Shown here one piece after another: positions 1 to 57,140 of a DNA stretch of 57,140 nucleotides. How positions within the stretch are numbered: position 1 is the first letter of the stretch; each line of letters begins with the position of its first letter. Origin of the DNA: a virus (taxonomy: Duplodnaviria > Caudoviricetes); the IMG/VR virus record IMGVR_UViG_3300024054_000020, positions 1 through 57,140 of that record; one strand, written 5' to 3'. A program made the translations under genes and the position numbers. Below the pieces are notes generated by a model. That model made no database searches. It saw only the letters and a list, made by a program, of their open reading frames with translations, and was not told the DNA's origin.

Positions 1-1
1 G

Positions 2-235
2 ATATATGGTGCATCAACATATTCATTAGGAAACGGCGCAGAAGGGCAAACAAAGTATATCTATCTAAAATCAATTGATACAGGTGGGTCTAGCGCAACG
101 ATAACTGTAGCTAATGGTCTTGGATTCAATAGAATTGGTTTGTCTATTGCAGTGGGTGATGGTTGTACCTTAAAATATCTAAACTCAAAGTGGATTTGTG
201 TAGGTAACAACGGAGTTTCTCTAACGACAGTATGA
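2..235 (+). CDS. 3' end of a truncated gene, possibly virion/structural protein
   Basis: Open frame from the window edge (IYGASTYSLGNGAEGQTKYIYL...VSLTTV*); TGA overlaps the next ATG (ATGA). Confidence 0.6.
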   Translation: MYGASTYSLGNGAEGQTKYIYLKSIDTGGSSATITVANGLGFNRIGLSIAVGDGCTLKYLNSKWICVGNNGVSLTTV

Positions 236-609
236 ATGATGATGTTGTTTTTTTGGTTAACGGAAACATTTTACCATTAGCATTGAAGTATTATGAAAAC
301 CCTCAATGCACCACAATTTCCGAATTTGAAAATGACTTTAACAGGTTTAAATACGTTAAAAAGTTATTCAATCGATCGGATGGTGATGTTAGATTAATAT
401 TAAACCACATTGTAGTGTTGTATAACGTATTTGATAGGACGGCATGTACCAAAATGTTATTTTCGTATCTCAATTCAGATATGTGGTCAAAACTAAAAAC
501 AATATTGACATACTTAAATGTAATGCCAGAGAAAATAGCTGAACTATCTATTATATCCTCCAATATACCATTGGACAGTAGAATTGTAGATGAGTTGAGG
601 AAAATATGA
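232..609 (+). CDS. conserved T4-like phage hypothetical protein
   Basis: ORF; YYENPQC...EFENDFNRFKYVKKLF...LILNHIVVLYNVF motif recalled from T4-like phages. Confidence 0.75.
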   Translation: MNDDVVFLVNGNILPLALKYYENPQCTTISEFENDFNRFKYVKKLFNRSDGDVRLILNHIVVLYNVFDRTACTKMLFSYLNSDMWSKLKTILTYLNVMPEKIAELSIISSNIPLDSRIVDELRKI

Positions 610-1124
610 CAACCCCAGCAATAGTTGACAACGCAATTGCTATAAGAATAGTATATTTACTACAACTTCCATTTACAGACTTTGACGCCTATGAGTTGGG
701 TGTTATAGATAAAGATGGTAATGTATTAAAACCTGTCTCAGATATGACAGATAAGGAGAAGAATAGTTGCACCCTCCTCCATCGTCTTATTTTCAGAATA
801 AAGCGTCTATTAGCAAAGTTACCAGGTGGAGATTCTAGACTAAAATCCTTAGTAGCATCTTTCCTACTAATGAGAGAGTGTCTTGAGAATGGTAATGATG
901 ATATTACAGAAGAAAAAATATTGCAGTTGTCAGAATTACTAACAGATGATGAAATTAGTCTATATGAAGAAATTGCCTCCACAGCTGTCGCCAATGTGCA
1001 AGGATTAAATTCAGAACCAATAGTCAGAAAAAAACCTGCTATGGTCAGAAGAAACGAAAAATATAAGTATCCTAAGTTTAAGGAATTCAAAAATGGTTCC
1101 ATTAACAACACCAATCATAACTAA
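606..1124 (+). CDS. conserved T4-like phage hypothetical protein
   Basis: ORF coupled to upstream gene; AYELGVIDKDG motif. Confidence 0.7.
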   Translation: MTTPAIVDNAIAIRIVYLLQLPFTDFDAYELGVIDKDGNVLKPVSDMTDKEKNSCTLLHRLIFRIKRLLAKLPGGDSRLKSLVASFLLMRECLENGNDDITEEKILQLSELLTDDEISLYEEIASTAVANVQGLNSEPIVRKKPAMVRRNEKYKYPKFKEFKNGSINNTNHN

Positions 1125-1473
1125 ATTTATTTCATCTGTATTCACTAAATTAGGTGTTAGAGGGATTTTAGTTATTGCTCTAATGTCAGCTGTGGGTGTT
1201 CAATCATTAATAATTAACAAGAATAGAGAAACCATAGTTGAATTGAAGGTGAAGAATAAAAAACTAACAGATGATGCAAACACAGCGGCTAATGAGAGTA
1301 AGGATTTGCAGGACAGAATAGATAAAGCACAAAAAGAAAATAAAACACTAACAATCACCATAGAAAAATTGAAAAAGGATTTGATGAATAAACCAATTCC
1401 GACAAATTGTTCCGGAATGATTAATGAAACAAGGGAAGTCAATGATAGGGCAATACAATTATGGAAAAAATAA
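1093..1473 (+). CDS. putative i-spanin (Rz-like)
   Basis: N-terminal TM helix plus coiled coil; overlaps downstream lipoprotein gene. Confidence 0.6.
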   Translation: MVPLTTPIITKFISSVFTKLGVRGILVIALMSAVGVQSLIINKNRETIVELKVKNKKLTDDANTAANESKDLQDRIDKAQKENKTLTITIEKLKKDLMNKPIPTNCSGMINETREVNDRAIQLWKK

Positions 1474-1706
1474 TCATACTTGTTTGTTCCCTATTTTTAT
1501 GTGGATGTTGGGGCACCACAAAATACATCTATAAAACACCAGACTTTGAAATGCCCGCGCGACCAGAACTCAGACCCAATGTTGATGATGATGGACAACA
1601 GATCAGGAATAACTCATTGAATTATTTGGATGTTATTGAGTATTCCCTTAAGTTGGAAAACATTTTGATCGAAATAAAATCGAAGAGTGGCCTCGCAGAA
1701 GATTGA
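1461..1706 (+). CDS. putative o-spanin lipoprotein (Rz1-like)
   Basis: Signal peptide with lipobox LCGC, Pro-rich segment. Confidence 0.6.
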   Translation: MEKIIILVCSLFLCGCWGTTKYIYKTPDFEMPARPELRPNVDDDGQQIRNNSLNYLDVIEYSLKLENILIEIKSKSGLAED

Positions 1707-1759
1707 AATTGCATTTTAATTGAAGTTGTTATATAATGGTATATTATTGGGAGTAGTGT

Positions 1760-2791
1760 ATGCTGTGGGTTGATCTAAAATTTTTGAAGATGATTGCTTA
1801 TCGTTTGGAGGGTTTCAAGGAAAAGAAACCCAACGAACTATACAATCTAAGATGCCCTATCTGCGGTGATTCCTCAAAAAATAACAGAAAACGAAGAGGG
1901 TTTTTCTACGTTCGTTCCTCAAATCTAAACTACATGTGCCATAATTGTGGTGCATCAATGTCGTTTGGTTCCTTTTTGAAGCAATTTGATGGTAACCTAC
2001 ATCGCTCATTCTTACTCGAAAAATTCAGTAAGGACAAATCAGAAACACTTACTTTGCCTAAGGTTGAGGTTGAACCCGAATCAGTAGAATCAACCAATAT
2101 TTTCGCAAAACTAAAGCGAGTATCCGATTTGGATGTATCTCATGTTGCCTATCAATATTTGAGTTCACGACAAATCCCCAGAGATAGGTGGGATGATATA
2201 TACTTTGTTCCCAATTTTGTCGCATGGGCGAAAAAGCATGTACCAGATAAGTTTCCTAATAAGGTAATACTAGACCATGCAAGGTTGATTTTACCATGGC
2301 GGAATACAGAAAAGGTCGCAACAGCGTACTCTGCTAGGTCATTGGGTTCGGTTGAGCCAAAATACTACACGATTCCTTTGGTTGAAGATAAAGGTTTCTT
2401 TGGTTTGGATCGTGTAGATTTTAATAAGCGAATCTACGTTTTGGAAGGTGCTATGGATTCAATGTGCCTTCCAAATAGTGTTGCCGTGGGCACCAGTGCA
2501 TTGTGGAAATTTGCAAGCACTAACGATACTGTATATGTACCAGATAAGGATGTTAGGAATGTTGAAGTAATGAAGGTTGTCAAGCGAATGATTGATGATG
2601 GGTTATCTGTTTGCATGTTGCCCAACGATGATTCTGGGAAGGATATTAACGAAATGGTTAAGTCCGGTATGACAACTTCCGATATTGTTGAATTGATTGA
2701 TGCGAATACTCACCGAGGGCTAAGTGCAGAATTGAAATTTGGCTCATGGTGCAAACTTCCAATGAGGAGATTAACCTTTGAGAGTAATTGA
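1760..2791 (+). CDS. 61: DNA primase (T4 gp61-like)
   Basis: RCPICGDS...CHNCG zinc ribbon; TOPRIM EGAMDS and DKD. Confidence 0.93.
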   Translation: MLWVDLKFLKMIAYRLEGFKEKKPNELYNLRCPICGDSSKNNRKRRGFFYVRSSNLNYMCHNCGASMSFGSFLKQFDGNLHRSFLLEKFSKDKSETLTLPKVEVEPESVESTNIFAKLKRVSDLDVSHVAYQYLSSRQIPRDRWDDIYFVPNFVAWAKKHVPDKFPNKVILDHARLILPWRNTEKVATAYSARSLGSVEPKYYTIPLVEDKGFFGLDRVDFNKRIYVLEGAMDSMCLPNSVAVGTSALWKFASTNDTVYVPDKDVRNVEVMKVVKRMIDDGLSVCMLPNDDSGKDINEMVKSGMTTSDIVELIDANTHRGLSAELKFGSWCKLPMRRLTFESN

Positions 2792-3434
2792 CCCAAGTGT
2801 TATAATAATTGATTGCAGTAACATAATGCGAACCATCGAACGAGGTGGTCGCATTTGTTATAAGTCAGAAGATAAGATATGTGAAGGATCCGATGCTCAA
2901 CTGATAAAACGATTGAAAAATATGAAACACGAAAGTGTTTTAGAGCATTCATTAATTACTGTGCAGATCGTCACTGATCGAGGTGTCACTCACGAATTGG
3001 TTCGCCATCGACTGTGTGCCTTCTCTCAAGAGAGTACTAGGTACTGTAATTATGGTAAGGACAAATTTGGCGGTGTGACCTTCATTCGGCCTTATTTCTT
3101 TTCACAGACAAACCCACACCTGTACAACTTATGGGTTGAATCATGCCAAAAAGCGGAAAGCACATATTTGGATATGCTAAAAAACGGAGCAACGGCGCAG
3201 GAGGCTAGATCAGTACTACCCAATTCGTTGAAAACAGAAATACAAGTTTCTGCCAATGTTAGGGAGTGGAATCATATTTTCAAATTGCGAACTCATAGGG
3301 ATGCCCATCCGCAGATGCAACAAATCATGATTCCGTTAGCACAAAACTTTTATAGTCGGTGGCCGTTTCTTTTTGAGGAAGAATATTTCCATTTAAGCCA
3401 CCCAAACCCAGCTAATATTATTTGGGAAGTATAA
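2778..3434 (+). CDS. thyX: FAD-dependent thymidylate synthase
   Basis: HESVLEH, ELVRHR, SQESTRY motifs. Confidence 0.95.
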   Translation: MRVIDPSVIIIDCSNIMRTIERGGRICYKSEDKICEGSDAQLIKRLKNMKHESVLEHSLITVQIVTDRGVTHELVRHRLCAFSQESTRYCNYGKDKFGGVTFIRPYFFSQTNPHLYNLWVESCQKAESTYLDMLKNGATAQEARSVLPNSLKTEIQVSANVREWNHIFKLRTHRDAHPQMQQIMIPLAQNFYSRWPFLFEEEYFHLSHPNPANIIWEV

Positions 3435-3613
3435 TGCCAATATATAAATTTAGGTGTGTTAACTGTGACTACACAGAAGAAAAATTACAGAAATTAAACG
3501 ATCCACATCCAAGATGTCCTTGTGGATTTATTATGGTGAAGGCTCTCACCACACCAGGATCATTTAATCTAAAGGGAAAAGGGTTTTATAAAAATGATTA
3601 TAAAGGAAAATGA
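3434..3613 (+). CDS. FmdB-family zinc ribbon protein
   Basis: MPIYKFRCVNC...CPC...KGKGFYKNDY. Confidence 0.8.
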   Translation: MPIYKFRCVNCDYTEEKLQKLNDPHPRCPCGFIMVKALTTPGSFNLKGKGFYKNDYKGK

Positions 3614-4081
3614 ATGTTAAGAGATATTGAAATAATTTTATTAAACCAACGAGCTATTATTCCTACGTATGGGACACCATACTCAGCGGGGTTGGACTTG
3701 TATGCTTGTTTGGATGAACCAGTGATCATACCTTCTGGATCACCCTCGGTATTAATACCAACAGGTATTCAAATAAACATGATGACTGTAACCGAAGAGT
3801 GTGTTGGGTGTATTTTTCCTAGATCTGGTTTGGGGCATAAAGAAGGCGTAGTTCTTGGAAATCTAACTGGTGTAATAGATCAAGATTATCATGGAGAAAT
3901 AATGGTTTCTTTGTGGAATCGAAACAACCCAACATTCTGCAAGGATCGAATCATTCAGCACGGCGATAGAATAGCGCAATTAGTTATATTCCCAATCATC
4001 AGGTCACAACCAAAAATTGTTAGTGTGTTTTCTAGTTCTACCGACCGAGGTGCTGGTGGATTTGGAAGTACCGGTAGATAA
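3614..4081 (+). CDS. dut: trimeric dUTPase
   Basis: AGLDL, RSGLG, GVIDQDYHGE, RGAGGFGSTG motifs. Confidence 0.95.
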   Translation: MLRDIEIILLNQRAIIPTYGTPYSAGLDLYACLDEPVIIPSGSPSVLIPTGIQINMMTVTEECVGCIFPRSGLGHKEGVVLGNLTGVIDQDYHGEIMVSLWNRNNPTFCKDRIIQHGDRIAQLVIFPIIRSQPKIVSVFSSSTDRGAGGFGSTGR

Positions 4082-4090
4082 GGAGATTAA

Positions 4091-5998
4091 ATGAAAAATA
4101 ATAAGATGACAGATTACCAGCATTACATCGCATCCAGCAGATATTCACGCTTCCTACCAGAAAAGAATAGGAGAGAAACGTGGGAAGAAACTGTTATCAG
4201 ATATTGTGATTTCTGGAAAGATAGGTTTGGTGATAAATTTCCGTATGAATTGGTGCATGATGCAATACTTAATTTAAAAGTAATGCCATCAATGCGGGCA
4301 TTGATGACTGCAGGAAAAGCACTTGAACGAGATGAGATGGCTGGGTATAATTGTGCATACATTGCAGTTGATGACTTGAGGGCGTTTGATGAAACTATGT
4401 ACGCACTAATGTGTGGTACTGGAATAGGATTTTCGGTTGAGAGACAAATTATTTCGGAACTACCCATTGTAGCAGAAGAATTTCATTATTCGGATACGAC
4501 AATCAAAGTAAAAGATTCAAAGATTGGTTGGGCGGCAGCGTTCAAAGAACTAATTTCAATGTTACAGTCAGGGCAAATTCCTAAATGGGACCTATCCGCA
4601 CTAAGGCCTGCTGGATCTCCATTAAAAACATTTGGTGGTCGAAGTTCGGGTCCAGAACCACTCAATGAATTGTTTAAATTCACAGTTAGACTTTTTGCAA
4701 ATGCTAAGGGTAGAAAGTTAAATAGTCTTGAATGTCATGACTTAATGAACATGATCGCATCATGTATTGTTGTAGGTGGTGTTCGTCGAAGTGCACTTAT
4801 TTCTCTATCAAACCTAACAGACGATCGAATTAGAAATTGCAAGACTGGTCAGTGGTGGATTGATAATCCACAACGAGCACTTTCAAACAATTCTGTGGCA
4901 TACACCGAAAAACCAGAAATTGGTTCATTTATGGAAGAATGGATTTCGTTGTATAATTCCAAATCTGGTGAGCGAGGATTATTCAATAGATTGGGTGCCA
5001 TCAAAAAGATGCAACAACTTGGTAGGCGTGATTGGAAAAAATACGAAGAGATGAATGGTGGAACAAATCCGTGCTCAGAAATATTTCTTCGAAGTAGTGG
5101 ATTGTGCAACTTATCTACTAGTGTTATACGAGAGAACGATACGTTATCGACATTAAAGAAAAAGATTGAAATTGCTACCATTATAGGTACGTTTCAATCA
5201 ACTCTAACTAATTTTAGATATGTTCGTTCGGTGTGGAAAAAGAATGCGGAAGAAGAACGATTGTTGGGTGTATCAATGGTTGGAATTATGGATCATCCGG
5301 TATTGAATGGTATGGAGGGACTCGAAAAAACTGCTGAGTGGTTAGATACACTCAAAAAACATGCCATAGAAACCAATAAACAGTGGGCTGAAATTTTGGG
5401 AATCTCACCATCTGTTGCAGTTACGTGCACGAAACCAGAGGGCACAACCTCACAGTTAGTAGATGCTTCTAGTGGTATTCATCCTAGGTATTCCAAGTAC
5501 TACATTCGTACGGTTCGAAGCGATAAAACAGATCCAATTGGGCAATTCCTAAAGGATCAGGGCATTCATTGTGAAGATGATCTGATGAAACCTGAAAAAA
5601 CTTGGGTGTTTAGTTTCCCAATAAAATCACCCGAACATTGTTTAGTGGCAAGTGATATGTCCGCCATAGATCAATTGGAGCATTACTTAGCGTTTTATAG
5701 GCATTGGGCTGAGCATACTATTTCCATAACCGTGTATGTTAGAGAACATGAATGGTTAGATGTTGGTGCGTGGGTATATAAACACTTTGATGAAATTGGT
5801 GGGATTTCATTCCTTCCATATTCAGAGCACAACTACTTGCAGGCACCGTACCAACCAATTTCAGAGGATGAATATAAAGTTTGGTTGGACAAGACACCAA
5901 CCATTGACTGGACAAAATTCAATGTAAATGAACATGAGGATAACACGGTTTCTACCCAAGCATTAGCATGTACTTCTGGTGTTTGTGAGTTAATATGA
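4091..5998 (+). CDS. nrdJ: class II (B12-dependent) ribonucleotide reductase
   Basis: TNPCSE, GGVRRSA, KPEGT, C-terminal CxxxxC; no beta-subunit gene adjacent. Confidence 0.9.
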   Translation: MKNNKMTDYQHYIASSRYSRFLPEKNRRETWEETVIRYCDFWKDRFGDKFPYELVHDAILNLKVMPSMRALMTAGKALERDEMAGYNCAYIAVDDLRAFDETMYALMCGTGIGFSVERQIISELPIVAEEFHYSDTTIKVKDSKIGWAAAFKELISMLQSGQIPKWDLSALRPAGSPLKTFGGRSSGPEPLNELFKFTVRLFANAKGRKLNSLECHDLMNMIASCIVVGGVRRSALISLSNLTDDRIRNCKTGQWWIDNPQRALSNNSVAYTEKPEIGSFMEEWISLYNSKSGERGLFNRLGAIKKMQQLGRRDWKKYEEMNGGTNPCSEIFLRSSGLCNLSTSVIRENDTLSTLKKKIEIATIIGTFQSTLTNFRYVRSVWKKNAEEERLLGVSMVGIMDHPVLNGMEGLEKTAEWLDTLKKHAIETNKQWAEILGISPSVAVTCTKPEGTTSQLVDASSGIHPRYSKYYIRTVRSDKTDPIGQFLKDQGIHCEDDLMKPEKTWVFSFPIKSPEHCLVASDMSAIDQLEHYLAFYRHWAEHTISITVYVREHEWLDVGAWVYKHFDEIGGISFLPYSEHNYLQAPYQPISEDEYKVWLDKTPTIDWTKFNVNEHEDNTVSTQALACTSGVCELI

Positions 5999-6144
5999 GA
6001 AAAAAATACTATTGCTATTCGTGTGACAATGAATTCACCGTTATCTGCTCCGAACAAATTTCGTTTTGTCCAATTTGTTCGGAGTCGATTGAGACAGCAG
6101 ATGAGGATGACGAATCAAACTTCGATTCAACAGAATTTGCTTAA
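5995..6144 (+). CDS. small zinc-ribbon protein with acidic tail (49 aa, below ORF-track cutoff)
   Basis: MRKKYYCYSC...FCPICSE...; ATGA-coupled to RNR. Confidence 0.65.
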   Translation: MRKKYYCYSCDNEFTVICSEQISFCPICSESIETADEDDESNFDSTEFA

Positions 6145-6573
6145 GCTGTAATTCAACTCAGAAATAAATTGCTCTTGCTTTTCGATGTGTTTTTTGAATA
6201 CTCTAGATCTGATATTTGAGTTGATCCATTTATCAGATTCTAGTACACCTAAATAATACAATGCTTTTTCTTCTGCATAATTTAGTGCCGATTTTGTTTT
6301 GCAGAACATTATTATTTCTCGTTTGAAATTATCAGTGCCCTCTTTTTCTATCATTTCCTGCAGAATAGGGCTAGATGACCAATAATCTTGCCAGTCTGAT
6401 GGTTTTCTTATCTTTTTCTTTTTACCTTTAACTATCTGTGTTGCTGCTTTAGTTAAAAGTTTTTTGCCTATGTATTTCTTACCAGAAGGAATGTGAGTTA
6501 TTTGATAGAGAAACCCAATTGCATCGTATGGCATCATTGCCGTATTTAGAGGAAAGTTGCAGTATAACCACAT
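6127..6573 (-). CDS. GIY-YIG family endonuclease
   Basis: GFLYQIT...KKYIGKK, YWSSS; probable start MWLY. Confidence 0.75.
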   Translation of the reverse strand: MWLYCNFPLNTAMMPYDAIGFLYQITHIPSGKKYIGKKLLTKAATQIVKGKKKKIRKPSDWQDYWSSSPILQEMIEKEGTDNFKREIIMFCKTKSALNYAEEKALYYLGVLESDKWINSNIRSRVFKKHIEKQEQFISELNYSLSKFC

Positions 6574-6633
6574 AGATTTACATAAAAGTGTTGTAACTTG
6601 ATTATTTATTGTGTCTAATGTATAATTATTTTT

Positions 6634-6906
6634 ATGCATAACGAAATTAAAACTTCGAGTGACTGGGCAGCTGTCAGAGACCGACTAATCAACAATATGA
6701 GTGGGTCGAATTACAATTCTAGTGGTCGGAAATTTATCGACAACATCAATAATAGTATTATCATTTTGGCTAATTACGAAATTGATTGCAAACGATGGCA
6801 CAGAAAACTAGAGAATTCTAATAGACATCAAAAATTGGTTAACGATATAAACGAAAGTATTAAATTAGTTGAAAATTTGTGTCTAATGTCAATGTTATCT
6901 AAATAA
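6634..6906 (+). CDS. hypothetical protein
   Basis: ORF after TGTATAAT box. Confidence 0.6.
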   Translation: MHNEIKTSSDWAAVRDRLINNMSGSNYNSSGRKFIDNINNSIIILANYEIDCKRWHRKLENSNRHQKLVNDINESIKLVENLCLMSMLSK

Positions 6907-6917
6907 AAGGAACTAGC

Positions 6918-7217
6918 ATGAGATGTTTTTGGAATTGGTTGGCGGGCAAGATTCTTAAAGAAAAATATAGTGATGGTGTGATTCGTGAGGATAGGATTAA
7001 GGTCCCATCCAGAATAAGTTCTTCACCTGAATCTATCCCCGTTAATATAGGTTTTGAATTGACTGTTGCCGAAGGTGGTATTGTTATGCGAACAACCACC
7101 TTCAAGGATCATGGTGATTATCCAGAACGAAAAATGTATTTGCTTCACGACAGCGACCATGAGAATTTATCTCTAGAGATCGGTCGAATTGTTGCACTCC
7201 ATATTCTTAAATTATGA
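6918..7217 (+). CDS. hypothetical protein
   Basis: ORF with AAGGA RBS. Confidence 0.65.
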   Translation: MRCFWNWLAGKILKEKYSDGVIREDRIKVPSRISSSPESIPVNIGFELTVAEGGIVMRTTTFKDHGDYPERKMYLLHDSDHENLSLEIGRIVALHILKL

Positions 7218-7843
7218 CACACACAGAGACAGTTCTTGCACCAACATTCGAACTGCATCCCGAGGCGGCAGTTTATAAATCTTATTTTGGACTAAACCTG
7301 AAAATGGGTCCATGGGTAGCGGGTGGGGCTGTACGCAGATGGATTGAGAATAAACCCGTTGATAGTGACATTGATGTTTTCTTTGCTAACGAAGCTCAAC
7401 TATTAAGAGTGAAGGATAAAATAGAACAAATTGGTCAATATAATCAAATTGTTGAAGACCCTCGTTTGCCCATGTTGAGAGGTACACGAGGGCCCATAGT
7501 TAAATCCGAAAATGCTCTTACGTATAAGATAGACAACGATAAAACAGTGCAATTAATCAAGAGAAGGTGGTATGACTCAGCCGAAGATGTTATTAATGAC
7601 TTTGATATAACAGTCTGTCAGTTCTTGACAGATGGATCCTCTGTCTTATACACGCAAACTGCCTTGGAAGATTTGAAAACAAAAACATTGAGATTTCGAA
7701 AATTAGCACAAAATTCGTTTTGCCGTTTGATAAAGTACAGATGCTATGGGTTTGAACCAACAAAACAGGTACTAGATCAGTTTGATAAGAATATCACTGA
7801 TATACAAGTAACTAATTTGAGCGATATAGATGGCACATATTGA
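7214..7843 (+). CDS. nucleotidyltransferase (CCA-adding/poly(A) polymerase head-like)
   Basis: WVAGGAVR...DSDIDVFF and FDITVCQ motifs. Confidence 0.75.
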   Translation: MTHTETVLAPTFELHPEAAVYKSYFGLNLKMGPWVAGGAVRRWIENKPVDSDIDVFFANEAQLLRVKDKIEQIGQYNQIVEDPRLPMLRGTRGPIVKSENALTYKIDNDKTVQLIKRRWYDSAEDVINDFDITVCQFLTDGSSVLYTQTALEDLKTKTLRFRKLAQNSFCRLIKYRCYGFEPTKQVLDQFDKNITDIQVTNLSDIDGTY

Positions 7844-8198
7844 TGCAGTAAAAGCATGGTCTTTACTAAACACCAATCGTCCGGTGTTATGTCACGATCC
7901 GAAAACCAATACATATTTTTCTTGTTGGTGTGGAACGATTATGACAAAAGAATATGCTCTAGCATTATTCACCAGTATTGTATCTCGTGCTATTATTACA
8001 TATTCCATGAGAATGTCTCTACATGAAGAGGCAAAACATATATCAAATAAAATACCAATGTCGTTAGACAGCGATGCGTTTACAACTTGGCATAAGCTAT
8101 CTTATGACATAATGACGAAAATGATTGAATCCACAGATGTGTGGCATGATTGTAAATACTTGTTGGACAACGAAAATGCAGTAGATGTTGAATTTTAA
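7830..8198 (+). CDS. hypothetical protein
   Basis: ORF in operon. Confidence 0.55.
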   Translation: MAHIDAVKAWSLLNTNRPVLCHDPKTNTYFSCWCGTIMTKEYALALFTSIVSRAIITYSMRMSLHEEAKHISNKIPMSLDSDAFTTWHKLSYDIMTKMIESTDVWHDCKYLLDNENAVDVEF

Positions 8199-8248
8199 TT
8201 AAAACTTCTGTACAATGTAGTTGTAACTTTTTATAATGGGGGTATTTC

Positions 8249-9355
8249 GTGACTAATGTAAGTGAAAGACGAGCAATTTCGATTAAGCGCCTGAAACGAT
8301 CAATCGAGCGATGCATCAGGGTGAAACGTCCGGTGTTTATCTGGGGGCCGCCAGGTATCGGAAAGTCTGATACAGTCGCACAACTATGCAGAGAGATGGG
8401 TGGATTTTTGTATGATATTCGTCTATCATTAATGGAACCTACAGACTTGCGTGGTATCCCCTATTACAACAAGGATACTGGCAGAATGGAATGGGCACCA
8501 CCTATCGATCTTCCTGATCCGGAGGTGTGCAAGAAATATCCGATCGTGTTTTTATTTTTCGACGAGATGAATAGTGCTTCTCCGGCTAGTCAGGCTGCAT
8601 GTTACCAGATTGCACTAAATCGTCGAATTGGTACATACAAGTTGCCCGACAACGTTGTTATCATTGCAGCGGGTAATCGGGATGGTGACCGAGGTGTAAC
8701 ATTCAGAATGCCCACACCATTGGCAAACCGCTTAGTTCACTTCGAACTAAAAGTTGATTTTGATTCGTGGGAAGAATGGGCAGTCAACAATCGAATTCAC
8801 AAAGACGTCGTCGGCTTCATCTCATTCAGTAAGAATTCGTTGTATGATTTCGATCCTAAGAGTAATGAGCATTCATTTGCCACACCGAGGTCGTGGGAAT
8901 TCGTTAGCCAGTTACTTTCAGATTCCATCGATGAAGTTACAATGACGGATATTATTTCGGGTACCATTGGCGAAGGATTGGCGTTGAAATTTCTGGCGCA
9001 CCGTAAGGTTGCTGGAAAACTACCAAAACCATCAAAAATCATTGATGGAACTGAAACGATTCTTGATACAAAAGAAATCTCAGCACAATACAGCGTTGCT
9101 GTTGGATGCTGTTATGAATTGCAAGACTTGTGGCAAAAAGTTGGGAAAACCAAAAAGGAGGAACAATTCCATAGTGGCACAAACAACTTTATGTCCTTTG
9201 TGATGGATAATTTCCAAACTGAGGTTGCGGTGATGGCAATTCGAACTGCACTAGTTACCTACAAGCTACCATTTGATCCTAGGAAAATGTCTAAGTTTGA
9301 CGAGTTTTACAACAAGTATGGTAAGCTGATTGTCCAGGCAAACTCAAATGGTTAA
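8249..9355 (+). CDS. MoxR-like AAA+ ATPase
   Basis: GPPGIGKS Walker A, LFFDE Walker B, AAGNR, LANR. Confidence 0.88.
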   Translation: MTNVSERRAISIKRLKRSIERCIRVKRPVFIWGPPGIGKSDTVAQLCREMGGFLYDIRLSLMEPTDLRGIPYYNKDTGRMEWAPPIDLPDPEVCKKYPIVFLFFDEMNSASPASQAACYQIALNRRIGTYKLPDNVVIIAAGNRDGDRGVTFRMPTPLANRLVHFELKVDFDSWEEWAVNNRIHKDVVGFISFSKNSLYDFDPKSNEHSFATPRSWEFVSQLLSDSIDEVTMTDIISGTIGEGLALKFLAHRKVAGKLPKPSKIIDGTETILDTKEISAQYSVAVGCCYELQDLWQKVGKTKKEEQFHSGTNNFMSFVMDNFQTEVAVMAIRTALVTYKLPFDPRKMSKFDEFYNKYGKLIVQANSNG

Positions 9356-9563
9356 AGCCTCAACAGTATCGAGTAATATATTTAACAGAATCTATAACAA
9401 GCAGTATGAGTCCCAACATCAACAATGGGAAATGGTTATCGAAGCATCAAAACACGATCCTTTTTTGGAAGAACTTCTGAATAAGGCACTCGTATATTGG
9501 AAATTAAAATATGACCAACCAAATGAAACCACCAATGATGCAGAAACAGGATCATCCATCTAA
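9348..9563 (+). CDS. hypothetical protein
   Basis: Small coupled ORF. Confidence 0.5.
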   Translation: MVKASTVSSNIFNRIYNKQYESQHQQWEMVIEASKHDPFLEELLNKALVYWKLKYDQPNETTNDAETGSSI

Positions 9564-10755
9564 ACCCAATAACGAATTGGATGTAAAGATTCGTGAAAAA
9601 CTAGTCGTTGCCAGGATTGGTTTGTTGATGAAGCAACCATTCTTTGGTAACATGGCAACTCGGCTTGAATTAACCAATGCAGATGATTGGTGCCCAACAG
9701 CAGCCACTGATGGTCGTAAGTTTTATTACAATACCTCATTTGTGGATAAATTGTCAGTTGGTGAGTGTGAATTTTTATTTGGTCACGAAGTATATCATGT
9801 ATGTTTCGATCATATGGATCGTTTTGGTGATAGAAATAAACTGATAGCAAATATTGCCGCAGACTATGTCGTTAACGATGAATTGATTTTACAACGCATC
9901 GGAACGAAAATAACATCAACAAAAATACTTCATGATATTAAATATCGTGGTTGGTCGTTCGAGCAGGTATACGAAGATCTAATAAAAAATGCAACTAAAA
10001 TAGATATTCAACTTCTAGGTGAATCTGTATTAGATCAACATTTGGATGGGTCTGGGACGGATAACGATGGTAATGGTAACAACTCACCAAAAATTTCTGA
10101 GGAGATGCGTCAGCAAATAAAGGATGAAATAAGGGAAGCAATTCTTAGTTCCGCCGAGGCTGCCGCCGGAAACTGTCCGGATAGTATTAAGCGCCTGGTC
10201 AATCAATTAACCGAACCTAAAATAAATTGGAGGGAGTTGATTAGTCAACAAGTTGAGAGTTGCGCTAGGGTAGATTATTCATGGACTAGACCAAACAGGA
10301 GAAGCTGGCATATTGATGCAATTTTGCCGGGAATGATACCCGGGACATCCATTGACATTGCAGTTGCAATTGATAATTCGGGATCTATCACTAAGGAGAT
10401 GCTAACAGATTTCCTTTCTGAGGTGAAGGGTATTATGGATTCGTTTGATGAATTTAAATTAAACGTTTGGTGTTTTGATACTGCGGTTCATAATCAAATC
10501 GAATTCACTCAAAATAGTTCTGATGATATACTTTCATACGAAATAATGGGTGGTGGCGGAACGTCGTTTCAATGCAATTGGGATTGGATGAAAGAAAACA
10601 ATATTCAACCCAAGAAATTAATCTTTTTCACAGATGGAGAAAGTTATGATGGTTGGGGAGATTCAGAATATACCGATGTTATCTGGATTATTCATAACGA
10701 AAGAAACAGAGATATTAATCCCACCCATGGATTGGTGTGTAGATACGAAAAATAA
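9511..10755 (+). CDS. metallopeptidase-vWA protein (DUF2201-like), partner of MoxR ATPase
   Basis: TAATDG, HEVYH (HExxH), DNSGS MIDAS, GGGGT, FTDG. Confidence 0.85.
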   Translation: MTNQMKPPMMQKQDHPSKPNNELDVKIREKLVVARIGLLMKQPFFGNMATRLELTNADDWCPTAATDGRKFYYNTSFVDKLSVGECEFLFGHEVYHVCFDHMDRFGDRNKLIANIAADYVVNDELILQRIGTKITSTKILHDIKYRGWSFEQVYEDLIKNATKIDIQLLGESVLDQHLDGSGTDNDGNGNNSPKISEEMRQQIKDEIREAILSSAEAAAGNCPDSIKRLVNQLTEPKINWRELISQQVESCARVDYSWTRPNRRSWHIDAILPGMIPGTSIDIAVAIDNSGSITKEMLTDFLSEVKGIMDSFDEFKLNVWCFDTAVHNQIEFTQNSSDDILSYEIMGGGGTSFQCNWDWMKENNIQPKKLIFFTDGESYDGWGDSEYTDVIWIIHNERNRDINPTHGLVCRYEK

Positions 10756-10972
10756 TTCAATTACTTTTCGTGCCATTGAGTTCGAGCGACCAACATCGAG
10801 TATAAACGAATGCATTAAACAGGTTAATACTATGTTAAGTGACGCATTCGTACGTTGCACTAAGATGTCTTTACAATGGTCAGACTACACAACTTATACT
10901 ATAATGGTTAAAATCAAACAAAAATACTTGATGATGTTCATTTTGAAATACGGTTATAATGGAATACTCTAG
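10727..10972 (+). CDS. hypothetical protein
   Basis: ORF; start uncertain. Confidence 0.45.
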   Translation: MDWCVDTKNNSITFRAIEFERPTSSINECIKQVNTMLSDAFVRCTKMSLQWSDYTTYTIMVKIKQKYLMMFILKYGYNGIL

Positions 10973-11348
10973 AAAATTTATTGAAGGTAGTGTTAATTAC
11001 CTAAAACTAGTCGTCTCAGAATTAGGTGAGGATGCTGGCATGACAGCATTTAAATCACTATCAGATTCATTCTCACCGGATCTTTCTAGTAAGGTCATTA
11101 TCAGAATCTTATCTAGAGATTTCGATGATGTTATTACTATACCAACTACTCCTAATAATATTCATCTCAGCAGTAGTACTTACATACAGTTAATAAGAGT
11201 TGTAAGAACTTATACTGGAATGGGCCTAAAAGAGGCTAAAGATATTTGTGACACCCTTCGTTCTGGTAGAGAAATTAAATTAAAGATTCCCACTGAAATG
11301 AGTGCACAATTCATCGATGAATTGGAGGATGTAGGAATTAAATTATGA
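10959..11348 (+). CDS. protein with ribosomal bL12 C-terminal-like domain
   Basis: IQLIRVVRTYTGMGLKEAKDICD matches L7/L12 CTD core (IKxVRxxTGLGLKEAKDLV). Confidence 0.7.
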   Translation: MEYSRKFIEGSVNYLKLVVSELGEDAGMTAFKSLSDSFSPDLSSKVIIRILSRDFDDVITIPTTPNNIHLSSSTYIQLIRVVRTYTGMGLKEAKDICDTLRSGREIKLKIPTEMSAQFIDELEDVGIKL

Positions 11349-11632
11349 GCAATTTCACATTCAATTTTATCGGTTGGGTGAAAGATAACCATTCAGATAA
11401 GGTATGGGTTTCTATGTCGTGTGGTGACCAACATTACTGTGCTTGGGGCAAACGAGGAGCTAAGTTACAATTCAAACAACATTCGAGGCAATCGTTGCGT
11501 GGTGTAGAAAATCAAAAACGGCATAGATACAAAGAGGTAGATGAGTTTCAACTTTTCGCCATTTTCCCAGATTTTAAAAATGAAGCCGAAAAACAGTTGT
11601 TGATAAAAATATTGAGTGGTGATTATAGATGA
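11345..11632 (+). CDS. WGR-like domain protein
   Basis: SDKVW...WGKRGAKLQFK. Confidence 0.55.
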   Translation: MSNFTFNFIGWVKDNHSDKVWVSMSCGDQHYCAWGKRGAKLQFKQHSRQSLRGVENQKRHRYKEVDEFQLFAIFPDFKNEAEKQLLIKILSGDYR

Positions 11633-11898
11633 GTGGCAATAATATAAAAACATCATATACCATCGACGGTGACATTACCAATGACTCTAGTGGGCCGTGG
11701 TACATTGGTGTCAATAGTAGTGATTATACCGTTAGTGATGTTAGTTCCGTTATTAGCGGAATAAATGATAGACTAACCAAAATAGAAGAACGATTAAAAA
11801 TTCTGACAGAACCGAATAAAACTCAAATTGAAACATATAAACTTCTAAGCGACGCATACGATAAGTATGTTGTTTTAGATAACCTGTTGAAAAAATGA
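11629..11898 (+). CDS. hypothetical protein
   Basis: Coupled ORF. Confidence 0.6.
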   Translation: MSGNNIKTSYTIDGDITNDSSGPWYIGVNSSDYTVSDVSSVISGINDRLTKIEERLKILTEPNKTQIETYKLLSDAYDKYVVLDNLLKK

Positions 11899-11911
11899 AG
11901 TTATTTTCAGA

Positions 11912-11940
11912 TTGACACGAAATAAAAATAATGTCATAAT
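11912..11940 (+). promoter_or_regulatory. sigma70-type promoter
   Basis: TTGACA-17 nt-CATAAT. Confidence 0.65.
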
Positions 11941-11947
11941 ACCATTT

Positions 11948-12202
11948 ATGGGTAAAAACTTCATTTTGAATTTGGTCTATTTCATCGGGTCAATTTTTGG
12001 CGCCGGATTAATTGCGTTGAACATTGGTTACAATAGGATCGGCTTTGCATCATTTTTGATTGCATCGGTAATCGGATTGTATCTGATAATCAAACACCAC
12101 TCTTCAGTTTCGGTTGCATGGCATAAACAGTGGGCATTGATATTGGTTGGAGTGTATTACATCATAATGAATATTGTCGGAATCATTAGGTATCAATCAT
12201 GA
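11948..12202 (+). CDS. small membrane protein
   Basis: About three hydrophobic helices. Confidence 0.65.
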   Translation: MGKNFILNLVYFIGSIFGAGLIALNIGYNRIGFASFLIASVIGLYLIIKHHSSVSVAWHKQWALILVGVYYIIMNIVGIIRYQS

Positions 12203-12927
12203 AAATTCGCGTAATGAGCGATCTGCATATTCGTCGGCATGATGATTTTCCTTTTCAGCAACTAGACGAGGATGTGGTGATATTTCCCGGTGATATTGCT
12301 GAGGGAACTCATGGGTGCGGCTGGATCAAACGACAGAAAATCACCGTACCGGTGATTTATGTTCCCGGCAACCATGAATATTATGGTCAGAATATTGGTA
12401 CTCTGAACAATGAATTCAGACGAGTTAAACATTGTAACATTCTGAATAATCAGGTTCATGAGATCGGTGACGTTGTTTTTGTTGGAACTGTACTATGGAC
12501 TGATTTTAACGTATTTGGTAATCAGCCCCTTCACGCTGAGTTAACCAGAAGAGCCCTGAACGACTACATTTGGATTCAACGTAAATGGCATCGTTTCACC
12601 CCCGACGATCAAATTGCATACAACAAGGTTGCAATTCGATTTATTGAACGAGTTGTCAAAAACAAGAATCCAAACAAGAAGTACGTTTTGGTTACCCATC
12701 ACTGTGCGGAATGGAGTATTGATACTAGATACAAAAATGATCCAGTGACTGCAGGTTTTGCAACCAAACTACCTTACGGACTAGAGCAAGAGTTCTGTTT
12801 GTGGGTTCATGGTCATACACATACCGCATTTAATTACAAGATCGGTGATTGCAGAATCGTATGCAACCCTCGTGGTTACATGACCGAAAAAAGTGGATTC
12901 AACGAAAACCTTATCGTGGAGGTGTGA
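12199..12927 (+). CDS. calcineurin-like metallophosphoesterase
   Basis: DLH, GD, GNHE, HGHTH motifs. Confidence 0.9.
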   Translation: MKIRVMSDLHIRRHDDFPFQQLDEDVVIFPGDIAEGTHGCGWIKRQKITVPVIYVPGNHEYYGQNIGTLNNEFRRVKHCNILNNQVHEIGDVVFVGTVLWTDFNVFGNQPLHAELTRRALNDYIWIQRKWHRFTPDDQIAYNKVAIRFIERVVKNKNPNKKYVLVTHHCAEWSIDTRYKNDPVTAGFATKLPYGLEQEFCLWVHGHTHTAFNYKIGDCRIVCNPRGYMTEKSGFNENLIVEV

Positions 12928-12929
12928 CC

Positions 12930-13175
12930 ATGTACGAACCATATTTTGAGCAGATGAGGGGTGCTGCTAGAAAGGGTAACATCAATGTATTTTATTTGAC
13001 ACGAAGGAAGGGGTGTAGTGTGGTTGAGGAGAATGGAGTTTTTACTCTCCTCAACCACCCCGTTCAATACAGGGATCCTGTATGGGAAGAAACTAGGATT
13101 AGACTCTGGAACGTAAATTTACAGAAATTTTCGTATATCGCAAAAGAGGATATTATTGACTGGAGATTGGCATGA
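12930..13175 (+). CDS. hypothetical protein
   Basis: GGAGG RBS before ATG 12930. Confidence 0.6.
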   Translation: MYEPYFEQMRGAARKGNINVFYLTRRKGCSVVEENGVFTLLNHPVQYRDPVWEETRIRLWNVNLQKFSYIAKEDIIDWRLA

Positions 13176-13441
13176 GTACGACAACTATGACTGATAATGA
13201 ATATATTGAAAACTTAGTCACTGCACTAAAAAATGGTGTGGTGACGCTCAAGTTTAGAAAGGTCAATGGTGACATTCGAATAATGAAATGCACAATGTCA
13301 CCAAGCCTAATTCCAAACTTCAAGGAATCTGTAAGCGGTAGAAAAACACCGTTAAATTCAGTTTCAGTTTGGGACCTGGAGAAGAAAGATTGGCGAGCGT
13401 TCCGAACAGATTCTGTTATCGGATATTCACATTCTAAATAA
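13172..13441 (+). CDS. SH3-like/WYL-like (DUF2693-type) protein
   Basis: FRKVNGDIRIMKCT...VWDLEKKDWRAFR. Confidence 0.7.
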   Translation: MSTTTMTDNEYIENLVTALKNGVVTLKFRKVNGDIRIMKCTMSPSLIPNFKESVSGRKTPLNSVSVWDLEKKDWRAFRTDSVIGYSHSK

Positions 13442-13451
13442 TGGAGGAAAG

Positions 13452-13643
13452 ATGACACTGTACTCAACCGAAGACGCACGAAAGAAAATTCCAAACCAAT
13501 ACGAAATGACTGTCATTGCCGCTGCACGTGTCAGGGAGATTGGGAGAGCTAAAAATTACAACGCCCCATCAATTGCCCTGAAAGAAATTGCTGAGGGCAA
13601 ACTCGACATGGAATACTACAAAAATACACTGAAAGGACGATAA
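13452..13643 (+). CDS. rpoZ: RNA polymerase omega subunit-like protein
   Basis: EDARKKIPNQYEMTVIAAARVREI...IALKEIAEG resembles RpoZ (NRFxLVLxAAxRARQ...ALxEIxEG). Confidence 0.7.
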   Translation: MTLYSTEDARKKIPNQYEMTVIAAARVREIGRAKNYNAPSIALKEIAEGKLDMEYYKNTLKGR

Positions 13644-13912
13644 TGACACAACCAACCACAGTTATTCTTCCATCAAATCCAAAGGACATTGAACGAATCA
13701 AGGCGGCGGTGAAAGAAGGAAACGACTGCCTAATTCGAATACAATCAGAAAAAGACGAACTAAAAGCAATCGCTGAGGTTATGCAAGAGGACCTAAAAAT
13801 TCCTAAGAAGTTTTTTAACAAAATGGTTCGTGTATATAACAAGGCTAGTTTCGACAGTGAAGCAAAGGAGGTTGAGGAGTTCGAAGCACTGTACGAGACA
13901 ATATTGAAGTGA
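13643..13912 (+). CDS. dsbA: T4 DsbA-like dsDNA-binding protein
   Basis: KKFFNKMVRVY...FEALYE pattern. Confidence 0.7.
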   Translation: MTQPTTVILPSNPKDIERIKAAVKEGNDCLIRIQSEKDELKAIAEVMQEDLKIPKKFFNKMVRVYNKASFDSEAKEVEEFEALYETILK

Positions 13913-13947
13913 TAAATACTTCTCTATCACTCAAAAAGGAGTTCATC

Positions 13948-14592
13948 ATGACTACCAAAATTTTGAGCCTAAAGGATTATTATTTAGACAAAAATGGATG
14001 GTTTGTTAGAAAAAACCCCTGGATCAAGCGATTTAAGTATTTAATTACCATCTTGTGTTTGTTTGTAATTTTTGTACCAAATCAATCAGCTAGAAGTTAC
14101 ATACAAACTAACCTGATGCAACACGAAGTTACACCAACAGTTAAGGATGTTGTATATTTTGAGTACATCAAAAAACAAAATGAATCTTTAACGAATTCAG
14201 AAGTAATTAATATCATCAAGTCATCACTAAAGTGGGGTGATGAATTTGGTGTTGATGAAAAAATGATTTTGGCGATTATGACTGTTGAGTCGAAATTCAA
14301 CTATCATGCTATTTCCTCTGCAGGGGCGCTCGGTCTTATGCAGATAGTACCTAAATGGCATTTAAGTAAAATTGTTGAAGCGAGAGCTAAACTAGGAAAT
14401 CCAGAACTGTTTGATCCGAACACAAACATTTTTATGGGAACTTGGATATACAAAGAGTGCCTAACAAAGTTCAAGAATAAAGAAAACGCTCTATTATGCT
14501 ACAATGGATCGAATGAGATGCCCAATGGATATGACAAAAAAGTCTTAATCGCATACAATGATATATCTGGATTGATTAAACAGGTAAAATAA
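13948..14592 (+). CDS. lytic transglycosylase (SLT) with N-terminal membrane anchor
   Basis: VES, GALGLMQ, YNG motifs. Confidence 0.88.
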   Translation: MTTKILSLKDYYLDKNGWFVRKNPWIKRFKYLITILCLFVIFVPNQSARSYIQTNLMQHEVTPTVKDVVYFEYIKKQNESLTNSEVINIIKSSLKWGDEFGVDEKMILAIMTVESKFNYHAISSAGALGLMQIVPKWHLSKIVEARAKLGNPELFDPNTNIFMGTWIYKECLTKFKNKENALLCYNGSNEMPNGYDKKVLIAYNDISGLIKQVK

Positions 14593-15065
14593 TGGCGAAA
14601 TTCATCAGTACAAAGACATATAACAACTTAGGATCAGTTGCGTATAGGCAATGGAGAGCCGATAGTCACTGTAACCTAATACACGGTTACTCGCTTTCAT
14701 TCCATTTTCAGTTTGAGGCAGATGACTTGGATGCCAGAAATTGGGTAATGGATTTTGGTGGTTTGAAGTCACTAAAGGATACACTTGAAGATTGGTTCGA
14801 TCATACGCTGTTACTAGCTCAAGACGATCCTCAATACGAAGCTATTAAAAATCTTGGTAGATTGGGGTTAGCCAAAATCATTGAGGTTGAGCGAACTGGA
14901 TGCGAGGGTCTTGCTGATTATTTGTACGAATACGTTAATACAATATTTCTTCCTAGTTTCGGTTCGGGGGAGGCGAAGAGGGTTTGGTGTTGCAGAGTTG
15001 AAGTAAGGGAAACAGAAGCAAATATGGCAATGCGTATTGGGCACCGAGATGACAACGAATTCTAA
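14592..15065 (+). CDS. queD: 6-carboxy-5,6,7,8-tetrahydropterin synthase (QueD/PTPS)
   Basis: HCNLIHGY, DFG, FDH, VRET motifs. Confidence 0.85.
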   Translation: MAKFISTKTYNNLGSVAYRQWRADSHCNLIHGYSLSFHFQFEADDLDARNWVMDFGGLKSLKDTLEDWFDHTLLLAQDDPQYEAIKNLGRLGLAKIIEVERTGCEGLADYLYEYVNTIFLPSFGSGEAKRVWCCRVEVRETEANMAMRIGHRDDNEF

Positions 15066-15279
15066 TTATGACATTGAGATAAATGAAACCGTATTTAATG
15101 ATATGGTTGTGTGGGAAAGTAAAAATGAACCCAAAACATACTGGATAACATTCAAACGAATTAATTTTGATATTGATTTGATCGAAAGGTTTGATGGTGT
15201 TGTGATTAGTAACCTGGTTGGATTCTACGATGAAGTGACTAGAGGTAAATTCATAATGATGCATCGTTTGACAAAATAA
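15049..15279 (+). CDS. hypothetical protein
   Basis: ORF. Confidence 0.5.
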   Translation: MTTNSNYDIEINETVFNDMVVWESKNEPKTYWITFKRINFDIDLIERFDGVVISNLVGFYDEVTRGKFIMMHRLTK

Positions 15280-15356
15280 TTTTGAAAAATGTGTGTTTTA
15301 AGAGCCTAGTTTGCATATATATAATAATGGAAACAATTTTTAACACAGGAACAGTA

Positions 15357-15437
15357 ATGCAACATAAACCCTTTACATATAATTTAGCATCCGATTCAAT
15401 TCTAATGAATTGCGGATGGGAAGGCGCACCAGTGTAA
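15357..15437 (+). CDS. putative attenuator leader peptide MQHKPFTYNLASDSILMNCGWEGAPV
   Basis: AGGA RBS 6 nt upstream; 26 codons, 19 different amino acids; stop abuts the antiterminator strand. Confidence 0.7.
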   Translation: MQHKPFTYNLASDSILMNCGWEGAPV

Positions 15438-15505
15438 TCTAGGGGACTCGTGCAAAGGTTGTATAACACAGACCCCTAGACCAAAATCTAGGGGTTTTTG
15501 TTTTT
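15438..15505 (+). terminator. attenuator: mutually exclusive antiterminator / intrinsic terminator
   Basis: TCTAGGGG(15438-45) and TCTAGGGG(15487-94) both complement CCCCTAGA(15473-80); the second is followed by TTTTTGTTTTT. Confidence 0.8.
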
Positions 15506-15528
15506 GAATCAATGAATTACAATTTATA

Positions 15529-15557
15529 TTGACAATAAATTGAGATGTATGTAAAAT
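15529..15557 (+). promoter_or_regulatory. sigma70-type promoter at start of RNA island
   Basis: TTGACA-17 nt-TAAAAT. Confidence 0.7.
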
Positions 15558-15971
15558 TGGATTCATGTTGAATGTAGTTGTGATGAAAAATTAGATGATG
15601 AAATGCTGAAACGCATCGGGCTTTGAGGGAACACGTGCCCGCCAAAAAGTTCTCTTCAGTCAGACGGTACTCCGGTTTGATTGTGACCTAAAATGGTAGA
15701 GCGAAGTGGTTGTGTGTCGGAAAGCTCCCGAACAACAGTGAGTCAAGGATATGCGGAACGAGACTGCGGAACCTTGTAAATAAAACCGAATGGGCGGCGA
15801 CATGGGATGGAGTTCCTAGTGTGGAATGAAAAATCGGTCGTTTAAGTTGATTTGATGTAGTTTAATCGAATCAATTGTCCTAGAAATAGGACATTCTTTT
15901 CTGGATATTGTTGAATGTGCCCCAGTGGCGAGGGTTCGGCATTGTCAGGTTAATTCAGTAGTATTCAGAAA

Positions 15972-16112
15972 AGAATGGGTACAGCAAATCACGTATATCC
16001 AGTGATAGTGGCAAACACCAAGTAAGTGTAGGTTGCTGACCATGCCACCAGCAAAAAAGTAGGTATTCGGTTGCTATGTCCGAAATAAATCAAAACGAGC
16101 AAAACCATTCTG
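15972..16112 (+). ncRNA. TACAGCAA-motif RNA copy 1
   Basis: AGAATGG..TACAGCAA...CCATTCTG closing stem; related copies at 19621 and 21811. Confidence 0.5.
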
Positions 16113-16400
16113 ATAATTCCACTGATATGAAACGGTACGACGCCATATCACTTCCAGGAGCCAGCTCGGAGCTAGCGGAATGTAATCCGAGCAAGAATTC
16201 AAGAATCTCTCTGATTAAGAGATCATCTTAGGTGTAAGATGTAAAATTATTCACCCGGTTGCTTCCTGACGTTACGTAGAGAAGCGTGTTGGTAACTTTT
16301 TCGATAAAATAGTTGCAGGTTATAGGCTTTACCTGAATAGGCCCTAGGTTACGAACTTAGCCTACGCAAGAAGATTAATCATCATGTTCAAGAACATATT

Positions 16401-16476
16401 GCTCCGTAATACAAAGAGTCGAGTGACTAGCCCTTCAAGCTAGACCTAATGGGTTCGAGTCCCATACGGAGCTCCA
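16401..16476 (+). tRNA. tRNA-Glu(TTC), C at position 33
   Basis: Cloverleaf; loop CCTTCAA; encoded CCA. Confidence 0.8.
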
Positions 16477-16506
16477 AAAACAGCTAACCCATTTTGGGTA
16501 CTAAGT

Positions 16507-16581
16507 TGTGAGGTACCGTTCAAGGTGAGCCGGGTCTGCCTGTTAAGCAGAAATAGGTGGGTTCGATCCCCACCCTCACAG
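16507..16581 (+). tRNA. tRNA-Asn(GTT), no CCA, extended acceptor helix
   Basis: TCTGC-CTGTTAA-GCAGA anticodon arm; T-arm GTGGG-TTCGATC-CCCAC. Confidence 0.7.
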
Positions 16582-16716
16582 CTTAGTATCTAGTCAGAGT
16601 CAATTACTGAGAGAAGGCCAAACGCAGAGTTTCGAGCATGGGAGGTTGGTAATGCGCTCAGGACAGCTCGGCCCGTAGTTTTGACACAGAAGTTAACGGG
16701 CAATCTTAAATCCGAT

Positions 16717-16794
16717 GGTGCAATTGGTGTAGTGGCGCTGCATTTCGCTCTGTGAAAGCGAAGGTCCTCGGGTCGGAACCGGGATTGCACCCCA
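16717..16794 (+). tRNA. tRNA-His(GTG)
   Basis: G-1/C73; TCGCT-CTGTGAA-AGCGA; CCA. Confidence 0.85.
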
Positions 16795-16803
16795 AATAAT
16801 AAC

Positions 16804-16877
16804 GCGGGTATGGTATAGAGGTTGTGCCGTAGCCTTCCAAGCTTCAGAGGTCAGTTCAAGTCTGACTACCCGCTCCA
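16804..16877 (+). tRNA. tRNA-Gly(TCC)
   Basis: Cloverleaf, CCA. Confidence 0.9.
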
Positions 16878-16982
16878 TGAATATGAGATGAGCGTCCTAA
16901 TATCTGTCAGAATGTAGATTCACCATCGAATCCATTCTAGTCTCATTTCCGAAGACAGAATGATGAAGGGACAAAATACAAT

Positions 16983-17025
16983 GGGGGTGGGTCTGATTGC
17001 TGTCTGATCAGGTCCTACCCCACCA
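16983..17025 (+). ncRNA. CCA-terminated minihelix
   Basis: GGGGTGGG/CCTACCCC stem plus TCTGAT/ATCAGG, ending ACCA. Confidence 0.5.
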
Positions 17026-17033
17026 AACACAAT

Positions 17034-17109
17034 GGGCCATTAGTGATAGAAGGTAGCACACTGCACTTGCAATGCAGAAGAGACGGAGCGTTACCGTCAT
17101 GGTCCACCA
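17034..17109 (+). tRNA. tRNA-Ala(TGC)
   Basis: G3:U70; atypical T-loop AGCGTTA; CCA. Confidence 0.85.
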
Positions 17110-17116
17110 GTAATAA

Positions 17117-17193
17117 CGGTCATTCGCCTAGCTGGTATGGCACCTGATTTGGGATCAGGCATAACGCAAGTTCGAATCTTGCATGACCGACCA
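17117..17193 (+). tRNA. tRNA-Pro(TGG)
   Basis: Cloverleaf, CCA. Confidence 0.9.
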
Positions 17194-17199
17194 AATTTT

Positions 17200-17348
17200 A
17201 ATAACAGGGTTATGAGCCTCGATCATTGGGAGCGTCCGGACGCTCCCAGATAACATAGACACCTCCACGTACGGAGGATAACAGGCATGGATCGGATCGA
17301 TGAGTCGGCTACGAAAGATCGTAATGAGAACATTTTCTTCCCTGTTAC
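17200..17348 (+). ncRNA. duplicated ~145-nt structured RNA, copy 1
   Basis: Closed by TAACAGGG/CCCTGTTA; close copy at 17520. Confidence 0.55.
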
Positions 17349-17519
17349 CTATTTAACAATGTCCTGAAACATATTTTGGATTATGTTACGTCGGGAGACG
17401 ACAACTGAGATATGCGGATAAATGAGTAACGGGCGGTGCCAAAACAGTGCACCGAAAGTGCCGATAGGGCCGAAAGGTACGGCGGAGAACACGTTCCTGA
17501 GAAAATGGACAATAATTTC

Positions 17520-17664
17520 AATAACGGGGTTATGAGCCTCGATCATCAGGAGCGTTTTGGCTCCCATGATAACATGGACACCTCCACGAAGGAGGATAAA
17601 ACAGGCATGGATCGATGAGTCGGCTACGAAAGATCGTAATGAGAACATTTTCTTCCCTGTTATT
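17520..17664 (+). ncRNA. duplicated ~145-nt structured RNA, copy 2
   Basis: AATAACGGGG/CCCTGTTATT closing stem; shares most sequence with 17200 copy. Confidence 0.55.
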
Positions 17665-17673
17665 GTGTAATTC

Positions 17674-17756
17674 GCCTTCGTGGATAACGCAAATTGGTAC
17701 AGCATATGGACTTAAAATCCGTCCCATTGTCGGTTCGAATCCGACCGAAGGCACCA
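17674..17756 (+). tRNA. tRNA-Leu(TAA), short variable arm
   Basis: ATGGA-CTTAAAA-TCCGT; CCA. Confidence 0.8.
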
Positions 17757-17762
17757 ATTCAT

Positions 17763-17838
17763 CCTCGGGTAGCTGAGAGGTTCAAGCGTCGCCCTTACAA
17801 GACGAAGTATAGTGGTTCGAGTCCACTGCCGAGGACCA
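17763..17838 (+). tRNA. tRNA-Val(TAC)
   Basis: Cloverleaf, CCA. Confidence 0.8.
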
Positions 17839-17843
17839 AATAA

Positions 17844-17919
17844 CCTCACTAAACTAACCTAGTGGAAGTGCATGCCTGAAGAGCATGAAGGCTTGGAGCG
17901 TAACCAAGAGTGAGGACCA
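17844..17919 (+). tRNA. tRNA-Phe(GAA)
   Basis: CATGC-CTGAAGA-GCATG; atypical T-loop AGCGTAA; CCA. Confidence 0.75.
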
Positions 17920-18096
17920 ATCAATTTGTTTTCATAAATCAATGCTTCATGAACGGCGACAAGTTAGTGAAGACTTTTGCCGGTTCCTTCAGCAAGAGCG
18001 AATGGATTTTGCTGTAAATCCATGATTCGTAAAGCATTGTTTTATGGAAATAAACAGACCCCACTCTGCAGAGAAATTTGCAGGGTGGGATTTAAT

Positions 18097-18180
18097 GCCC
18101 CGGTGGTGTAATGGCAGCCACGCAAGTCTTAGGAACTTGTGCCTTCGGGCGTGTCGGTTCGAGTCCGACCTGGGGCACCA
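18097..18180 (+). tRNA. tRNA-Leu(TAG)
   Basis: Class II cloverleaf, CCA. Confidence 0.92.
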
Positions 18181-18187
18181 AAACAAT

Positions 18188-18262
18188 GGCGCCATAGTAT
18201 AGCGGTCTGTATATCGCTCTGTCACAGCGAAGGTCCGAGGTCAGCACTCGGTGGCGTCGCCA
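18188..18262 (+). tRNA. tRNA-Asp(GTC)
   Basis: TCGCT-CTGTCAC-AGCGA; atypical T-loop; GCCA. Confidence 0.8.
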
Positions 18263-18345
18263 AAACGTGCACCATGCATACAAATGAGTTCAATTCTCAA
18301 CCGCTGATCCTGGTTCTCTGGTGAGTCATGGTGCAATTTACAAAT

Positions 18346-18430
18346 GGTCACGATGCGAATGGAAAGCAAACACGCTTCGAACGTGTCGCCCTTAACTGGG
18401 TTGGGGGTTCGAGTCCTCTCGTGATCACCA
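18346..18430 (+). tRNA. tRNA-Arg(TCG), non-canonical, long variable arm
   Basis: ACACG-CTTCGAA-CGTGT; CCA. Confidence 0.7.
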
Positions 18431-18441
18431 TAAACAACAAT

Positions 18442-18534
18442 GGAGAAGTTAGCCGAGTCGGCCTAGCGGCAGCTGCCTTGAAAGCAGAAGACCCAGCAAT
18501 GGGTGTGTGAGTTCGAGTCTCACCTTCTCCGCCA
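18442..18534 (+). tRNA. tRNA-Ser(TGA)
   Basis: Class II cloverleaf, GCCA. Confidence 0.9.
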
Positions 18535-18539
18535 AATTT

Positions 18540-18718
18540 TGCATAAGGCTACTTCGACGCCAATCGTTGTAGCAGGTGAGATTGCCTCTGCGGTGAAGTT
18601 CTTGGCGGAACTTATTAACCGCAGTGAAACGTGTTGGTGTAACGGTAGCACACCCCCCCACCCGGGGGTGGAAAAGGTTCGATTCCTTACACGTGATTGC
18701 AGTCGGTAGCCTTATGTG
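18540..18718 (+). ncRNA. Y RNA (YrlA)-like candidate: long closing stem enclosing a tRNA-like domain
   Basis: CATAAGGCTAC/GTAGCCTTATG stem; D-arm GTGT-AACGGTA-GCAC and T-arm AAGG-TTCGATT-CCTT inside. Confidence 0.45.
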
Positions 18719-18765
18719 AAATTTGTCTAGTTGGTCTAGGAGATGGTAAATGTGAATAATACGAA

Positions 18766-18842
18766 GAGAAATTGGCCGAGTGGCTTAAGGCGTGGAGCTG
18801 CAACCTCCATTTTCATCAGTTCGAATCTGATATTTCTCTCCA
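18766..18842 (+). tRNA. tRNA-Cys(GCA)
   Basis: Cloverleaf, TCCA. Confidence 0.88.
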
Positions 18843-19486
18843 TATTGTTTAGAAAATAATGCAATTCTGAAATATAATTCAGAAATTGAAATAGTAGACT
18901 TGTTGTGTTTATGTTGATTTAATTTATGTGGTATTATTTCACAATTGGCAGGATGTGAAATAACATCAGGATCAATATTATTTTTGTATCCATCTGATAT
19001 AGAATATAAATGATCCCGGGAACAACCATTTAGATTATTTCCTCTGTTTGACGGAGAATACCAACCATAGCGTTCAATTAATGTTTTTGCTGTAGAAAAC
19101 CATTCGGGGAATTCCTTAATAGAAAATTTAAAAGTACACTCGTATCTATACTTATCTTTTGGGTTATTTTTTACACTGAATGGTTTTCTTGATTTTTGAC
19201 ACGAATGTCGTTTCCAATCTTGGATTCTTATCGTTTTTGCGCATCTTACACAAGAAAGTTTTATTTGATGAAAATATCTTGTATAACCTCGTACCTTATT
19301 TTTGTTTAGGTATTGAGCAGCACACGATAAACTACAAAATTTGTTATAGCACTTATTTCCGCAGCACAGACATAAATTTAAGGTTTGTTTTCGTTTGCAC
19401 TACTCTGAATCAAAATGTTTTTGAATATTAGAGGCATCTGTTGGTTGTTTGCATAAGATGCAGGTGCACTTTCTTGAACTAGTCAT
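18785..19486 (-). pseudogene. HNH-type homing endonuclease with Cys-rich N-terminus, interrupted by one in-frame TAG (codon 29)
   Basis: Manual translation MTSSRKCTCILC...FDSE*CKRK...FCSLSC...SRDHLYS...HPANCEIIPHKLNQHK; GAGGAG RBS; absent from ORF track. Confidence 0.75.
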
Positions 19487-19498
19487 GTTATCTCCTCG

Positions 19499-19506
19499 TA
19501 TAAATA
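19499..19506 (+). promoter_or_regulatory. T4-type late promoter
   Basis: TATAAATA. Confidence 0.4.
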
Positions 19507-19620
19507 TTTGCGAACCAGACAGCCATCACTCCTCGTGTGGTTGATGTTTCGCTCTAACGGAACATCTAATGGTTCATACTTATTTATGCAAATGGAGTTG
19601 CTAGACTCCACAGTTTAAAA

Positions 19621-19686
19621 AGAATGGTTACAGCAAATAAATTCTTTGATAGAGACCGAGGCTGTAGGCCTCGATATACCATTCTG
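19621..19686 (+). ncRNA. TACAGCAA-motif RNA copy 2
   Basis: AGAATGGT-TACAGCAA...ACCATTCTG. Confidence 0.5.
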
Positions 19687-19697
19687 AAATAATTATT

Positions 19698-19782
19698 GGG
19701 TCAGATGGGAGAATAGGTACTCCCACCAGTCTGTAAAACTGGCGCCTCGGCACTGCTGGTTCGAATCCAGCCTGACCCACCA
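19698..19782 (+). tRNA. tRNA-Tyr(GTA)
   Basis: Class II cloverleaf, CCA. Confidence 0.9.
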
Positions 19783-19791
19783 AAACATAAT

Positions 19792-19877
19792 CCTGCAGTG
19801 GCCGAATGGGTAGGCACCGTCTTGATAAGGCGTGATCGACAAGATCAAAGTTGGTTCGAGTCCAACTTGCAGGACCA
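19792..19877 (+). tRNA. tRNA-Ile(GAT), long variable arm
   Basis: Loop TTGATAA; V-arm GATC-GACAA-GATC; CCA. Confidence 0.8.
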
Positions 19878-19884
19878 AAACAAT

Positions 19885-19959
19885 GCTGCATTAGCACAGG
19901 GGTAGTGCAATCGCCTTGTAAGCGATAGGTCGTCTGTTCAAATCAGACATGCAGCACCA
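19885..19959 (+). tRNA. tRNA-Thr(TGT)
   Basis: Cloverleaf, CCA. Confidence 0.9.
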
Positions 19960-20021
19960 ATTTTAATTTTAAGGAGATGTTCAATCATGAAACAAAAATC
20001 TAAGGACCCAATGAAACGAAT

Positions 20022-20095
20022 GGGGGTATAGTTCAGTGGCAGAACATCTGGCTTTTAACCAGTCAACTCGAGTTCGATTCTCGGTGCCCCTACCA
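20022..20095 (+). tRNA. tRNA-Lys(TTT)
   Basis: Cloverleaf, CCA. Confidence 0.88.
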
Positions 20096-20138
20096 TCAAT
20101 TTTGATTATTGCATTTATGGAAGTGTCATAATCAAAAT

Positions 20139-20232
20139 AGTCCTGTAGTGTAATGGTAGCACGCGAGTCTTATAAGCTCGATTACCGCCAGATTAGCGGG
20201 TAGAGAAGGTTCGAATCCTTCCAGGACTACCA
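20139..20232 (+). tRNA. tRNA-Ile(TAT), long variable arm
   Basis: CGAGT-CTTATAA-GCTCG; CCA. Confidence 0.8.
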
Positions 20233-20237
20233 AAATT

Positions 20238-20316
20238 TGCGAAAGAGTGAAACGGATTAATCATACCTGTCTCATAAGCAGGAGATATCGGGTTCGACTC
20301 CCGTTTTTCGCAACCA
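20238..20316 (+). tRNA. tRNA-Met(CAT)
   Basis: CCTGT-CTCATAA-GCAGG; ACCA. Confidence 0.8.
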
Positions 20317-20411
20317 TATTACTCGAGAAAGAAAACAGTCTAACTGGGGGCACTGGTTTAGACATAAGAATGCGGTAAAAGTCCGAACAGGCGCTCACAG
20401 AATTTTAATAT

Positions 20412-20496
20412 GTCCCTTGTTCCAGACATCGGTCTTCTAAACCGATCCTTAGAGTTTGGCGGACGGCGTGGGGTTCAACTCCTCCAAGGGGCACCA
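20412..20496 (+). tRNA. non-canonical tRNA-Arg(TCT): no D-arm, enlarged variable region
   Basis: ATCGGT-CTTCTAA-ACCGAT; acceptor GTCCCTTG/CAAGGGGC; ACCA. Confidence 0.6.
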
Positions 20497-20508
20497 GAAA
20501 ATAAAAAT

Positions 20509-20583
20509 GCGGCATTAATTCAGCGGTAGAATGTTTCGTTGCCAACGAAAATGTCGTCGGTTCGATCCCGACATGCCGCTCCA
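20509..20583 (+). tRNA. tRNA-Gly(GCC)
   Basis: Cloverleaf, TCCA. Confidence 0.92.
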
Positions 20584-20591
20584 TTAACAAT

Positions 20592-20668
20592 CGCCATGAT
20601 GCCGAAGGAGCCGAGGCAACGGTCTTTGAAGCCGTCCGAAGTGGGTGCGAGTCCCACCATGGCTGCCA
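20592..20668 (+). tRNA. tRNA-Gln(TTG)
   Basis: ACGGT-CTTTGAA-GCCGT; 1-72 mismatch; GCCA. Confidence 0.8.
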
Positions 20669-20709
20669 ATTTGCAATTAAATGTAGCACAATGTAATATA
20701 AGTATTATG

Positions 20710-21613
20710 CAGCATGATGCCGATAATGCATCGCAAGATGCAAAAAGCTAGGAAGTACCTACTACACTAGCGCCTAGCAATAGGTCGATTCATGCAAGCC
20801 TAACCTCCCTGGTGACAGGGCAATCACTTACAAATGCGGTGGTTGTAATAGGAACGTGAATGGTGTGACAAGAACTTGTACTTAGACGCCGGCTTGTCCG
20901 GGAACGTCAGTACATGGAGAGTGCGAAAGCATAGACGGGTGGTGCCGATCTCACACTTAAACCAAATTCATCACCTATGAAGGTAAAAGGTAGGATTAAG
21001 CTCTGATCCAGCAAGAAAGGGGTTTAGTCCAGAATAATAGGTTGCGGTCAATGTCTGCAAGAAATGACATGCACGCCATCTAGAAATTCGGTTGAGTATG
21101 CGGCAGCAGAAAGACAGATCAAGAAGCGTATTTTGTTACTCAAAAGGTAATGAAGCGTTGAGTGCGCTCTTGATGTAGGTGCATATTAAGTTGATCAATG
21201 TAGATCAATCTCTATTTGAAGAGACTGTTGTTGGTTCAAGTCCAACCTTATTAAAAATGCAAAGTCGCACTCATAACAACATGACAAATAACCTAAACCA
21301 ATCCATCGAAAGATGAAGGTTGGCATACAAGGCTCGCAAGGCTAAGTGTGTTTAGTTGAGGTCGCATCTAGGGTGTAGCAGCCCGAACAGCCCGCAAGGT
21401 TGGGAGTAGATCAATACTAGAGTAATGTTGTTAGATCGTTGAAATGCCACAACGTTAAAAAGGCGGTTATGCAGTCAGACGATTTTGAATCGTGGATAAG
21501 TTCAGAACCCTGTACGCAATACAGTGGATAATGGAACTAAGGTGGCTGTGCTAATCATGTAATCTCAGTGATTAGGTTTTCAATGAATCTTCTTACGAGG
21601 GTTCATCGAAAAC
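20710..21613 (+). ncRNA. large structured ncRNA, GOLLD-like
   Basis: ~900 nt without a long ORF, many GNRA-capped hairpins (GCAA/GAAA), embedded tRNA-like arm set, located inside a phage tRNA array; family assignment from recall only. Confidence 0.6.
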
Positions 21614-21618
21614 ACAAT

Positions 21619-21701
21619 GCCCGGGTGGTGGAATTGGTAGACACACTGTCCTCAAAAGTCAGCGCGTAAGCATGTCGGTTCGAGTCCGACTTCGGGTACC
21701 A
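21619..21701 (+). tRNA. tRNA-Leu(CAA)
   Basis: Class II cloverleaf, CCA. Confidence 0.9.
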
Positions 21702-21709
21702 AGTACAAT

Positions 21710-21802
21710 GGTGGAATGGTCGAGATGGATTAAGACATCATCCTGCTAAGATGAAGAACCAAGAAATTGGTTCCGTGGGTTCGAATCCCACTTCCGCCGC
21801 CA
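21710..21802 (+). tRNA. tRNA-Ser(GCT)
   Basis: Class II cloverleaf, GCCA. Confidence 0.92.
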
Positions 21803-21810
21803 ACGATTAA

Positions 21811-21863
21811 AGGATGCCTACAGCAAACTAATTTTCTACTGTGGAAACCAAAAGTGCATCCTG
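21811..21863 (+). ncRNA. TACAGCAA-motif RNA copy 3
   Basis: AGGATGC-C-TACAGCAA...GCATCCTG; compensatory changes versus copies 1 and 2. Confidence 0.5.
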
Positions 21864-21871
21864 TCCCATTC

Positions 21872-21946
21872 GCTCCGTTAGCTTAACGGTAAAAGCAATT
21901 GTCTCTAAAACTTTTTACGTCAGTTCGATTCTGACACGGAGCGCCA
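21872..21946 (+). tRNA. putative amber suppressor tRNA (CTA)
   Basis: Loop CTCTAAA; perfect acceptor, D and T arms; anticodon stem has two U-U mismatches; GCCA. Confidence 0.7.
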
Positions 21947-21973
21947 AATTTTATCAACAAAAGGAGAAGCAAA

Positions 21974-22000
21974 ATGATGTAGATGCCCAAGCCACCTTAA
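21974..22000 (+). promoter_or_regulatory. mini-ORF with internal amber codon (M-M-*-M-P-K-P-P-stop)
   Basis: AAGGAG RBS at 21961; ATG ATG TAG ATG CCC AAG CCA CCT TAA. Confidence 0.5.
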
Positions 22001-22051
22001 ACTGTTTTGATGGAAACTAAAAACTATCATTTACAATTTAAGGAGAAAATC

Positions 22052-22369
22052 ATGGAACAAAAACAATTTCTAATTTCAAAAGAAGATTATTTAACAATCA
22101 AGGCAACCTGGAAAAAACAACCTAGAGAATCGTGGGAACACATTGTCTATAATATTCTTAGGTCAAAGGATCTTAAGAATGGTTTTACGGAAAAAACCAA
22201 AAATATCCAGGGTAATAATTCTTGGTACGCATACAATGAAGCAAAGAGGTATGCTATCAGGGTATGTTCTACATACAAGGATGGCGATTGGATGAAACGG
22301 TACGAGATCAATTTCAAGAACCATTTTGGAATTGATAAACCAGAAGGTTTCTTTAAGGATCTATCATGA
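22052..22369 (+). CDS. hypothetical protein
   Basis: AAGGAG RBS before ATG 22052. Confidence 0.7.
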   Translation: MEQKQFLISKEDYLTIKATWKKQPRESWEHIVYNILRSKDLKNGFTEKTKNIQGNNSWYAYNEAKRYAIRVCSTYKDGDWMKRYEINFKNHFGIDKPEGFFKDLS

Positions 22370-22671
22370 CTCCTTATTTGTATCTTTTCATTCGTGACGA
22401 TCTTTCGCATGCTCAGCAAATCATTCAGACTGCTCATGCAGTGGAAAAACTATTTCATAAGATTGAAATTCCTCTTAAGATGAGTCATGTAGTATTATTT
22501 TCTGCATCATCCGAAGAAGATCTGTTCATCGCCTCTGAATGGTTGAGTTTTCATGAAATTAGACATTCAATGTTTTTTGAACCAGATATTGGTGCATATA
22601 CGTCAATTGCAGTTGAACCATTAACTGGCGATAGAAGAAAGATAATGAAGAAGTTTAAAATGAAACGGTAA
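22366..22671 (+). CDS. peptidyl-tRNA hydrolase type 2 (Pth2)-like protein
   Basis: LYLFIRDDL...QTAHA...EPD...TSIAVEP pattern. Confidence 0.65.
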   Translation: MTPYLYLFIRDDLSHAQQIIQTAHAVEKLFHKIEIPLKMSHVVLFSASSEEDLFIASEWLSFHEIRHSMFFEPDIGAYTSIAVEPLTGDRRKIMKKFKMKR

Positions 22672-22750
22672 ATAGAGGAGCGGGGCTCCAAGCAATTTCG
22701 AAAATTGTTCCACCGAAAGGTTGATGGTTCGAGTCCATTATTTACCTCCA
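22667..22750 (+). tRNA. tRNA-Ser(CGA), divergent
   Basis: GGTAAAT/ATTTACC acceptor; GCAAT-TTCGAAA-ATTGT; V-arm; TCCA. Confidence 0.65.
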
Positions 22751-22841
22751 CGGCAAAAAGGAGGTCGGGGTGCCCACGCACCGCCGGATAAGAGTCAGAG
22801 TATAAACTGAGCCTCACGAATTCATAGCGTATTGGATAATA

Positions 22842-23105
22842 ATGGAATTAATCATAATTGTTACGGATGATGAAGGTTGCGTAATGACAGATGGAACCTT
22901 CATCCCACTTAAGCATAGAATAATTTATGATGGTCACTATTTTCATGGTGCTGAAAACCTTGTGCGATACATGCCGAATGCACAACAATTTTTAGAAATG
23001 ATAAGAATGAATATAAACGGTAACACTGGACGTTATCATTGGGCATGGGAACAGATGACAAATAGTAAATCTGGAACCGTCAAATTTGGAGAACAGAATG
23101 GGTAA
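22842..23105 (+). CDS. hypothetical protein
   Basis: ORF. Confidence 0.55.
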   Translation: MELIIIVTDDEGCVMTDGTFIPLKHRIIYDGHYFHGAENLVRYMPNAQQFLEMIRMNINGNTGRYHWAWEQMTNSKSGTVKFGEQNG

Positions 23106-23457
23106 AAAGAATTGCTGCGAGCATGGAACACAATTTAATCAGACATTAAAAAGATACGGCCTTTATAAATGTTTTTGTTGTAATTCTCAATATGAATATA
23201 ATGATAAAAGTGGGCTCTGTCCTGGTTGTAGAGGCGATATAAAAACTCAAAAGAAAATATTAAAAACTAAAGAAAAATTACATACTAAAATGGCGCAAAT
23301 AGAACAACAACTGTACAATTTGCGTAAAGACTGCACACACCCAAGAGTTATTAAGTCCGGTAATTCAGACATTGGTAATTGGTGCAGAGGTGATGACCGT
23401 TATTGGTATGATTTTGTGTGCCCAGACTGTGGCGCTAGATGGTCAGAGAATCAATAA
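23098..23457 (+). CDS. Cys-rich (zinc-binding) hypothetical protein
   Basis: Several CxxC pairs. Confidence 0.6.
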   Translation: MGKKNCCEHGTQFNQTLKRYGLYKCFCCNSQYEYNDKSGLCPGCRGDIKTQKKILKTKEKLHTKMAQIEQQLYNLRKDCTHPRVIKSGNSDIGNWCRGDDRYWYDFVCPDCGARWSENQ

Positions 23458-23921
23458 TGATTTACGTTGATATGGATGGTGTGCTTGTTGATTTTAACAA
23501 AAAAATCAAACAACTGTTTGACAAAAATTTCAAAGATTTAAACAATGATTGGATATGGAAGCGATTATCTCAACACCCAAATCTATATTTGGATTTGGAT
23601 CCAATGATTGATGCGTTTGATTTATGGTCTGAGATTAAACATTTAAACCCCCAAATTCTTACAGCTATTCCAAGCAAAGTTGATATGCCTAACGCTATGA
23701 GTGACAAAATAGAGTGGGTGAGGAATTATTTGGGTGCTGAATATAAAATTAATTTTGGTCCGCATTCTGTTGATAAACAAAAATGGTGTAATCCTGGTGA
23801 TGTTTTGATTGATGATAATTACTTAAATGTTTCCCAATGGAATGATAGAGGTGGAATTGGTATTCTCCATTCGACTGCTATTGGTACAATTAAACAACTA
23901 AAAACAAAAGGGATATTATAA
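23457..23921 (+). CDS. HAD-family 5'(3')-deoxyribonucleotidase
   Basis: IYVDMDGVLVDF, LIDD motifs. Confidence 0.85.
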   Translation: MIYVDMDGVLVDFNKKIKQLFDKNFKDLNNDWIWKRLSQHPNLYLDLDPMIDAFDLWSEIKHLNPQILTAIPSKVDMPNAMSDKIEWVRNYLGAEYKINFGPHSVDKQKWCNPGDVLIDDNYLNVSQWNDRGGIGILHSTAIGTIKQLKTKGIL

Positions 23922-23926
23922 AATAT

Positions 23927-24014
23927 GGAGAGTTCCCGTAGAGGCTATCGGAGCCGCCTGGAAAGCGGCGAACCAGTAATGGTTCCGTGGGTTCGAGTCC
24001 CACACTCTCCGCCA
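23927..24014 (+). tRNA. tRNA-Ser(GGA)
   Basis: Class II cloverleaf, GCCA. Confidence 0.9.
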
Positions 24015-24019
24015 AGACA

Positions 24020-24312
24020 AACTGGCGTTTGTAAAACGGCGTAAAACCTTAGTCAATAAGGGTTCTCTGGATTCGGCTATCGTATGCCGACACCTCCACC
24101 AAAAGTGTATTCATATTAGTACATTTTTGATGGGGGTGAAAGGATTCGACAGGGGATTAGATAGGACGAATGGCGCTCGTCAAGCACTGACGTAAAATAG
24201 AGCAAAATGTAATAAATGCAAATGATGCATATTTCGGAGAGATGCGCCTAGCAGCGTAATCACCGCGGGGTCTTCGGGGATTGTCCTTGTCAGCAAATCA
24301 ATCCCCATTTTT
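24020..24312 (+). ncRNA. ssrA: circularly permuted (two-piece) tmRNA
   Basis: Acceptor 3' strand CACCTCC-ACCA (ends 24101) precedes 5' end GGGGGTGAAAGGATTCGAC (24132); G3:U70; tag ANDAYFGEMRLAA* at 24218-24259. Confidence 0.88.
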
Positions 24313-24356
24313 AGTGTCTTTGGGTAAAGTTACTAAAAATTTAATAGGAGATTATC

Positions 24357-24710
24357 ATGAAAAGACGATTGAAACCAAAAAATTTTGGTGCAGTTGAATG
24401 TTATTCCTGTGGTGACATTGTTGATATTGGAAACGCCACACAAAGAAACATTAGTATCAATGTAGGTCATTCAGGACCATCAATTACTACAGGCAAGAAT
24501 TTTTTGGGCACATTAACAGGACACATTAAAGGTCCTTTGGACATTCGAGTAAATTCTGGGCGGCAATATTTTCGTAATAAAACAGTCTGGGTGTGCAACG
24601 AATGTTCTGACTTGGATCGAAAAGATTATTGGCGCAAGGTCAAATTGGTGTTTTTACTTTGTGTCGTATCATTCGTTGTAACTGTGTATCTGTTTTATAT
24701 TAAAGTTTAA
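24357..24710 (+). CDS. hypothetical protein with C-terminal TM helix
   Basis: AGGAG RBS; CxxC pairs. Confidence 0.65.
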   Translation: MKRRLKPKNFGAVECYSCGDIVDIGNATQRNISINVGHSGPSITTGKNFLGTLTGHIKGPLDIRVNSGRQYFRNKTVWVCNECSDLDRKDYWRKVKLVFLLCVVSFVVTVYLFYIKV

Positions 24711-24722
24711 CGACAACAAAAT

Positions 24723-24810
24723 GGGAGTTTAGTTTAATTGGCAAAACATTGGTCTCCAAAACCAAGGACAGATAATGCACGTGGGGGTTCGACTCCCTCA
24801 ACTCCCGCCA
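24723..24810 (+). tRNA. tRNA-Trp(CCA), enlarged variable region
   Basis: TTGGT-CTCCAAA-ACCAA; GCCA. Confidence 0.85.
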
Positions 24811-24822
24811 TATTAATATAAT

Positions 24823-24900
24823 GGATAGTAGTCGGGCAAGATGCAACGAGCTTCCCTCATAAAGAAGAACAGACTGGTTTGATCCCAGTACTATCCACCA
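24823..24900 (+). tRNA. tRNA-Met or Ile2 (CAT)
   Basis: Loop CTCATAA; GGATAGT/ACTATCC; CCA. Confidence 0.7.
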
Positions 24901-24905
24901 TAAAC

Positions 24906-24978
24906 ACCGTCGCCAATGGAATGGCGGTGTGCCTACGAAGCACGCAATGCGAGCGTTCGATTCGCTCCGACGGTACCA
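24906..24978 (+). tRNA. tRNA-Arg(ACG), lacks 8-9 connector
   Basis: GTGC-CTACGAA-GCAC; ACCGTCG/CGACGGT; ACCA. Confidence 0.7.
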
Positions 24979-24983
24979 CTTTT

Positions 24984-25059
24984 GCATCTGTGTAGTGAGA
25001 GGTTAGCTACTTCCGTGACAAGGAAGACTATACTGGTTCGAGTCCAGTCAGATGCACCA
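24984..25059 (+). tRNA. tRNA-Val(GAC)
   Basis: CTTCC-GTGACAA-GGAAG; CCA. Confidence 0.8.
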
Positions 25060-25075
25060 TTCATAGGAGATTGAT

Positions 25076-25282
25076 ATGTCTTATAAAGCAATATTAAGTG
25101 GCTTTGAAACTAAAGAGCAAGCCGAGAAATTCTTAGATTGGTTTGAGGGTCAAGGCGAACAAGATGACACTATTGGTGAATGGTTAGGTGATGGCATTAG
25201 TAGCATAACCTGTGATGTAAAAACAGGAATGATTGAACACGAGGATGGGTTTGAATATCGAGTAAAGATTTATAAGAATTAA
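25076..25282 (+). CDS. hypothetical protein
   Basis: AGGAG RBS. Confidence 0.65.
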   Translation: MSYKAILSGFETKEQAEKFLDWFEGQGEQDDTIGEWLGDGISSITCDVKTGMIEHEDGFEYRVKIYKN

Positions 25283-25550
25283 TCATCAAGTCTAACGCTG
25301 CTCTATATAGAGTAGAGGAAGTTCAGGACTTTCGTGAAAGACGAGTAGGAGAAGATATAGCTCGGGTAGCGTCACAATACGCGGACCCGATGAGGCTTCG
25401 CCAAACTACCGTGATATAGAAAGCAACACAAACAGAACTTGGGAATCTTTCACCTATAGGTTCGGGTTGTGGCAGCACTTAGTGTGCCAGTTTGTCAAAA
25501 ACTGAGATGAATGTTAGATTAGATACAGAATCCTGGCTATTAGATGATTA
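25280..25550 (+). ncRNA. rnpB: compact RNase P RNA
   Basis: CR-I GAGGAAGTTCAGGAC and CR-V ACAGAATCCTGGCTA form P4; P1 TAATCATC/GATGATTA; P2 TCTAAC/GTTAGA. Confidence 0.82.
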
Positions 25551-25556
25551 ACCGAT

Positions 25557-25630
25557 GCCTCTGTAAGTTAAAAGTAGACTACTTCTCCGGTAAAGAAGAA
25601 ACGGCGGAGCGTTACCGCCCTGAGGCACCA
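25557..25630 (+). tRNA. tRNA-Thr(GGT), C33, atypical T-loop
   Basis: CTTCT-CCGGTAA-AGAAG; CCA. Confidence 0.7.
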
Positions 25631-25652
25631 CTGATTAAATGAGAGGAACAAA

Positions 25653-25784
25653 ATGTATAGTTGGCCAACTTGGTTGTACAAAATTTGGGCGGCGTTTGTT
25701 ATCATAAATATTTTTCCTTTGATCGTGTTCGGAAGAATGTTTGAGTGGTTCATGAAAAGAATTGGGAAGGAATGGAAATATTAA
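25653..25784 (+). CDS. small hydrophobic protein (43 aa)
   Basis: GAGG RBS; MYSWPTWLYKIWAAFVIINIFPLIVFG... Confidence 0.5.
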   Translation: MYSWPTWLYKIWAAFVIINIFPLIVFGRMFEWFMKRIGKEWKY

Positions 25785-25786
25785 AT

Positions 25787-25862
25787 GGGAGTATCGTATA
25801 GTGGCTGATTACCTACGGCTCTTACCCGTATGACCAGAGTTCAATTCTCTGTGCTCCCACCA
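25787..25862 (+). tRNA. tRNA-Lys(CTT)
   Basis: TACGG-CTCTTAC-CCGTA; CCA. Confidence 0.88.
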
Positions 25863-25950
25863 GAATGAGTGAGAAATAACTATATCATGATTAATCCAAT
25901 GGACTTTAAATTTCGGATTGTTAGTCCATCAATCGTTAAAAGGAGGCATT

Positions 25951-26676
25951 ATGATGTATAACAACAAACTAGTAGCAACTATCAAAGTGGGCAACAAGGT
26001 ATTGAGAGAACAGGGAGATAAGGTGTTTATTCCCTGGAATTCTGAATACTCAATTTACCTAAAGAATCTGAATTCACAGAGAGCGTTAGTCCACGTCAGC
26101 ATAGATGGTGAGAACGTAACGTCGAATGGTTTGATTTTAGGCAATCACGAAAATTGTAATCTTGAGCGATTTATCAACGGAAACCTAAATAAAGGTCGAA
26201 AGTTCAAGTTCATTAAGCGAACCGAGGACATTGAATCCTTTAGAGGGGTGGGTGCCGAGGATGGTTTGGTAACTATCAAATATTCGTTTGAGAGATTGCA
26301 GGCAACATACATTCCGCCATATAAATGGCACAATCAGAGTCCGTATGATCCATGGCGTGGTCCTAATTGGTATGGAGAGACTCTATGCAACTCAACATTA
26401 GCAACCAATTCTGTTACAACCAGGTCAGTAAAAGGATTTGCAGACCCCGGAATAACAGTCAAAGGGTCCGAATCACGTCAAAAGTTTTCGGAAGGTAGCA
26501 TCGGTGAACTTGAGTGTTTAGAGTACGTTATAGTTCTGCAATTGGTTGGTATCAATGATACTAAACCAATCACAGTTAATCGGAAAAAGCTATGTCCTTC
26601 CTGTGGTAGAACTTATAAGTTTCGGGATGAATATTGTACCAAAGATGGAACATTTCTTGAACTAAGTCCTCGCTAA
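25951..26676 (+). CDS. conserved large-phage hypothetical protein with C-terminal zinc ribbon
   Basis: AGGAGG RBS; CPSCG...YC. Confidence 0.75.
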   Translation: MMYNNKLVATIKVGNKVLREQGDKVFIPWNSEYSIYLKNLNSQRALVHVSIDGENVTSNGLILGNHENCNLERFINGNLNKGRKFKFIKRTEDIESFRGVGAEDGLVTIKYSFERLQATYIPPYKWHNQSPYDPWRGPNWYGETLCNSTLATNSVTTRSVKGFADPGITVKGSESRQKFSEGSIGELECLEYVIVLQLVGINDTKPITVNRKKLCPSCGRTYKFRDEYCTKDGTFLELSPR

Positions 26677-26737
26677 TGGAGTAGCAGCAGGTTTCCTAAA
26701 CCAGCTTGTGGTGGTTCGATTCCGCCCGAGGACTCCA
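26666..26737 (+). tRNA. tRNA-Arg(CCT), reduced D-arm/connector
   Basis: Loop TTCCTAA; GTCCTCG/CGAGGAC; TCCA. Confidence 0.7.
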
Positions 26738-26871
26738 AATATTCGCCCAGGTTAATGGTCAAAATTCTGCCGGCAAACACACAATAACATACTAGCATGG
26801 TGAAGTCCAGGCGCACAATTTTCTATTTTGTGCGGGTATGTGGCGATATTAAATTAAATATGAGGGATAAA

Positions 26872-27231
26872 ATGACAAAATTAATTGCAATCATTCGCGG
26901 AAGAGAACTTCATGACTATGAAAGTTACAGTATGATTATCGAATCTATTACTGATTGGTCTGAAGTATCGGATGAAGATTATCAAATATTGAAACAACAC
27001 CAATATAATGGAGGAGATTTTACTATAATTGAGCGAATAGATTCTGAGGAATTCATTTCCAAAACCGTCGAAGACTATCTCAAGAAGGCAAGGAAATTAG
27101 AAGCGGCAAGGCTCAAAAAGATTAAGGAAAAAGAAAAAAATAAATTGCAGAAAGAGTTAAATAAAAAAGCCAGTACGGAGAAGGCTGAAAGACAACTGCT
27201 AGCTGAACTCACCGCAAAATATGCCTCTTAA
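26872..27231 (+). CDS. hypothetical coiled-coil protein
   Basis: ORF with GAGG RBS. Confidence 0.65.
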   Translation: MTKLIAIIRGRELHDYESYSMIIESITDWSEVSDEDYQILKQHQYNGGDFTIIERIDSEEFISKTVEDYLKKARKLEAARLKKIKEKEKNKLQKELNKKASTEKAERQLLAELTAKYAS

Positions 27232-27297
27232 GTATTGATAGTGATACGATGCCCTCGTAAAGCATAGAACCTGATGCAATTTCAGGAAGAGGCACCA
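27223..27297 (+). tRNA. tRNA-Thr(CGT)
   Basis: Loop CTCGTAA; T-loop TGCAATT; CCA. Confidence 0.72.
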
Positions 27298-27300
27298 TAC

Positions 27301-27378
27301 GCGAATGTGACGGGAATTGGTATACCTGTTTGAATGAGAGTCAAACGCCTGTCGGTTCGAGTCCGATCATTCGCACCA
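27301..27378 (+). tRNA. tRNA-Leu(GAG), short variable arm
   Basis: TTTGA-ATGAGAG-TCAAA; CCA. Confidence 0.75.
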
Positions 27379-27388
27379 AACACTATTA

Positions 27389-27440
27389 AATCAATAAGTT
27401 ACATGAAGTTCAACAAAAATATTGCAGTTCATGTAATAAT
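27389..27440 (+). promoter_or_regulatory. early promoter with upstream IHF-like box
   Basis: AATCAA-TAAG-TTA ~45 nt upstream of TGTAATAAT. Confidence 0.5.
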
Positions 27441-27468
27441 GAATCCATTGATTTAATGGAGTGTAATC

Positions 27469-27648
27469 ATGGCACGTTATAGTGAAGTTAGGGTGTTTAC
27501 CTGCAAGTTGCTTGATGCAATCAAAGACGGTCTTCTGACCAATGAACAAGTGGTCGAAATGTGTCTGAACTATATGTCAGAGGATGAAGTGGCGGATATG
27601 TGCCACGCGAACGATCTGTTTACCGAGGATGCCGAGGATGACTGCTAA
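27469..27648 (+). CDS. small acidic hypothetical protein (59 aa)
   Basis: GGAG RBS; MARYSEVRVFTCKLLD...CLNYMSEDEVADM. Confidence 0.65.
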   Translation: MARYSEVRVFTCKLLDAIKDGLLTNEQVVEMCLNYMSEDEVADMCHANDLFTEDAEDDC

Positions 27649-27814
27649 AATCTACGACTTCATCTCAGAGCGGGTTAAGCGGGTAAAACCAGCGGTGAAA
27701 TACCACAACCCTGCATTGATTCAGCCCAAACACATTTCGGAGTTTTTGAAGGACCTCGAGCTTCTGAAAGCAGAGTCACTGGAGTTTAAGGAATATGGAG
27801 AACACTTCAAATAA
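27638..27814 (+). CDS. hypothetical protein
   Basis: GAGG before ATG 27638. Confidence 0.5.
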   Translation: MTAKIYDFISERVKRVKPAVKYHNPALIQPKHISEFLKDLELLKAESLEFKEYGEHFK

Positions 27815-28262
27815 AGTATTTTTGGACCTCGAAGAAACAGTGATCACCTCGTTCGACGAGGGACTTCTGTGCAACCTTGATTTGGTCAAACGATTTTTGA
27901 CTAAACACAATACCTCTAAGGTTTCTATTTTTTCATTTGCTATCTGGAACTCAAAGGATCGTGAGGAGTTTCACCGAGGCATTCGACGAAACATTGAACG
28001 GGGCCTAGGAGTTGAGGTTATCAGTGTCCCCACTGTCGAGGAAATAGCTGCATCAATCAAGCGTGGGAATAAAACGCACTTTAGCATTCACGATATTATC
28101 TCTATTTGGGGAAAACACCGTGCATTCTTTGATTGGTGCAAATTTGAGGAAGTTGATGATTGCATCCTCCTCGACGATGTAGTCCCAAACCTTATTTTGC
28201 ATGACATTGACAAAGGGCAACGCTTGCAAACAATTAACATAAAAGCATTCAAGAATCAATGA
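27795..28262 (+). CDS. HAD-like hypothetical protein
   Basis: VFLDLEETV...ILLDD. Confidence 0.55.
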   Translation: MENTSNKVFLDLEETVITSFDEGLLCNLDLVKRFLTKHNTSKVSIFSFAIWNSKDREEFHRGIRRNIERGLGVEVISVPTVEEIAASIKRGNKTHFSIHDIISIWGKHRAFFDWCKFEEVDDCILLDDVVPNLILHDIDKGQRLQTINIKAFKNQ

Positions 28263-28483
28263 GTTAAACAAAATCACCAATTAAATTCGTGGTTGTGCTA
28301 ATATGTAACAAGCCGAGTCTAGGCGGTTAGTCCTAGAACTAGAGAGGTCTGGGAGCCGAGATAAAAACGGCGACGTGAATGAGCTAGGCGAACTGGCGTG
28401 ACTAGCAAGAAACCTCGATTCAGAGCGCAGTAGGGACCAATGTCCCGCCCTGCAGAGCTTGCAGGAGTTCTTTTAAAATTTGG

Positions 28484-29135
28484 GCCCGAATGGTGGAATA
28501 GGTAGTCACAACGGACTTACGACAAGTCGTTGAGCACCACCGAAAAATGCATTGGTAGTCATTAGATATATGGAAATCATGCTCCATCCACTCGACTTGA
28601 AATATAGAAGGTGGTTAAAAAATTCAGGTAATTCCTGATAATGGCGTAACAGTGCAATCGAAAGACGGTAAAACAATTCTGGACAAGAGTTATCTGTATC
28701 GACGTTAGTCCAAAAGCGCATTGAATGTAGGAGAGAGACCTGCATGTCTTTGGAACAGAATTGGGTGAATCTTCCCAAAGTCGGCGAACGCTTCGTTTGG
28801 TACTAAAGTTAAATTGAACAGGCAGGACTAGCTTGATAGTACGTTCGAGCGCTGTTAGCCAAATATGCCAACGCCGAGCCAAGCCTAGGTGACAACAGAG
28901 CTAATGAATTCATTAGAATGGATACTACTAGGAAGGTGTAGAGACTAGATGGGAAGGGGCTAAAGGTTTAGGTAACTGACCCACGCTCAAGGCATAGTCC
29001 AGACCACAAACAGGATACTCAAGTACAGGATACCCGCAAGGGCGACGGAAAGAGACTGGTAGCGAAAGCTATAGTGGTACGAAAATCCGTCGCTGGGAAA
29101 CTGGCATGCCGGTTCGAGTCCGGCTTCGGGTACCA
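28484..29135 (+). tRNA. tRNA-Leu(TAA) split by a group I intron (exons 28484-28518, 29082-29135)
   Basis: Splicing gives ACGGA-CTTAAAA-TCCGT; class II V-arm; ACCA. Confidence 0.88.
28519..29081 (+). mobile_element. group I intron (~563 nt) in anticodon
   Basis: Exon ends in U, intron ends in G; IGS ...TTGAG; Q-like CGCCGAGCCAAG, R GAGACTAGATGG, S AAGGCATAGTCC. Confidence 0.85.
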
Positions 29136-29208
29136 ATAAATCGAATAACAACAAATCAAATTTGACTTAAACGACCTGCATACATATGCAATGAAACTGG
29201 AGAAATAA

Positions 29209-29769
29209 GTGACTGCAATTTTAGCATTAGACCAATCAGGTATTCCTCGGCGATGGATTACAATCCAGAACGCTATTGAGTATCACGCAAAAGACTTGGT
29301 TGCTTGGTCATTGGGTGACATTGTTGCAACCTTCCGCGGTGGTAACCGCCGGGTTGATGGACTTCGATCGGAACTTTCGACACCATCAATTGTTGCGGTC
29401 AAAAACCACAGTGGTTCGATCATCAAAGAACGAAAAGTTTTACTGACCAACAAGACACTGTTTGCTCGTGACCAGAACCTGTGTGCATATTGCGGCAAAG
29501 TGTTCTCTGCAAACAACTTAAGCAGAGATCACGTTCACCCAGTTTCACGAGGTGGTTTGAACGTATGGACAAACGTTGTGACTGCGTGCAAGAGATGCAA
29601 CACGCACAAGTCTGACCGTATGCTAAACGAAACGAGCCTTGAGTTGCTATACGTGCCTTATGCTCCGAACCATGCGGAAGCATTGATTCTGCAAAACCGA
29701 AAAATTCTTGCAGATCAGATGGAGTTCTTGCTTCCATTGGTACCAAAACACTCAAGAGTTCTTCCGTAG
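29209..29769 (+). CDS. HNH endonuclease
   Basis: RDQNLCAYCG...RDHVHPVSRGG...NVVTACKRCN. Confidence 0.9.
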   Translation: MTAILALDQSGIPRRWITIQNAIEYHAKDLVAWSLGDIVATFRGGNRRVDGLRSELSTPSIVAVKNHSGSIIKERKVLLTNKTLFARDQNLCAYCGKVFSANNLSRDHVHPVSRGGLNVWTNVVTACKRCNTHKSDRMLNETSLELLYVPYAPNHAEALILQNRKILADQMEFLLPLVPKHSRVLP

Positions 29770-29820
29770 GTGAATCGAAAAGTGGGATGAAAATCCCACT
29801 TTCCTTTTTGAGGTATTTAA

Positions 29821-30687
29821 ATGTATAAATGGCGAATCAATTATTGGGGGAATTCAAAATTTGCTGATTGGCTTCGACGAGTTGGGGGTGTTCCATCTCA
29901 ACCTAAGGCAGCCACTTTAGAAGAGTGGAAGGAATATCGAACAGCAGCCAGAATGAAAAATAGGTTCGTATATTGGCTGTCCGACGATGGTTTGGACACT
30001 CTGCAGGATATTATCATGTTCCCAAGTGATGTTCTAAACGAATCTATTACGTATATCAGTAATCGTTTCATCGACAAAACCCACCTAATCAATACAGGCT
30101 TAGAGAAGGGTCGTTTTCACGAAACAGAAGATAAAATTCTTCATGGTGTGATGCAGGAGGTTGTTGACTTCGTTGAGATTCAGTGTGCATCAATGCAATT
30201 ATGGACTGACAAAAACAAAAATTACAAACGAACCAATTGGCTTCCAAAATTTGTTAGCCGTCTAATTCCATTCCGAAGTCAGCAATTAGGTGTAGATCAC
30301 CTCCTATGGGAAATTACCTTACGCAAAGATGATTCTTGGTTTGGTTACAACTATTGGACCGATTCTGAGGAAGAACTAAAACGTCGTGAAGAGGAAAAGA
30401 AAAATAACTCTGAATACATGAAACCCACACCACAGGCGGCAACTGCCATGCGCCTACTAGACGTGTATGTTTGGTGGAAATTTATCAGACCCATGAGATT
30501 GGATCCTATGGATCAATCGGGTTTAATGGATATGTTGGATAAAGACGTATCAATCCGTGAGCTTGGCGACAACGAAGATTACAGAGAAAAATCGAAATTG
30601 TGCGACGAATTGGAAAAAATGCAAGAAGATGAAGATACTTTCTATCTAAAAGAGGTAATCGAAATCAGAAAAGGGCTATGGACATGA
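29821..30687 (+). CDS. conserved phage hypothetical protein
   Basis: Long ORF, GAGG RBS. Confidence 0.75.
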   Translation: MYKWRINYWGNSKFADWLRRVGGVPSQPKAATLEEWKEYRTAARMKNRFVYWLSDDGLDTLQDIIMFPSDVLNESITYISNRFIDKTHLINTGLEKGRFHETEDKILHGVMQEVVDFVEIQCASMQLWTDKNKNYKRTNWLPKFVSRLIPFRSQQLGVDHLLWEITLRKDDSWFGYNYWTDSEEELKRREEEKKNNSEYMKPTPQAATAMRLLDVYVWWKFIRPMRLDPMDQSGLMDMLDKDVSIRELGDNEDYREKSKLCDELEKMQEDEDTFYLKEVIEIRKGLWT

Positions 30688-30905
30688 AGCAGTACACGAC
30701 TGTAGTTCTAAATAGCGACGTGGGTGTAATCGCTTTATTTAGAAATATACCAAAACCCAATGAAACTATTATCAGATTGAAATTCAAACCAAGAAAATGG
30801 GCTGCGTATGCTGGATTTGATCCAGACAGACACAGATTTGTAGTAGCAAGTTATGTTAGAGTTCCAAAACGAAGGATTAACAAAACAGGAGAAATTGTAT
30901 GTTAA
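30678..30905 (+). CDS. hypothetical protein
   Basis: Coupled ORF. Confidence 0.5.
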   Translation: MDMKQYTTVVLNSDVGVIALFRNIPKPNETIIRLKFKPRKWAAYAGFDPDRHRFVVASYVRVPKRRINKTGEIVC

Positions 30906-31348
30906 ATAGATTTTATGAATGGTTATTACCGAAGAAATCTGGTCTTGAAGTTTTTGCAGAACGTGAATTGGATTTAATAAATATGACTGCAAATTCTAAA
31001 GATAAAATGACTAGAGAACTTAGACATAGCATTTTATCTATGATTAGAGTTTTTTCTAACGCTGGACATTCCGGATCTTCTGCAGCTATTACTAATGCAA
31101 TTGTTCATCGACTACTTAAATTTGAACCATTAACTCCTCTAACTGGTCATGATAACGAATGGATGCAAGTAACTGACCACCTATGGCAAAATACCCGATG
31201 CAGTCGAGTATTTAAAGACGAAAACAATGCATGGGACATTGATGGACGAGTTTTCATGGGTGATGGTTGTCAATATACAAACGCAGATAGCAAAGTTGTA
31301 GTTGAATTTCCATATATCCCAAAAACAGAATACGTGGATGTTGAGTAG
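30899..31348 (+). CDS. conserved phage hypothetical protein
   Basis: GHSGSSA...PLTPLTG...WQNTRCSRVFK motif. Confidence 0.75.
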   Translation: MLNRFYEWLLPKKSGLEVFAERELDLINMTANSKDKMTRELRHSILSMIRVFSNAGHSGSSAAITNAIVHRLLKFEPLTPLTGHDNEWMQVTDHLWQNTRCSRVFKDENNAWDIDGRVFMGDGCQYTNADSKVVVEFPYIPKTEYVDVE

Positions 31349-31462
31349 TTTTTAATCAAACAAAACAAGATGTTACATAATTTTGATGTAATTTAATCGT
31401 TTTTCTGTATAATTGAAAATGTAGTAAATAAACATTATCAATTTTTGAAGGAGTTTTACAAC

Positions 31463-31858
31463 ATGAAACCGAAAGTCAAATCCGCGATCCTCACCGAGAT
31501 GGCGGCCCTGCGTGAGCAACTGAAAAAATTCAAAGTCGAAACCACTGCGGAACTGAAGCGCCTGGCTGGTCTCCGTAAGGCCGAACTCGAATCCCGCAAG
31601 GCTTCTGCTGTAATCAATGTCGAGGCCCGCAAAGCGAAACTCGAGGAACGTGCCAAAAAGCGCGCCGAAGCTGAAAAAGTTCGCGCCGAAAAACGTGCTG
31701 CCACCATCAAGAAACTCGAGGCGCGCCTGGCTGCCGAACGTGCAAAGGCTGTGGTGGTCGGTGTGAAGGCGAAACGCGCTGCTAAGCGTCCCTCGAAGCC
31801 GATCGTCACCGACGGTGCGGGCAACGTTAAAGTCGCCCCCAAGAAAGGCAAGAAGTAA
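31463..31858 (+). CDS. Lys/Ala/Arg-rich basic (histone H1-like) protein
   Basis: AAGGAG RBS; GC-richer codon usage; follows TGTATAAT promoter. Confidence 0.7.
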   Translation: MKPKVKSAILTEMAALREQLKKFKVETTAELKRLAGLRKAELESRKASAVINVEARKAKLEERAKKRAEAEKVRAEKRAATIKKLEARLAAERAKAVVVGVKAKRAAKRPSKPIVTDGAGNVKVAPKKGKK

Positions 31859-32065
31859 TTCTTGGGGGTTGTTTAGGTCAACCTTAAGATAAATAGTTTA
31901 GGCCGAGGAGGTCCTCTACACCGATGCAACACTAAATATTTTATAGATACCTTAATTTGATTGAAAGTAGTGAACTCCTGGGCCCTAAAAATACCCAGGA
32001 GTTTTGATTAAGACATTTCATGCAGAGATGCTTTAATCAAAACATAACACAGGGAGTAAATTCAA

Positions 32066-32371
32066 GTGTGGCTTTTGGTCGATGATATTCGTGATAGCAT
32101 GGGTTGTGACATTGTTGCTCGTAATTATTCCGTAGCAATTAAAATAATGAAATACATGCACAAAGAAATCGTCGGAATTTGCCTCGATCACGACCTAGGT
32201 GGAGATAAAACTGGTTACGATTTTCTTGTTTGGTTACTGGAAGATCTGCAGTGCTTTCCACAAGTTCGATTAGTTACGTCCAACCCGGTAGGGCGGGCTA
32301 ACATGCAGGCCGCCCTAAAACAGAATGGTTATAATTCTGGTGATGGATTTAATTGGATAAAACATGAATAA
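32066..32371 (+). CDS. cyclic-phosphate-processing receiver-domain protein
   Basis: LLVDDIR...LDHDLG...TGYD...TSNPVG. Confidence 0.7.
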   Translation: MWLLVDDIRDSMGCDIVARNYSVAIKIMKYMHKEIVGICLDHDLGGDKTGYDFLVWLLEDLQCFPQVRLVTSNPVGRANMQAALKQNGYNSGDGFNWIKHE

Positions 32372-32813
32372 AAGACCCACACTTTACATTTTTCGTGGCA
32401 TTCCGGGAACTGGTAAATCCACGAAGGCAAAAGAATTGGCACACAAGCTGAATATTTTGCACGTTGAGGCGGACATGTACTTTTCCAGAAACGGACAGTA
32501 TCAGTTCGACCATACCAAATTGAATGCTGCCCACTCGTGGTGCCTAAATGCAACCAAGCGAGAATTGAAAAAAGGACATTCGGTTGTTGTTTCCAATACG
32601 TTCACTAAATATTGGGAACTGGAAAACTACCTTGTTTCAGCGTTTGAGTTAAACGCTAAAGTTATTGTCGTTCAATGCAGAACAGAATATGGGAACATTC
32701 ATGGAGTATCCGACCTGAAAATGGCGATCATGCGCAACAGGTTCGAGGATAATTCTGATTTGGAAAAAATGACTGGGTCATCGGAAGATTTGAAATATGA
32801 ATACCTCAATTAA
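32364..32813 (+). CDS. P-loop polynucleotide kinase-like (AAA_33)
   Basis: RGIPGTGKST, VVSNTF, NIHGV. Confidence 0.8.
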   Translation: MNKRPTLYIFRGIPGTGKSTKAKELAHKLNILHVEADMYFSRNGQYQFDHTKLNAAHSWCLNATKRELKKGHSVVVSNTFTKYWELENYLVSAFELNAKVIVVQCRTEYGNIHGVSDLKMAIMRNRFEDNSDLEKMTGSSEDLKYEYLN

Positions 32814-33684
32814 AGATTACGTACTGAAAAACCCTAAAAAGGTTTCAATGAAGGAGTCGACATCCTATCCGGGATTGTTCGTTCTGAAATATACTCGTAA
32901 GGTGTTCTACGATTCATTGTGGGACGAGTATCTAATGAACATGCGGGGTCTGGTGGTTGATGCAGACTTTAATATTGTCGTACGCCCATTCACGAAAATT
33001 TTCAACCGTGGAGAAAATGGAACTGATATTCCTCGAGATTCTATGGTTACTACAGTTCGAAAAGTAAATGGGTTCATGGGTGCGGTTACCAGAACTGAAA
33101 AACATGGAGTAATTTATTCCACTACAGGATCCTTGGACTCGGAATACGCTAAACTAGTACAAAAACATCTGGGGCATATTAACCCACTGATGTTTTCGTT
33201 GGGGTTAACTTATCTGTTTGAAATATGTGACGAATCAGATCCTCACATTGTTCCTGAGGAAGTAGGTGCATACCTGTTGGAAGTTCAACTGGTTGACTGG
33301 GAGGATAAACGACCGTTTTCGCAATCATACCTTGATGAAATTGCATATAACTTTGGAGTTCGACGACCAGAACATAAAATCGGTGTTTTTGGTCACATAG
33401 TTGAGGAACTAAAAGAATGCCATCACGAAGGATTTGTGGTGCATCAATTGGAGGAACCATATACTGTCCTCAAAATGAAGTCGCCATATTATTTGATGAA
33501 GAAATTTGTGGCAAGGATGAAGTCGGAGAACCTGGATAAAATGTTGGATACTGGATCATGGAAGGAAAAAGTGGACGAAGAATACTACCCACTATTCGAA
33601 TACTTGACAGTAAATAGGAATATTGTTACAATGAATGAGCAAGATCGTTTAATAATGATTAGGAATTTTTTGGAAACACATTAA
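32797..33684 (+). CDS. RNA ligase, T4 Rnl1-like
   Basis: RGLV...PFTKIFN, KVNG motif I, FE, EGFVV, KMKS. Confidence 0.8.
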   Translation: MNTSIKDYVLKNPKKVSMKESTSYPGLFVLKYTRKVFYDSLWDEYLMNMRGLVVDADFNIVVRPFTKIFNRGENGTDIPRDSMVTTVRKVNGFMGAVTRTEKHGVIYSTTGSLDSEYAKLVQKHLGHINPLMFSLGLTYLFEICDESDPHIVPEEVGAYLLEVQLVDWEDKRPFSQSYLDEIAYNFGVRRPEHKIGVFGHIVEELKECHHEGFVVHQLEEPYTVLKMKSPYYLMKKFVARMKSENLDKMLDTGSWKEKVDEEYYPLFEYLTVNRNIVTMNEQDRLIMIRNFLETH

Positions 33685-33685
33685 A

Positions 33686-34258
33686 ATGCAACGCAAACCA
33701 CTCTTCATTTCGGATACACATTTCTGGCATAAAAATATCCAGAAGTTTTGCCCAACCACACGTCCGGGCACAGACTACAAAGAAATGACTGAAACCATGA
33801 TTTACAATTGGAACTCAATGGTTCAGCCTCAGGACACTGTTTTTCACTTGGGTGACTTTTCATTCGGTTCGTATGACGAAACCAAAAACGTCCTGGATAG
33901 ACTGAATGGTCATATTCATTTGATTAAAGGTAACCACGATCAGGTTGTACTCCGTTCGGATCTGAAAGCTAGATTCGAATCAGTTCGTGATTACTTCAGA
34001 ACTACAGTTGAAGGAATTGATGTTGTCATGTTCCACTATCCTATCAAGGAGTGGGATAAAATGCATCGAGGTTCATACCATCTTTATGGTCACGTCCATG
34101 GTAAGGACATGGAATTGAACGATCGCCGAGCAATGGACGTTGGCATTGATGCTAGACCACTGGGTGATCTGTTGCTATGGACGTGGGACGAAATCCATGC
34201 AATTCTGAAAGATCGTCCAATTATGACTCACCATGATCCAATTAGGGAGGCGTTATGA
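33686..34258 (+). CDS. calcineurin-like phosphoesterase
   Basis: SDTHF, LGDF, GNHD, GHVH. Confidence 0.88.
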   Translation: MQRKPLFISDTHFWHKNIQKFCPTTRPGTDYKEMTETMIYNWNSMVQPQDTVFHLGDFSFGSYDETKNVLDRLNGHIHLIKGNHDQVVLRSDLKARFESVRDYFRTTVEGIDVVMFHYPIKEWDKMHRGSYHLYGHVHGKDMELNDRRAMDVGIDARPLGDLLLWTWDEIHAILKDRPIMTHHDPIREAL

Positions 34259-34340
34259 ATATCATTGTTGCACTAGTTCGTCTTGTGGTTCTGTTCATTG
34301 CAATGACTGGAATTCTAACTTTTGCCGTGTTACTCATTAC

Positions 34341-35072
34341 ATGAGCCTTGGCATTAGAAAAATACAATTGAGTGGTAATAGTAGCGGTCGTGACTTCATC
34401 ATTGGTGATTTACACGGCTGCTACGATCTTCTGCAAGAAAAATTAAATCAAGTCAAATTTAACCACAAGATCGACAGACTCTTCTGTGTGGGTGATCTGA
34501 TTGACCGAGGTCCTGATTCTGCAAAATGTGCTGAGTTGTTGTATGAACCATGGTTTTTCTCCACAATGGGGAACCATGAATTGATGTTTCTAACGTACAT
34601 GAATAGATTGGATTCAGAATATCAAGTGTACGATAAACTTATGTTCATGCAAAACGATGGTCATTGGGTCCATCAAGTCGCCAACTCAATGCTGGAAGAT
34701 TATGCAGACAAGATTATGGATTTACCCGCAATCATTGAAACACCAGATTTCATCGTGACGCATTCAGAATTAACGAATGATGCATATTGTTTAGATAACT
34801 TCGTGTGGAATCGAAACCTACGAAATAGAATTTATAACTCTGAGGTAATTACTGTATTCAATAACATTGAGGTCAATCGTGGATACAATTTAGATAAAAA
34901 AATCGTATATGTTGGTCATAACCTTTTACCAAAAGCACAGTTGATTGATAATCACTTGATGATTGATACAGGTGCATTTGCTAAAGGTGAAAAAACATAC
35001 GATCTAACAATCATCGAACATAAATCTTTTAAGGAAGGGTTGGAAAAATGTCTAAGCGAACTAACATTCTAA
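34341..35072 (+). CDS. Ser/Thr protein phosphatase-type metallophosphoesterase (NinI/PrpA-like)
   Basis: GDLHG, GDLIDRG, GNHE, IDTG. Confidence 0.88.
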   Translation: MSLGIRKIQLSGNSSGRDFIIGDLHGCYDLLQEKLNQVKFNHKIDRLFCVGDLIDRGPDSAKCAELLYEPWFFSTMGNHELMFLTYMNRLDSEYQVYDKLMFMQNDGHWVHQVANSMLEDYADKIMDLPAIIETPDFIVTHSELTNDAYCLDNFVWNRNLRNRIYNSEVITVFNNIEVNRGYNLDKKIVYVGHNLLPKAQLIDNHLMIDTGAFAKGEKTYDLTIIEHKSFKEGLEKCLSELTF

Positions 35073-35515
35073 TTGCAGTTCTTGCTACATCATTGATGGC
35101 GTGCTCAAACAATATGCACAAACCTAATACGTATGACGAACGGGATCTGGGATCGAAGTCACACGTAGCAATCGCCAAAGTTGAATCTGTCCGAAAGGTT
35201 GAAATTACTGGTGATTCCTCCGGAATTGGAAAGGGTGTCGGGTTGCTTTTGGGTGGAGCATTGGGTTACAACATGATCGGAAATGGTAGCGGTAAAACCT
35301 ATGGTGCTCTTCTCGGTGCCCTGTTAGGTGTCGCTGCTGCATTCAATGCAGAATCCAATTTCAATAGTAGGCAGGGACTTGAGTTAATCCTGATTGATAA
35401 CTATAAGCAACGGTATGTAATCGTTCAAGATGATGATGGTACGGTTTTCAATATTGGTGATTCTGTCAATATCATTCATTCTGGTGGTAAAACTAGAGCG
35501 GTTAAACGAGTTTAA
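35048..35515 (+). CDS. glycine-zipper outer-membrane lipoprotein (SlyB-like)
   Basis: Lipobox LMAC; GxxxG zipper. Confidence 0.75.
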   Translation: MSKRTNILIAVLATSLMACSNNMHKPNTYDERDLGSKSHVAIAKVESVRKVEITGDSSGIGKGVGLLLGGALGYNMIGNGSGKTYGALLGALLGVAAAFNAESNFNSRQGLELILIDNYKQRYVIVQDDDGTVFNIGDSVNIIHSGGKTRAVKRV

Positions 35516-35559
35516 ATTATCATGCCAGCTGATACAAAAGCCTTGGTTAATGTCAAATA

Positions 35560-35610
35560 AATCAATAGGTTAAACAAAAATACCAACATTTATTCTAGAT
35601 ACTGTATAAT
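35560..35610 (+). promoter_or_regulatory. early promoter with upstream IHF-like box
   Basis: AATCAA-TAGG-TTA begins 45 nt before TATAAT. Confidence 0.55.
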
Positions 35611-35734
35611 ATTAGATGTTATACCTTGAATTAGGAACGATAAATGTTTGAATTGGTCATTCTGTTGTTTGTTGCAATCATGGTCGCCCCCGAAGTCGCG
35701 ACCATGGTTAAAAATTTCTGTGACGAGGTTGATT

Positions 35735-36205
35735 ATGATTCCTAAGTTTTCTTCGCAGTCGGACATGATTAGTTTTCTGAGGGCTCTGCCTAATAACTCT
35801 GATTACGCTGCGATGCTAAAGTCGGATTTCGGTGTCATTGCACCTGAGGGCGCCCAATCGTTCCACAAGGAGTATTATTACAAGTATCTCGTGCAGGGCA
35901 AATACCTGGGCAAGGAAAACGACGAACTGTTTGAATATGCAAAAGTCAAAACATTGAAATTTGCTGAGGACTTTCCTCACGTGATCCAGAAGTTTATTCC
36001 CAATGAACCCGAACCTGTGGTGGCAACACGAACCTATCAAAAACGAACTTCTGGTGTCATGCATGGAGTCATCGTCTGGAATGAAAAGTTCGAAAAATAC
36101 GATGGCTATGTTGATGGTAAGGTGGTGACTCGTGCTTCCACAGTCGAGAAATGCAACCACACCATGGTCACCAAGTACAATGTAACCGGTTCGGTGGTGG
36201 AGTAA
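35735..36205 (+). CDS. hypothetical protein
   Basis: GAGG RBS before ATG 35735. Confidence 0.7.
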   Translation: MIPKFSSQSDMISFLRALPNNSDYAAMLKSDFGVIAPEGAQSFHKEYYYKYLVQGKYLGKENDELFEYAKVKTLKFAEDFPHVIQKFIPNEPEPVVATRTYQKRTSGVMHGVIVWNEKFEKYDGYVDGKVVTRASTVEKCNHTMVTKYNVTGSVVE

Positions 36206-36578
36206 TGTCATGACTACTAAATGTTTGTTTGTTGAATTGACACCTGGATTACAGTTGCAAGCTGTTTCGAGGTTCCTCGACGCACACAATGGTGACGGCT
36301 ACCTGTACGAATTGGATATCGATGGTAATATTCTGTGCAGATGCAAGTGGAGAGCGTGGGAATGAAAAGCATTGAATCACTTTCAGCCTACCTATTTTCA
36401 CTTTTTGGGTTGGCATGGGGTATAAACAATTTCGAAGCCGGATTCTATTTGCTACTAGTAGCTGTGTTTTTCTTTGTTATCTCTGATCTCCAGCATTAAT
36501 ATAGTTGTTCAAAACTACTCGTTGTTCATGATTCATGAACATTTCAGAAAAGTGAACAAACCAAAGATTATTTCATAA

Positions 36579-36629
36579 AATCAATCGGTTATATCTTTTT
36601 CAACATTTTTATTTCGTTTCATGTATAAT
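36579..36629 (+). promoter_or_regulatory. early promoter with upstream IHF-like box
   Basis: AATCAA-TCGG-TTA begins 45 nt before TATAAT. Confidence 0.55.
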
Positions 36630-36667
36630 AGTAAATGTTGAATGTTTAATGAGAACCGAGATATATC

Positions 36668-37576
36668 ATGACTGTCGAAATTCGCTACAATCGTAGTTTC
36701 GGTAAATGGGAAGGTCTTCTGGATGGTCGCGTTGTGTCTCGCGCTTCCTCGGAGGAAAAGGTCAAGCGCACCCTGGCTAAGAAAGGCGAACCCACTTTCA
36801 ACGTGAATACCAACAGCAACGTGGATTTCACGATCCCCGAAGAAAAAGTTCACTTCTCGGTGACCGAGAGGTTTCACTTCCTCGAGCATTTCGTCAAGAT
36901 GGTTGCTCGCGGTCAAAGCAATGCACTGTTCGTTTCGGGTCCCGGTGGTCTAGGCAAAACCCACACCATTATGGAAACCCTGAAACAGTGCGGTAAAAAA
37001 GAGGATGCCATCGGTGAGATTGATGGTGATTTTATCGTTATCAAAGGATTCACCACCGCGAAGGGTATGTATCGCACCCTTTGGGAAAACAATGGCAAAA
37101 TCATTGTGTTTGATGATGCCGATAGCTCCTTCCGCGATCTGATCGGTGCTAACATTCTGAAAGGCGCGCTCGATTCTAGCGACAAGCGAGTGATCTCCTG
37201 GATGGCTGAGACTCGTAGTCAGGATGATGACCTGCCCAGCCGTTTCGAGTTCACCGGTCGAGTCATTTTCATCAGCAACCTGGTGATGTCGAAAGTTCCG
37301 CAGGCGATCGTTTCTCGCTGCATGAAGGTGTCTCTTGATATGAATACCGAAGAAAAGGTCGATCGTATCGAGATGGTCATGCAGGAGCGTGGTTTCATGC
37401 AGAACGTTGACTTCCATATTAAAATGGAAGTGATGAATTTCATTCGTGAGCATGCGGTCAAGTTTACCGACCTGAATGTTCGCAGCGCAATGAACCTGGT
37501 CAAAATTCGTAACAGTATGGATCAGGATGAAGCTAAATCGTTCGAGCGTGTTGCTCTGTACAATGCGGTTGCTTAA
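36668..37576 (+). CDS. P-loop ATPase
   Basis: GPGGLGKT Walker A, IVFDD Walker B. Confidence 0.8.
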   Translation: MTVEIRYNRSFGKWEGLLDGRVVSRASSEEKVKRTLAKKGEPTFNVNTNSNVDFTIPEEKVHFSVTERFHFLEHFVKMVARGQSNALFVSGPGGLGKTHTIMETLKQCGKKEDAIGEIDGDFIVIKGFTTAKGMYRTLWENNGKIIVFDDADSSFRDLIGANILKGALDSSDKRVISWMAETRSQDDDLPSRFEFTGRVIFISNLVMSKVPQAIVSRCMKVSLDMNTEEKVDRIEMVMQERGFMQNVDFHIKMEVMNFIREHAVKFTDLNVRSAMNLVKIRNSMDQDEAKSFERVALYNAVA

Positions 37577-37598
37577 TTCAATTTAATGGAGAAATAAC

Positions 37599-37988
37599 AT
37601 GGGAACTCGCTCAATTATTACTGTCATGGGTGACGACGATCAGACATTGGTAAATATCTATCAACAGTTTGATGGTTACCCCAGTAGTGTTGGTTTAAAG
37701 TTAGCGAAATTTCTTTCGGGTATCAAACTCGTCAATGGTTTGCCACTGGGTGACACTTCCGGATTGGCTAATGGGATGGGGTGCTTAGCTGCCCAAATTG
37801 TTACATTGTTTAAATTGGGTGCAGGTGGATGCTACATCGTCTCAGAGTGTGGTGGTGAAGACTTTAATTATAAAGTTTCTCGCGCCGGAGATTCGTTTCG
37901 TGTAGAGGTTTCGGGTGGAAGCGACGATTCACTGTTCAGTGGAGACACTAGGCAGTTTTTGAGGTACTGCATCTCATCCAAAAATTGA
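37599..37988 (+). CDS. conserved phage hypothetical protein
   Basis: MGTRS...YQQFDGYP...NGMGCLAAQ. Confidence 0.75.
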   Translation: MGTRSIITVMGDDDQTLVNIYQQFDGYPSSVGLKLAKFLSGIKLVNGLPLGDTSGLANGMGCLAAQIVTLFKLGAGGCYIVSECGGEDFNYKVSRAGDSFRVEVSGGSDDSLFSGDTRQFLRYCISSKN

Positions 37989-37999
37989 ATTGAGGACAT

Positions 38000-39052
38000 A
38001 TGAAAAGAAAATTAGCATCAATTCAGCGAGTATCTGACGTAGTAAAGCATCCGAACGCAGACCTACTCGACCTTGTGTATGTCAAAGGGTGGCAATGCGT
38101 CGCAAAACGGGGTGAGTTTATTCCTGGTGACCTTGTCGTGTACTTTGAAATTGACTCCGTACTGCCAGTTCGCAGCGAGTTCGAGTTCCTTCGTAAAGGG
38201 TGCTATGTCAAGAAAGATTGGCTACCGAACAGCGAAGGTATGCGCCTTCGTACGATCAAGCTACGTGGAGCTGTGTCTCAGGGACTAGTAGTCCACCTCG
38301 GTGCAATCAATGTTGATTGGAGAAACGAACACAAACAAGAAGGAGTTGATGTTACCGATCTCGTTGGTGTGGTAAAATGGGATCCTCCTCTTCCAGCTCA
38401 GCTCGGCGGTGTTGCAAAAGGCAACTTTCCATCATTCATTCCCAAAACCGATCAGGAACGAATTCAGAATGCGTTCGATGACATAATGCAAACAAAACAA
38501 GATGGTGAGGTGTTTGAGCGAACAGTTAAACTTGATGGTTCGTCATGCACTGTTTTCTACCACGATCGTGAATTAGGTGTTTGCTCAAGAAACTTGCAAC
38601 TAAAAATCGAAGAAAACCAAACTAATTCATTTGTTCGTGCAGCAATTGACACTGGTCTCACTGCATCATTGACAGAATATTGCAATAAAACAGGTAGAAG
38701 CATTGCGGTGCAAGCTGAACTCATGGGTCCTGGTGTGCAAGGAAACAGGGAATCATTACCTGGACTACAACTGTTCGTGTTTGATATTTTTGATATCTTA
38801 AAACAACAACGACTACTACCAGGTGAACGGTACAACGTTTTTAAAGAATTAGCTATTTTGGGATTCAAAGGAGAGCACGTTCCTGTTCTTTCAACACGCG
38901 CTGCGCCAGGTTATAGTGTTGAATGGTTTTTGAAGGATGCTGAGGGGCACTCACTCAATCATTTAGTTCGAGAAGGTGTGGTCTGGAAAAGTACTTCCAG
39001 AGATTTATCCTTCAAGGCAATCAGCAACACATTTTTGTTAGGAGAGAAGTGA
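38000..39052 (+). CDS. RNA ligase, Rnl2/DRB0094 family
   Basis: N-terminal OB fold (HPNAD), FPSFIPKTDQER, KLDGSS, EGVV, FKAIS. Confidence 0.9.
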   Translation: MKRKLASIQRVSDVVKHPNADLLDLVYVKGWQCVAKRGEFIPGDLVVYFEIDSVLPVRSEFEFLRKGCYVKKDWLPNSEGMRLRTIKLRGAVSQGLVVHLGAINVDWRNEHKQEGVDVTDLVGVVKWDPPLPAQLGGVAKGNFPSFIPKTDQERIQNAFDDIMQTKQDGEVFERTVKLDGSSCTVFYHDRELGVCSRNLQLKIEENQTNSFVRAAIDTGLTASLTEYCNKTGRSIAVQAELMGPGVQGNRESLPGLQLFVFDIFDILKQQRLLPGERYNVFKELAILGFKGEHVPVLSTRAAPGYSVEWFLKDAEGHSLNHLVREGVVWKSTSRDLSFKAISNTFLLGEK

Positions 39053-39228
39053 TGAAAACGATCGTAGTTAAATGGGTTCCCGAAACAGAATTCGGATATG
39101 AAAAAGCCATGCGTGTCATCGAATCAAACCATCCTAGGTTTACTCCTGGATCAAGGTTTGATTTTGGATTCTTCAACATCGCAACCGATGAAGGGTACAC
39201 GATTGTCTCACTTCCGATGGACAAATAA
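39052..39228 (+). CDS. small hypothetical protein (58 aa)
   Basis: AGGAG RBS; MKTIVVKW...SNHPRF...FDFG. Confidence 0.6.
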   Translation: MKTIVVKWVPETEFGYEKAMRVIESNHPRFTPGSRFDFGFFNIATDEGYTIVSLPMDK

Positions 39229-39229
39229 T

Positions 39230-39448
39230 ATGGGACAGATATTAAACATTTTGCAACAAAACCATCTAAGTAAGTATTGTGTGTTTGATCCGAACGATAA
39301 GGATCACCTTGCTGCCTATCAATCTCTTCGTGAACATGGTAGACAGTTACCTGATATGAGGTTTTTTCTCGAAGAACCATTTCTGGATGTGGTATCAATG
39401 ATGCAGTATAAGATTTGCAGGGCCTTTATTGAAAGGAATGAATTATGA
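39230..39448 (+). CDS. hypothetical protein
   Basis: ORF, probable start 39230. Confidence 0.55.
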   Translation: MGQILNILQQNHLSKYCVFDPNDKDHLAAYQSLREHGRQLPDMRFFLEEPFLDVVSMMQYKICRAFIERNEL

Positions 39449-39657
39449 AATACGTTAGCTTACTATTGGTGGCTGTGTTTTTGGTTGGGTGTTCGCATTC
39501 GATTACACCAGAACAATATGAGTTGGCGTCCAAGATGTGCCCGCCAAATACTACCGTTAAAAGTATTTACGTCGAAACTTCGGTGGTATCAGAAATCACT
39601 GTTTATTGCACAGGCGGCGTTGTGGTAAGATTTGTTACTGAACGGGAAAAGGCTTGA
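39445..39657 (+). CDS. small lipoprotein
   Basis: Lipobox LVGC. Confidence 0.65.
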   Translation: MKYVSLLLVAVFLVGCSHSITPEQYELASKMCPPNTTVKSIYVETSVVSEITVYCTGGVVVRFVTEREKA

Positions 39658-39682
39658 CAAATAAACCCACACCCCATATAAT
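39654..39682 (+). promoter_or_regulatory. consensus sigma70 promoter
   Basis: TTGACA-17 nt-TATAAT. Confidence 0.75.
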
Positions 39683-39711
39683 TGTACTATGATATTGAAA
39701 GGACTAAATAA

Positions 39712-41121
39712 ATGAGAACATTTGCCCAGGCAGCAAACATCGGAGTAACCACAACTGAAAATGGAGCGGTTGCGTTCAAACGAACTGGTTCCTCGTTAGT
39801 TGACTTCTTTTTCAAGGTTGCTGCATCTAGAAACATACCTGAACTTGAGGTTGTCAGACTGTATTACCATGCAGCACAAGAGGATTTGACTTTGGCAAAC
39901 AAAATTCTGTTTTGGTCTCGTGATGTTCGTGGTGGGGCAGGCGAACGTCGAGGGTTCCGAGAGATTCTGAAATATGTAGCAAGTGTTGAACCGGAAATGG
40001 CAGTTCGATTTGTCCCCCATATACCAGAATATGGTCGTTGGGACGACCTTCTTGAGATTTTGGATATTAGCACTTTAAACCTTGACACTGCGATCATGGA
40101 CTACATTCGTGAGGCGCTTTATTCTGGAGATGCATTATGCGCAAAGTGGATGCCTAGACAAGGTCCAGCGGCAGCTAGACTGGCTAAGCACATGGGGTTA
40201 TCACCAAAACAATGGCGCAGATTGGTTGTCAGCAACAGTAACACCGTTGAGCAAAAATTGTGCGCTAAGGACTTCTCGAATATTGAATATGGTCACGTTC
40301 CTTCTGTTGCGGCAAAGCTGTACCAAAATACGTTCCAGCGACACGATCCAACTGGTTATGAAAAATACAAACAAAAACTGGTCAGTGGAGAAGCAAAAAT
40401 TAATGCCTCTGCAATCTTCCCGCACGATGTGGTTGTTGGTGCATTGAAGGGACAATCTGATATTGCTAATGCACAATGGAAGGCACTACCTGACTATATC
40501 AATGGCGCAGCAGGTATCTTGCCTATGGTTGATGTCTCTGGTTCGATGGATTGCAGAGCAGGGAAAAGTAATGTTTCTTGTCTAAACATTGCAGTTTCAT
40601 TGGGACTGTACTGTTCGGAACGGCTAAGCGGTCCTTTTAAGGATCTATTCATGACATTCAGTGAAAGCCCTGAGTTTGTGAGGATTAAAGGTGCAACCGT
40701 AGTTGATAGGGTTAAAAATATGGAGCGAGCACACTGGGGTATGAATACAAACATTGAAGCTGCATTCAATAGAATACTGGAAGTTGCAAAAAAACATAAA
40801 GTACCAGAAAGCGAAATGCCAAGGACTTTGTTGATTATGTCCGATATGCAGTTCGACAGGTGCACTAGGGTCAAATCTACACTGTTCGAATACTTGGAAG
40901 AAGAATACAAGAATGCTGGATACGAGTTGCCTAAGGTGGTTTTCTGGAACCTGAACGCATACAATAACGTACCGGTTGCATTCGATCAAAGAGGAGTTGC
41001 GCTGGTTAGCGGATTCAGCCCTTCGATCATGAAGTCGGTGTTAAGCAGCAAAAATTTCACCCCATACGGCATTATGTTGAATACAATTAACGATGAACGT
41101 TATTCGGTGATTGGTCAATGA
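39712..41121 (+). CDS. DUF2828 family TROVE/vWA-like protein
   Basis: TENGA, RDVRGGAGER, YGRWDD, AKWMPR, DVSGSM, SDMQFD, FWNL. Confidence 0.85.
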   Translation: MRTFAQAANIGVTTTENGAVAFKRTGSSLVDFFFKVAASRNIPELEVVRLYYHAAQEDLTLANKILFWSRDVRGGAGERRGFREILKYVASVEPEMAVRFVPHIPEYGRWDDLLEILDISTLNLDTAIMDYIREALYSGDALCAKWMPRQGPAAARLAKHMGLSPKQWRRLVVSNSNTVEQKLCAKDFSNIEYGHVPSVAAKLYQNTFQRHDPTGYEKYKQKLVSGEAKINASAIFPHDVVVGALKGQSDIANAQWKALPDYINGAAGILPMVDVSGSMDCRAGKSNVSCLNIAVSLGLYCSERLSGPFKDLFMTFSESPEFVRIKGATVVDRVKNMERAHWGMNTNIEAAFNRILEVAKKHKVPESEMPRTLLIMSDMQFDRCTRVKSTLFEYLEEEYKNAGYELPKVVFWNLNAYNNVPVAFDQRGVALVSGFSPSIMKSVLSSKNFTPYGIMLNTINDERYSVIGQ

Positions 41122-41399
41122 AAACACCGGTACATATTCAAACCAAATTTGGGTTGGATTATTACACATTCATCAAGAATGAGTACGACCTAAATAAACA
41201 GGTTGGTTTACTGGACTTTTTCAGCGATCTCTGCAGTGTCGAAGCTGAGCGTGTCTCGAACGAAATTGATTCATTCTTAGATAGTGATGACGCTGCAGTT
41301 AAACACAAAATGAACGATGCGGATGACGAAGGATGGTTGTGGTTTAAAGGCATGAACGATAAGTATTCAATTTTGAATTACTACAAAAACAGAAAATGA
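41118..41399 (+). CDS. hypothetical protein
   Basis: Coupled ORF. Confidence 0.55.
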   Translation: MKTPVHIQTKFGLDYYTFIKNEYDLNKQVGLLDFFSDLCSVEAERVSNEIDSFLDSDDAAVKHKMNDADDEGWLWFKGMNDKYSILNYYKNRK

Positions 41400-41578
41400 T
41401 TTTTCATAAATATGAAACAATAGGTAGTGGTGATATATATTATACTACCAACGATCCGGTGTTTAAAGAAATTGAAGGTGTTCGTTACGTTGAAGCAACA
41501 CCAGATTTCCATCGGGTCAATTTTGTTCGATTCGATATGTTAAAATATGTAGGACGAGAGGATAGGGCAGTACATTAA
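41396..41578 (+). CDS. hypothetical protein
   Basis: Coupled ORF. Confidence 0.55.
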   Translation: MIFHKYETIGSGDIYYTTNDPVFKEIEGVRYVEATPDFHRVNFVRFDMLKYVGREDRAVH

Positions 41579-41799
41579 TGAGTAAGTTTTTAACCGAGGC
41601 GTCATTCCAAACCAACATCGAATCCTTAGTCAAGGAAAAAAGACTAAGCCACTTAGATGCAATCTTGTATTATTGCGAAATTAACGAATTGGATCCAGCC
41701 GATATTTCCAAAGTAGTATCATCAAATCTAAAAGAGAAAATTCGATCTGATGCAATATCAGACGGTCTAATGAAACAAACTGCAACACTACCATTATGA
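41578..41799 (+). CDS. 33: late transcription coactivator (T4 gp33-like)
   Basis: IESLVKE...LDAILYYC...LKEKIRSDA...LPL; synteny with 59 and 32. Confidence 0.85.
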   Translation: MSKFLTEASFQTNIESLVKEKRLSHLDAILYYCEINELDPADISKVVSSNLKEKIRSDAISDGLMKQTATLPL

Positions 41800-41805
41800 G
41801 TTCAT

Positions 41806-42393
41806 ATGAACGGCTGGGATATTTTTCAAGTTTATCACCCAATACATCTTCACTTTACAACTAGTTACGATATATTCAAATATGGTAAAAGGCCCAAAAG
41901 CTGTACTTTTGAATTCTTTAAAAGTAGAAGAGACAAAGCACTCTTCGAACAAATCGCAAAACAAGCAAAAACAAAAGAAGAAGTCGGTGGTCTGTGCGTT
42001 GCTAACTTCATTCAAACCGATCGGTGGCTATACAAAGAGTTAAATGATGCCTGGGCTGTTTATAGGGATTGGGTACACTACAGAAAAAATCTAAAAGATA
42101 ACGTAAATCATGACCTCAATGTATTATCGGAGATTGTTAAAGCAAAGAAGGTTAAAACGTTCAATGAACTATTCGAATTTCGCGGGACAAATAAAAACCC
42201 GCCTCTATTGCAGCTCTATCTTCATAAAAAAATCATACCTGAAACTATCTTCGTTCTTGATAACAGGTATGGATTCCTATCTACCTGGAATACTAGCAGT
42301 GATCCTTTGGTTGCTGATACAGTTTTCAGGTTGAGGAAGTACAAACCTTTCATTAACTTTAATAAATTGGAGGACCAGGCGGTAAATGGGTGA
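41806..42393 (+). CDS. 59: helicase loader (T4 gp59-like)
   Basis: LHFTTSYDIFKYG...RRDK...KYKPFI. Confidence 0.85.
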   Translation: MNGWDIFQVYHPIHLHFTTSYDIFKYGKRPKSCTFEFFKSRRDKALFEQIAKQAKTKEEVGGLCVANFIQTDRWLYKELNDAWAVYRDWVHYRKNLKDNVNHDLNVLSEIVKAKKVKTFNELFEFRGTNKNPPLLQLYLHKKIIPETIFVLDNRYGFLSTWNTSSDPLVADTVFRLRKYKPFINFNKLEDQAVNG

Positions 42394-42556
42394 CACCAGG
42401 AAGCGTAATCAGAGGCATGTGTTTGACGATGATCTTGTCGAACAAAAAAATGCAGGCAAAAGGAAACATTCGAAACTAAGAGAAATCGACGATGATATTG
42501 ACTTGGATGATGAAAATCCATACTCATATCTAGTAGACGAAAAGAAAATCAAATAG
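42386..42556 (+). CDS. small acidic hypothetical protein
   Basis: GGAGG upstream; 56 aa. Confidence 0.5.
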   Translation: MGDTRKRNQRHVFDDDLVEQKNAGKRKHSKLREIDDDIDLDDENPYSYLVDEKKIK

Positions 42557-42562
42557 AAAACT

Positions 42563-42799
42563 ATGCATAGGTTCAGTCACACGGTCAAAGGGGTAGCCCT
42601 AGATAGGTGGAAACGGTTACACGCAACCTTCTATCATCTAGCCGATAAAAATAACAGAGTGTACCTCTGTGGTTGCGCCAAATCATTTAGAGTGGAATTC
42701 AAAGATGGTGAATATAGGTATTGTCACTGTCCATCCAAACGAAACTACAAGTACAAAAAATGGGCCCAAAAGTACAAGTATAGAAAATGGGCGCAGTAG
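42563..42799 (+). CDS. hypothetical basic protein
   Basis: ORF. Confidence 0.45.
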   Translation: MHRFSHTVKGVALDRWKRLHATFYHLADKNNRVYLCGCAKSFRVEFKDGEYRYCHCPSKRNYKYKKWAQKYKYRKWAQ

Positions 42800-43092
42800 T
42801 AAATTACAGAGAATTTAAAAACTTCTACGTTGAGTTGGTAGTCGATGACGCCATCAGAAGTATTGCAGTTTCAGATGTGCGTTCATTAAGTGCAATACTG
42901 GGTGATTCTACCCTCATGGAACGGATTAGAAATATTTTTCTTCAAATTAATGACGATGTTTTCATTGCCAAATTCAATGAGCAAGAAATTCCAGCCTGGC
43001 CCTCTTGGGAAACATGCAATGAGGAAGAGTTAAAACAATTCCTAATTGTAAAATTGTGCGTAACAACGACAGAGGATACAGCCTGGTCATGA
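42787..43092 (+). CDS. hypothetical protein
   Basis: ORF; C-terminus resembles next gene. Confidence 0.55.
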   Translation: MGAVVNYREFKNFYVELVVDDAIRSIAVSDVRSLSAILGDSTLMERIRNIFLQINDDVFIAKFNEQEIPAWPSWETCNEEELKQFLIVKLCVTTTEDTAWS

Positions 43093-43382
43093 GTATACCT
43101 CTCGATGGGTGTATCTGCTATTTTGAGGTCGTCGATAAAACAGAAACCGAAAGATTCAGTTATTACGATTTGGGTATTAGTTTTATGCTAATAGATTTTA
43201 TTAAGAATAGCAATACAGAATTAAAACTCAGTGTGTTTCTTGAGGAGTTTTCGACAAATATAGTCCACCTAGTATATTACGAAAACACCGACTATCGGAA
43301 TGTTAAACTACTACCGGAAGTAACAGAAGATGATATACTAAGACACTTCATGCTAGTGAAATTGGGCAGTGTTTCTAAATGA
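43089..43382 (+). CDS. hypothetical protein
   Basis: ATGA-coupled ORF. Confidence 0.55.
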   Translation: MSIPLDGCICYFEVVDKTETERFSYYDLGISFMLIDFIKNSNTELKLSVFLEEFSTNIVHLVYYENTDYRNVKLLPEVTEDDILRHFMLVKLGSVSK

Positions 43383-43666
43383 AAATCTATATCAAATATA
43401 GAGAAGGTCACGTGAAATGTGCCACTAATGGTGTTGAGTCAATGTCCGATTTTTTCAGAATTGACAAAGGAATTGACTACACATTTTACATCGAAAATAA
43501 TTCAGTTGTAATTAATATGAATACCACAAATATCAAACATGCACCAGATAAGAAACAAATTATTTTGGACATGCTACAGTCTGAGTTCGATGGTCTTATA
43601 TGGTTCGATCATACAACAATTAGAGAATCATCGGGTATAAAAAAGGTAGTATATCCATTCAATTAA
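43379..43666 (+). CDS. hypothetical protein (paralog of next gene)
   Basis: YTFYI...KQIILDML...FDHTT. Confidence 0.6.
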   Translation: MKIYIKYREGHVKCATNGVESMSDFFRIDKGIDYTFYIENNSVVINMNTTNIKHAPDKKQIILDMLQSEFDGLIWFDHTTIRESSGIKKVVYPFN

Positions 43667-43667
43667 C

Positions 43668-43964
43668 ATGGAAATATTTTTTAAGTTTTTCGATGATACC
43701 TCAGGGCGTGCCGAAAATGGCACAATGCCGGCACCAATTTTACTAGATATGCCCAGCGATATATTTCCTGATTGGAAATATTCATTTTACATTGACGATG
43801 AAGAAAATATATGCCGTTGTATATGTTACGGTAAAACAAAACCACCTACAGAAAAACAAATTATCATGGATATACTAAAATCTAGAAAGTTAGTACCTTC
43901 CTTCTATGATTACACGACATTTCCGGAATCAGCCAATTTTAAAATTTTTAGCATACCGATTTGA
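43668..43964 (+). CDS. hypothetical protein (paralog of previous gene)
   Basis: YSFYI...KQIIMDIL...YDYTT. Confidence 0.6.
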   Translation: MEIFFKFFDDTSGRAENGTMPAPILLDMPSDIFPDWKYSFYIDDEENICRCICYGKTKPPTEKQIIMDILKSRKLVPSFYDYTTFPESANFKIFSIPI

Positions 43965-44066
43965 TTTAAATTAAGTTTGTCTGTATCATAAATAAGATGT
44001 GATGAAGTAATTTTGTTATGCTATATTCGCAAATAACGCACATTAACGCAAAAGGAGATTTAAACG

Positions 44067-44924
44067 ATGTCGAACGCAATGCAAAAACTATTAGATAAGG
44101 TCAATAAAGCAAAATCCTCAGGTGGCTTCGAGGATCCTCATGCAGATAAATTCTGGAAGGTTGAATCAGATGCAGCTGGTAATGCCTATGCTGTCATTCG
44201 TTTCCTACCTGGTAAGACTGAAGATGATGATGTTTTCGTTAAGACCTATTCCCATGGATTCCAAAACGATGCCGGAAAGTGGTTCATCGACAACTGTCTG
44301 ACCACATTGGGACAAGATTGCCCAGTTTGCAACTCAAACTCTGTATTATGGAACAGTGGAATTGACGCAAATAAAGATATTGCTCGTAAGAGGAAGCGCA
44401 AGGTTTCCTACATCAGCAATATTTTAGTTGTAGCTGATTCGAAGCACCCAGAAAACGAAGGTAAGGTTTTTCTATTCAAATATGGTCAAAAGATTTTCGA
44501 CAAAATTGTCGGAGCTATGCAACCTGAATTTGAAGATGAAACACCGATCAATCCTTTCGACCTAGACAAAGGTGCAAACTTCAAACTTAAGATGCGTCGT
44601 GTCGAAGGATTTGCAAACTTCGATAAGTCAGAATTCGATGAAGTTTCGGCAATCAACAAAAAGGAACAAAAGAATGTTATGGATTCAATTCATGACATTG
44701 GTGTATTCCTAGCACCTTCTGAGTTCAAATCATTCGACGAACTGAAAGCTAAGTTGGACAAGGTTCTCGGTACATCCAGTGCACTAGCACCTAAGGCATC
44801 ATCTAAAGATGATGATGAAGTGAAGCCTGAACGTCAGCAACGTAAGGGTGTGCATGAGGAATCTTCTGGTGGTGAAGATGACGATGATATGGCGTTTTTC
44901 AGAACAATCGCTGATGAAAGCTGA
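44067..44924 (+). CDS. 32: single-stranded DNA-binding protein (T4 gp32)
   Basis: AVIRFLP, HGFQ, C-x8-CPVC, NFKLK, acidic tail. Confidence 0.95.
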   Translation: MSNAMQKLLDKVNKAKSSGGFEDPHADKFWKVESDAAGNAYAVIRFLPGKTEDDDVFVKTYSHGFQNDAGKWFIDNCLTTLGQDCPVCNSNSVLWNSGIDANKDIARKRKRKVSYISNILVVADSKHPENEGKVFLFKYGQKIFDKIVGAMQPEFEDETPINPFDLDKGANFKLKMRRVEGFANFDKSEFDEVSAINKKEQKNVMDSIHDIGVFLAPSEFKSFDELKAKLDKVLGTSSALAPKASSKDDDEVKPERQQRKGVHEESSGGEDDDDMAFFRTIADES

Positions 44925-44949
44925 TAGTTAACCTGTCGTGTGAAGGAAT

Positions 44950-44977
44950 TGGGCCACTTCGGTGGCCCTTTTCTTTT
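44950..44977 (+). terminator. intrinsic terminator
   Basis: GGGCCAC-TTCG-GTGGCCC followed by T-tract, between convergent genes. Confidence 0.85.
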
Positions 44978-46604
44978 ACGCGTACCTCATTCTACTCTGT
45001 AGGAACAACTGCAGTGTTGAGTCTGGGTTTCGAGTATCCAAACTAATTTGTGGATTGGAATTATTGTTGTTTGTCTGTGGTGCAATAACTTGAACATTTT
45101 TAGGAGCGTTAACTAATTCTTTGTGTTTCTGCTCCTCGTTCTTTTTAGCTATTTCATCCCTCTTCGCTTCAGCCGAAACAACTGCTGCTGATTGTTGCGC
45201 TATTTTGGAACCCTCCGATGGTGTAGGTGTCACGTTAGAGCGAATCATTTCTGGTTTAACCTTAACCGCACCATTGGATATTTTTTCTATTCTGGCTGCT
45301 AATTCTGGTGAGATTTTTTCTCCCGCAGCTTCAGCCTTTCTAAAGTAAGCCATATCAGCAACAGGATCATATTTGTTTGGGTCAAAGTCGCCCTTACCTG
45401 TCAATTTTAATGCTGCATCTGCAATTTTATTTGATCCATCTTCATTAGTTACCAATTTGTTAATTTGTTCCCCTACCCACTGACCTGCTTTAAATGCAGC
45501 AAACAACGCTACAACAGGTCCTAATATAGTTGCCAATTTAGAAAACAAACCAACTAAAGGAGTAATGAATGCCTTCAATTTACTAAACAACCCAATGAAT
45601 CCACCTTTTAAGAATGAGAACAATCGTTCAAATAAACCAGTCTTTTCCTTTTTCTCTCCTGTACCAATGGTCTCCTTTTTAGGATCACCTTCCCATATTT
45701 TAGTGAACCGTTCTGCAAAACTCATTTTGGTTGTATCAACTTTGTTAGTTGACGTTGTGTTTCGATCAATGGTACTAAACATTCTACTTGCGCTAGATGA
45801 TGCATTGCCCAACATTTTCATCATGATTGATGATGCACCAATTAATCTAGCACCAAATGGGTCATTTGCCATATTAGCAATAACTGCAGCGCCCAATGCT
45901 TTACCAGGTAAACCTAAACCAAATCCCTTTTTCTTTGTTGCTCGCTCTGTTTCAGCTGTTGGTTCATCTTCACCATACCTACCACCAACACCACCAGAGG
46001 CGGTGTTCGACTCAATTTCCTCCAACAATTCAATGATTCGTTTATTCGAAGGATCCTTTATACGATCCTCACGAATTTGATTCATCTCTAAGTCAGCTTT
46101 AGTGCGAATATCTTCGGCTTTTTGCTGATATTCTTGTGTGCCTGTATATTTGGATTCTAGTTTGTTGATTGCCTTTGCGCCCAATGCATACGCAACACGC
46201 ATTGCTGGAGAGTTAGTTGATGCTCCCCTTTGATTTATACTTTGTTTTTTCTCCCTGATCCAAGATGGAACTGATGATTCATATAAACCCTTTAATTGCG
46301 CATCACGCTCTGCTTTAACATCAGTAATTCTACGTCTGGATGGTGCACCAGACTTAGCTGAATCGACCTCAACAGGTGTACGAACAGATCGAGGATCCAT
46401 TCCAAGTTCTTTTAGATATGAATCAGGTGGTATGAATTGAGGTGTTTTAGCTAGGTTACCCATACCTAAGTGATCACGATATTCGGTGAGTAACTCTTGC
46501 TGTTCAACAGGATTTTGTGCTACCCAACCTGCAGGCAATTGATCCCATGCGCGCGCGAGTTCTAACTCATCCGTTGCACTAAATTTTTGTTTAGGTCTGC
46601 CCAT
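44976..46604 (-). CDS. tape measure / baseplate hub protein (gp29-like)
   Basis: Position after gp26/gp51; helical with hydrophobic segment; NNNN-rich C-terminus. Confidence 0.6.
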   Translation of the reverse strand: MGRPKQKFSATDELELARAWDQLPAGWVAQNPVEQQELLTEYRDHLGMGNLAKTPQFIPPDSYLKELGMDPRSVRTPVEVDSAKSGAPSRRRITDVKAERDAQLKGLYESSVPSWIREKKQSINQRGASTNSPAMRVAYALGAKAINKLESKYTGTQEYQQKAEDIRTKADLEMNQIREDRIKDPSNKRIIELLEEIESNTASGGVGGRYGEDEPTAETERATKKKGFGLGLPGKALGAAVIANMANDPFGARLIGASSIMMKMLGNASSSASRMFSTIDRNTTSTNKVDTTKMSFAERFTKIWEGDPKKETIGTGEKKEKTGLFERLFSFLKGGFIGLFSKLKAFITPLVGLFSKLATILGPVVALFAAFKAGQWVGEQINKLVTNEDGSNKIADAALKLTGKGDFDPNKYDPVADMAYFRKAEAAGEKISPELAARIEKISNGAVKVKPEMIRSNVTPTPSEGSKIAQQSAAVVSAEAKRDEIAKKNEEQKHKELVNAPKNVQVIAPQTNNNNSNPQISLDTRNPDSTLQLFLQSRMRYA

Positions 46605-46776
46605 TTCGTTCCTTCTCTGCTTCTTTTTCTAAGTGTTGTAGTAAAAGTGTTATGTATATTTCTCTCTCATAAGGCAACATGCGTTCAAGTTCTGTTAGAG
46701 AATACTTGTGCACTTGCATTAATCTAAAATTGAGACTGTAATAAGTGCCTAAGTCCTCCTGAGAGAGAATCAGTCG
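46591..46776 (-). CDS. 51: gp51-like baseplate hub assembly protein (possibly reached by -1 frameshift from gp26)
   Basis: RLILSQEDLGTYYSLNFRLMQVHKYSLTELERMLPYEREIYITLL; first ATG lies inside the conserved part. Confidence 0.75.
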   Translation of the reverse strand, partial: RLILSQEDLGTYYSLNFRLMQVHKYSLTELERMLPYEREIYITLLLQHLEKEAEKERNGQT

Positions 46777-47471
46777 AAAAAATTTTGCATTCCCTCCAAT
46801 TGCACGCTGTTATCTGCACCACAATGCACACATTTAAACTGATCTTCAAACACAACTTTAGGTGCAGATAGAATAAAATCTTGTACCTTCTTTAAGTGTT
46901 CGTGTGTCATACTGCCCACAAACCCAAGACGGTGCTCAAGTGGTGCATCTTGAAACTCATACGTTGAATCACCTGTAATCAATTTAGTAATGCAACTAGC
47001 AATTAATTCCTCGGCTGCGTCTGATATATTTTCTGCATCAACTAATTTATACGTTTCATCTATAGATGGATATCGCATGATGATCCAAGAATCTTTCCAC
47101 AGTTGAATCTCTGGGTCAACCTTCTCAGAAATAACTTTGATCTTTGACATATCTAACAACAAACTTGTTTTCTTTTGGCATGTAGTGCATTCAGCATCAA
47201 CTTGCACACCTTCACCGAATGACTTATTACGAATATTGATGAATAGGTATTCAATGTCTGCGGTTGTCAGGTTATCTACGTTTAGTTTGTCAAACGTGCA
47301 TGCGCTAATGATCTGTTTTATTGCTCTGACAATCTCCGCAGATCCCTTTTCTTGTAATGCTAAAAGTAAAACCTTTTCCTCCCTAACAATAAATGGGCGG
47401 TACTTTATTTTTTTCTTTAGTACTGGTAATGTTAGTTCATATTGTGGTAATGTCAATTCAGGTAGTTGCAT
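46770..47471 (-). CDS. 26: baseplate hub assembly protein (T4 gp26-like)
   Basis: LPELTLPQYELTLP...YRPFIVREEKVLL...IRNKSFGE...NFF. Confidence 0.88.
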   Translation of the reverse strand: MQLPELTLPQYELTLPVLKKKIKYRPFIVREEKVLLLALQEKGSAEIVRAIKQIISACTFDKLNVDNLTTADIEYLFINIRNKSFGEGVQVDAECTTCQKKTSLLLDMSKIKVISEKVDPEIQLWKDSWIIMRYPSIDETYKLVDAENISDAAEELIASCITKLITGDSTYEFQDAPLEHRLGFVGSMTHEHLKKVQDFILSAPKVVFEDQFKCVHCGADNSVQLEGMQNFFD

Positions 47472-47495
47472 ATTTTAGTCTCCTATGTATAAATC

Positions 47496-48254
47496 TCATC
47501 CAAAAATTCGTGGGAACGATGCTCCAACAGTGTCTCTTAGCTCAGTTGGTGTATTCCCCGCATCATTTTCAGTCAATGGTGGTGTCGTTTGATTGCCTAA
47601 GTTAAAGTTCTGTGCAATATCAGGTGCTAGTTGTCTCAATGTATCAAAATTTAATGTAGATCCTATTTCGTCAGAAATGGATGATGGTGCACCAATCAAC
47701 CTATTCATTAATCCTGTTGCACCTGGAGTTGTTAATCCAGGACTTGAAGTAAAGTCGGCATCATATTTTTCATATACTATGTCTAAAGTGACATTCTGCA
47801 CTGTATTTATAGCGCCCCATGATAGAGGTTGCACATTATAATTCTTGATGATGCAATTTTGCACGTTGAATTTTGCTACTTGAGCTCCATTATTTGCGTT
47901 ATCCAATGCGATTATATCTAAATCAAAAGTGTAGTTTGCATAATACTCAGGTGAGTAATCAATTTGATTAAACATCTTATCACGCATCTCTTCAAATTTC
48001 TTAACAACGTTCCATTTACGATCAACATAGAATCCTAAGTTTATTGGATTGAACGTTATGTCTGCTAATACTTCGGTTGAGTAACCATAAATTCGATTAG
48101 GTACTGTCTGAGCAGTCCAAAATGGGAGAGATGCAGTGTGGCATAAGATAGACATTTTTCGGTCAAACCCACCATACATCTGCACCAAAAATAGAAATGG
48201 CTTTGACAATGCAAACCCATCTCGCTTCAACTCTGAAATAAACTCTTGTAACAT
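47496..48254 (-). CDS. 54: tail tube initiator (gp54-like)
   Basis: Tube-fold-like sequence; synteny. Confidence 0.65.
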   Translation of the reverse strand: MLQEFISELKRDGFALSKPFLFLVQMYGGFDRKMSILCHTASLPFWTAQTVPNRIYGYSTEVLADITFNPINLGFYVDRKWNVVKKFEEMRDKMFNQIDYSPEYYANYTFDLDIIALDNANNGAQVAKFNVQNCIIKNYNVQPLSWGAINTVQNVTLDIVYEKYDADFTSSPGLTTPGATGLMNRLIGAPSSISDEIGSTLNFDTLRQLAPDIAQNFNLGNQTTPPLTENDAGNTPTELRDTVGASFPRIFG

Positions 48255-48256
48255 TT

Positions 48257-48832
48257 TTATATTCTCCTACTAGAATCTTTCCATACCTTCTGCACCTCTG
48301 CACCACGGAATCTTTCCATTGGCAGAAATATAGCAGAGTGCCAATCCTGTGCTGGTATCTTCAAAAATTTTGATTTGACGTGTCCTTTAAGGTACATTTT
48401 AACTGCAGGTCTTACCTCAGGAAACTTAGATGCACTTCTCAATAGTCTCCAAGATAATTGCAACCTAGTTTTATCTGATAATGTATCATCATTCGCAAAG
48501 TTTAACAGTTTGGTTAGAAGAACCAATCGTGTCTTTGGAAACAAATAATGCATATTGATTCCTGTAAAATGCTCTGCAGATGCACTGAATGGTATCACCA
48601 ATGGGAAAGTATCGTAATAAGGTAGTTTCTCCTTTGTCTTTGGGTCATAAAAATACATATACATCGAACCAGGTGCAATTTGTGTTACCTGCTGCACTTG
48701 ATGATCTCCCATCAGTGCCATTGGTTTTACACCTTGAGATGATGCAAAATCACGTACGTTACGCATAAACCAAGACCAACTGTTACTTGCGTTGTATTTT
48801 GGATTGCTCTTTATGTCACCAAAAATACTCAT
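48257..48832 (-). CDS. 2: DNA end protector (T4 gp2-like)
   Basis: YDPKTKEKLPYYDTFPLV...GINMHYL. Confidence 0.9.
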   Translation of the reverse strand: MSIFGDIKSNPKYNASNSWSWFMRNVRDFASSQGVKPMALMGDHQVQQVTQIAPGSMYMYFYDPKTKEKLPYYDTFPLVIPFSASAEHFTGINMHYLFPKTRLVLLTKLLNFANDDTLSDKTRLQLSWRLLRSASKFPEVRPAVKMYLKGHVKSKFLKIPAQDWHSAIFLPMERFRGAEVQKVWKDSSRRI

Positions 48833-49269
48833 ATACCTAAATGTCTTTCTGTGATAATTTCAAACTCCCATCCATTCTTTGCACAAAACTCCCTTGCTGC
48901 TTCCCATTTCTTTTGATTGACTAAATATGTTGATACTTCTGTTAAGTACCTTTGTGTGTTTCTTGCCTTCTTTTGTGGAGGCATCGTCTCTTTCAATGGT
49001 TTCACTTCTATTAGATACTTCTTAACTTCTCCGTGCTTGTTTTGTATCATTGCTGCGAAATCGACATAGTAGCGATGAATCCGATTATCTAAAGGTGAAA
49101 CATACTTCAACACCACTTCCTCCGATGACCATTTTAGTACATTAGGGTTCGTGTCAAAGTACACCATCATTCTTCGTTCCCATGAGCTGCGAGCAAATAT
49201 TTCGGATACGTTTCCGGCATACTTTTTAGGATTTTTAGGGACATATTTTCCCTGAAAGTACTTTGACAT
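48829..49269 (-). CDS. 4: head completion nuclease (T4 gp4-like)
   Basis: PKNPKKYAG...RSSWE...HRYYVDF...IEVKP. Confidence 0.9.
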   Translation of the reverse strand: MSKYFQGKYVPKNPKKYAGNVSEIFARSSWERRMMVYFDTNPNVLKWSSEEVVLKYVSPLDNRIHRYYVDFAAMIQNKHGEVKKYLIEVKPLKETMPPQKKARNTQRYLTEVSTYLVNQKKWEAAREFCAKNGWEFEIITERHLGI

Positions 49270-49280
49270 TGCGTTTTGTT

Positions 49281-49300
49281 TATAAATAATAAGTATTTAT
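49281..49300. promoter_or_regulatory. divergent T4-type late promoters
   Basis: TATAAATA (+) at 49281 and ATAAATA (-) at 49294-49300 between divergent gp4 and gp48. Confidence 0.65.
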
Positions 49301-49314
49301 TCAGGAACTATGCA

Positions 49315-50388
49315 ATGTCACTATCTTTCTACGGAAACAAACTGTCATCTAAAACGAGGGGAAATCGTTCAAAAACATATAAAGACACAAAGGACGCAAA
49401 GTCCTTTGAAACTCTCGAATATCCTCTAGATTTAGGTGTCGGTCGTTATCCTCATTATGTCATTTTCTATATAAACTCCAACGAAAAGGCTCAAGTGGCG
49501 CAGGGTGGGAAAGATGCTACGTATGATTTAGATTTAACTAAGAGAGCTAATCAGGGTATTGGTTCGCAAGTACATAGTAGACGTATTGGAAATGAAGGGC
49601 AGTCTGATAGAATACCACAATCTAATGGGTCGGCACCTAATAGTAATGAGGAACCGTCCATGATATCGAGTACACTTAGTGCATTGGGTGATATGGCAGC
49701 GTCGTTTGTCGCATCTCGTGTTCGAAGACTGAAACACGCTATCGTACTACATACACCACATCAGGTTCGTTCCTCATACAACGCTAATTATGAGGAATTT
49801 ACTAATGGTGGTATAGCTGGTTCTGCATTGCATGGTTGGTTATCTGGTCAGAAGTTTGGTGATATTGCTTCTTCTGCTGCTCAGGGAGTATTGAAAGAGG
49901 GAGTACGAATAGCTGCTGGTTCAGTAGGAACAGTTATTGGGATGGAAGGAGCTATGTCTGCTATTGAAAAGGCTCGTGGTGAATCAGAAAACCCTAGAGC
50001 AGAAACACTATTTAAGAGTATTGGATTCCGAGAGTTTGAGTTTAACTACATATTCGCACCTAAAACCGAAGAAGATTCCAAACTCATTAAAGACATCATT
50101 TATTTGTTTAAGTACCACATGCATCCAGAAATTTCGAAGTTAACTACAACAGGTCAATATTTAGTTATGCCAAGTGAATTCGACATTGAATATTACTACA
50201 AGAACGAAGAGAACCTTGAGGTAAATAGAATCACTACGTGTGTTCTAACATCAATGAACGTAGATTACACACCAAACAATACATGGCAGGCATTTAGTGG
50301 AACTGGTAGCCCTACTCACATTACAATGGCACTTCGATTTAAGGAAACCGAACCTTTAAATCGCAATCTGATTGACGGAGGATTCTAA
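49315..50388 (+). CDS. 48: baseplate tail tube cap (gp48-like)
   Basis: NPRAETLFKS..FREFEF..FAPK...FKYHMHP...CVLTSMNVDY. Confidence 0.85.
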   Translation: MSLSFYGNKLSSKTRGNRSKTYKDTKDAKSFETLEYPLDLGVGRYPHYVIFYINSNEKAQVAQGGKDATYDLDLTKRANQGIGSQVHSRRIGNEGQSDRIPQSNGSAPNSNEEPSMISSTLSALGDMAASFVASRVRRLKHAIVLHTPHQVRSSYNANYEEFTNGGIAGSALHGWLSGQKFGDIASSAAQGVLKEGVRIAAGSVGTVIGMEGAMSAIEKARGESENPRAETLFKSIGFREFEFNYIFAPKTEEDSKLIKDIIYLFKYHMHPEISKLTTTGQYLVMPSEFDIEYYYKNEENLEVNRITTCVLTSMNVDYTPNNTWQAFSGTGSPTHITMALRFKETEPLNRNLIDGGF

Positions 50389-50392
50389 TATT

Positions 50393-50923
50393 ATGCCTAC
50401 ATATCTAAGAAAACTACCTAAAGTGTTATATGATTTTTCGTTAAAAACCGATCATACGAATTATCGTCATGTGATACCTGATTTAGCTACAAAGGTCTCA
50501 CTATATATTGACCCAGATACAGTACCTAACTTAACTGAAAAATATTACATCCTGCAGGGTGAAACACCTGAGATTATCGCACATAAGTATTACAATAATG
50601 TTGAGCTGCATTGGACTATTTTGGTTATCAACAAAATTGCTGATTTGGGCAGAGAGTGGCCTCAACCAGACCATTTAGTGTATGAATTAGCTAAGGATCT
50701 ATATGGTGAGGATCATATAGATGACATACACCACTATGAGTATGGTGGTTTAGTTATGGATTCCGATTACATCGAATCTACCCATGGCGTTGGTACCGCA
50801 ATTCCTATCACCAATGTTGAACACGAAGTGCATGAAAATGAGAAGCGTCGAAATATTTTACTCATTAAACCACAGTACATTGCTCAATTTGTTAAATCAT
50901 TTGAGGATTCACTTAAGGTATGA
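50393..50923 (+). CDS. 53: baseplate wedge subunit (gp53-like)
   Basis: GETPEIIAHKYY...HWTILVIN...HHYE...ENEKRR. Confidence 0.88.
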   Translation: MPTYLRKLPKVLYDFSLKTDHTNYRHVIPDLATKVSLYIDPDTVPNLTEKYYILQGETPEIIAHKYYNNVELHWTILVINKIADLGREWPQPDHLVYELAKDLYGEDHIDDIHHYEYGGLVMDSDYIESTHGVGTAIPITNVEHEVHENEKRRNILLIKPQYIAQFVKSFEDSLKV

Positions 50924-52221
50924 TTGTTAAGGATGAATTGACTGCCGCTGGGCAAACGTCGCTATCTAAGGTTATTTTAGTTCGGTCTGATCTTAAGAGA
51001 GAACTTGACCTAACTAACCTATTCGTTGAGATGGACATTTATGAGGACCTGTTCTCTAACACAATGTCAGGTACTATCACTATTCTTGATACGCATAACC
51101 TAATTACCTCATTCCCAATCATAGGTGAAGAATATGTAGATGTTGAGTTTAAAACACCATCATTTCCGGATGAATACGTCATTAAACATCGTTTCTATGT
51201 CTATAAGCTAGAGTCAAGGGTCATAGGTGGTGACAGTAAAGCGCTCTATGTTTTAAACCTAATGTCGTATGATGTTGTATCTGACCTCAACTTTAAGATA
51301 TCCAAAACATTTAGTGGTACATCATCGGATGTTGCTCAACAAATATTTAATCGTTACATTGCAACAGCTAAGCAACGTGCACCAAAGAATATTCGTGTTG
51401 AGGAGTCAGGTTCATTGATTAAGTTCACTTCTAACTTTTGGAGCCCATTTCGTTGCTTAAACTATTGCTCTAGTGTATCTACAAACCAAGAGGCGTTCAG
51501 AACACCTAATTACCTATTCTTTGAAACTAACAAAAACTATCGTTTCTGTTCAGCTGATTCATTGCTCAAAGAGGAACCAAAGATCAAGTACTTCTACGAT
51601 TCAAGCACTAGAAGAAAACATAATGACAGTGGTCAGTCAACTAGAGATGTTCTGCGAGAATTGCAGACTGTTAGTGAGTTGAAAATCAATCAGACGTTTG
51701 ACTACGTTAAGCGAATGATGTCTGGGGTATATTCGCATAAGGTATTTGAACCTGACATATTACGAAAAACAATCAAGAAACACATTTATAATTATTGGTA
51801 TGATTTTGAGCAAACAAATCACTTAGAGAAGTATCCAATGGCGTCTAAGTTTATTGAGTTCGATGATAAGAATGGTGTTGTTTCAACTAAACCAATATAC
51901 CCAATGACGCACAATGACTTTGAAAGTGAGTTAGGACTTACATTATCCAAAAGAGTTCCTCTATTGGCACAGTTAGATATGTATTCAGTTGACGTGACAG
52001 TGCCTGGTCGAACTGATCTCGAAGTAGGTAAAACAGTGTATCTTGAATTGGGTTCATACGAAGGTAGAGACTCAAAGGACCTAACACAAACCAACGAAGA
52101 TAAATACTACTCGGGTAAATACCTCGTCACCGCCATCATGCATAGACTAACAGCAACAAGACATCAAATAAAAATGACATTGATTAAAGACAGCATTCGT
52201 GAGGAGATTAAGTTTGATTAA
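50920..52221 (+). CDS. baseplate hub protein (gp27-like)
   Basis: IYEDLFSNTMSG...GEE...YLFFE...SGKYLVTAI; synteny. Confidence 0.7.
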   Translation: MIVKDELTAAGQTSLSKVILVRSDLKRELDLTNLFVEMDIYEDLFSNTMSGTITILDTHNLITSFPIIGEEYVDVEFKTPSFPDEYVIKHRFYVYKLESRVIGGDSKALYVLNLMSYDVVSDLNFKISKTFSGTSSDVAQQIFNRYIATAKQRAPKNIRVEESGSLIKFTSNFWSPFRCLNYCSSVSTNQEAFRTPNYLFFETNKNYRFCSADSLLKEEPKIKYFYDSSTRRKHNDSGQSTRDVLRELQTVSELKINQTFDYVKRMMSGVYSHKVFEPDILRKTIKKHIYNYWYDFEQTNHLEKYPMASKFIEFDDKNGVVSTKPIYPMTHNDFESELGLTLSKRVPLLAQLDMYSVDVTVPGRTDLEVGKTVYLELGSYEGRDSKDLTQTNEDKYYSGKYLVTAIMHRLTATRHQIKMTLIKDSIREEIKFD

Positions 52222-52582
52222 GTTTAGAGAATACCTAAGCGAGAAATACATTGTAGCGTATCATGGATCAGCAAACAAAATAAATCAATTTAGTGGAATA
52301 TCATACTTCACTCCACAAAGAGATGCAGCTACAGGCTATGCTAAAGGTAAATCGAATGGTTCTCCTCATTATCTTTACAAAGTAAAATTCAAGCTAAACA
52401 ACCCAATCCTGTTTAAACATATGTGGCAAATTGGTTCATTGGATGCTAAAACAATTGAGACATTGAAAAAACAAGGGCACGATGGTGCCTATTACGATGG
52501 GTCAGGAAAAGAACCAATACCTGAGTATGTTTCTTTTTACCCAGAACAAATCAAAATCCTAGATATAGAAAATTTATCATGA
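52214..52582 (+). CDS. putative ADP-ribosyltransferase-like internal head protein
   Basis: N-terminal IKFREYLSE; YHGS, YFT...A..YA, GHDG, EYVSF. Confidence 0.55.
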   Translation: MIKFREYLSEKYIVAYHGSANKINQFSGISYFTPQRDAATGYAKGKSNGSPHYLYKVKFKLNNPILFKHMWQIGSLDAKTIETLKKQGHDGAYYDGSGKEPIPEYVSFYPEQIKILDIENLS

Positions 52583-55017
52583 CAAATTTATATTATTACG
52601 GAATTGTTGAAAGCCGCGAAGATCCTTACAAATTAGGGCGCTGCAAAGTTCGAATCATTGGATTGCATAATGAAAACAGAACTGAGTTACCCACAGACGA
52701 TCTACCTTGGGCAATTCCCCTACAACCCATCTATAGTGCCTCTGTTAATGGAATAGGACATTCACCAACAGGTATCGTTGAGGGATCGTGGGTTATTTGT
52801 GTATTCACTGAGACTGAGCAGCAAACACCTATCATATTAGGCACCATTGCAGCTGTGCCTAGTTCGCGCGAAGCCTTTTTAGGTGACATTGAGGCAGAGT
52901 TTGATGGTGCAGAGCCTGCAACACCTAACGAACAAACGTACGTTCGTACAGGATCAGGTGGTATCGTAACAGATAGTGAGGGTGCTCCGGTTACTGTGGC
53001 AGATCCAGACTCAGCAGGTGAGAAACATTTAGGTTCGCTGTCGAAAGATCAATACAATAAGTTAAAACAAAGCATAGGGCAACGTGAATCAGGTAACAAT
53101 TATGCAGCAGTCGAAAAGAAAAATGGAAATTACTTAGGTAAGTATCAATTCGGTGCAGGTAAGCTAAGTGACTATGGTTACATAAGTAGGGATGCCTATA
53201 ATAGATATGGTGCATCTGCGGTACAGCATCCAGACGCATGGACAGGTAAAGATGGAATGACCTCAAAGGATGCGTTCTTAGGTGCTCCTGTTTTACAAGA
53301 GCAACTAATGGATCGTTCATTGAATGGTTCATATCAGTCAATAGTCAATGGTGGTAACATTGACGGTACCACAGCAGATCCAGGTCGATTGGGTGGGTTG
53401 TTATATGTGGCACACAATCAGGGGAATCAGACTGCAGTTAGGTTCTTAAATAGTGGTGGTCATACACAAACAGCTGATGGTAATGGTCAAACAACAGCAA
53501 GAGCGTATGAAGTTGGGTATGAGGGTGTTACTGGAGTGAAACCAAACTCCTCTGAAATGCCAACGAGGGAAAATATATCAGACCGCCCTGCGCAGAATCC
53601 AACGAGACCTGCAGACGCCACTCGTTACGATACTACTCAATCACCAGAGGTGCAGCGCCGAGAGATACAAAATATTTCCACAATGCAGGCAGGATTCAAT
53701 GATCCGAATGGGAAATATCCTAAGAAGGAATTCATGAATGAGCCAGATACGAATAGATTGGCTCGTCACCAAAAGATTAACAATACCATAGTATTCACTA
53801 AAGAGAAGGAACGAACACTTAAGGTACCTGTAGCGAACAGTACTGTTACATGGGATCAACCTCCTATTCCGTACAACGCTCAATACCCATTTAATCATGT
53901 AGTGGAGAGTGAAAGTGGGCATATATTAGAGATTGATGATACACCTGAACGTGAGCGAATCAACGTGCATCATAAGTCAGGAACGTTTTCTGAAATTGAT
54001 GTTACAGGGACTAGAACTACAAAGATCAAAGGATCAGATGTTATTGTGGTTGAAAAAGACCAATTGGTTTACGTAATAGGTTCTGGTCACGTAATGTTAG
54101 GTGGTGACCTCAGTATAAAAGTATTAGGCAAGTGTCACGTAGATATTACAGGTGATGCTAACGTCAATGTTGATGGTTCGATGTACCACAATGTAACTGG
54201 CGATTATCACGTTACGGTGGGTGGTGATTACAGAGTATCCACTGGGGGCACCACTTCGATTCAACCAGCTAAGGATTTTGCAGTTGATACAGGTGCAGCA
54301 GTGTTCCTTAATTCAGGTAAATCAACTGCGCCCGAGGCAATACCAGAATATAGCCCAGAAATTGAACTACCAGCGCCATTTACAAGACAAGAGCAACAGG
54401 ATATAGCATTGGAAAACACACCAGCACAGGCAGCAAAGAGGGAGCGAGAGGCACGAGACGTTCCTCCACCAGTAGTCACGCAAGAGGACACCACTCCACC
54501 ACCTCCAAGGGAGCCAGCAGTGTCGGAGTGCGACTTTATCTTACCGTTGTCAGCGAACACGACACTGACAGCAAACTTCAACATCAGAAGTATGGTCAAA
54601 GACGCGAACAGATTCCCATTTGGAGGTTCGCAGCGAGGACTGTCAGACGTACAGATAGCGTGCAACTTGAAACATCTCTGCATGAATGTGGTAGAACCTA
54701 TCTTTGAGAAGTACGCTCAATATGGTTTCAAGATCAACAGTGGATTTAGAAACGGAAATGGTACGTCGCAACACGAAATAGGTCAGGCAGTGGATATTGG
54801 ATTTAGTAAATATCACGGAAATAGGCAAAAATATTTTGAATTCGCACAGGAAATAAAGAATTTAGTGCCACATGACCAATTTTTATTGGAATATACTGAT
54901 GCAGGGTCGGTTTGGATTCATATTTCGTTTAAAAAATCAGGAAATAGATCTCAAGTGATGACATTTAATAACCATAAATCAGTTGCACAGGGCTTGCAAC
55001 TTCTAAGTAGAGCGTAA
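52579..55017 (+). CDS. 5: baseplate hub/spike gp5-like with lysozyme-like insert and C-terminal M15 peptidase
   Basis: GIVESREDP..GRCKVR; RES...YLGKYQFG; YPFNHVVESESGH; NSGFR..SQH..GQAVD..WIHIS. Confidence 0.88.
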   Translation: MTNLYYYGIVESREDPYKLGRCKVRIIGLHNENRTELPTDDLPWAIPLQPIYSASVNGIGHSPTGIVEGSWVICVFTETEQQTPIILGTIAAVPSSREAFLGDIEAEFDGAEPATPNEQTYVRTGSGGIVTDSEGAPVTVADPDSAGEKHLGSLSKDQYNKLKQSIGQRESGNNYAAVEKKNGNYLGKYQFGAGKLSDYGYISRDAYNRYGASAVQHPDAWTGKDGMTSKDAFLGAPVLQEQLMDRSLNGSYQSIVNGGNIDGTTADPGRLGGLLYVAHNQGNQTAVRFLNSGGHTQTADGNGQTTARAYEVGYEGVTGVKPNSSEMPTRENISDRPAQNPTRPADATRYDTTQSPEVQRREIQNISTMQAGFNDPNGKYPKKEFMNEPDTNRLARHQKINNTIVFTKEKERTLKVPVANSTVTWDQPPIPYNAQYPFNHVVESESGHILEIDDTPERERINVHHKSGTFSEIDVTGTRTTKIKGSDVIVVEKDQLVYVIGSGHVMLGGDLSIKVLGKCHVDITGDANVNVDGSMYHNVTGDYHVTVGGDYRVSTGGTTSIQPAKDFAVDTGAAVFLNSGKSTAPEAIPEYSPEIELPAPFTRQEQQDIALENTPAQAAKREREARDVPPPVVTQEDTTPPPPREPAVSECDFILPLSANTTLTANFNIRSMVKDANRFPFGGSQRGLSDVQIACNLKHLCMNVVEPIFEKYAQYGFKINSGFRNGNGTSQHEIGQAVDIGFSKYHGNRQKYFEFAQEIKNLVPHDQFLLEYTDAGSVWIHISFKKSGNRSQVMTFNNHKSVAQGLQLLSRA

Positions 55018-55025
55018 AACACAAA

Positions 55026-55568
55026 ATGGCACAATACGTACAATGGACAGTAACAGGACTGACAGATCCAGAGCAAACGTCAGAGGTTCCGTATTATGAG
55101 ATGGGTACACTCAATGCGACAGCAGAAGCACAGTGGGTAACCGACGACGGTGGTAACCCTCCAGTCATTACAGGTCAGGAGTTATTATTAGTGAATATTT
55201 CGTGCAGACTGTACGGAATGAACTATGAAAATGGTCAGAAAACAGCAAAAATGCAGGGAATCATTGAGGACGCGTTCGTGAGAAACTTAGATTACTTAGT
55301 GGACAACCCTGAGCCACTCAACCGTACGTATGGTGAGGCGGACAGAATCTCAGCGCTCCCCGAGCAAAAGCTCTTTCTGTATGGATACTACAAGGAGCAA
55401 ACAGCAAAGAAACAAGTTCCAGTTACACTCACAGCAGTGCATCCGATTACGAGGGAAGTCAAGGGCACCGCAGAGTACTACGTAACAGTCATTAACACAT
55501 ACAATGATGGAGAGGTAGTGCAGCAGATCTTAGCAGATCACGCAGAGTGGAGACCGCCGTTTGTTTAA
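55026..55568 (+). CDS. hypothetical (baseplate region) protein
   Basis: ORF between gp5 and PAAR. Confidence 0.6.
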   Translation: MAQYVQWTVTGLTDPEQTSEVPYYEMGTLNATAEAQWVTDDGGNPPVITGQELLLVNISCRLYGMNYENGQKTAKMQGIIEDAFVRNLDYLVDNPEPLNRTYGEADRISALPEQKLFLYGYYKEQTAKKQVPVTLTAVHPITREVKGTAEYYVTVINTYNDGEVVQQILADHAEWRPPFV

Positions 55569-55762
55569 AGAATTCCGATCTGAGTCCATCGATCAACAAC
55601 GTCGTTAGTAAGCTCGTCAGGAATCTCAAAAGGAATTTCCCACGTATGGTCGTGCAAGTGAGCAATAAATTTGGATTTTTCGAACGTTTCTCCGCACAAA
55701 TAGCAGGTAAATTCATTTTCGCACATAAATATTACCATATTAAATAGAACATATAAAGATTT

Positions 55763-56047
55763 ATGCCTGCTGCAATTCGCTTCCTCGATTTAACTATTGG
55801 ACATTGTTTCCAGCCGTATCCGTTAATAACAGCATCAGGTAACACGTACTATAATAGTAGGGGAGCAGGAAGGATAGGCGATAAGTATCCGACGCATTGT
55901 TGTTCCAATAAATGTCATACTGGAGTACAAGCACAGGGTAGCCCCAACGTATTCGTCAACGGTAGAGCACAAGCGAGAGTAGCAGACGCAGTCACGTGTG
56001 GAGACCACGCCGGAGGCACAGCGAGTCCGAATGTATTCATTAATTAA
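55763..56047 (+). CDS. PAAR spike-tip protein (gp5.4-like)
   Basis: MPAAIR..D..GH, GSPNVFVNG. Confidence 0.88.
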   Translation: MPAAIRFLDLTIGHCFQPYPLITASGNTYYNSRGAGRIGDKYPTHCCSNKCHTGVQAQGSPNVFVNGRAQARVADAVTCGDHAGGTASPNVFIN

Positions 56048-56128
56048 GCAATGTAATTACAGACACATAATAAAAAATAGTAGCAAAAACTCATTTTTAC
56101 AATAGACGCAGGCTATGGAGAAAAACGC

Positions 56129-56515
56129 ATGGTACAGGCAATGTATAAAGATTTAGACGTTAGCTTCGTGAAACATCCAGGTAATCGCGACATACTCCGG
56201 AAGTACGATGTAGCAGCAGTGAAGCAAGCGTTGCGCAACTTGCTCCTCAGCAACCAGTACGATAAGCCATTCGATCCTTCTTATGGTCTCGGTCTATATG
56301 GATACCTATTCGAAAATTTCAGTCCAGCTATGCGTATTGTGTTGAAGCGCAAAATCACAGAGCAAGTCGAGCAATATGAACCTAGAGTGGTCATTGAGGA
56401 CGTACAGTTACTCGATCAGCTTGACTCGAATGAACTCGTACTCAAAGTGTTATTCTACGTGAAGGGGGACCCAGAGCCACATGACCTTAACGTAGCTATG
56501 GAACGCACTAGGTAA
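56129..56515 (+). CDS. 25: baseplate wedge subunit (gp25-like)
   Basis: YKDLDVSF..HP...AVKQALRNL...YEPRV. Confidence 0.9.
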   Translation: MVQAMYKDLDVSFVKHPGNRDILRKYDVAAVKQALRNLLLSNQYDKPFDPSYGLGLYGYLFENFSPAMRIVLKRKITEQVEQYEPRVVIEDVQLLDQLDSNELVLKVLFYVKGDPEPHDLNVAMERTR

Positions 56516-56559
56516 TCTAAAGTGATCTCCGCCATCTTAGACACACTAGAAGATGTGTC

Positions 56560-57005
56560 AGAACAACTCAGTAAGTTATTCTCTGCTCCAATGTATGCTG
56601 AGGCGCCTCAGGTGACCTCAGATGATGCAGAGTATACTGCGTTAATGTATTACTCTGCTCAGTGTATGTGATACTTCCGGAGATGTGCTGAGATTGGTTG
56701 AGTAAGCCTGAGATAACTTACGATAACCTGAGATGATTTGAGTAATGCTGAGGAGGTCGTAAGTATGCTTCCGCGACCTTCAGTATGCTTCAGAGGTCTT
56801 TAGTATGCTGCAGCAACACTGCTGATAACCTGAGATCTATTCCGTAAACCTGAGATGTCTCTAGTAATACTGAGACCTTATCGAGTATGCTTCAAAGATC
56901 TCAAGTATGCTTAAGCAAGCCTGAGATGACTTGAGTGGTGCTGAGATGCCTCTAGATAATCTGAGGCCTTAGTGAGTATACTTCAGAGGTCTTCAGTATG
57001 CTTAT
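56560..57005. repeat. degenerate 20-bp-periodic repeat tract
   Basis: CTGAG at 56688/56708/56728/56748, 56830/56850/56870, 56921/56941/56961; AGTATGCT at 56762/56782/56802, 56884/56904, 56995. Confidence 0.75.
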
Positions 57006-57140
57006 TGTACTTCAGGTGGGGCTTGTAATCTGTACTTCATGAAGTCCTCATCTCCAGTTGCTATGTGAGCGAGGTTACCTTCCTTCGTTGTCTTGAATGC
57101 ATCTATAGGTAAAAAGGTGCGATCAAATCTATTATGCCAT

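Follow-up and report, generated by a model that had tools for sequence, protein, structure and literature searches.

The closest described relatives of the element analyzed here are the trp, his, leu, phe, thr and ilv attenuators of enterobacteria. In these, a short open reading frame (ORF) lies ahead of an intrinsic terminator, the 5′ arm of that terminator has a second possible partner, an upstream segment that a ribosome standing at the stop codon would cover, a hairpin sits inside the ORF, and the leader codons match what the operon supplies. In known leaders of this class a single amino acid, or a related pair or trio (Thr and Ile in thr; Ile, Leu and Val in ilv), is repeated in runs. T-box riboswitches also couple tRNA charging to the choice between terminator and antiterminator in a 5′ leader, although a T-box works without translation, by direct binding of a single specific uncharged tRNA. 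In mycobacteria, leaderless polycysteine short ORFs are cysteine-responsive attenuators (bioRxiv 10.1101/834739); these resemble the phage element in being short regulatory ORFs on leaderless mRNAs in which stalling controls a downstream operon, but they respond to Cys only, belong to cellular operons and are apparently not tied to an intrinsic terminator. Stringent control of tRNA and rRNA operons by (p)ppGpp senses uncharged tRNA whatever its identity and feeds this back to the synthesis of stable RNA.

The window is a 57,140-nt stretch of viral DNA, and when positions 15298-15505 are read in the context of these systems, they are likely to constitute a ribosome-mediated, leader-peptide transcription attenuator heading a phage tRNA array, a reading for which there is no expression, Term-seq or Ribo-seq evidence (Table 1). 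The enterobacterial likenesses listed above are all found, and membership of the class can be tested feature by feature. Ahead of the genes to be regulated, the window has a short ORF with its own transcript and a credible start site (ATG, AGGAA and a promoter-like site), an intrinsic terminator between that ORF and those genes (15470-15505), an antiterminator helix that uses the terminator's 5′ arm, and an antiterminator 5′ arm near a ribosome at the stop. In the window segment 2 starts just past the stop codon, much as in E. coli trpL, and the reach of the ribosome was judged with the footprint size familiar from ribosome structure. A run or excess of codons for one amino acid, by contrast, is found neither in the window leader nor in its relatives (family F1, below). 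The broader rule that leader codons match the operon's product appears to be kept, an inference from sequence alone, as the arrays cover up to 20 amino acids.

Table 1. Features of the putative attenuator and its inferred target in the window.
Feature	Position	Strand	Basis or remark
Sigma70-like promoter of the leader transcript (TTAAGA, 16 nt, TATAAT)	15298..15325	+	10/12 matches
Shine-Dalgarno-like AGGAA	15347..15351	+	5 nt before ATG; read from sequence
Leader ORF, 26 codons + TAA	15357..15437	+	Sequence read; ATG 15357, TAA 15435-15437
Hairpin within ORF, 6 + 6 pairs, candidate RNA polymerase pause hairpin (pausing inferred)	15388..15418	+	Folding
Segment 2, TCTAGGGG, antiterminator 5′ arm	15438..15445	+	Begins at first base past stop codon
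Segment 3, AGACCCCTAGA, pairs with either segment 2 or segment 4	15470..15480	+	Terminator scan, folds
Segment 4, TCTAGGGGTTT + T tract, intrinsic terminator 3′ arm and U tail	15487..15505	+	Terminator scan, folds
Second, stronger sigma70-like promoter (TTGACA, 17 nt, TAAAAT)	15529..15557	+	11/12 matches; context, outside the switch
Inferred regulated target: tRNA array with GOLLD RNA and permuted tmRNA inside	16401..27378	+	ARAGORN, Rfam

There are also differences from the enterobacterial attenuators. The phage leaders use 19-20 different amino acids, with five of these occurring about once; the inferred targets are tRNAs rather than biosynthetic enzymes, and the owner of the element is a lytic T4-like phage. 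No segment 1 able to pair with segment 2 was found, and most F1 leaders look leaderless. Because the 1:2 pairing is missing, an untranslated leader should read through rather than super-attenuate. Stringent control acts in trans, via RelA and RNA polymerase, and lowers tRNA synthesis on starvation, whereas the phage element acts in cis and, as we read it, raises tRNA synthesis. No description of such an element was found in the full-text literature searched.

The first-pass annotation, made from the letters of the window only, had claimed an RBS-preceded ORF of 26 codons using 19 amino-acid types, with Arg missing and the first 13 residues all different. Reading the sequence confirms each of these points for the peptide MQHKPFTYNLASDSILMNCGWEGAPV, in which no residue occurs more than 3 times. 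None of the other ORFs among the 300 in the window that start with ATG and span 20-30 aa reaches 19 types, and the simulated probability of at least that number in 26 aa, given the window's own amino-acid frequencies, is 7.5e-4. Taken alone, the window ORF is weak evidence, as it is not significant once corrected for the ~300 small ORFs. The annotation had also taken the different codons used for repeated Ser, Leu, Gly and Pro as evidence, and this failed: the 23 distinct codons among 26 match the 23.2 +/- 1.1 obtained by synonymous resampling. The leader has one Val codon only, at its very end, and a ribosome stalled there would mask part of segment 2. Arg is absent from the leader, yet Arg tRNAs are encoded in the array. 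The hairpin within the ORF folds at -13.4 kcal/mol (z -3.8; 1/500 shuffles as low) and does not include segment 2. That the ORF is translated, and that polymerase pauses at this hairpin, are inferences.

The anatomy of the competing helices, which the annotation placed directly after the TAA with a U-tailed terminator, held on examination of 8-mer uniqueness, a terminator scan and folds. The 8-mer TCTAGGGG/CCCCTAGA has 3 copies in total on both strands of the window (0.62 expected), all of them here. Its complement CCCCTAGA, at 15473-15480, is the core of segment 3 and pairs with 15438-15445 in a fold truncated before segment 4, while the second TCTAGGGG copy, at 15487-15494, is followed by TTTTTGTTTTT. 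The terminator scan reports an 11-pair stem at 15470-15497 with 5 G-C pairs, a loop of 6 and the tail TTGTTTTTGA. The terminator (-16.2 kcal/mol, z -7.3) and the antiterminator (-15.4 kcal/mol, z -3.5) are thus near-equal competitors. When RNA extending as far as segment 3 was folded in simulation, the 2:3 helix formed with a ribosome placed mid-ORF, and placing the ribosome at the stop left segment 3 free. At equilibrium the full-length RNA adopts the terminator fold, and the switch must therefore be kinetic.

The -10 hexamer of the leader promoter ends 31 nt before the ATG. A homologous AT-rich -10 and 5′ UTR occur in G006, one of the other leader families described below, and an equivalent layout in two more (L239 and L213); AGGAA(A) or AGGAAG stands at the equivalent place in G006 and L239. 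The near-consensus promoter at 15529 sits past the terminator, with the first tRNA ~900 nt further on, and so readthrough in the window could only add to transcription of the array. The annotation had entered this promoter as a caveat, which holds for the window; in 34/73 relatives no such promoter is present.

The array was claimed to hold ~38 tRNAs, a number that we correct to about 33: ARAGORN with default settings finds 28, and matches made by Rfam only, at 17034, 18346, 20239 and 20593 plus 16401, supply the remainder. The first tRNA (16401-16473) we take to be Glu-UUC, its anticodon having been read by eye. Rfam also identifies a GOLLD RNA and a permuted tmRNA in the window; the claimed RNase P RNA was not confirmed, there being no Rfam match to it in the window at gathering score. 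Nor did a T-box turn up at gathering score anywhere in the window, or under the looser limit of E up to 1 in 15200-16520, where the only Rfam matches are one tRNA and two weak microRNA chance matches.

The first-pass annotation had proposed that, if the reading were right, regions ahead of tRNA arrays in related phages would keep diverse short ORFs and 2:3/3:4 helices despite sequence divergence. This check came out positive, and it is the comparative evidence that carries our conclusion. The F1 search pattern fixes only segment 2 and segment 3 (the antiterminator stem). Scanning it against IMG/VR viral contigs gave 146 strand matches, 108 of which are followed by segment 4 and a T tract. At 105 of these 108 terminator-bearing sites there is an ATG ORF in fixed frame, which contains 20 amino-acid types in 92 cases and 19 in 13; the three exceptions are L125 (a 19-type ORF in a shifted frame), L186 (an internal stop) and L087 (cut by the locus end). 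An intrinsic terminator is found in 78/78 unique F1 sequences. The members are mutually related, so these counts are not independent events, and the antiterminator core, being fixed by the search pattern, cannot be counted as covariation; one antiterminator pair outside the pattern does covary (AU 42, GC 29).

Linkage to tRNA arrays is shown by the same set. A tRNA lies 106-626 nt downstream in all 74 F1 leaders that have at least 1 kb of downstream sequence, and none of the 108 has a same-strand tRNA upstream. At least 19 tRNAs follow 41 of the 43 leaders with at least 4 kb downstream, and the arrays of 19/32 loci with at least 24 tRNAs cover all 20 amino acids. A promoter lies within 70 nt of the ATG in 57/73 F1 loci. 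Between terminator and first tRNA, a promoter-like site is present in 39 of the 73 unique loci and absent in 34, where the gap is 44-184 nt and mostly 44-76 nt. With no promoter-like site before the tRNAs in these 34 loci, the attenuator is the only visible gate there.

A mid-ORF hairpin is also kept in F1. Across 57 unique segments its mean energy is -7.6 kcal/mol, with z below -1 in 56/57, and it covaries: changes on both sides were counted in 36 cells, whereas shuffles gave 12.9 +/- 5.7 and none of the 500 was as high. RNAalifold predicted no consensus pairs for the whole F1 ORF alignment, and the hairpin's support consists only of per-sequence folds and a structure named by hand.

Selection for amino-acid completeness is shown by column shuffling of 73 aligned F1 peptides, 58 of which are complete against 9.3 +/- 2.5 expected (no more than 19 in any of 2000 shuffles). 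The positions of Cys, His, Tyr and Val vary among the peptides, and Asp, Trp, Tyr, Cys and His are each present roughly once per leader. As background, 20 types were reached at 25 of 8119 small-ORF stops in 1.2 Mb, and 12 of those 25 are leaders. The excess of distinct codons in F1 is modest (32.7 against 29.7 expected, with an excess in 64/66), and here too the members are related. Tuning of leader codons to phage-encoded anticodons was considered and rejected, as the value was 0.79 in leaders and 0.79 in ordinary phage genes, with the leader higher in 14/34 loci. A correspondence between the amino acid missing from a leader and a missing tRNA was likewise not seen in the 4 cases examined.

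The design recurs beyond F1. Near a shared marker gene, 22 array starts were examined, and 14 have a small ORF with 19 or 20 types; two more such ORFs were found in further contigs. The other 8 array starts had no such ORF, nor did 3 sub-array starts of G009. All 20 types occur in L038/L053 (32 aa), L055 (42 aa), L245 (31 aa), G006 (40 aa) and G008 (49 aa), and 19 in G001 (30 aa), L213 (34 aa) and L239 (35 aa; its ORF starts at GTG). What the families have in common is the composition and length of the peptide and its placement with respect to the helices; the peptide sequences themselves are unrelated. Segments 2 and 3 differ in sequence between families yet stay complementary, and segment 2 either runs into the stop codon or lies next to it (in G001, G006, L038, L055 and F1 it takes in the last codons or the stop). 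G006 has its promoter and 5′ UTR in common with the window, but not its peptide.

In a scan with a second pattern, an ORF of 18-20 types was found in every match that had a tRNA at most 600 nt downstream and full upstream sequence, and strand matches without such a tRNA never reached 18 types (at best 17 in 60 aa). In cellular genomes the F1 pattern gave 78 strand matches, and the sole terminator-bearing one is an F1 leader on a 2-kb contig; among the 77 without a terminator, 76 have no such ORF and 1 has a 19-type ORF (59 aa). Two cultured phages, KVP40 (at its array start) and Pseudomonas phage Milchi, have no leader, and when these two and 7 of the 8 array starts without an ORF, nine loci in all, were rescanned for GTG or TTG starts, nothing convincing appeared. 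A 39-codon, 20-type GTG ORF inside the KVP40 array was judged a chance occurrence: it lacks a Shine-Dalgarno sequence and a terminator and overlaps tRNA-like sequence.

Searches for close relatives of the window itself returned little. Its own three-segment pattern has 0 matches in viral contigs, and the 76-aa neighbour upstream of the element has no relatives there. Synteny via QueD was tried and set aside, since relatives at 16 loci have other genes downstream. No DNA similarity to cultured phages was found for the window region or the F1 region, and tblastn with the F1 peptide gave chance matches only (E 2-4). Of 10 leader peptides looked up in a collection of 15 billion proteins, only one is there, and it is unnamed. 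Contigs from four DNA runs are at least 99% identical over the covered parts, leaving no variation to analyse, and no RNA run is listed among the sequencing runs that contain the window sequence.

We suggest that the element would operate as follows. A transcript starting near 15332 would carry the 26-codon ORF. A ribosome reaching the stop would cover segment 2 (TCTAGGGG), leaving CCCCTAGA to pair with the TCTAGGGG of segment 4 in a U-tailed hairpin that ends transcription. If the ribosome were held at almost any earlier codon, or were not loaded, the 2:3 pairing would form first, no terminator would arise, and transcription would read through to the tRNAs. Nearly every amino acid is encoded once or a few times in the ORF, so that slowing at the codons of any one would be sensed. 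As charged tRNA accumulated, the leader would be translated faster and the switch would shut, giving negative feedback. The direction of this response and its physiological trigger are inferred. The tRNA-depletion reading put forward by the first-pass annotation is supported at the comparative level; for translation of the ORF and stall-dependent readthrough there is no evidence, and the link it drew to host tRNA nucleases remains conjecture.

The alternative that survives best, though we consider it very unlikely, is that the element is a translation-sensing attenuator whose output is not tRNA supply, and is instead a small RNA formed by the terminated leader, occlusion or timing of downstream promoters, or a readout of general ribosome availability. 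In its favour, 39/73 F1 loci and the window have their own promoters after the terminator, a conserved non-coding block follows the second promoter of the window, and attenuator-derived small RNAs are known in Sinorhizobium (PMC6614838). Against it stand the strict placement at array heads (74/74) and the 34/73 loci where 44-184 nt without a promoter-like site precede the first tRNA; moreover, a general ribosome sensor leaves the selection for all 20 amino acids unexplained. It is also highly improbable that the locus is a small protein gene whose peptide itself acts (for example on the ribosome, tRNA enzymes or host defence), the hairpins being merely its terminator and stabilising structure. 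This would account for the conserved F1 peptide blocks (HLPL, GW, TRPSF, AIE and GGFGK) and for the ORF being open in 105/108 sites. However, these blocks lie where the RNA forms helices (LPL..GW at the mid-ORF hairpin, GGFGK at segment 2), and peptides are unrelated between families that keep composition, length and helix-relative position. Searching 6 leaders against PHROG families gave one match only, at E 0.31, and none within the limit of E 0.1, and functional micro-proteins are not known to need every amino acid within 26-45 residues. The third alternative, in which a plain intrinsic terminator ends the gene block upstream, the ORF and the third 8-mer are there by chance and the array is driven solely by the 15529 promoter, can be all but dismissed: a window-like ORF is expected ~0.2 times among ~300 small ORFs, a strong promoter does follow the terminator and the full-length RNA does fold into it, but the three-part design recurs at array heads in unrelated families and at 105/108 F1 sites, the 8-mer is found nowhere else in the window, a dedicated promoter lies 31 nt before the ATG, and 34/73 relatives have no other promoter before the tRNAs.

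Returning to the attenuator reading, a bolder form of it is that a cis-acting sensor monitoring the decoding of all 20 amino acids, with the completeness of its leader kept by selection, is present in many uncultured T4-like phages and gates a full-set tRNA array on demand and in feedback; here the evidence tips only slightly in favour. If true, such a sensor would cover a host tRNA pool unfit for phage codon usage, a pool decaying after host shut-off, or a host tRNA nuclease removing any single species. It would be the first attenuator signalled by any amino acid and the first known regulatory logic for phage tRNA arrays, widening textbook attenuation from sensors of one amino acid to a general sensor. 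The reason for large tRNA arrays in phages, and the way they are controlled, are open questions, and a conserved all-amino-acid leader immediately before such arrays would show regulation by decoding speed. The design also suggests a compact genetic part reporting a shortage of any aminoacyl-tRNA, and provides an annotation signature, a short all-amino-acid ORF abutting alternative hairpins, that present gene callers miss.

As a separate observation, the conserved block that follows the second promoter of the window is non-coding and is not a tRNA; it has 0 matches in metagenome contigs, and among viral contigs it is found again on the G006 contig only.

The window is a 57 kb IMG/VR contig, about 32% complete, whose T4-like phage origin is indicated by family matches to baseplate hub/lysozyme, primase, ribonucleotide reductase and RNA ligase. 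At the head of its tRNA array, a short leader ORF is followed by segment 2 (the 5' arm of an antiterminator), segment 3 (a shared arm) and segment 4 (the 3' arm of a terminator), with the 2:3 and 3:4 helices in competition. No residue is repeated among the first 13 of the leader peptide, and it lacks Arg despite the Arg tRNAs in the array.

Features at the head of the tRNA array in the window
Feature	Position	Strand	Basis or remark
Promoter-like site, TTAAGA, 16 nt, TATAAT	ends 31 nt ahead of the leader ATG	+	promoter scan
SD-like AGGAA	5 nt ahead of the leader ATG	+	sequence reading
Leader ORF, 26 codons	15357-15437	+	peptide MQHKPFTYNLASDSILMNCGWEGAPV, 19 amino-acid types, Arg absent
Segment 2, TCTAGGGG	15438-15445	+	first bases 3' of TAA
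Terminator, 11 pairs	15470-15497	+	top-ranked of the region in terminator scan
Segment 3, CCCCTAGA	15473-15480	+	sequence reading
Segment 4, second TCTAGGGG then T tract	15487-15494	+	sequence reading
Second promoter-like site, 11/12 matches	15529-15557	+	promoter scan
First tRNA, which we take to be Glu-UUC	16401	+	anticodon identity is our own reading
End of tRNA array	27378	+	ARAGORN

The window holds 300 ATG-initiated ORFs of 20-30 aa, of which only the leader reaches 19 or more amino-acid types; under the window's amino-acid frequencies the probability of at least 19 types in 26 aa is 7.5e-4, and about 0.2 such ORFs are expected per 300. The 8-mer TCTAGGGG/CCCCTAGA occurs just three times in the window with both strands counted (0.62 expected), and at this rate the location of the third copy at the stop codon is also improbable. 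The codon diversity stressed in the first-pass annotation does not stand out here: the 23 distinct codons are present, but synonymous resampling gives 23.2 +/- 1.1. The window's element by itself exceeds chance only in part, and the argument therefore depends on its relatives.

No synteny could be obtained through the window's upstream genes. Relatives were instead collected using a DUF2828/DUF7788 protein (window 39712-41118), which lies beside tRNA arrays in many of them; 65 loci were fetched, arrays were located with ARAGORN, and the 1300 nt ahead of the first tRNA were read in the 22 loci with an array start inside the locus. At 14 of these 22 starts there is a small ATG ORF with 19 types (the window and contig G001, locus L025) or 20 types (loci L038, L053, L039, L048, L080, L044, L062, L063, L068, L070, L084 and L055), at a distance of 137-1070 nt ahead of the tRNAs. 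The other eight (L071, L035, L086, L083, L051, L041, L090 and L028) have no such ORF, and re-scanning seven of them for GTG/TTG starts changed nothing. Two more contigs, G006 and G008, carry such array-head ORFs, and none of the three sub-array starts of contig G009 does. Neither cultured phage inspected (KVP40, Milchi) has such a leader either. As a background, 20 types are found at 25 of 8119 small-ORF stops (20-45 aa) on both strands of 1.2 Mb of first-set loci, and 12 of these 25 are the leaders.

Many relatives belong to a large family, F1, that has common segment sequences and differs from the window's leader. F1 ORFs end in ...GGG GGT TTT GGN AAG (stop), with CCAAAACCC about 25-35 nt past the stop, then a loop, GGGTTTT and a T tract. 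Viral contigs were scanned for GGGTTTTGGNAAG followed 20-50 nt later by CCAAAACCC, a pattern that constrains segments 2 and 3 only and is silent on the remaining ORF, the terminator and tRNAs; 112 stretches matched. Over all collected loci it gave 146 strand hits, 108 of them with segment 4 and a T tract within 40 nt, and at 105 of the 108 there is a fixed-frame ATG ORF with 20 (92) or 19 (13) types. Of the remaining three, L125 has its 19-type ORF in a different frame, L186 is interrupted by a stop and L087 is truncated by the locus end; most of the other 38 strand hits are this palindromic stem read on the opposite strand, and three of the 38 are truncated at the locus end. With long N-terminal extensions trimmed, the 72 unique true F1 peptides divide into 58 with 20 types and 14 with 19. 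F1 was not found in cultured phages. The check proposed in the first-pass annotation, that diverse short ORFs should recur at related array heads, was thus met in the 14 of 22 starts, in G006 and G008, and in F1.

When the columns of the F1 peptide alignment were shuffled 2000 times with each column's composition preserved, 9.3 +/- 2.5 complete peptides resulted (maximum 19), against 58 of 73 observed (one of the 73 rows is a reverse-strand artefact). Each peptide has roughly one Asp, Trp, Tyr, Cys and His, and the positions of Cys, His, Tyr and Val vary among members. F1 members are related and do not represent 72 independent events; many residue relocations are still required. More telling is that completeness is kept in families whose peptides are unrelated and whose helices differ in sequence. 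G006 has its -10 region, 5' UTR and SD in common with the window and a different peptide, while the L239 peptide has HKPF and an NC..W stretch in common with that of the window.

Leaders outside F1, named by locus (L) or contig (G), with the chance probability for a single ORF
Leader	Amino-acid types	Length (aa)	Single-ORF P
L038/L053	20	32	6e-4
L245	20	31	4e-4
G001	19	30	5e-3
L213	19	34	
L239 (GTG start)	19	35	
G006	20	40	
G008	20	49	
L055	20	42	

A second scan used a plain hairpin, GGGTCTTGT ... ACAAGACCC, and matched 36 stretches. Where the upstream sequence is complete and a tRNA follows within 600 nt, every hit carries a U-tailed second helix and an 18-20-type ORF (that of L239 having the GTG start), and strand hits without a tRNA within that distance have no ORF above 17 types. 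As a control, the F1 pattern matched 51 stretches (78 strand hits) in 185,579 cellular genomes; the sole terminator-bearing hit is itself an F1 leader, on a 2-kb metagenome-bin contig (L292), and just one of the 77 hits without a terminator has a 19-type ORF (59 aa). L292 (2,154 nt), from a bin labelled Candidatus Saccharibacteria, holds a terminator and a complete leader of 43 aa and 20 types, and is most likely a phage fragment that was binned with bacterial sequence.

Folding predictions for the window give -15.4 kcal/mol for the antiterminator (15438-15480, z -3.5), -16.2 kcal/mol for the terminator (z -7.3) and -13.4 kcal/mol for a hairpin within the ORF (15388-15418, z -3.8). The full-length leader RNA adopts the terminator; RNA ending at segment 3 with a ribosome mid-ORF is predicted to form the 2:3 helix, and a ribosome placed at the stop is predicted to leave segment 3 single-stranded. 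This modeled behavior matches the requirements of a kinetic switch. In all families the terminator 5' arm can pair with a segment overlapping the last codons or the stop, the window being a variant in which that segment begins directly 3' of the stop rather than overlapping it. The core of the F1 2:3 helix was set by the search pattern and cannot be counted as evidence; one extra pair outside the pattern covaries (AU 42, GC 29), and segment 4, which the pattern left free, is found in 78 of 78 unique sequences.

Each of the 57 unique F1 segments contains a mid-ORF hairpin, with a mean energy of -7.6 kcal/mol (z < -1 in 56 and < -2 in 40), and an equivalent is seen in the window. The arms of the F1 hairpin change together (CCGTT/AACGG, CCACT/AGTGG, CCATT/AATGG). 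In this structure, which we specified ourselves, 88% of cells pair and 36 changed on both sides, against 12.9 +/- 5.7 after shuffling (0 of 500 shuffles as high); RNAalifold on the whole F1 ORF alignment predicted no structure. By analogy with the trp and his leaders, the hairpin may be a pause site giving the ribosome time to catch up. About 10-14 nt 3' of it in F1 alignment A2/A4 is a block, CACGCCCA, whose near-invariance extends to synonymous sites, suggesting a constraint on RNA or DNA and not on peptide; it is possibly the pause site itself.

In F1 all 20 amino acids are encoded before segment 2, through the single Asp codon inclusive, the first base of which is 8 nt ahead of the invariant GGGTTTTGG. 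For a ribosome whose A site holds this Asp codon, the stretch would start at about +11 of the P site, close to the point of mRNA entry expected from ribosome structure. In the window, TAA in the A site would put most of TCTAGGGG under the ribosome and stalling at codons 2-25 would leave it uncovered, the final codon (the sole Val) being borderline.

Linkage to tRNA genes is consistent in F1. A tRNA lies 106-626 nt downstream of each of the 74 leaders that are followed by 1 kb or more of sequence (tRNA-Gln in 72), and none of the 108 has a same-strand tRNA upstream within its locus. There are 19-32 tRNAs in 41 of 43 loci with at least 4 kb downstream, and all 20 amino acids are covered in 19 of 32 loci having at least 24 tRNAs. 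Of the 73 unique loci, 57 have a promoter no more than 70 nt from the leader ATG. In 34 of the 73 no promoter-like site (at least 10 of 12 matches) lies between terminator and first tRNA (gap mostly 44-76 nt), and the attenuator is therefore the sole visible entry to the array. The other 39, like the window, have one to three such sites, and there readthrough would top up a constitutive level. The -10 hexamer ends 6-7 nt ahead of the ATG in 44 of the 73 (e.g. L068 2040-2070, L084 1845-1873), which suggests leaderless mRNAs starting at or beside the start codon; the window leader, unlike these, has a 5' UTR with an SD.

The window element meets the structural criteria of enterobacterial leader-peptide attenuators as regards the ORF, the terminator, the alternative helix and the closeness of segment 2 to the stop, while pausing at the mid-ORF hairpin is inferred. 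It lacks their defining codon excess for one amino acid, having instead one of each, which fits an operon supplying tRNAs for all amino acids. The T-box family has no Rfam match in the window at the gathering score, or at E up to 1 in 15200-16520, and the element is accordingly not classed as a T-box. Full-text literature searches, which left out subscription journals and supplements, returned neither a leader ORF with all amino acids nor an attenuator ahead of tRNA genes in phages. Of ten leader peptides looked up in a collection of 15 billion proteins, nine had no entry and the other is unnamed. The 19-type ORF, alternative helices and terminator reported in the first-pass annotation are confirmed, and its reading as a translation-sensing attenuator is supported by the comparative data. 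We consider such an attenuator, with selected amino-acid completeness, likely; the mechanism is inferred, without expression data for the window. Codon mismatch, host shut-off and tRNA-cleaving defences are possible triggers, and the choice among them is not settled.

Leader codons match phage-encoded anticodons no better than ordinary phage genes do, and amino acids missing from leaders do not correspond to missing tRNAs in the four cases examined. The 66 unique F1 leaders for which at least 1000 reference codons were available use 32.7 distinct codons against 29.7 by synonymous resampling from the same phage's usage, higher in 64 of 66; this may hint at sampling of several isoacceptors, with the reservation that these leaders share ancestry and that the RNA helices also limit codon choice.

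Within the array are a GOLLD RNA (RF02032, 21116-21571, 175.8 bits, full-length), in which ARAGORN calls an odd tRNA-like element with a two-base anticodon (21184-21254), and a permuted tmRNA (RF04321, 99.5 bits) and a CUA-anticodon tRNA at 24038-24259 and 21872-21946; the latter, labelled Pyl by ARAGORN, is likely an amber suppressor. RNase P RNA, also placed in the array by the first-pass annotation, is not found in the window at the Rfam gathering score. Long tRNA genes at 19792-19877 (Ile, 86 nt), 20139-20232 (Ile-like UAU, 94 nt) and 24723-24810 (Trp, 88 nt) may contain introns or long insertions. A non-coding stretch of ~230 nt (about 15600-15830), 3' of the 15529 promoter and reaching a terminator-like site at 15876-15893, shares conserved blocks with G006 in the same place (L092 about 1680-1850); it matches no Rfam family, pattern scans returned no other contig, and it could be an unknown small RNA produced ahead of the tRNAs. 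The DUF2828/DUF7788 protein falls in PHROG 850 ('RNA-binding protein'), and one phage record labels it Ro sixty-related; it adjoins or sits inside tRNA arrays in most relatives (loci L026-L090), and in the window an RNA ligase gene (38000-39052) is nearby. Lake-water metagenome runs X1, X3, X4 and X5, from several studies and years, contain contigs at least 99% identical to window 15200-16500 that differ only at 16395 (C>T), and the phage therefore recurs.
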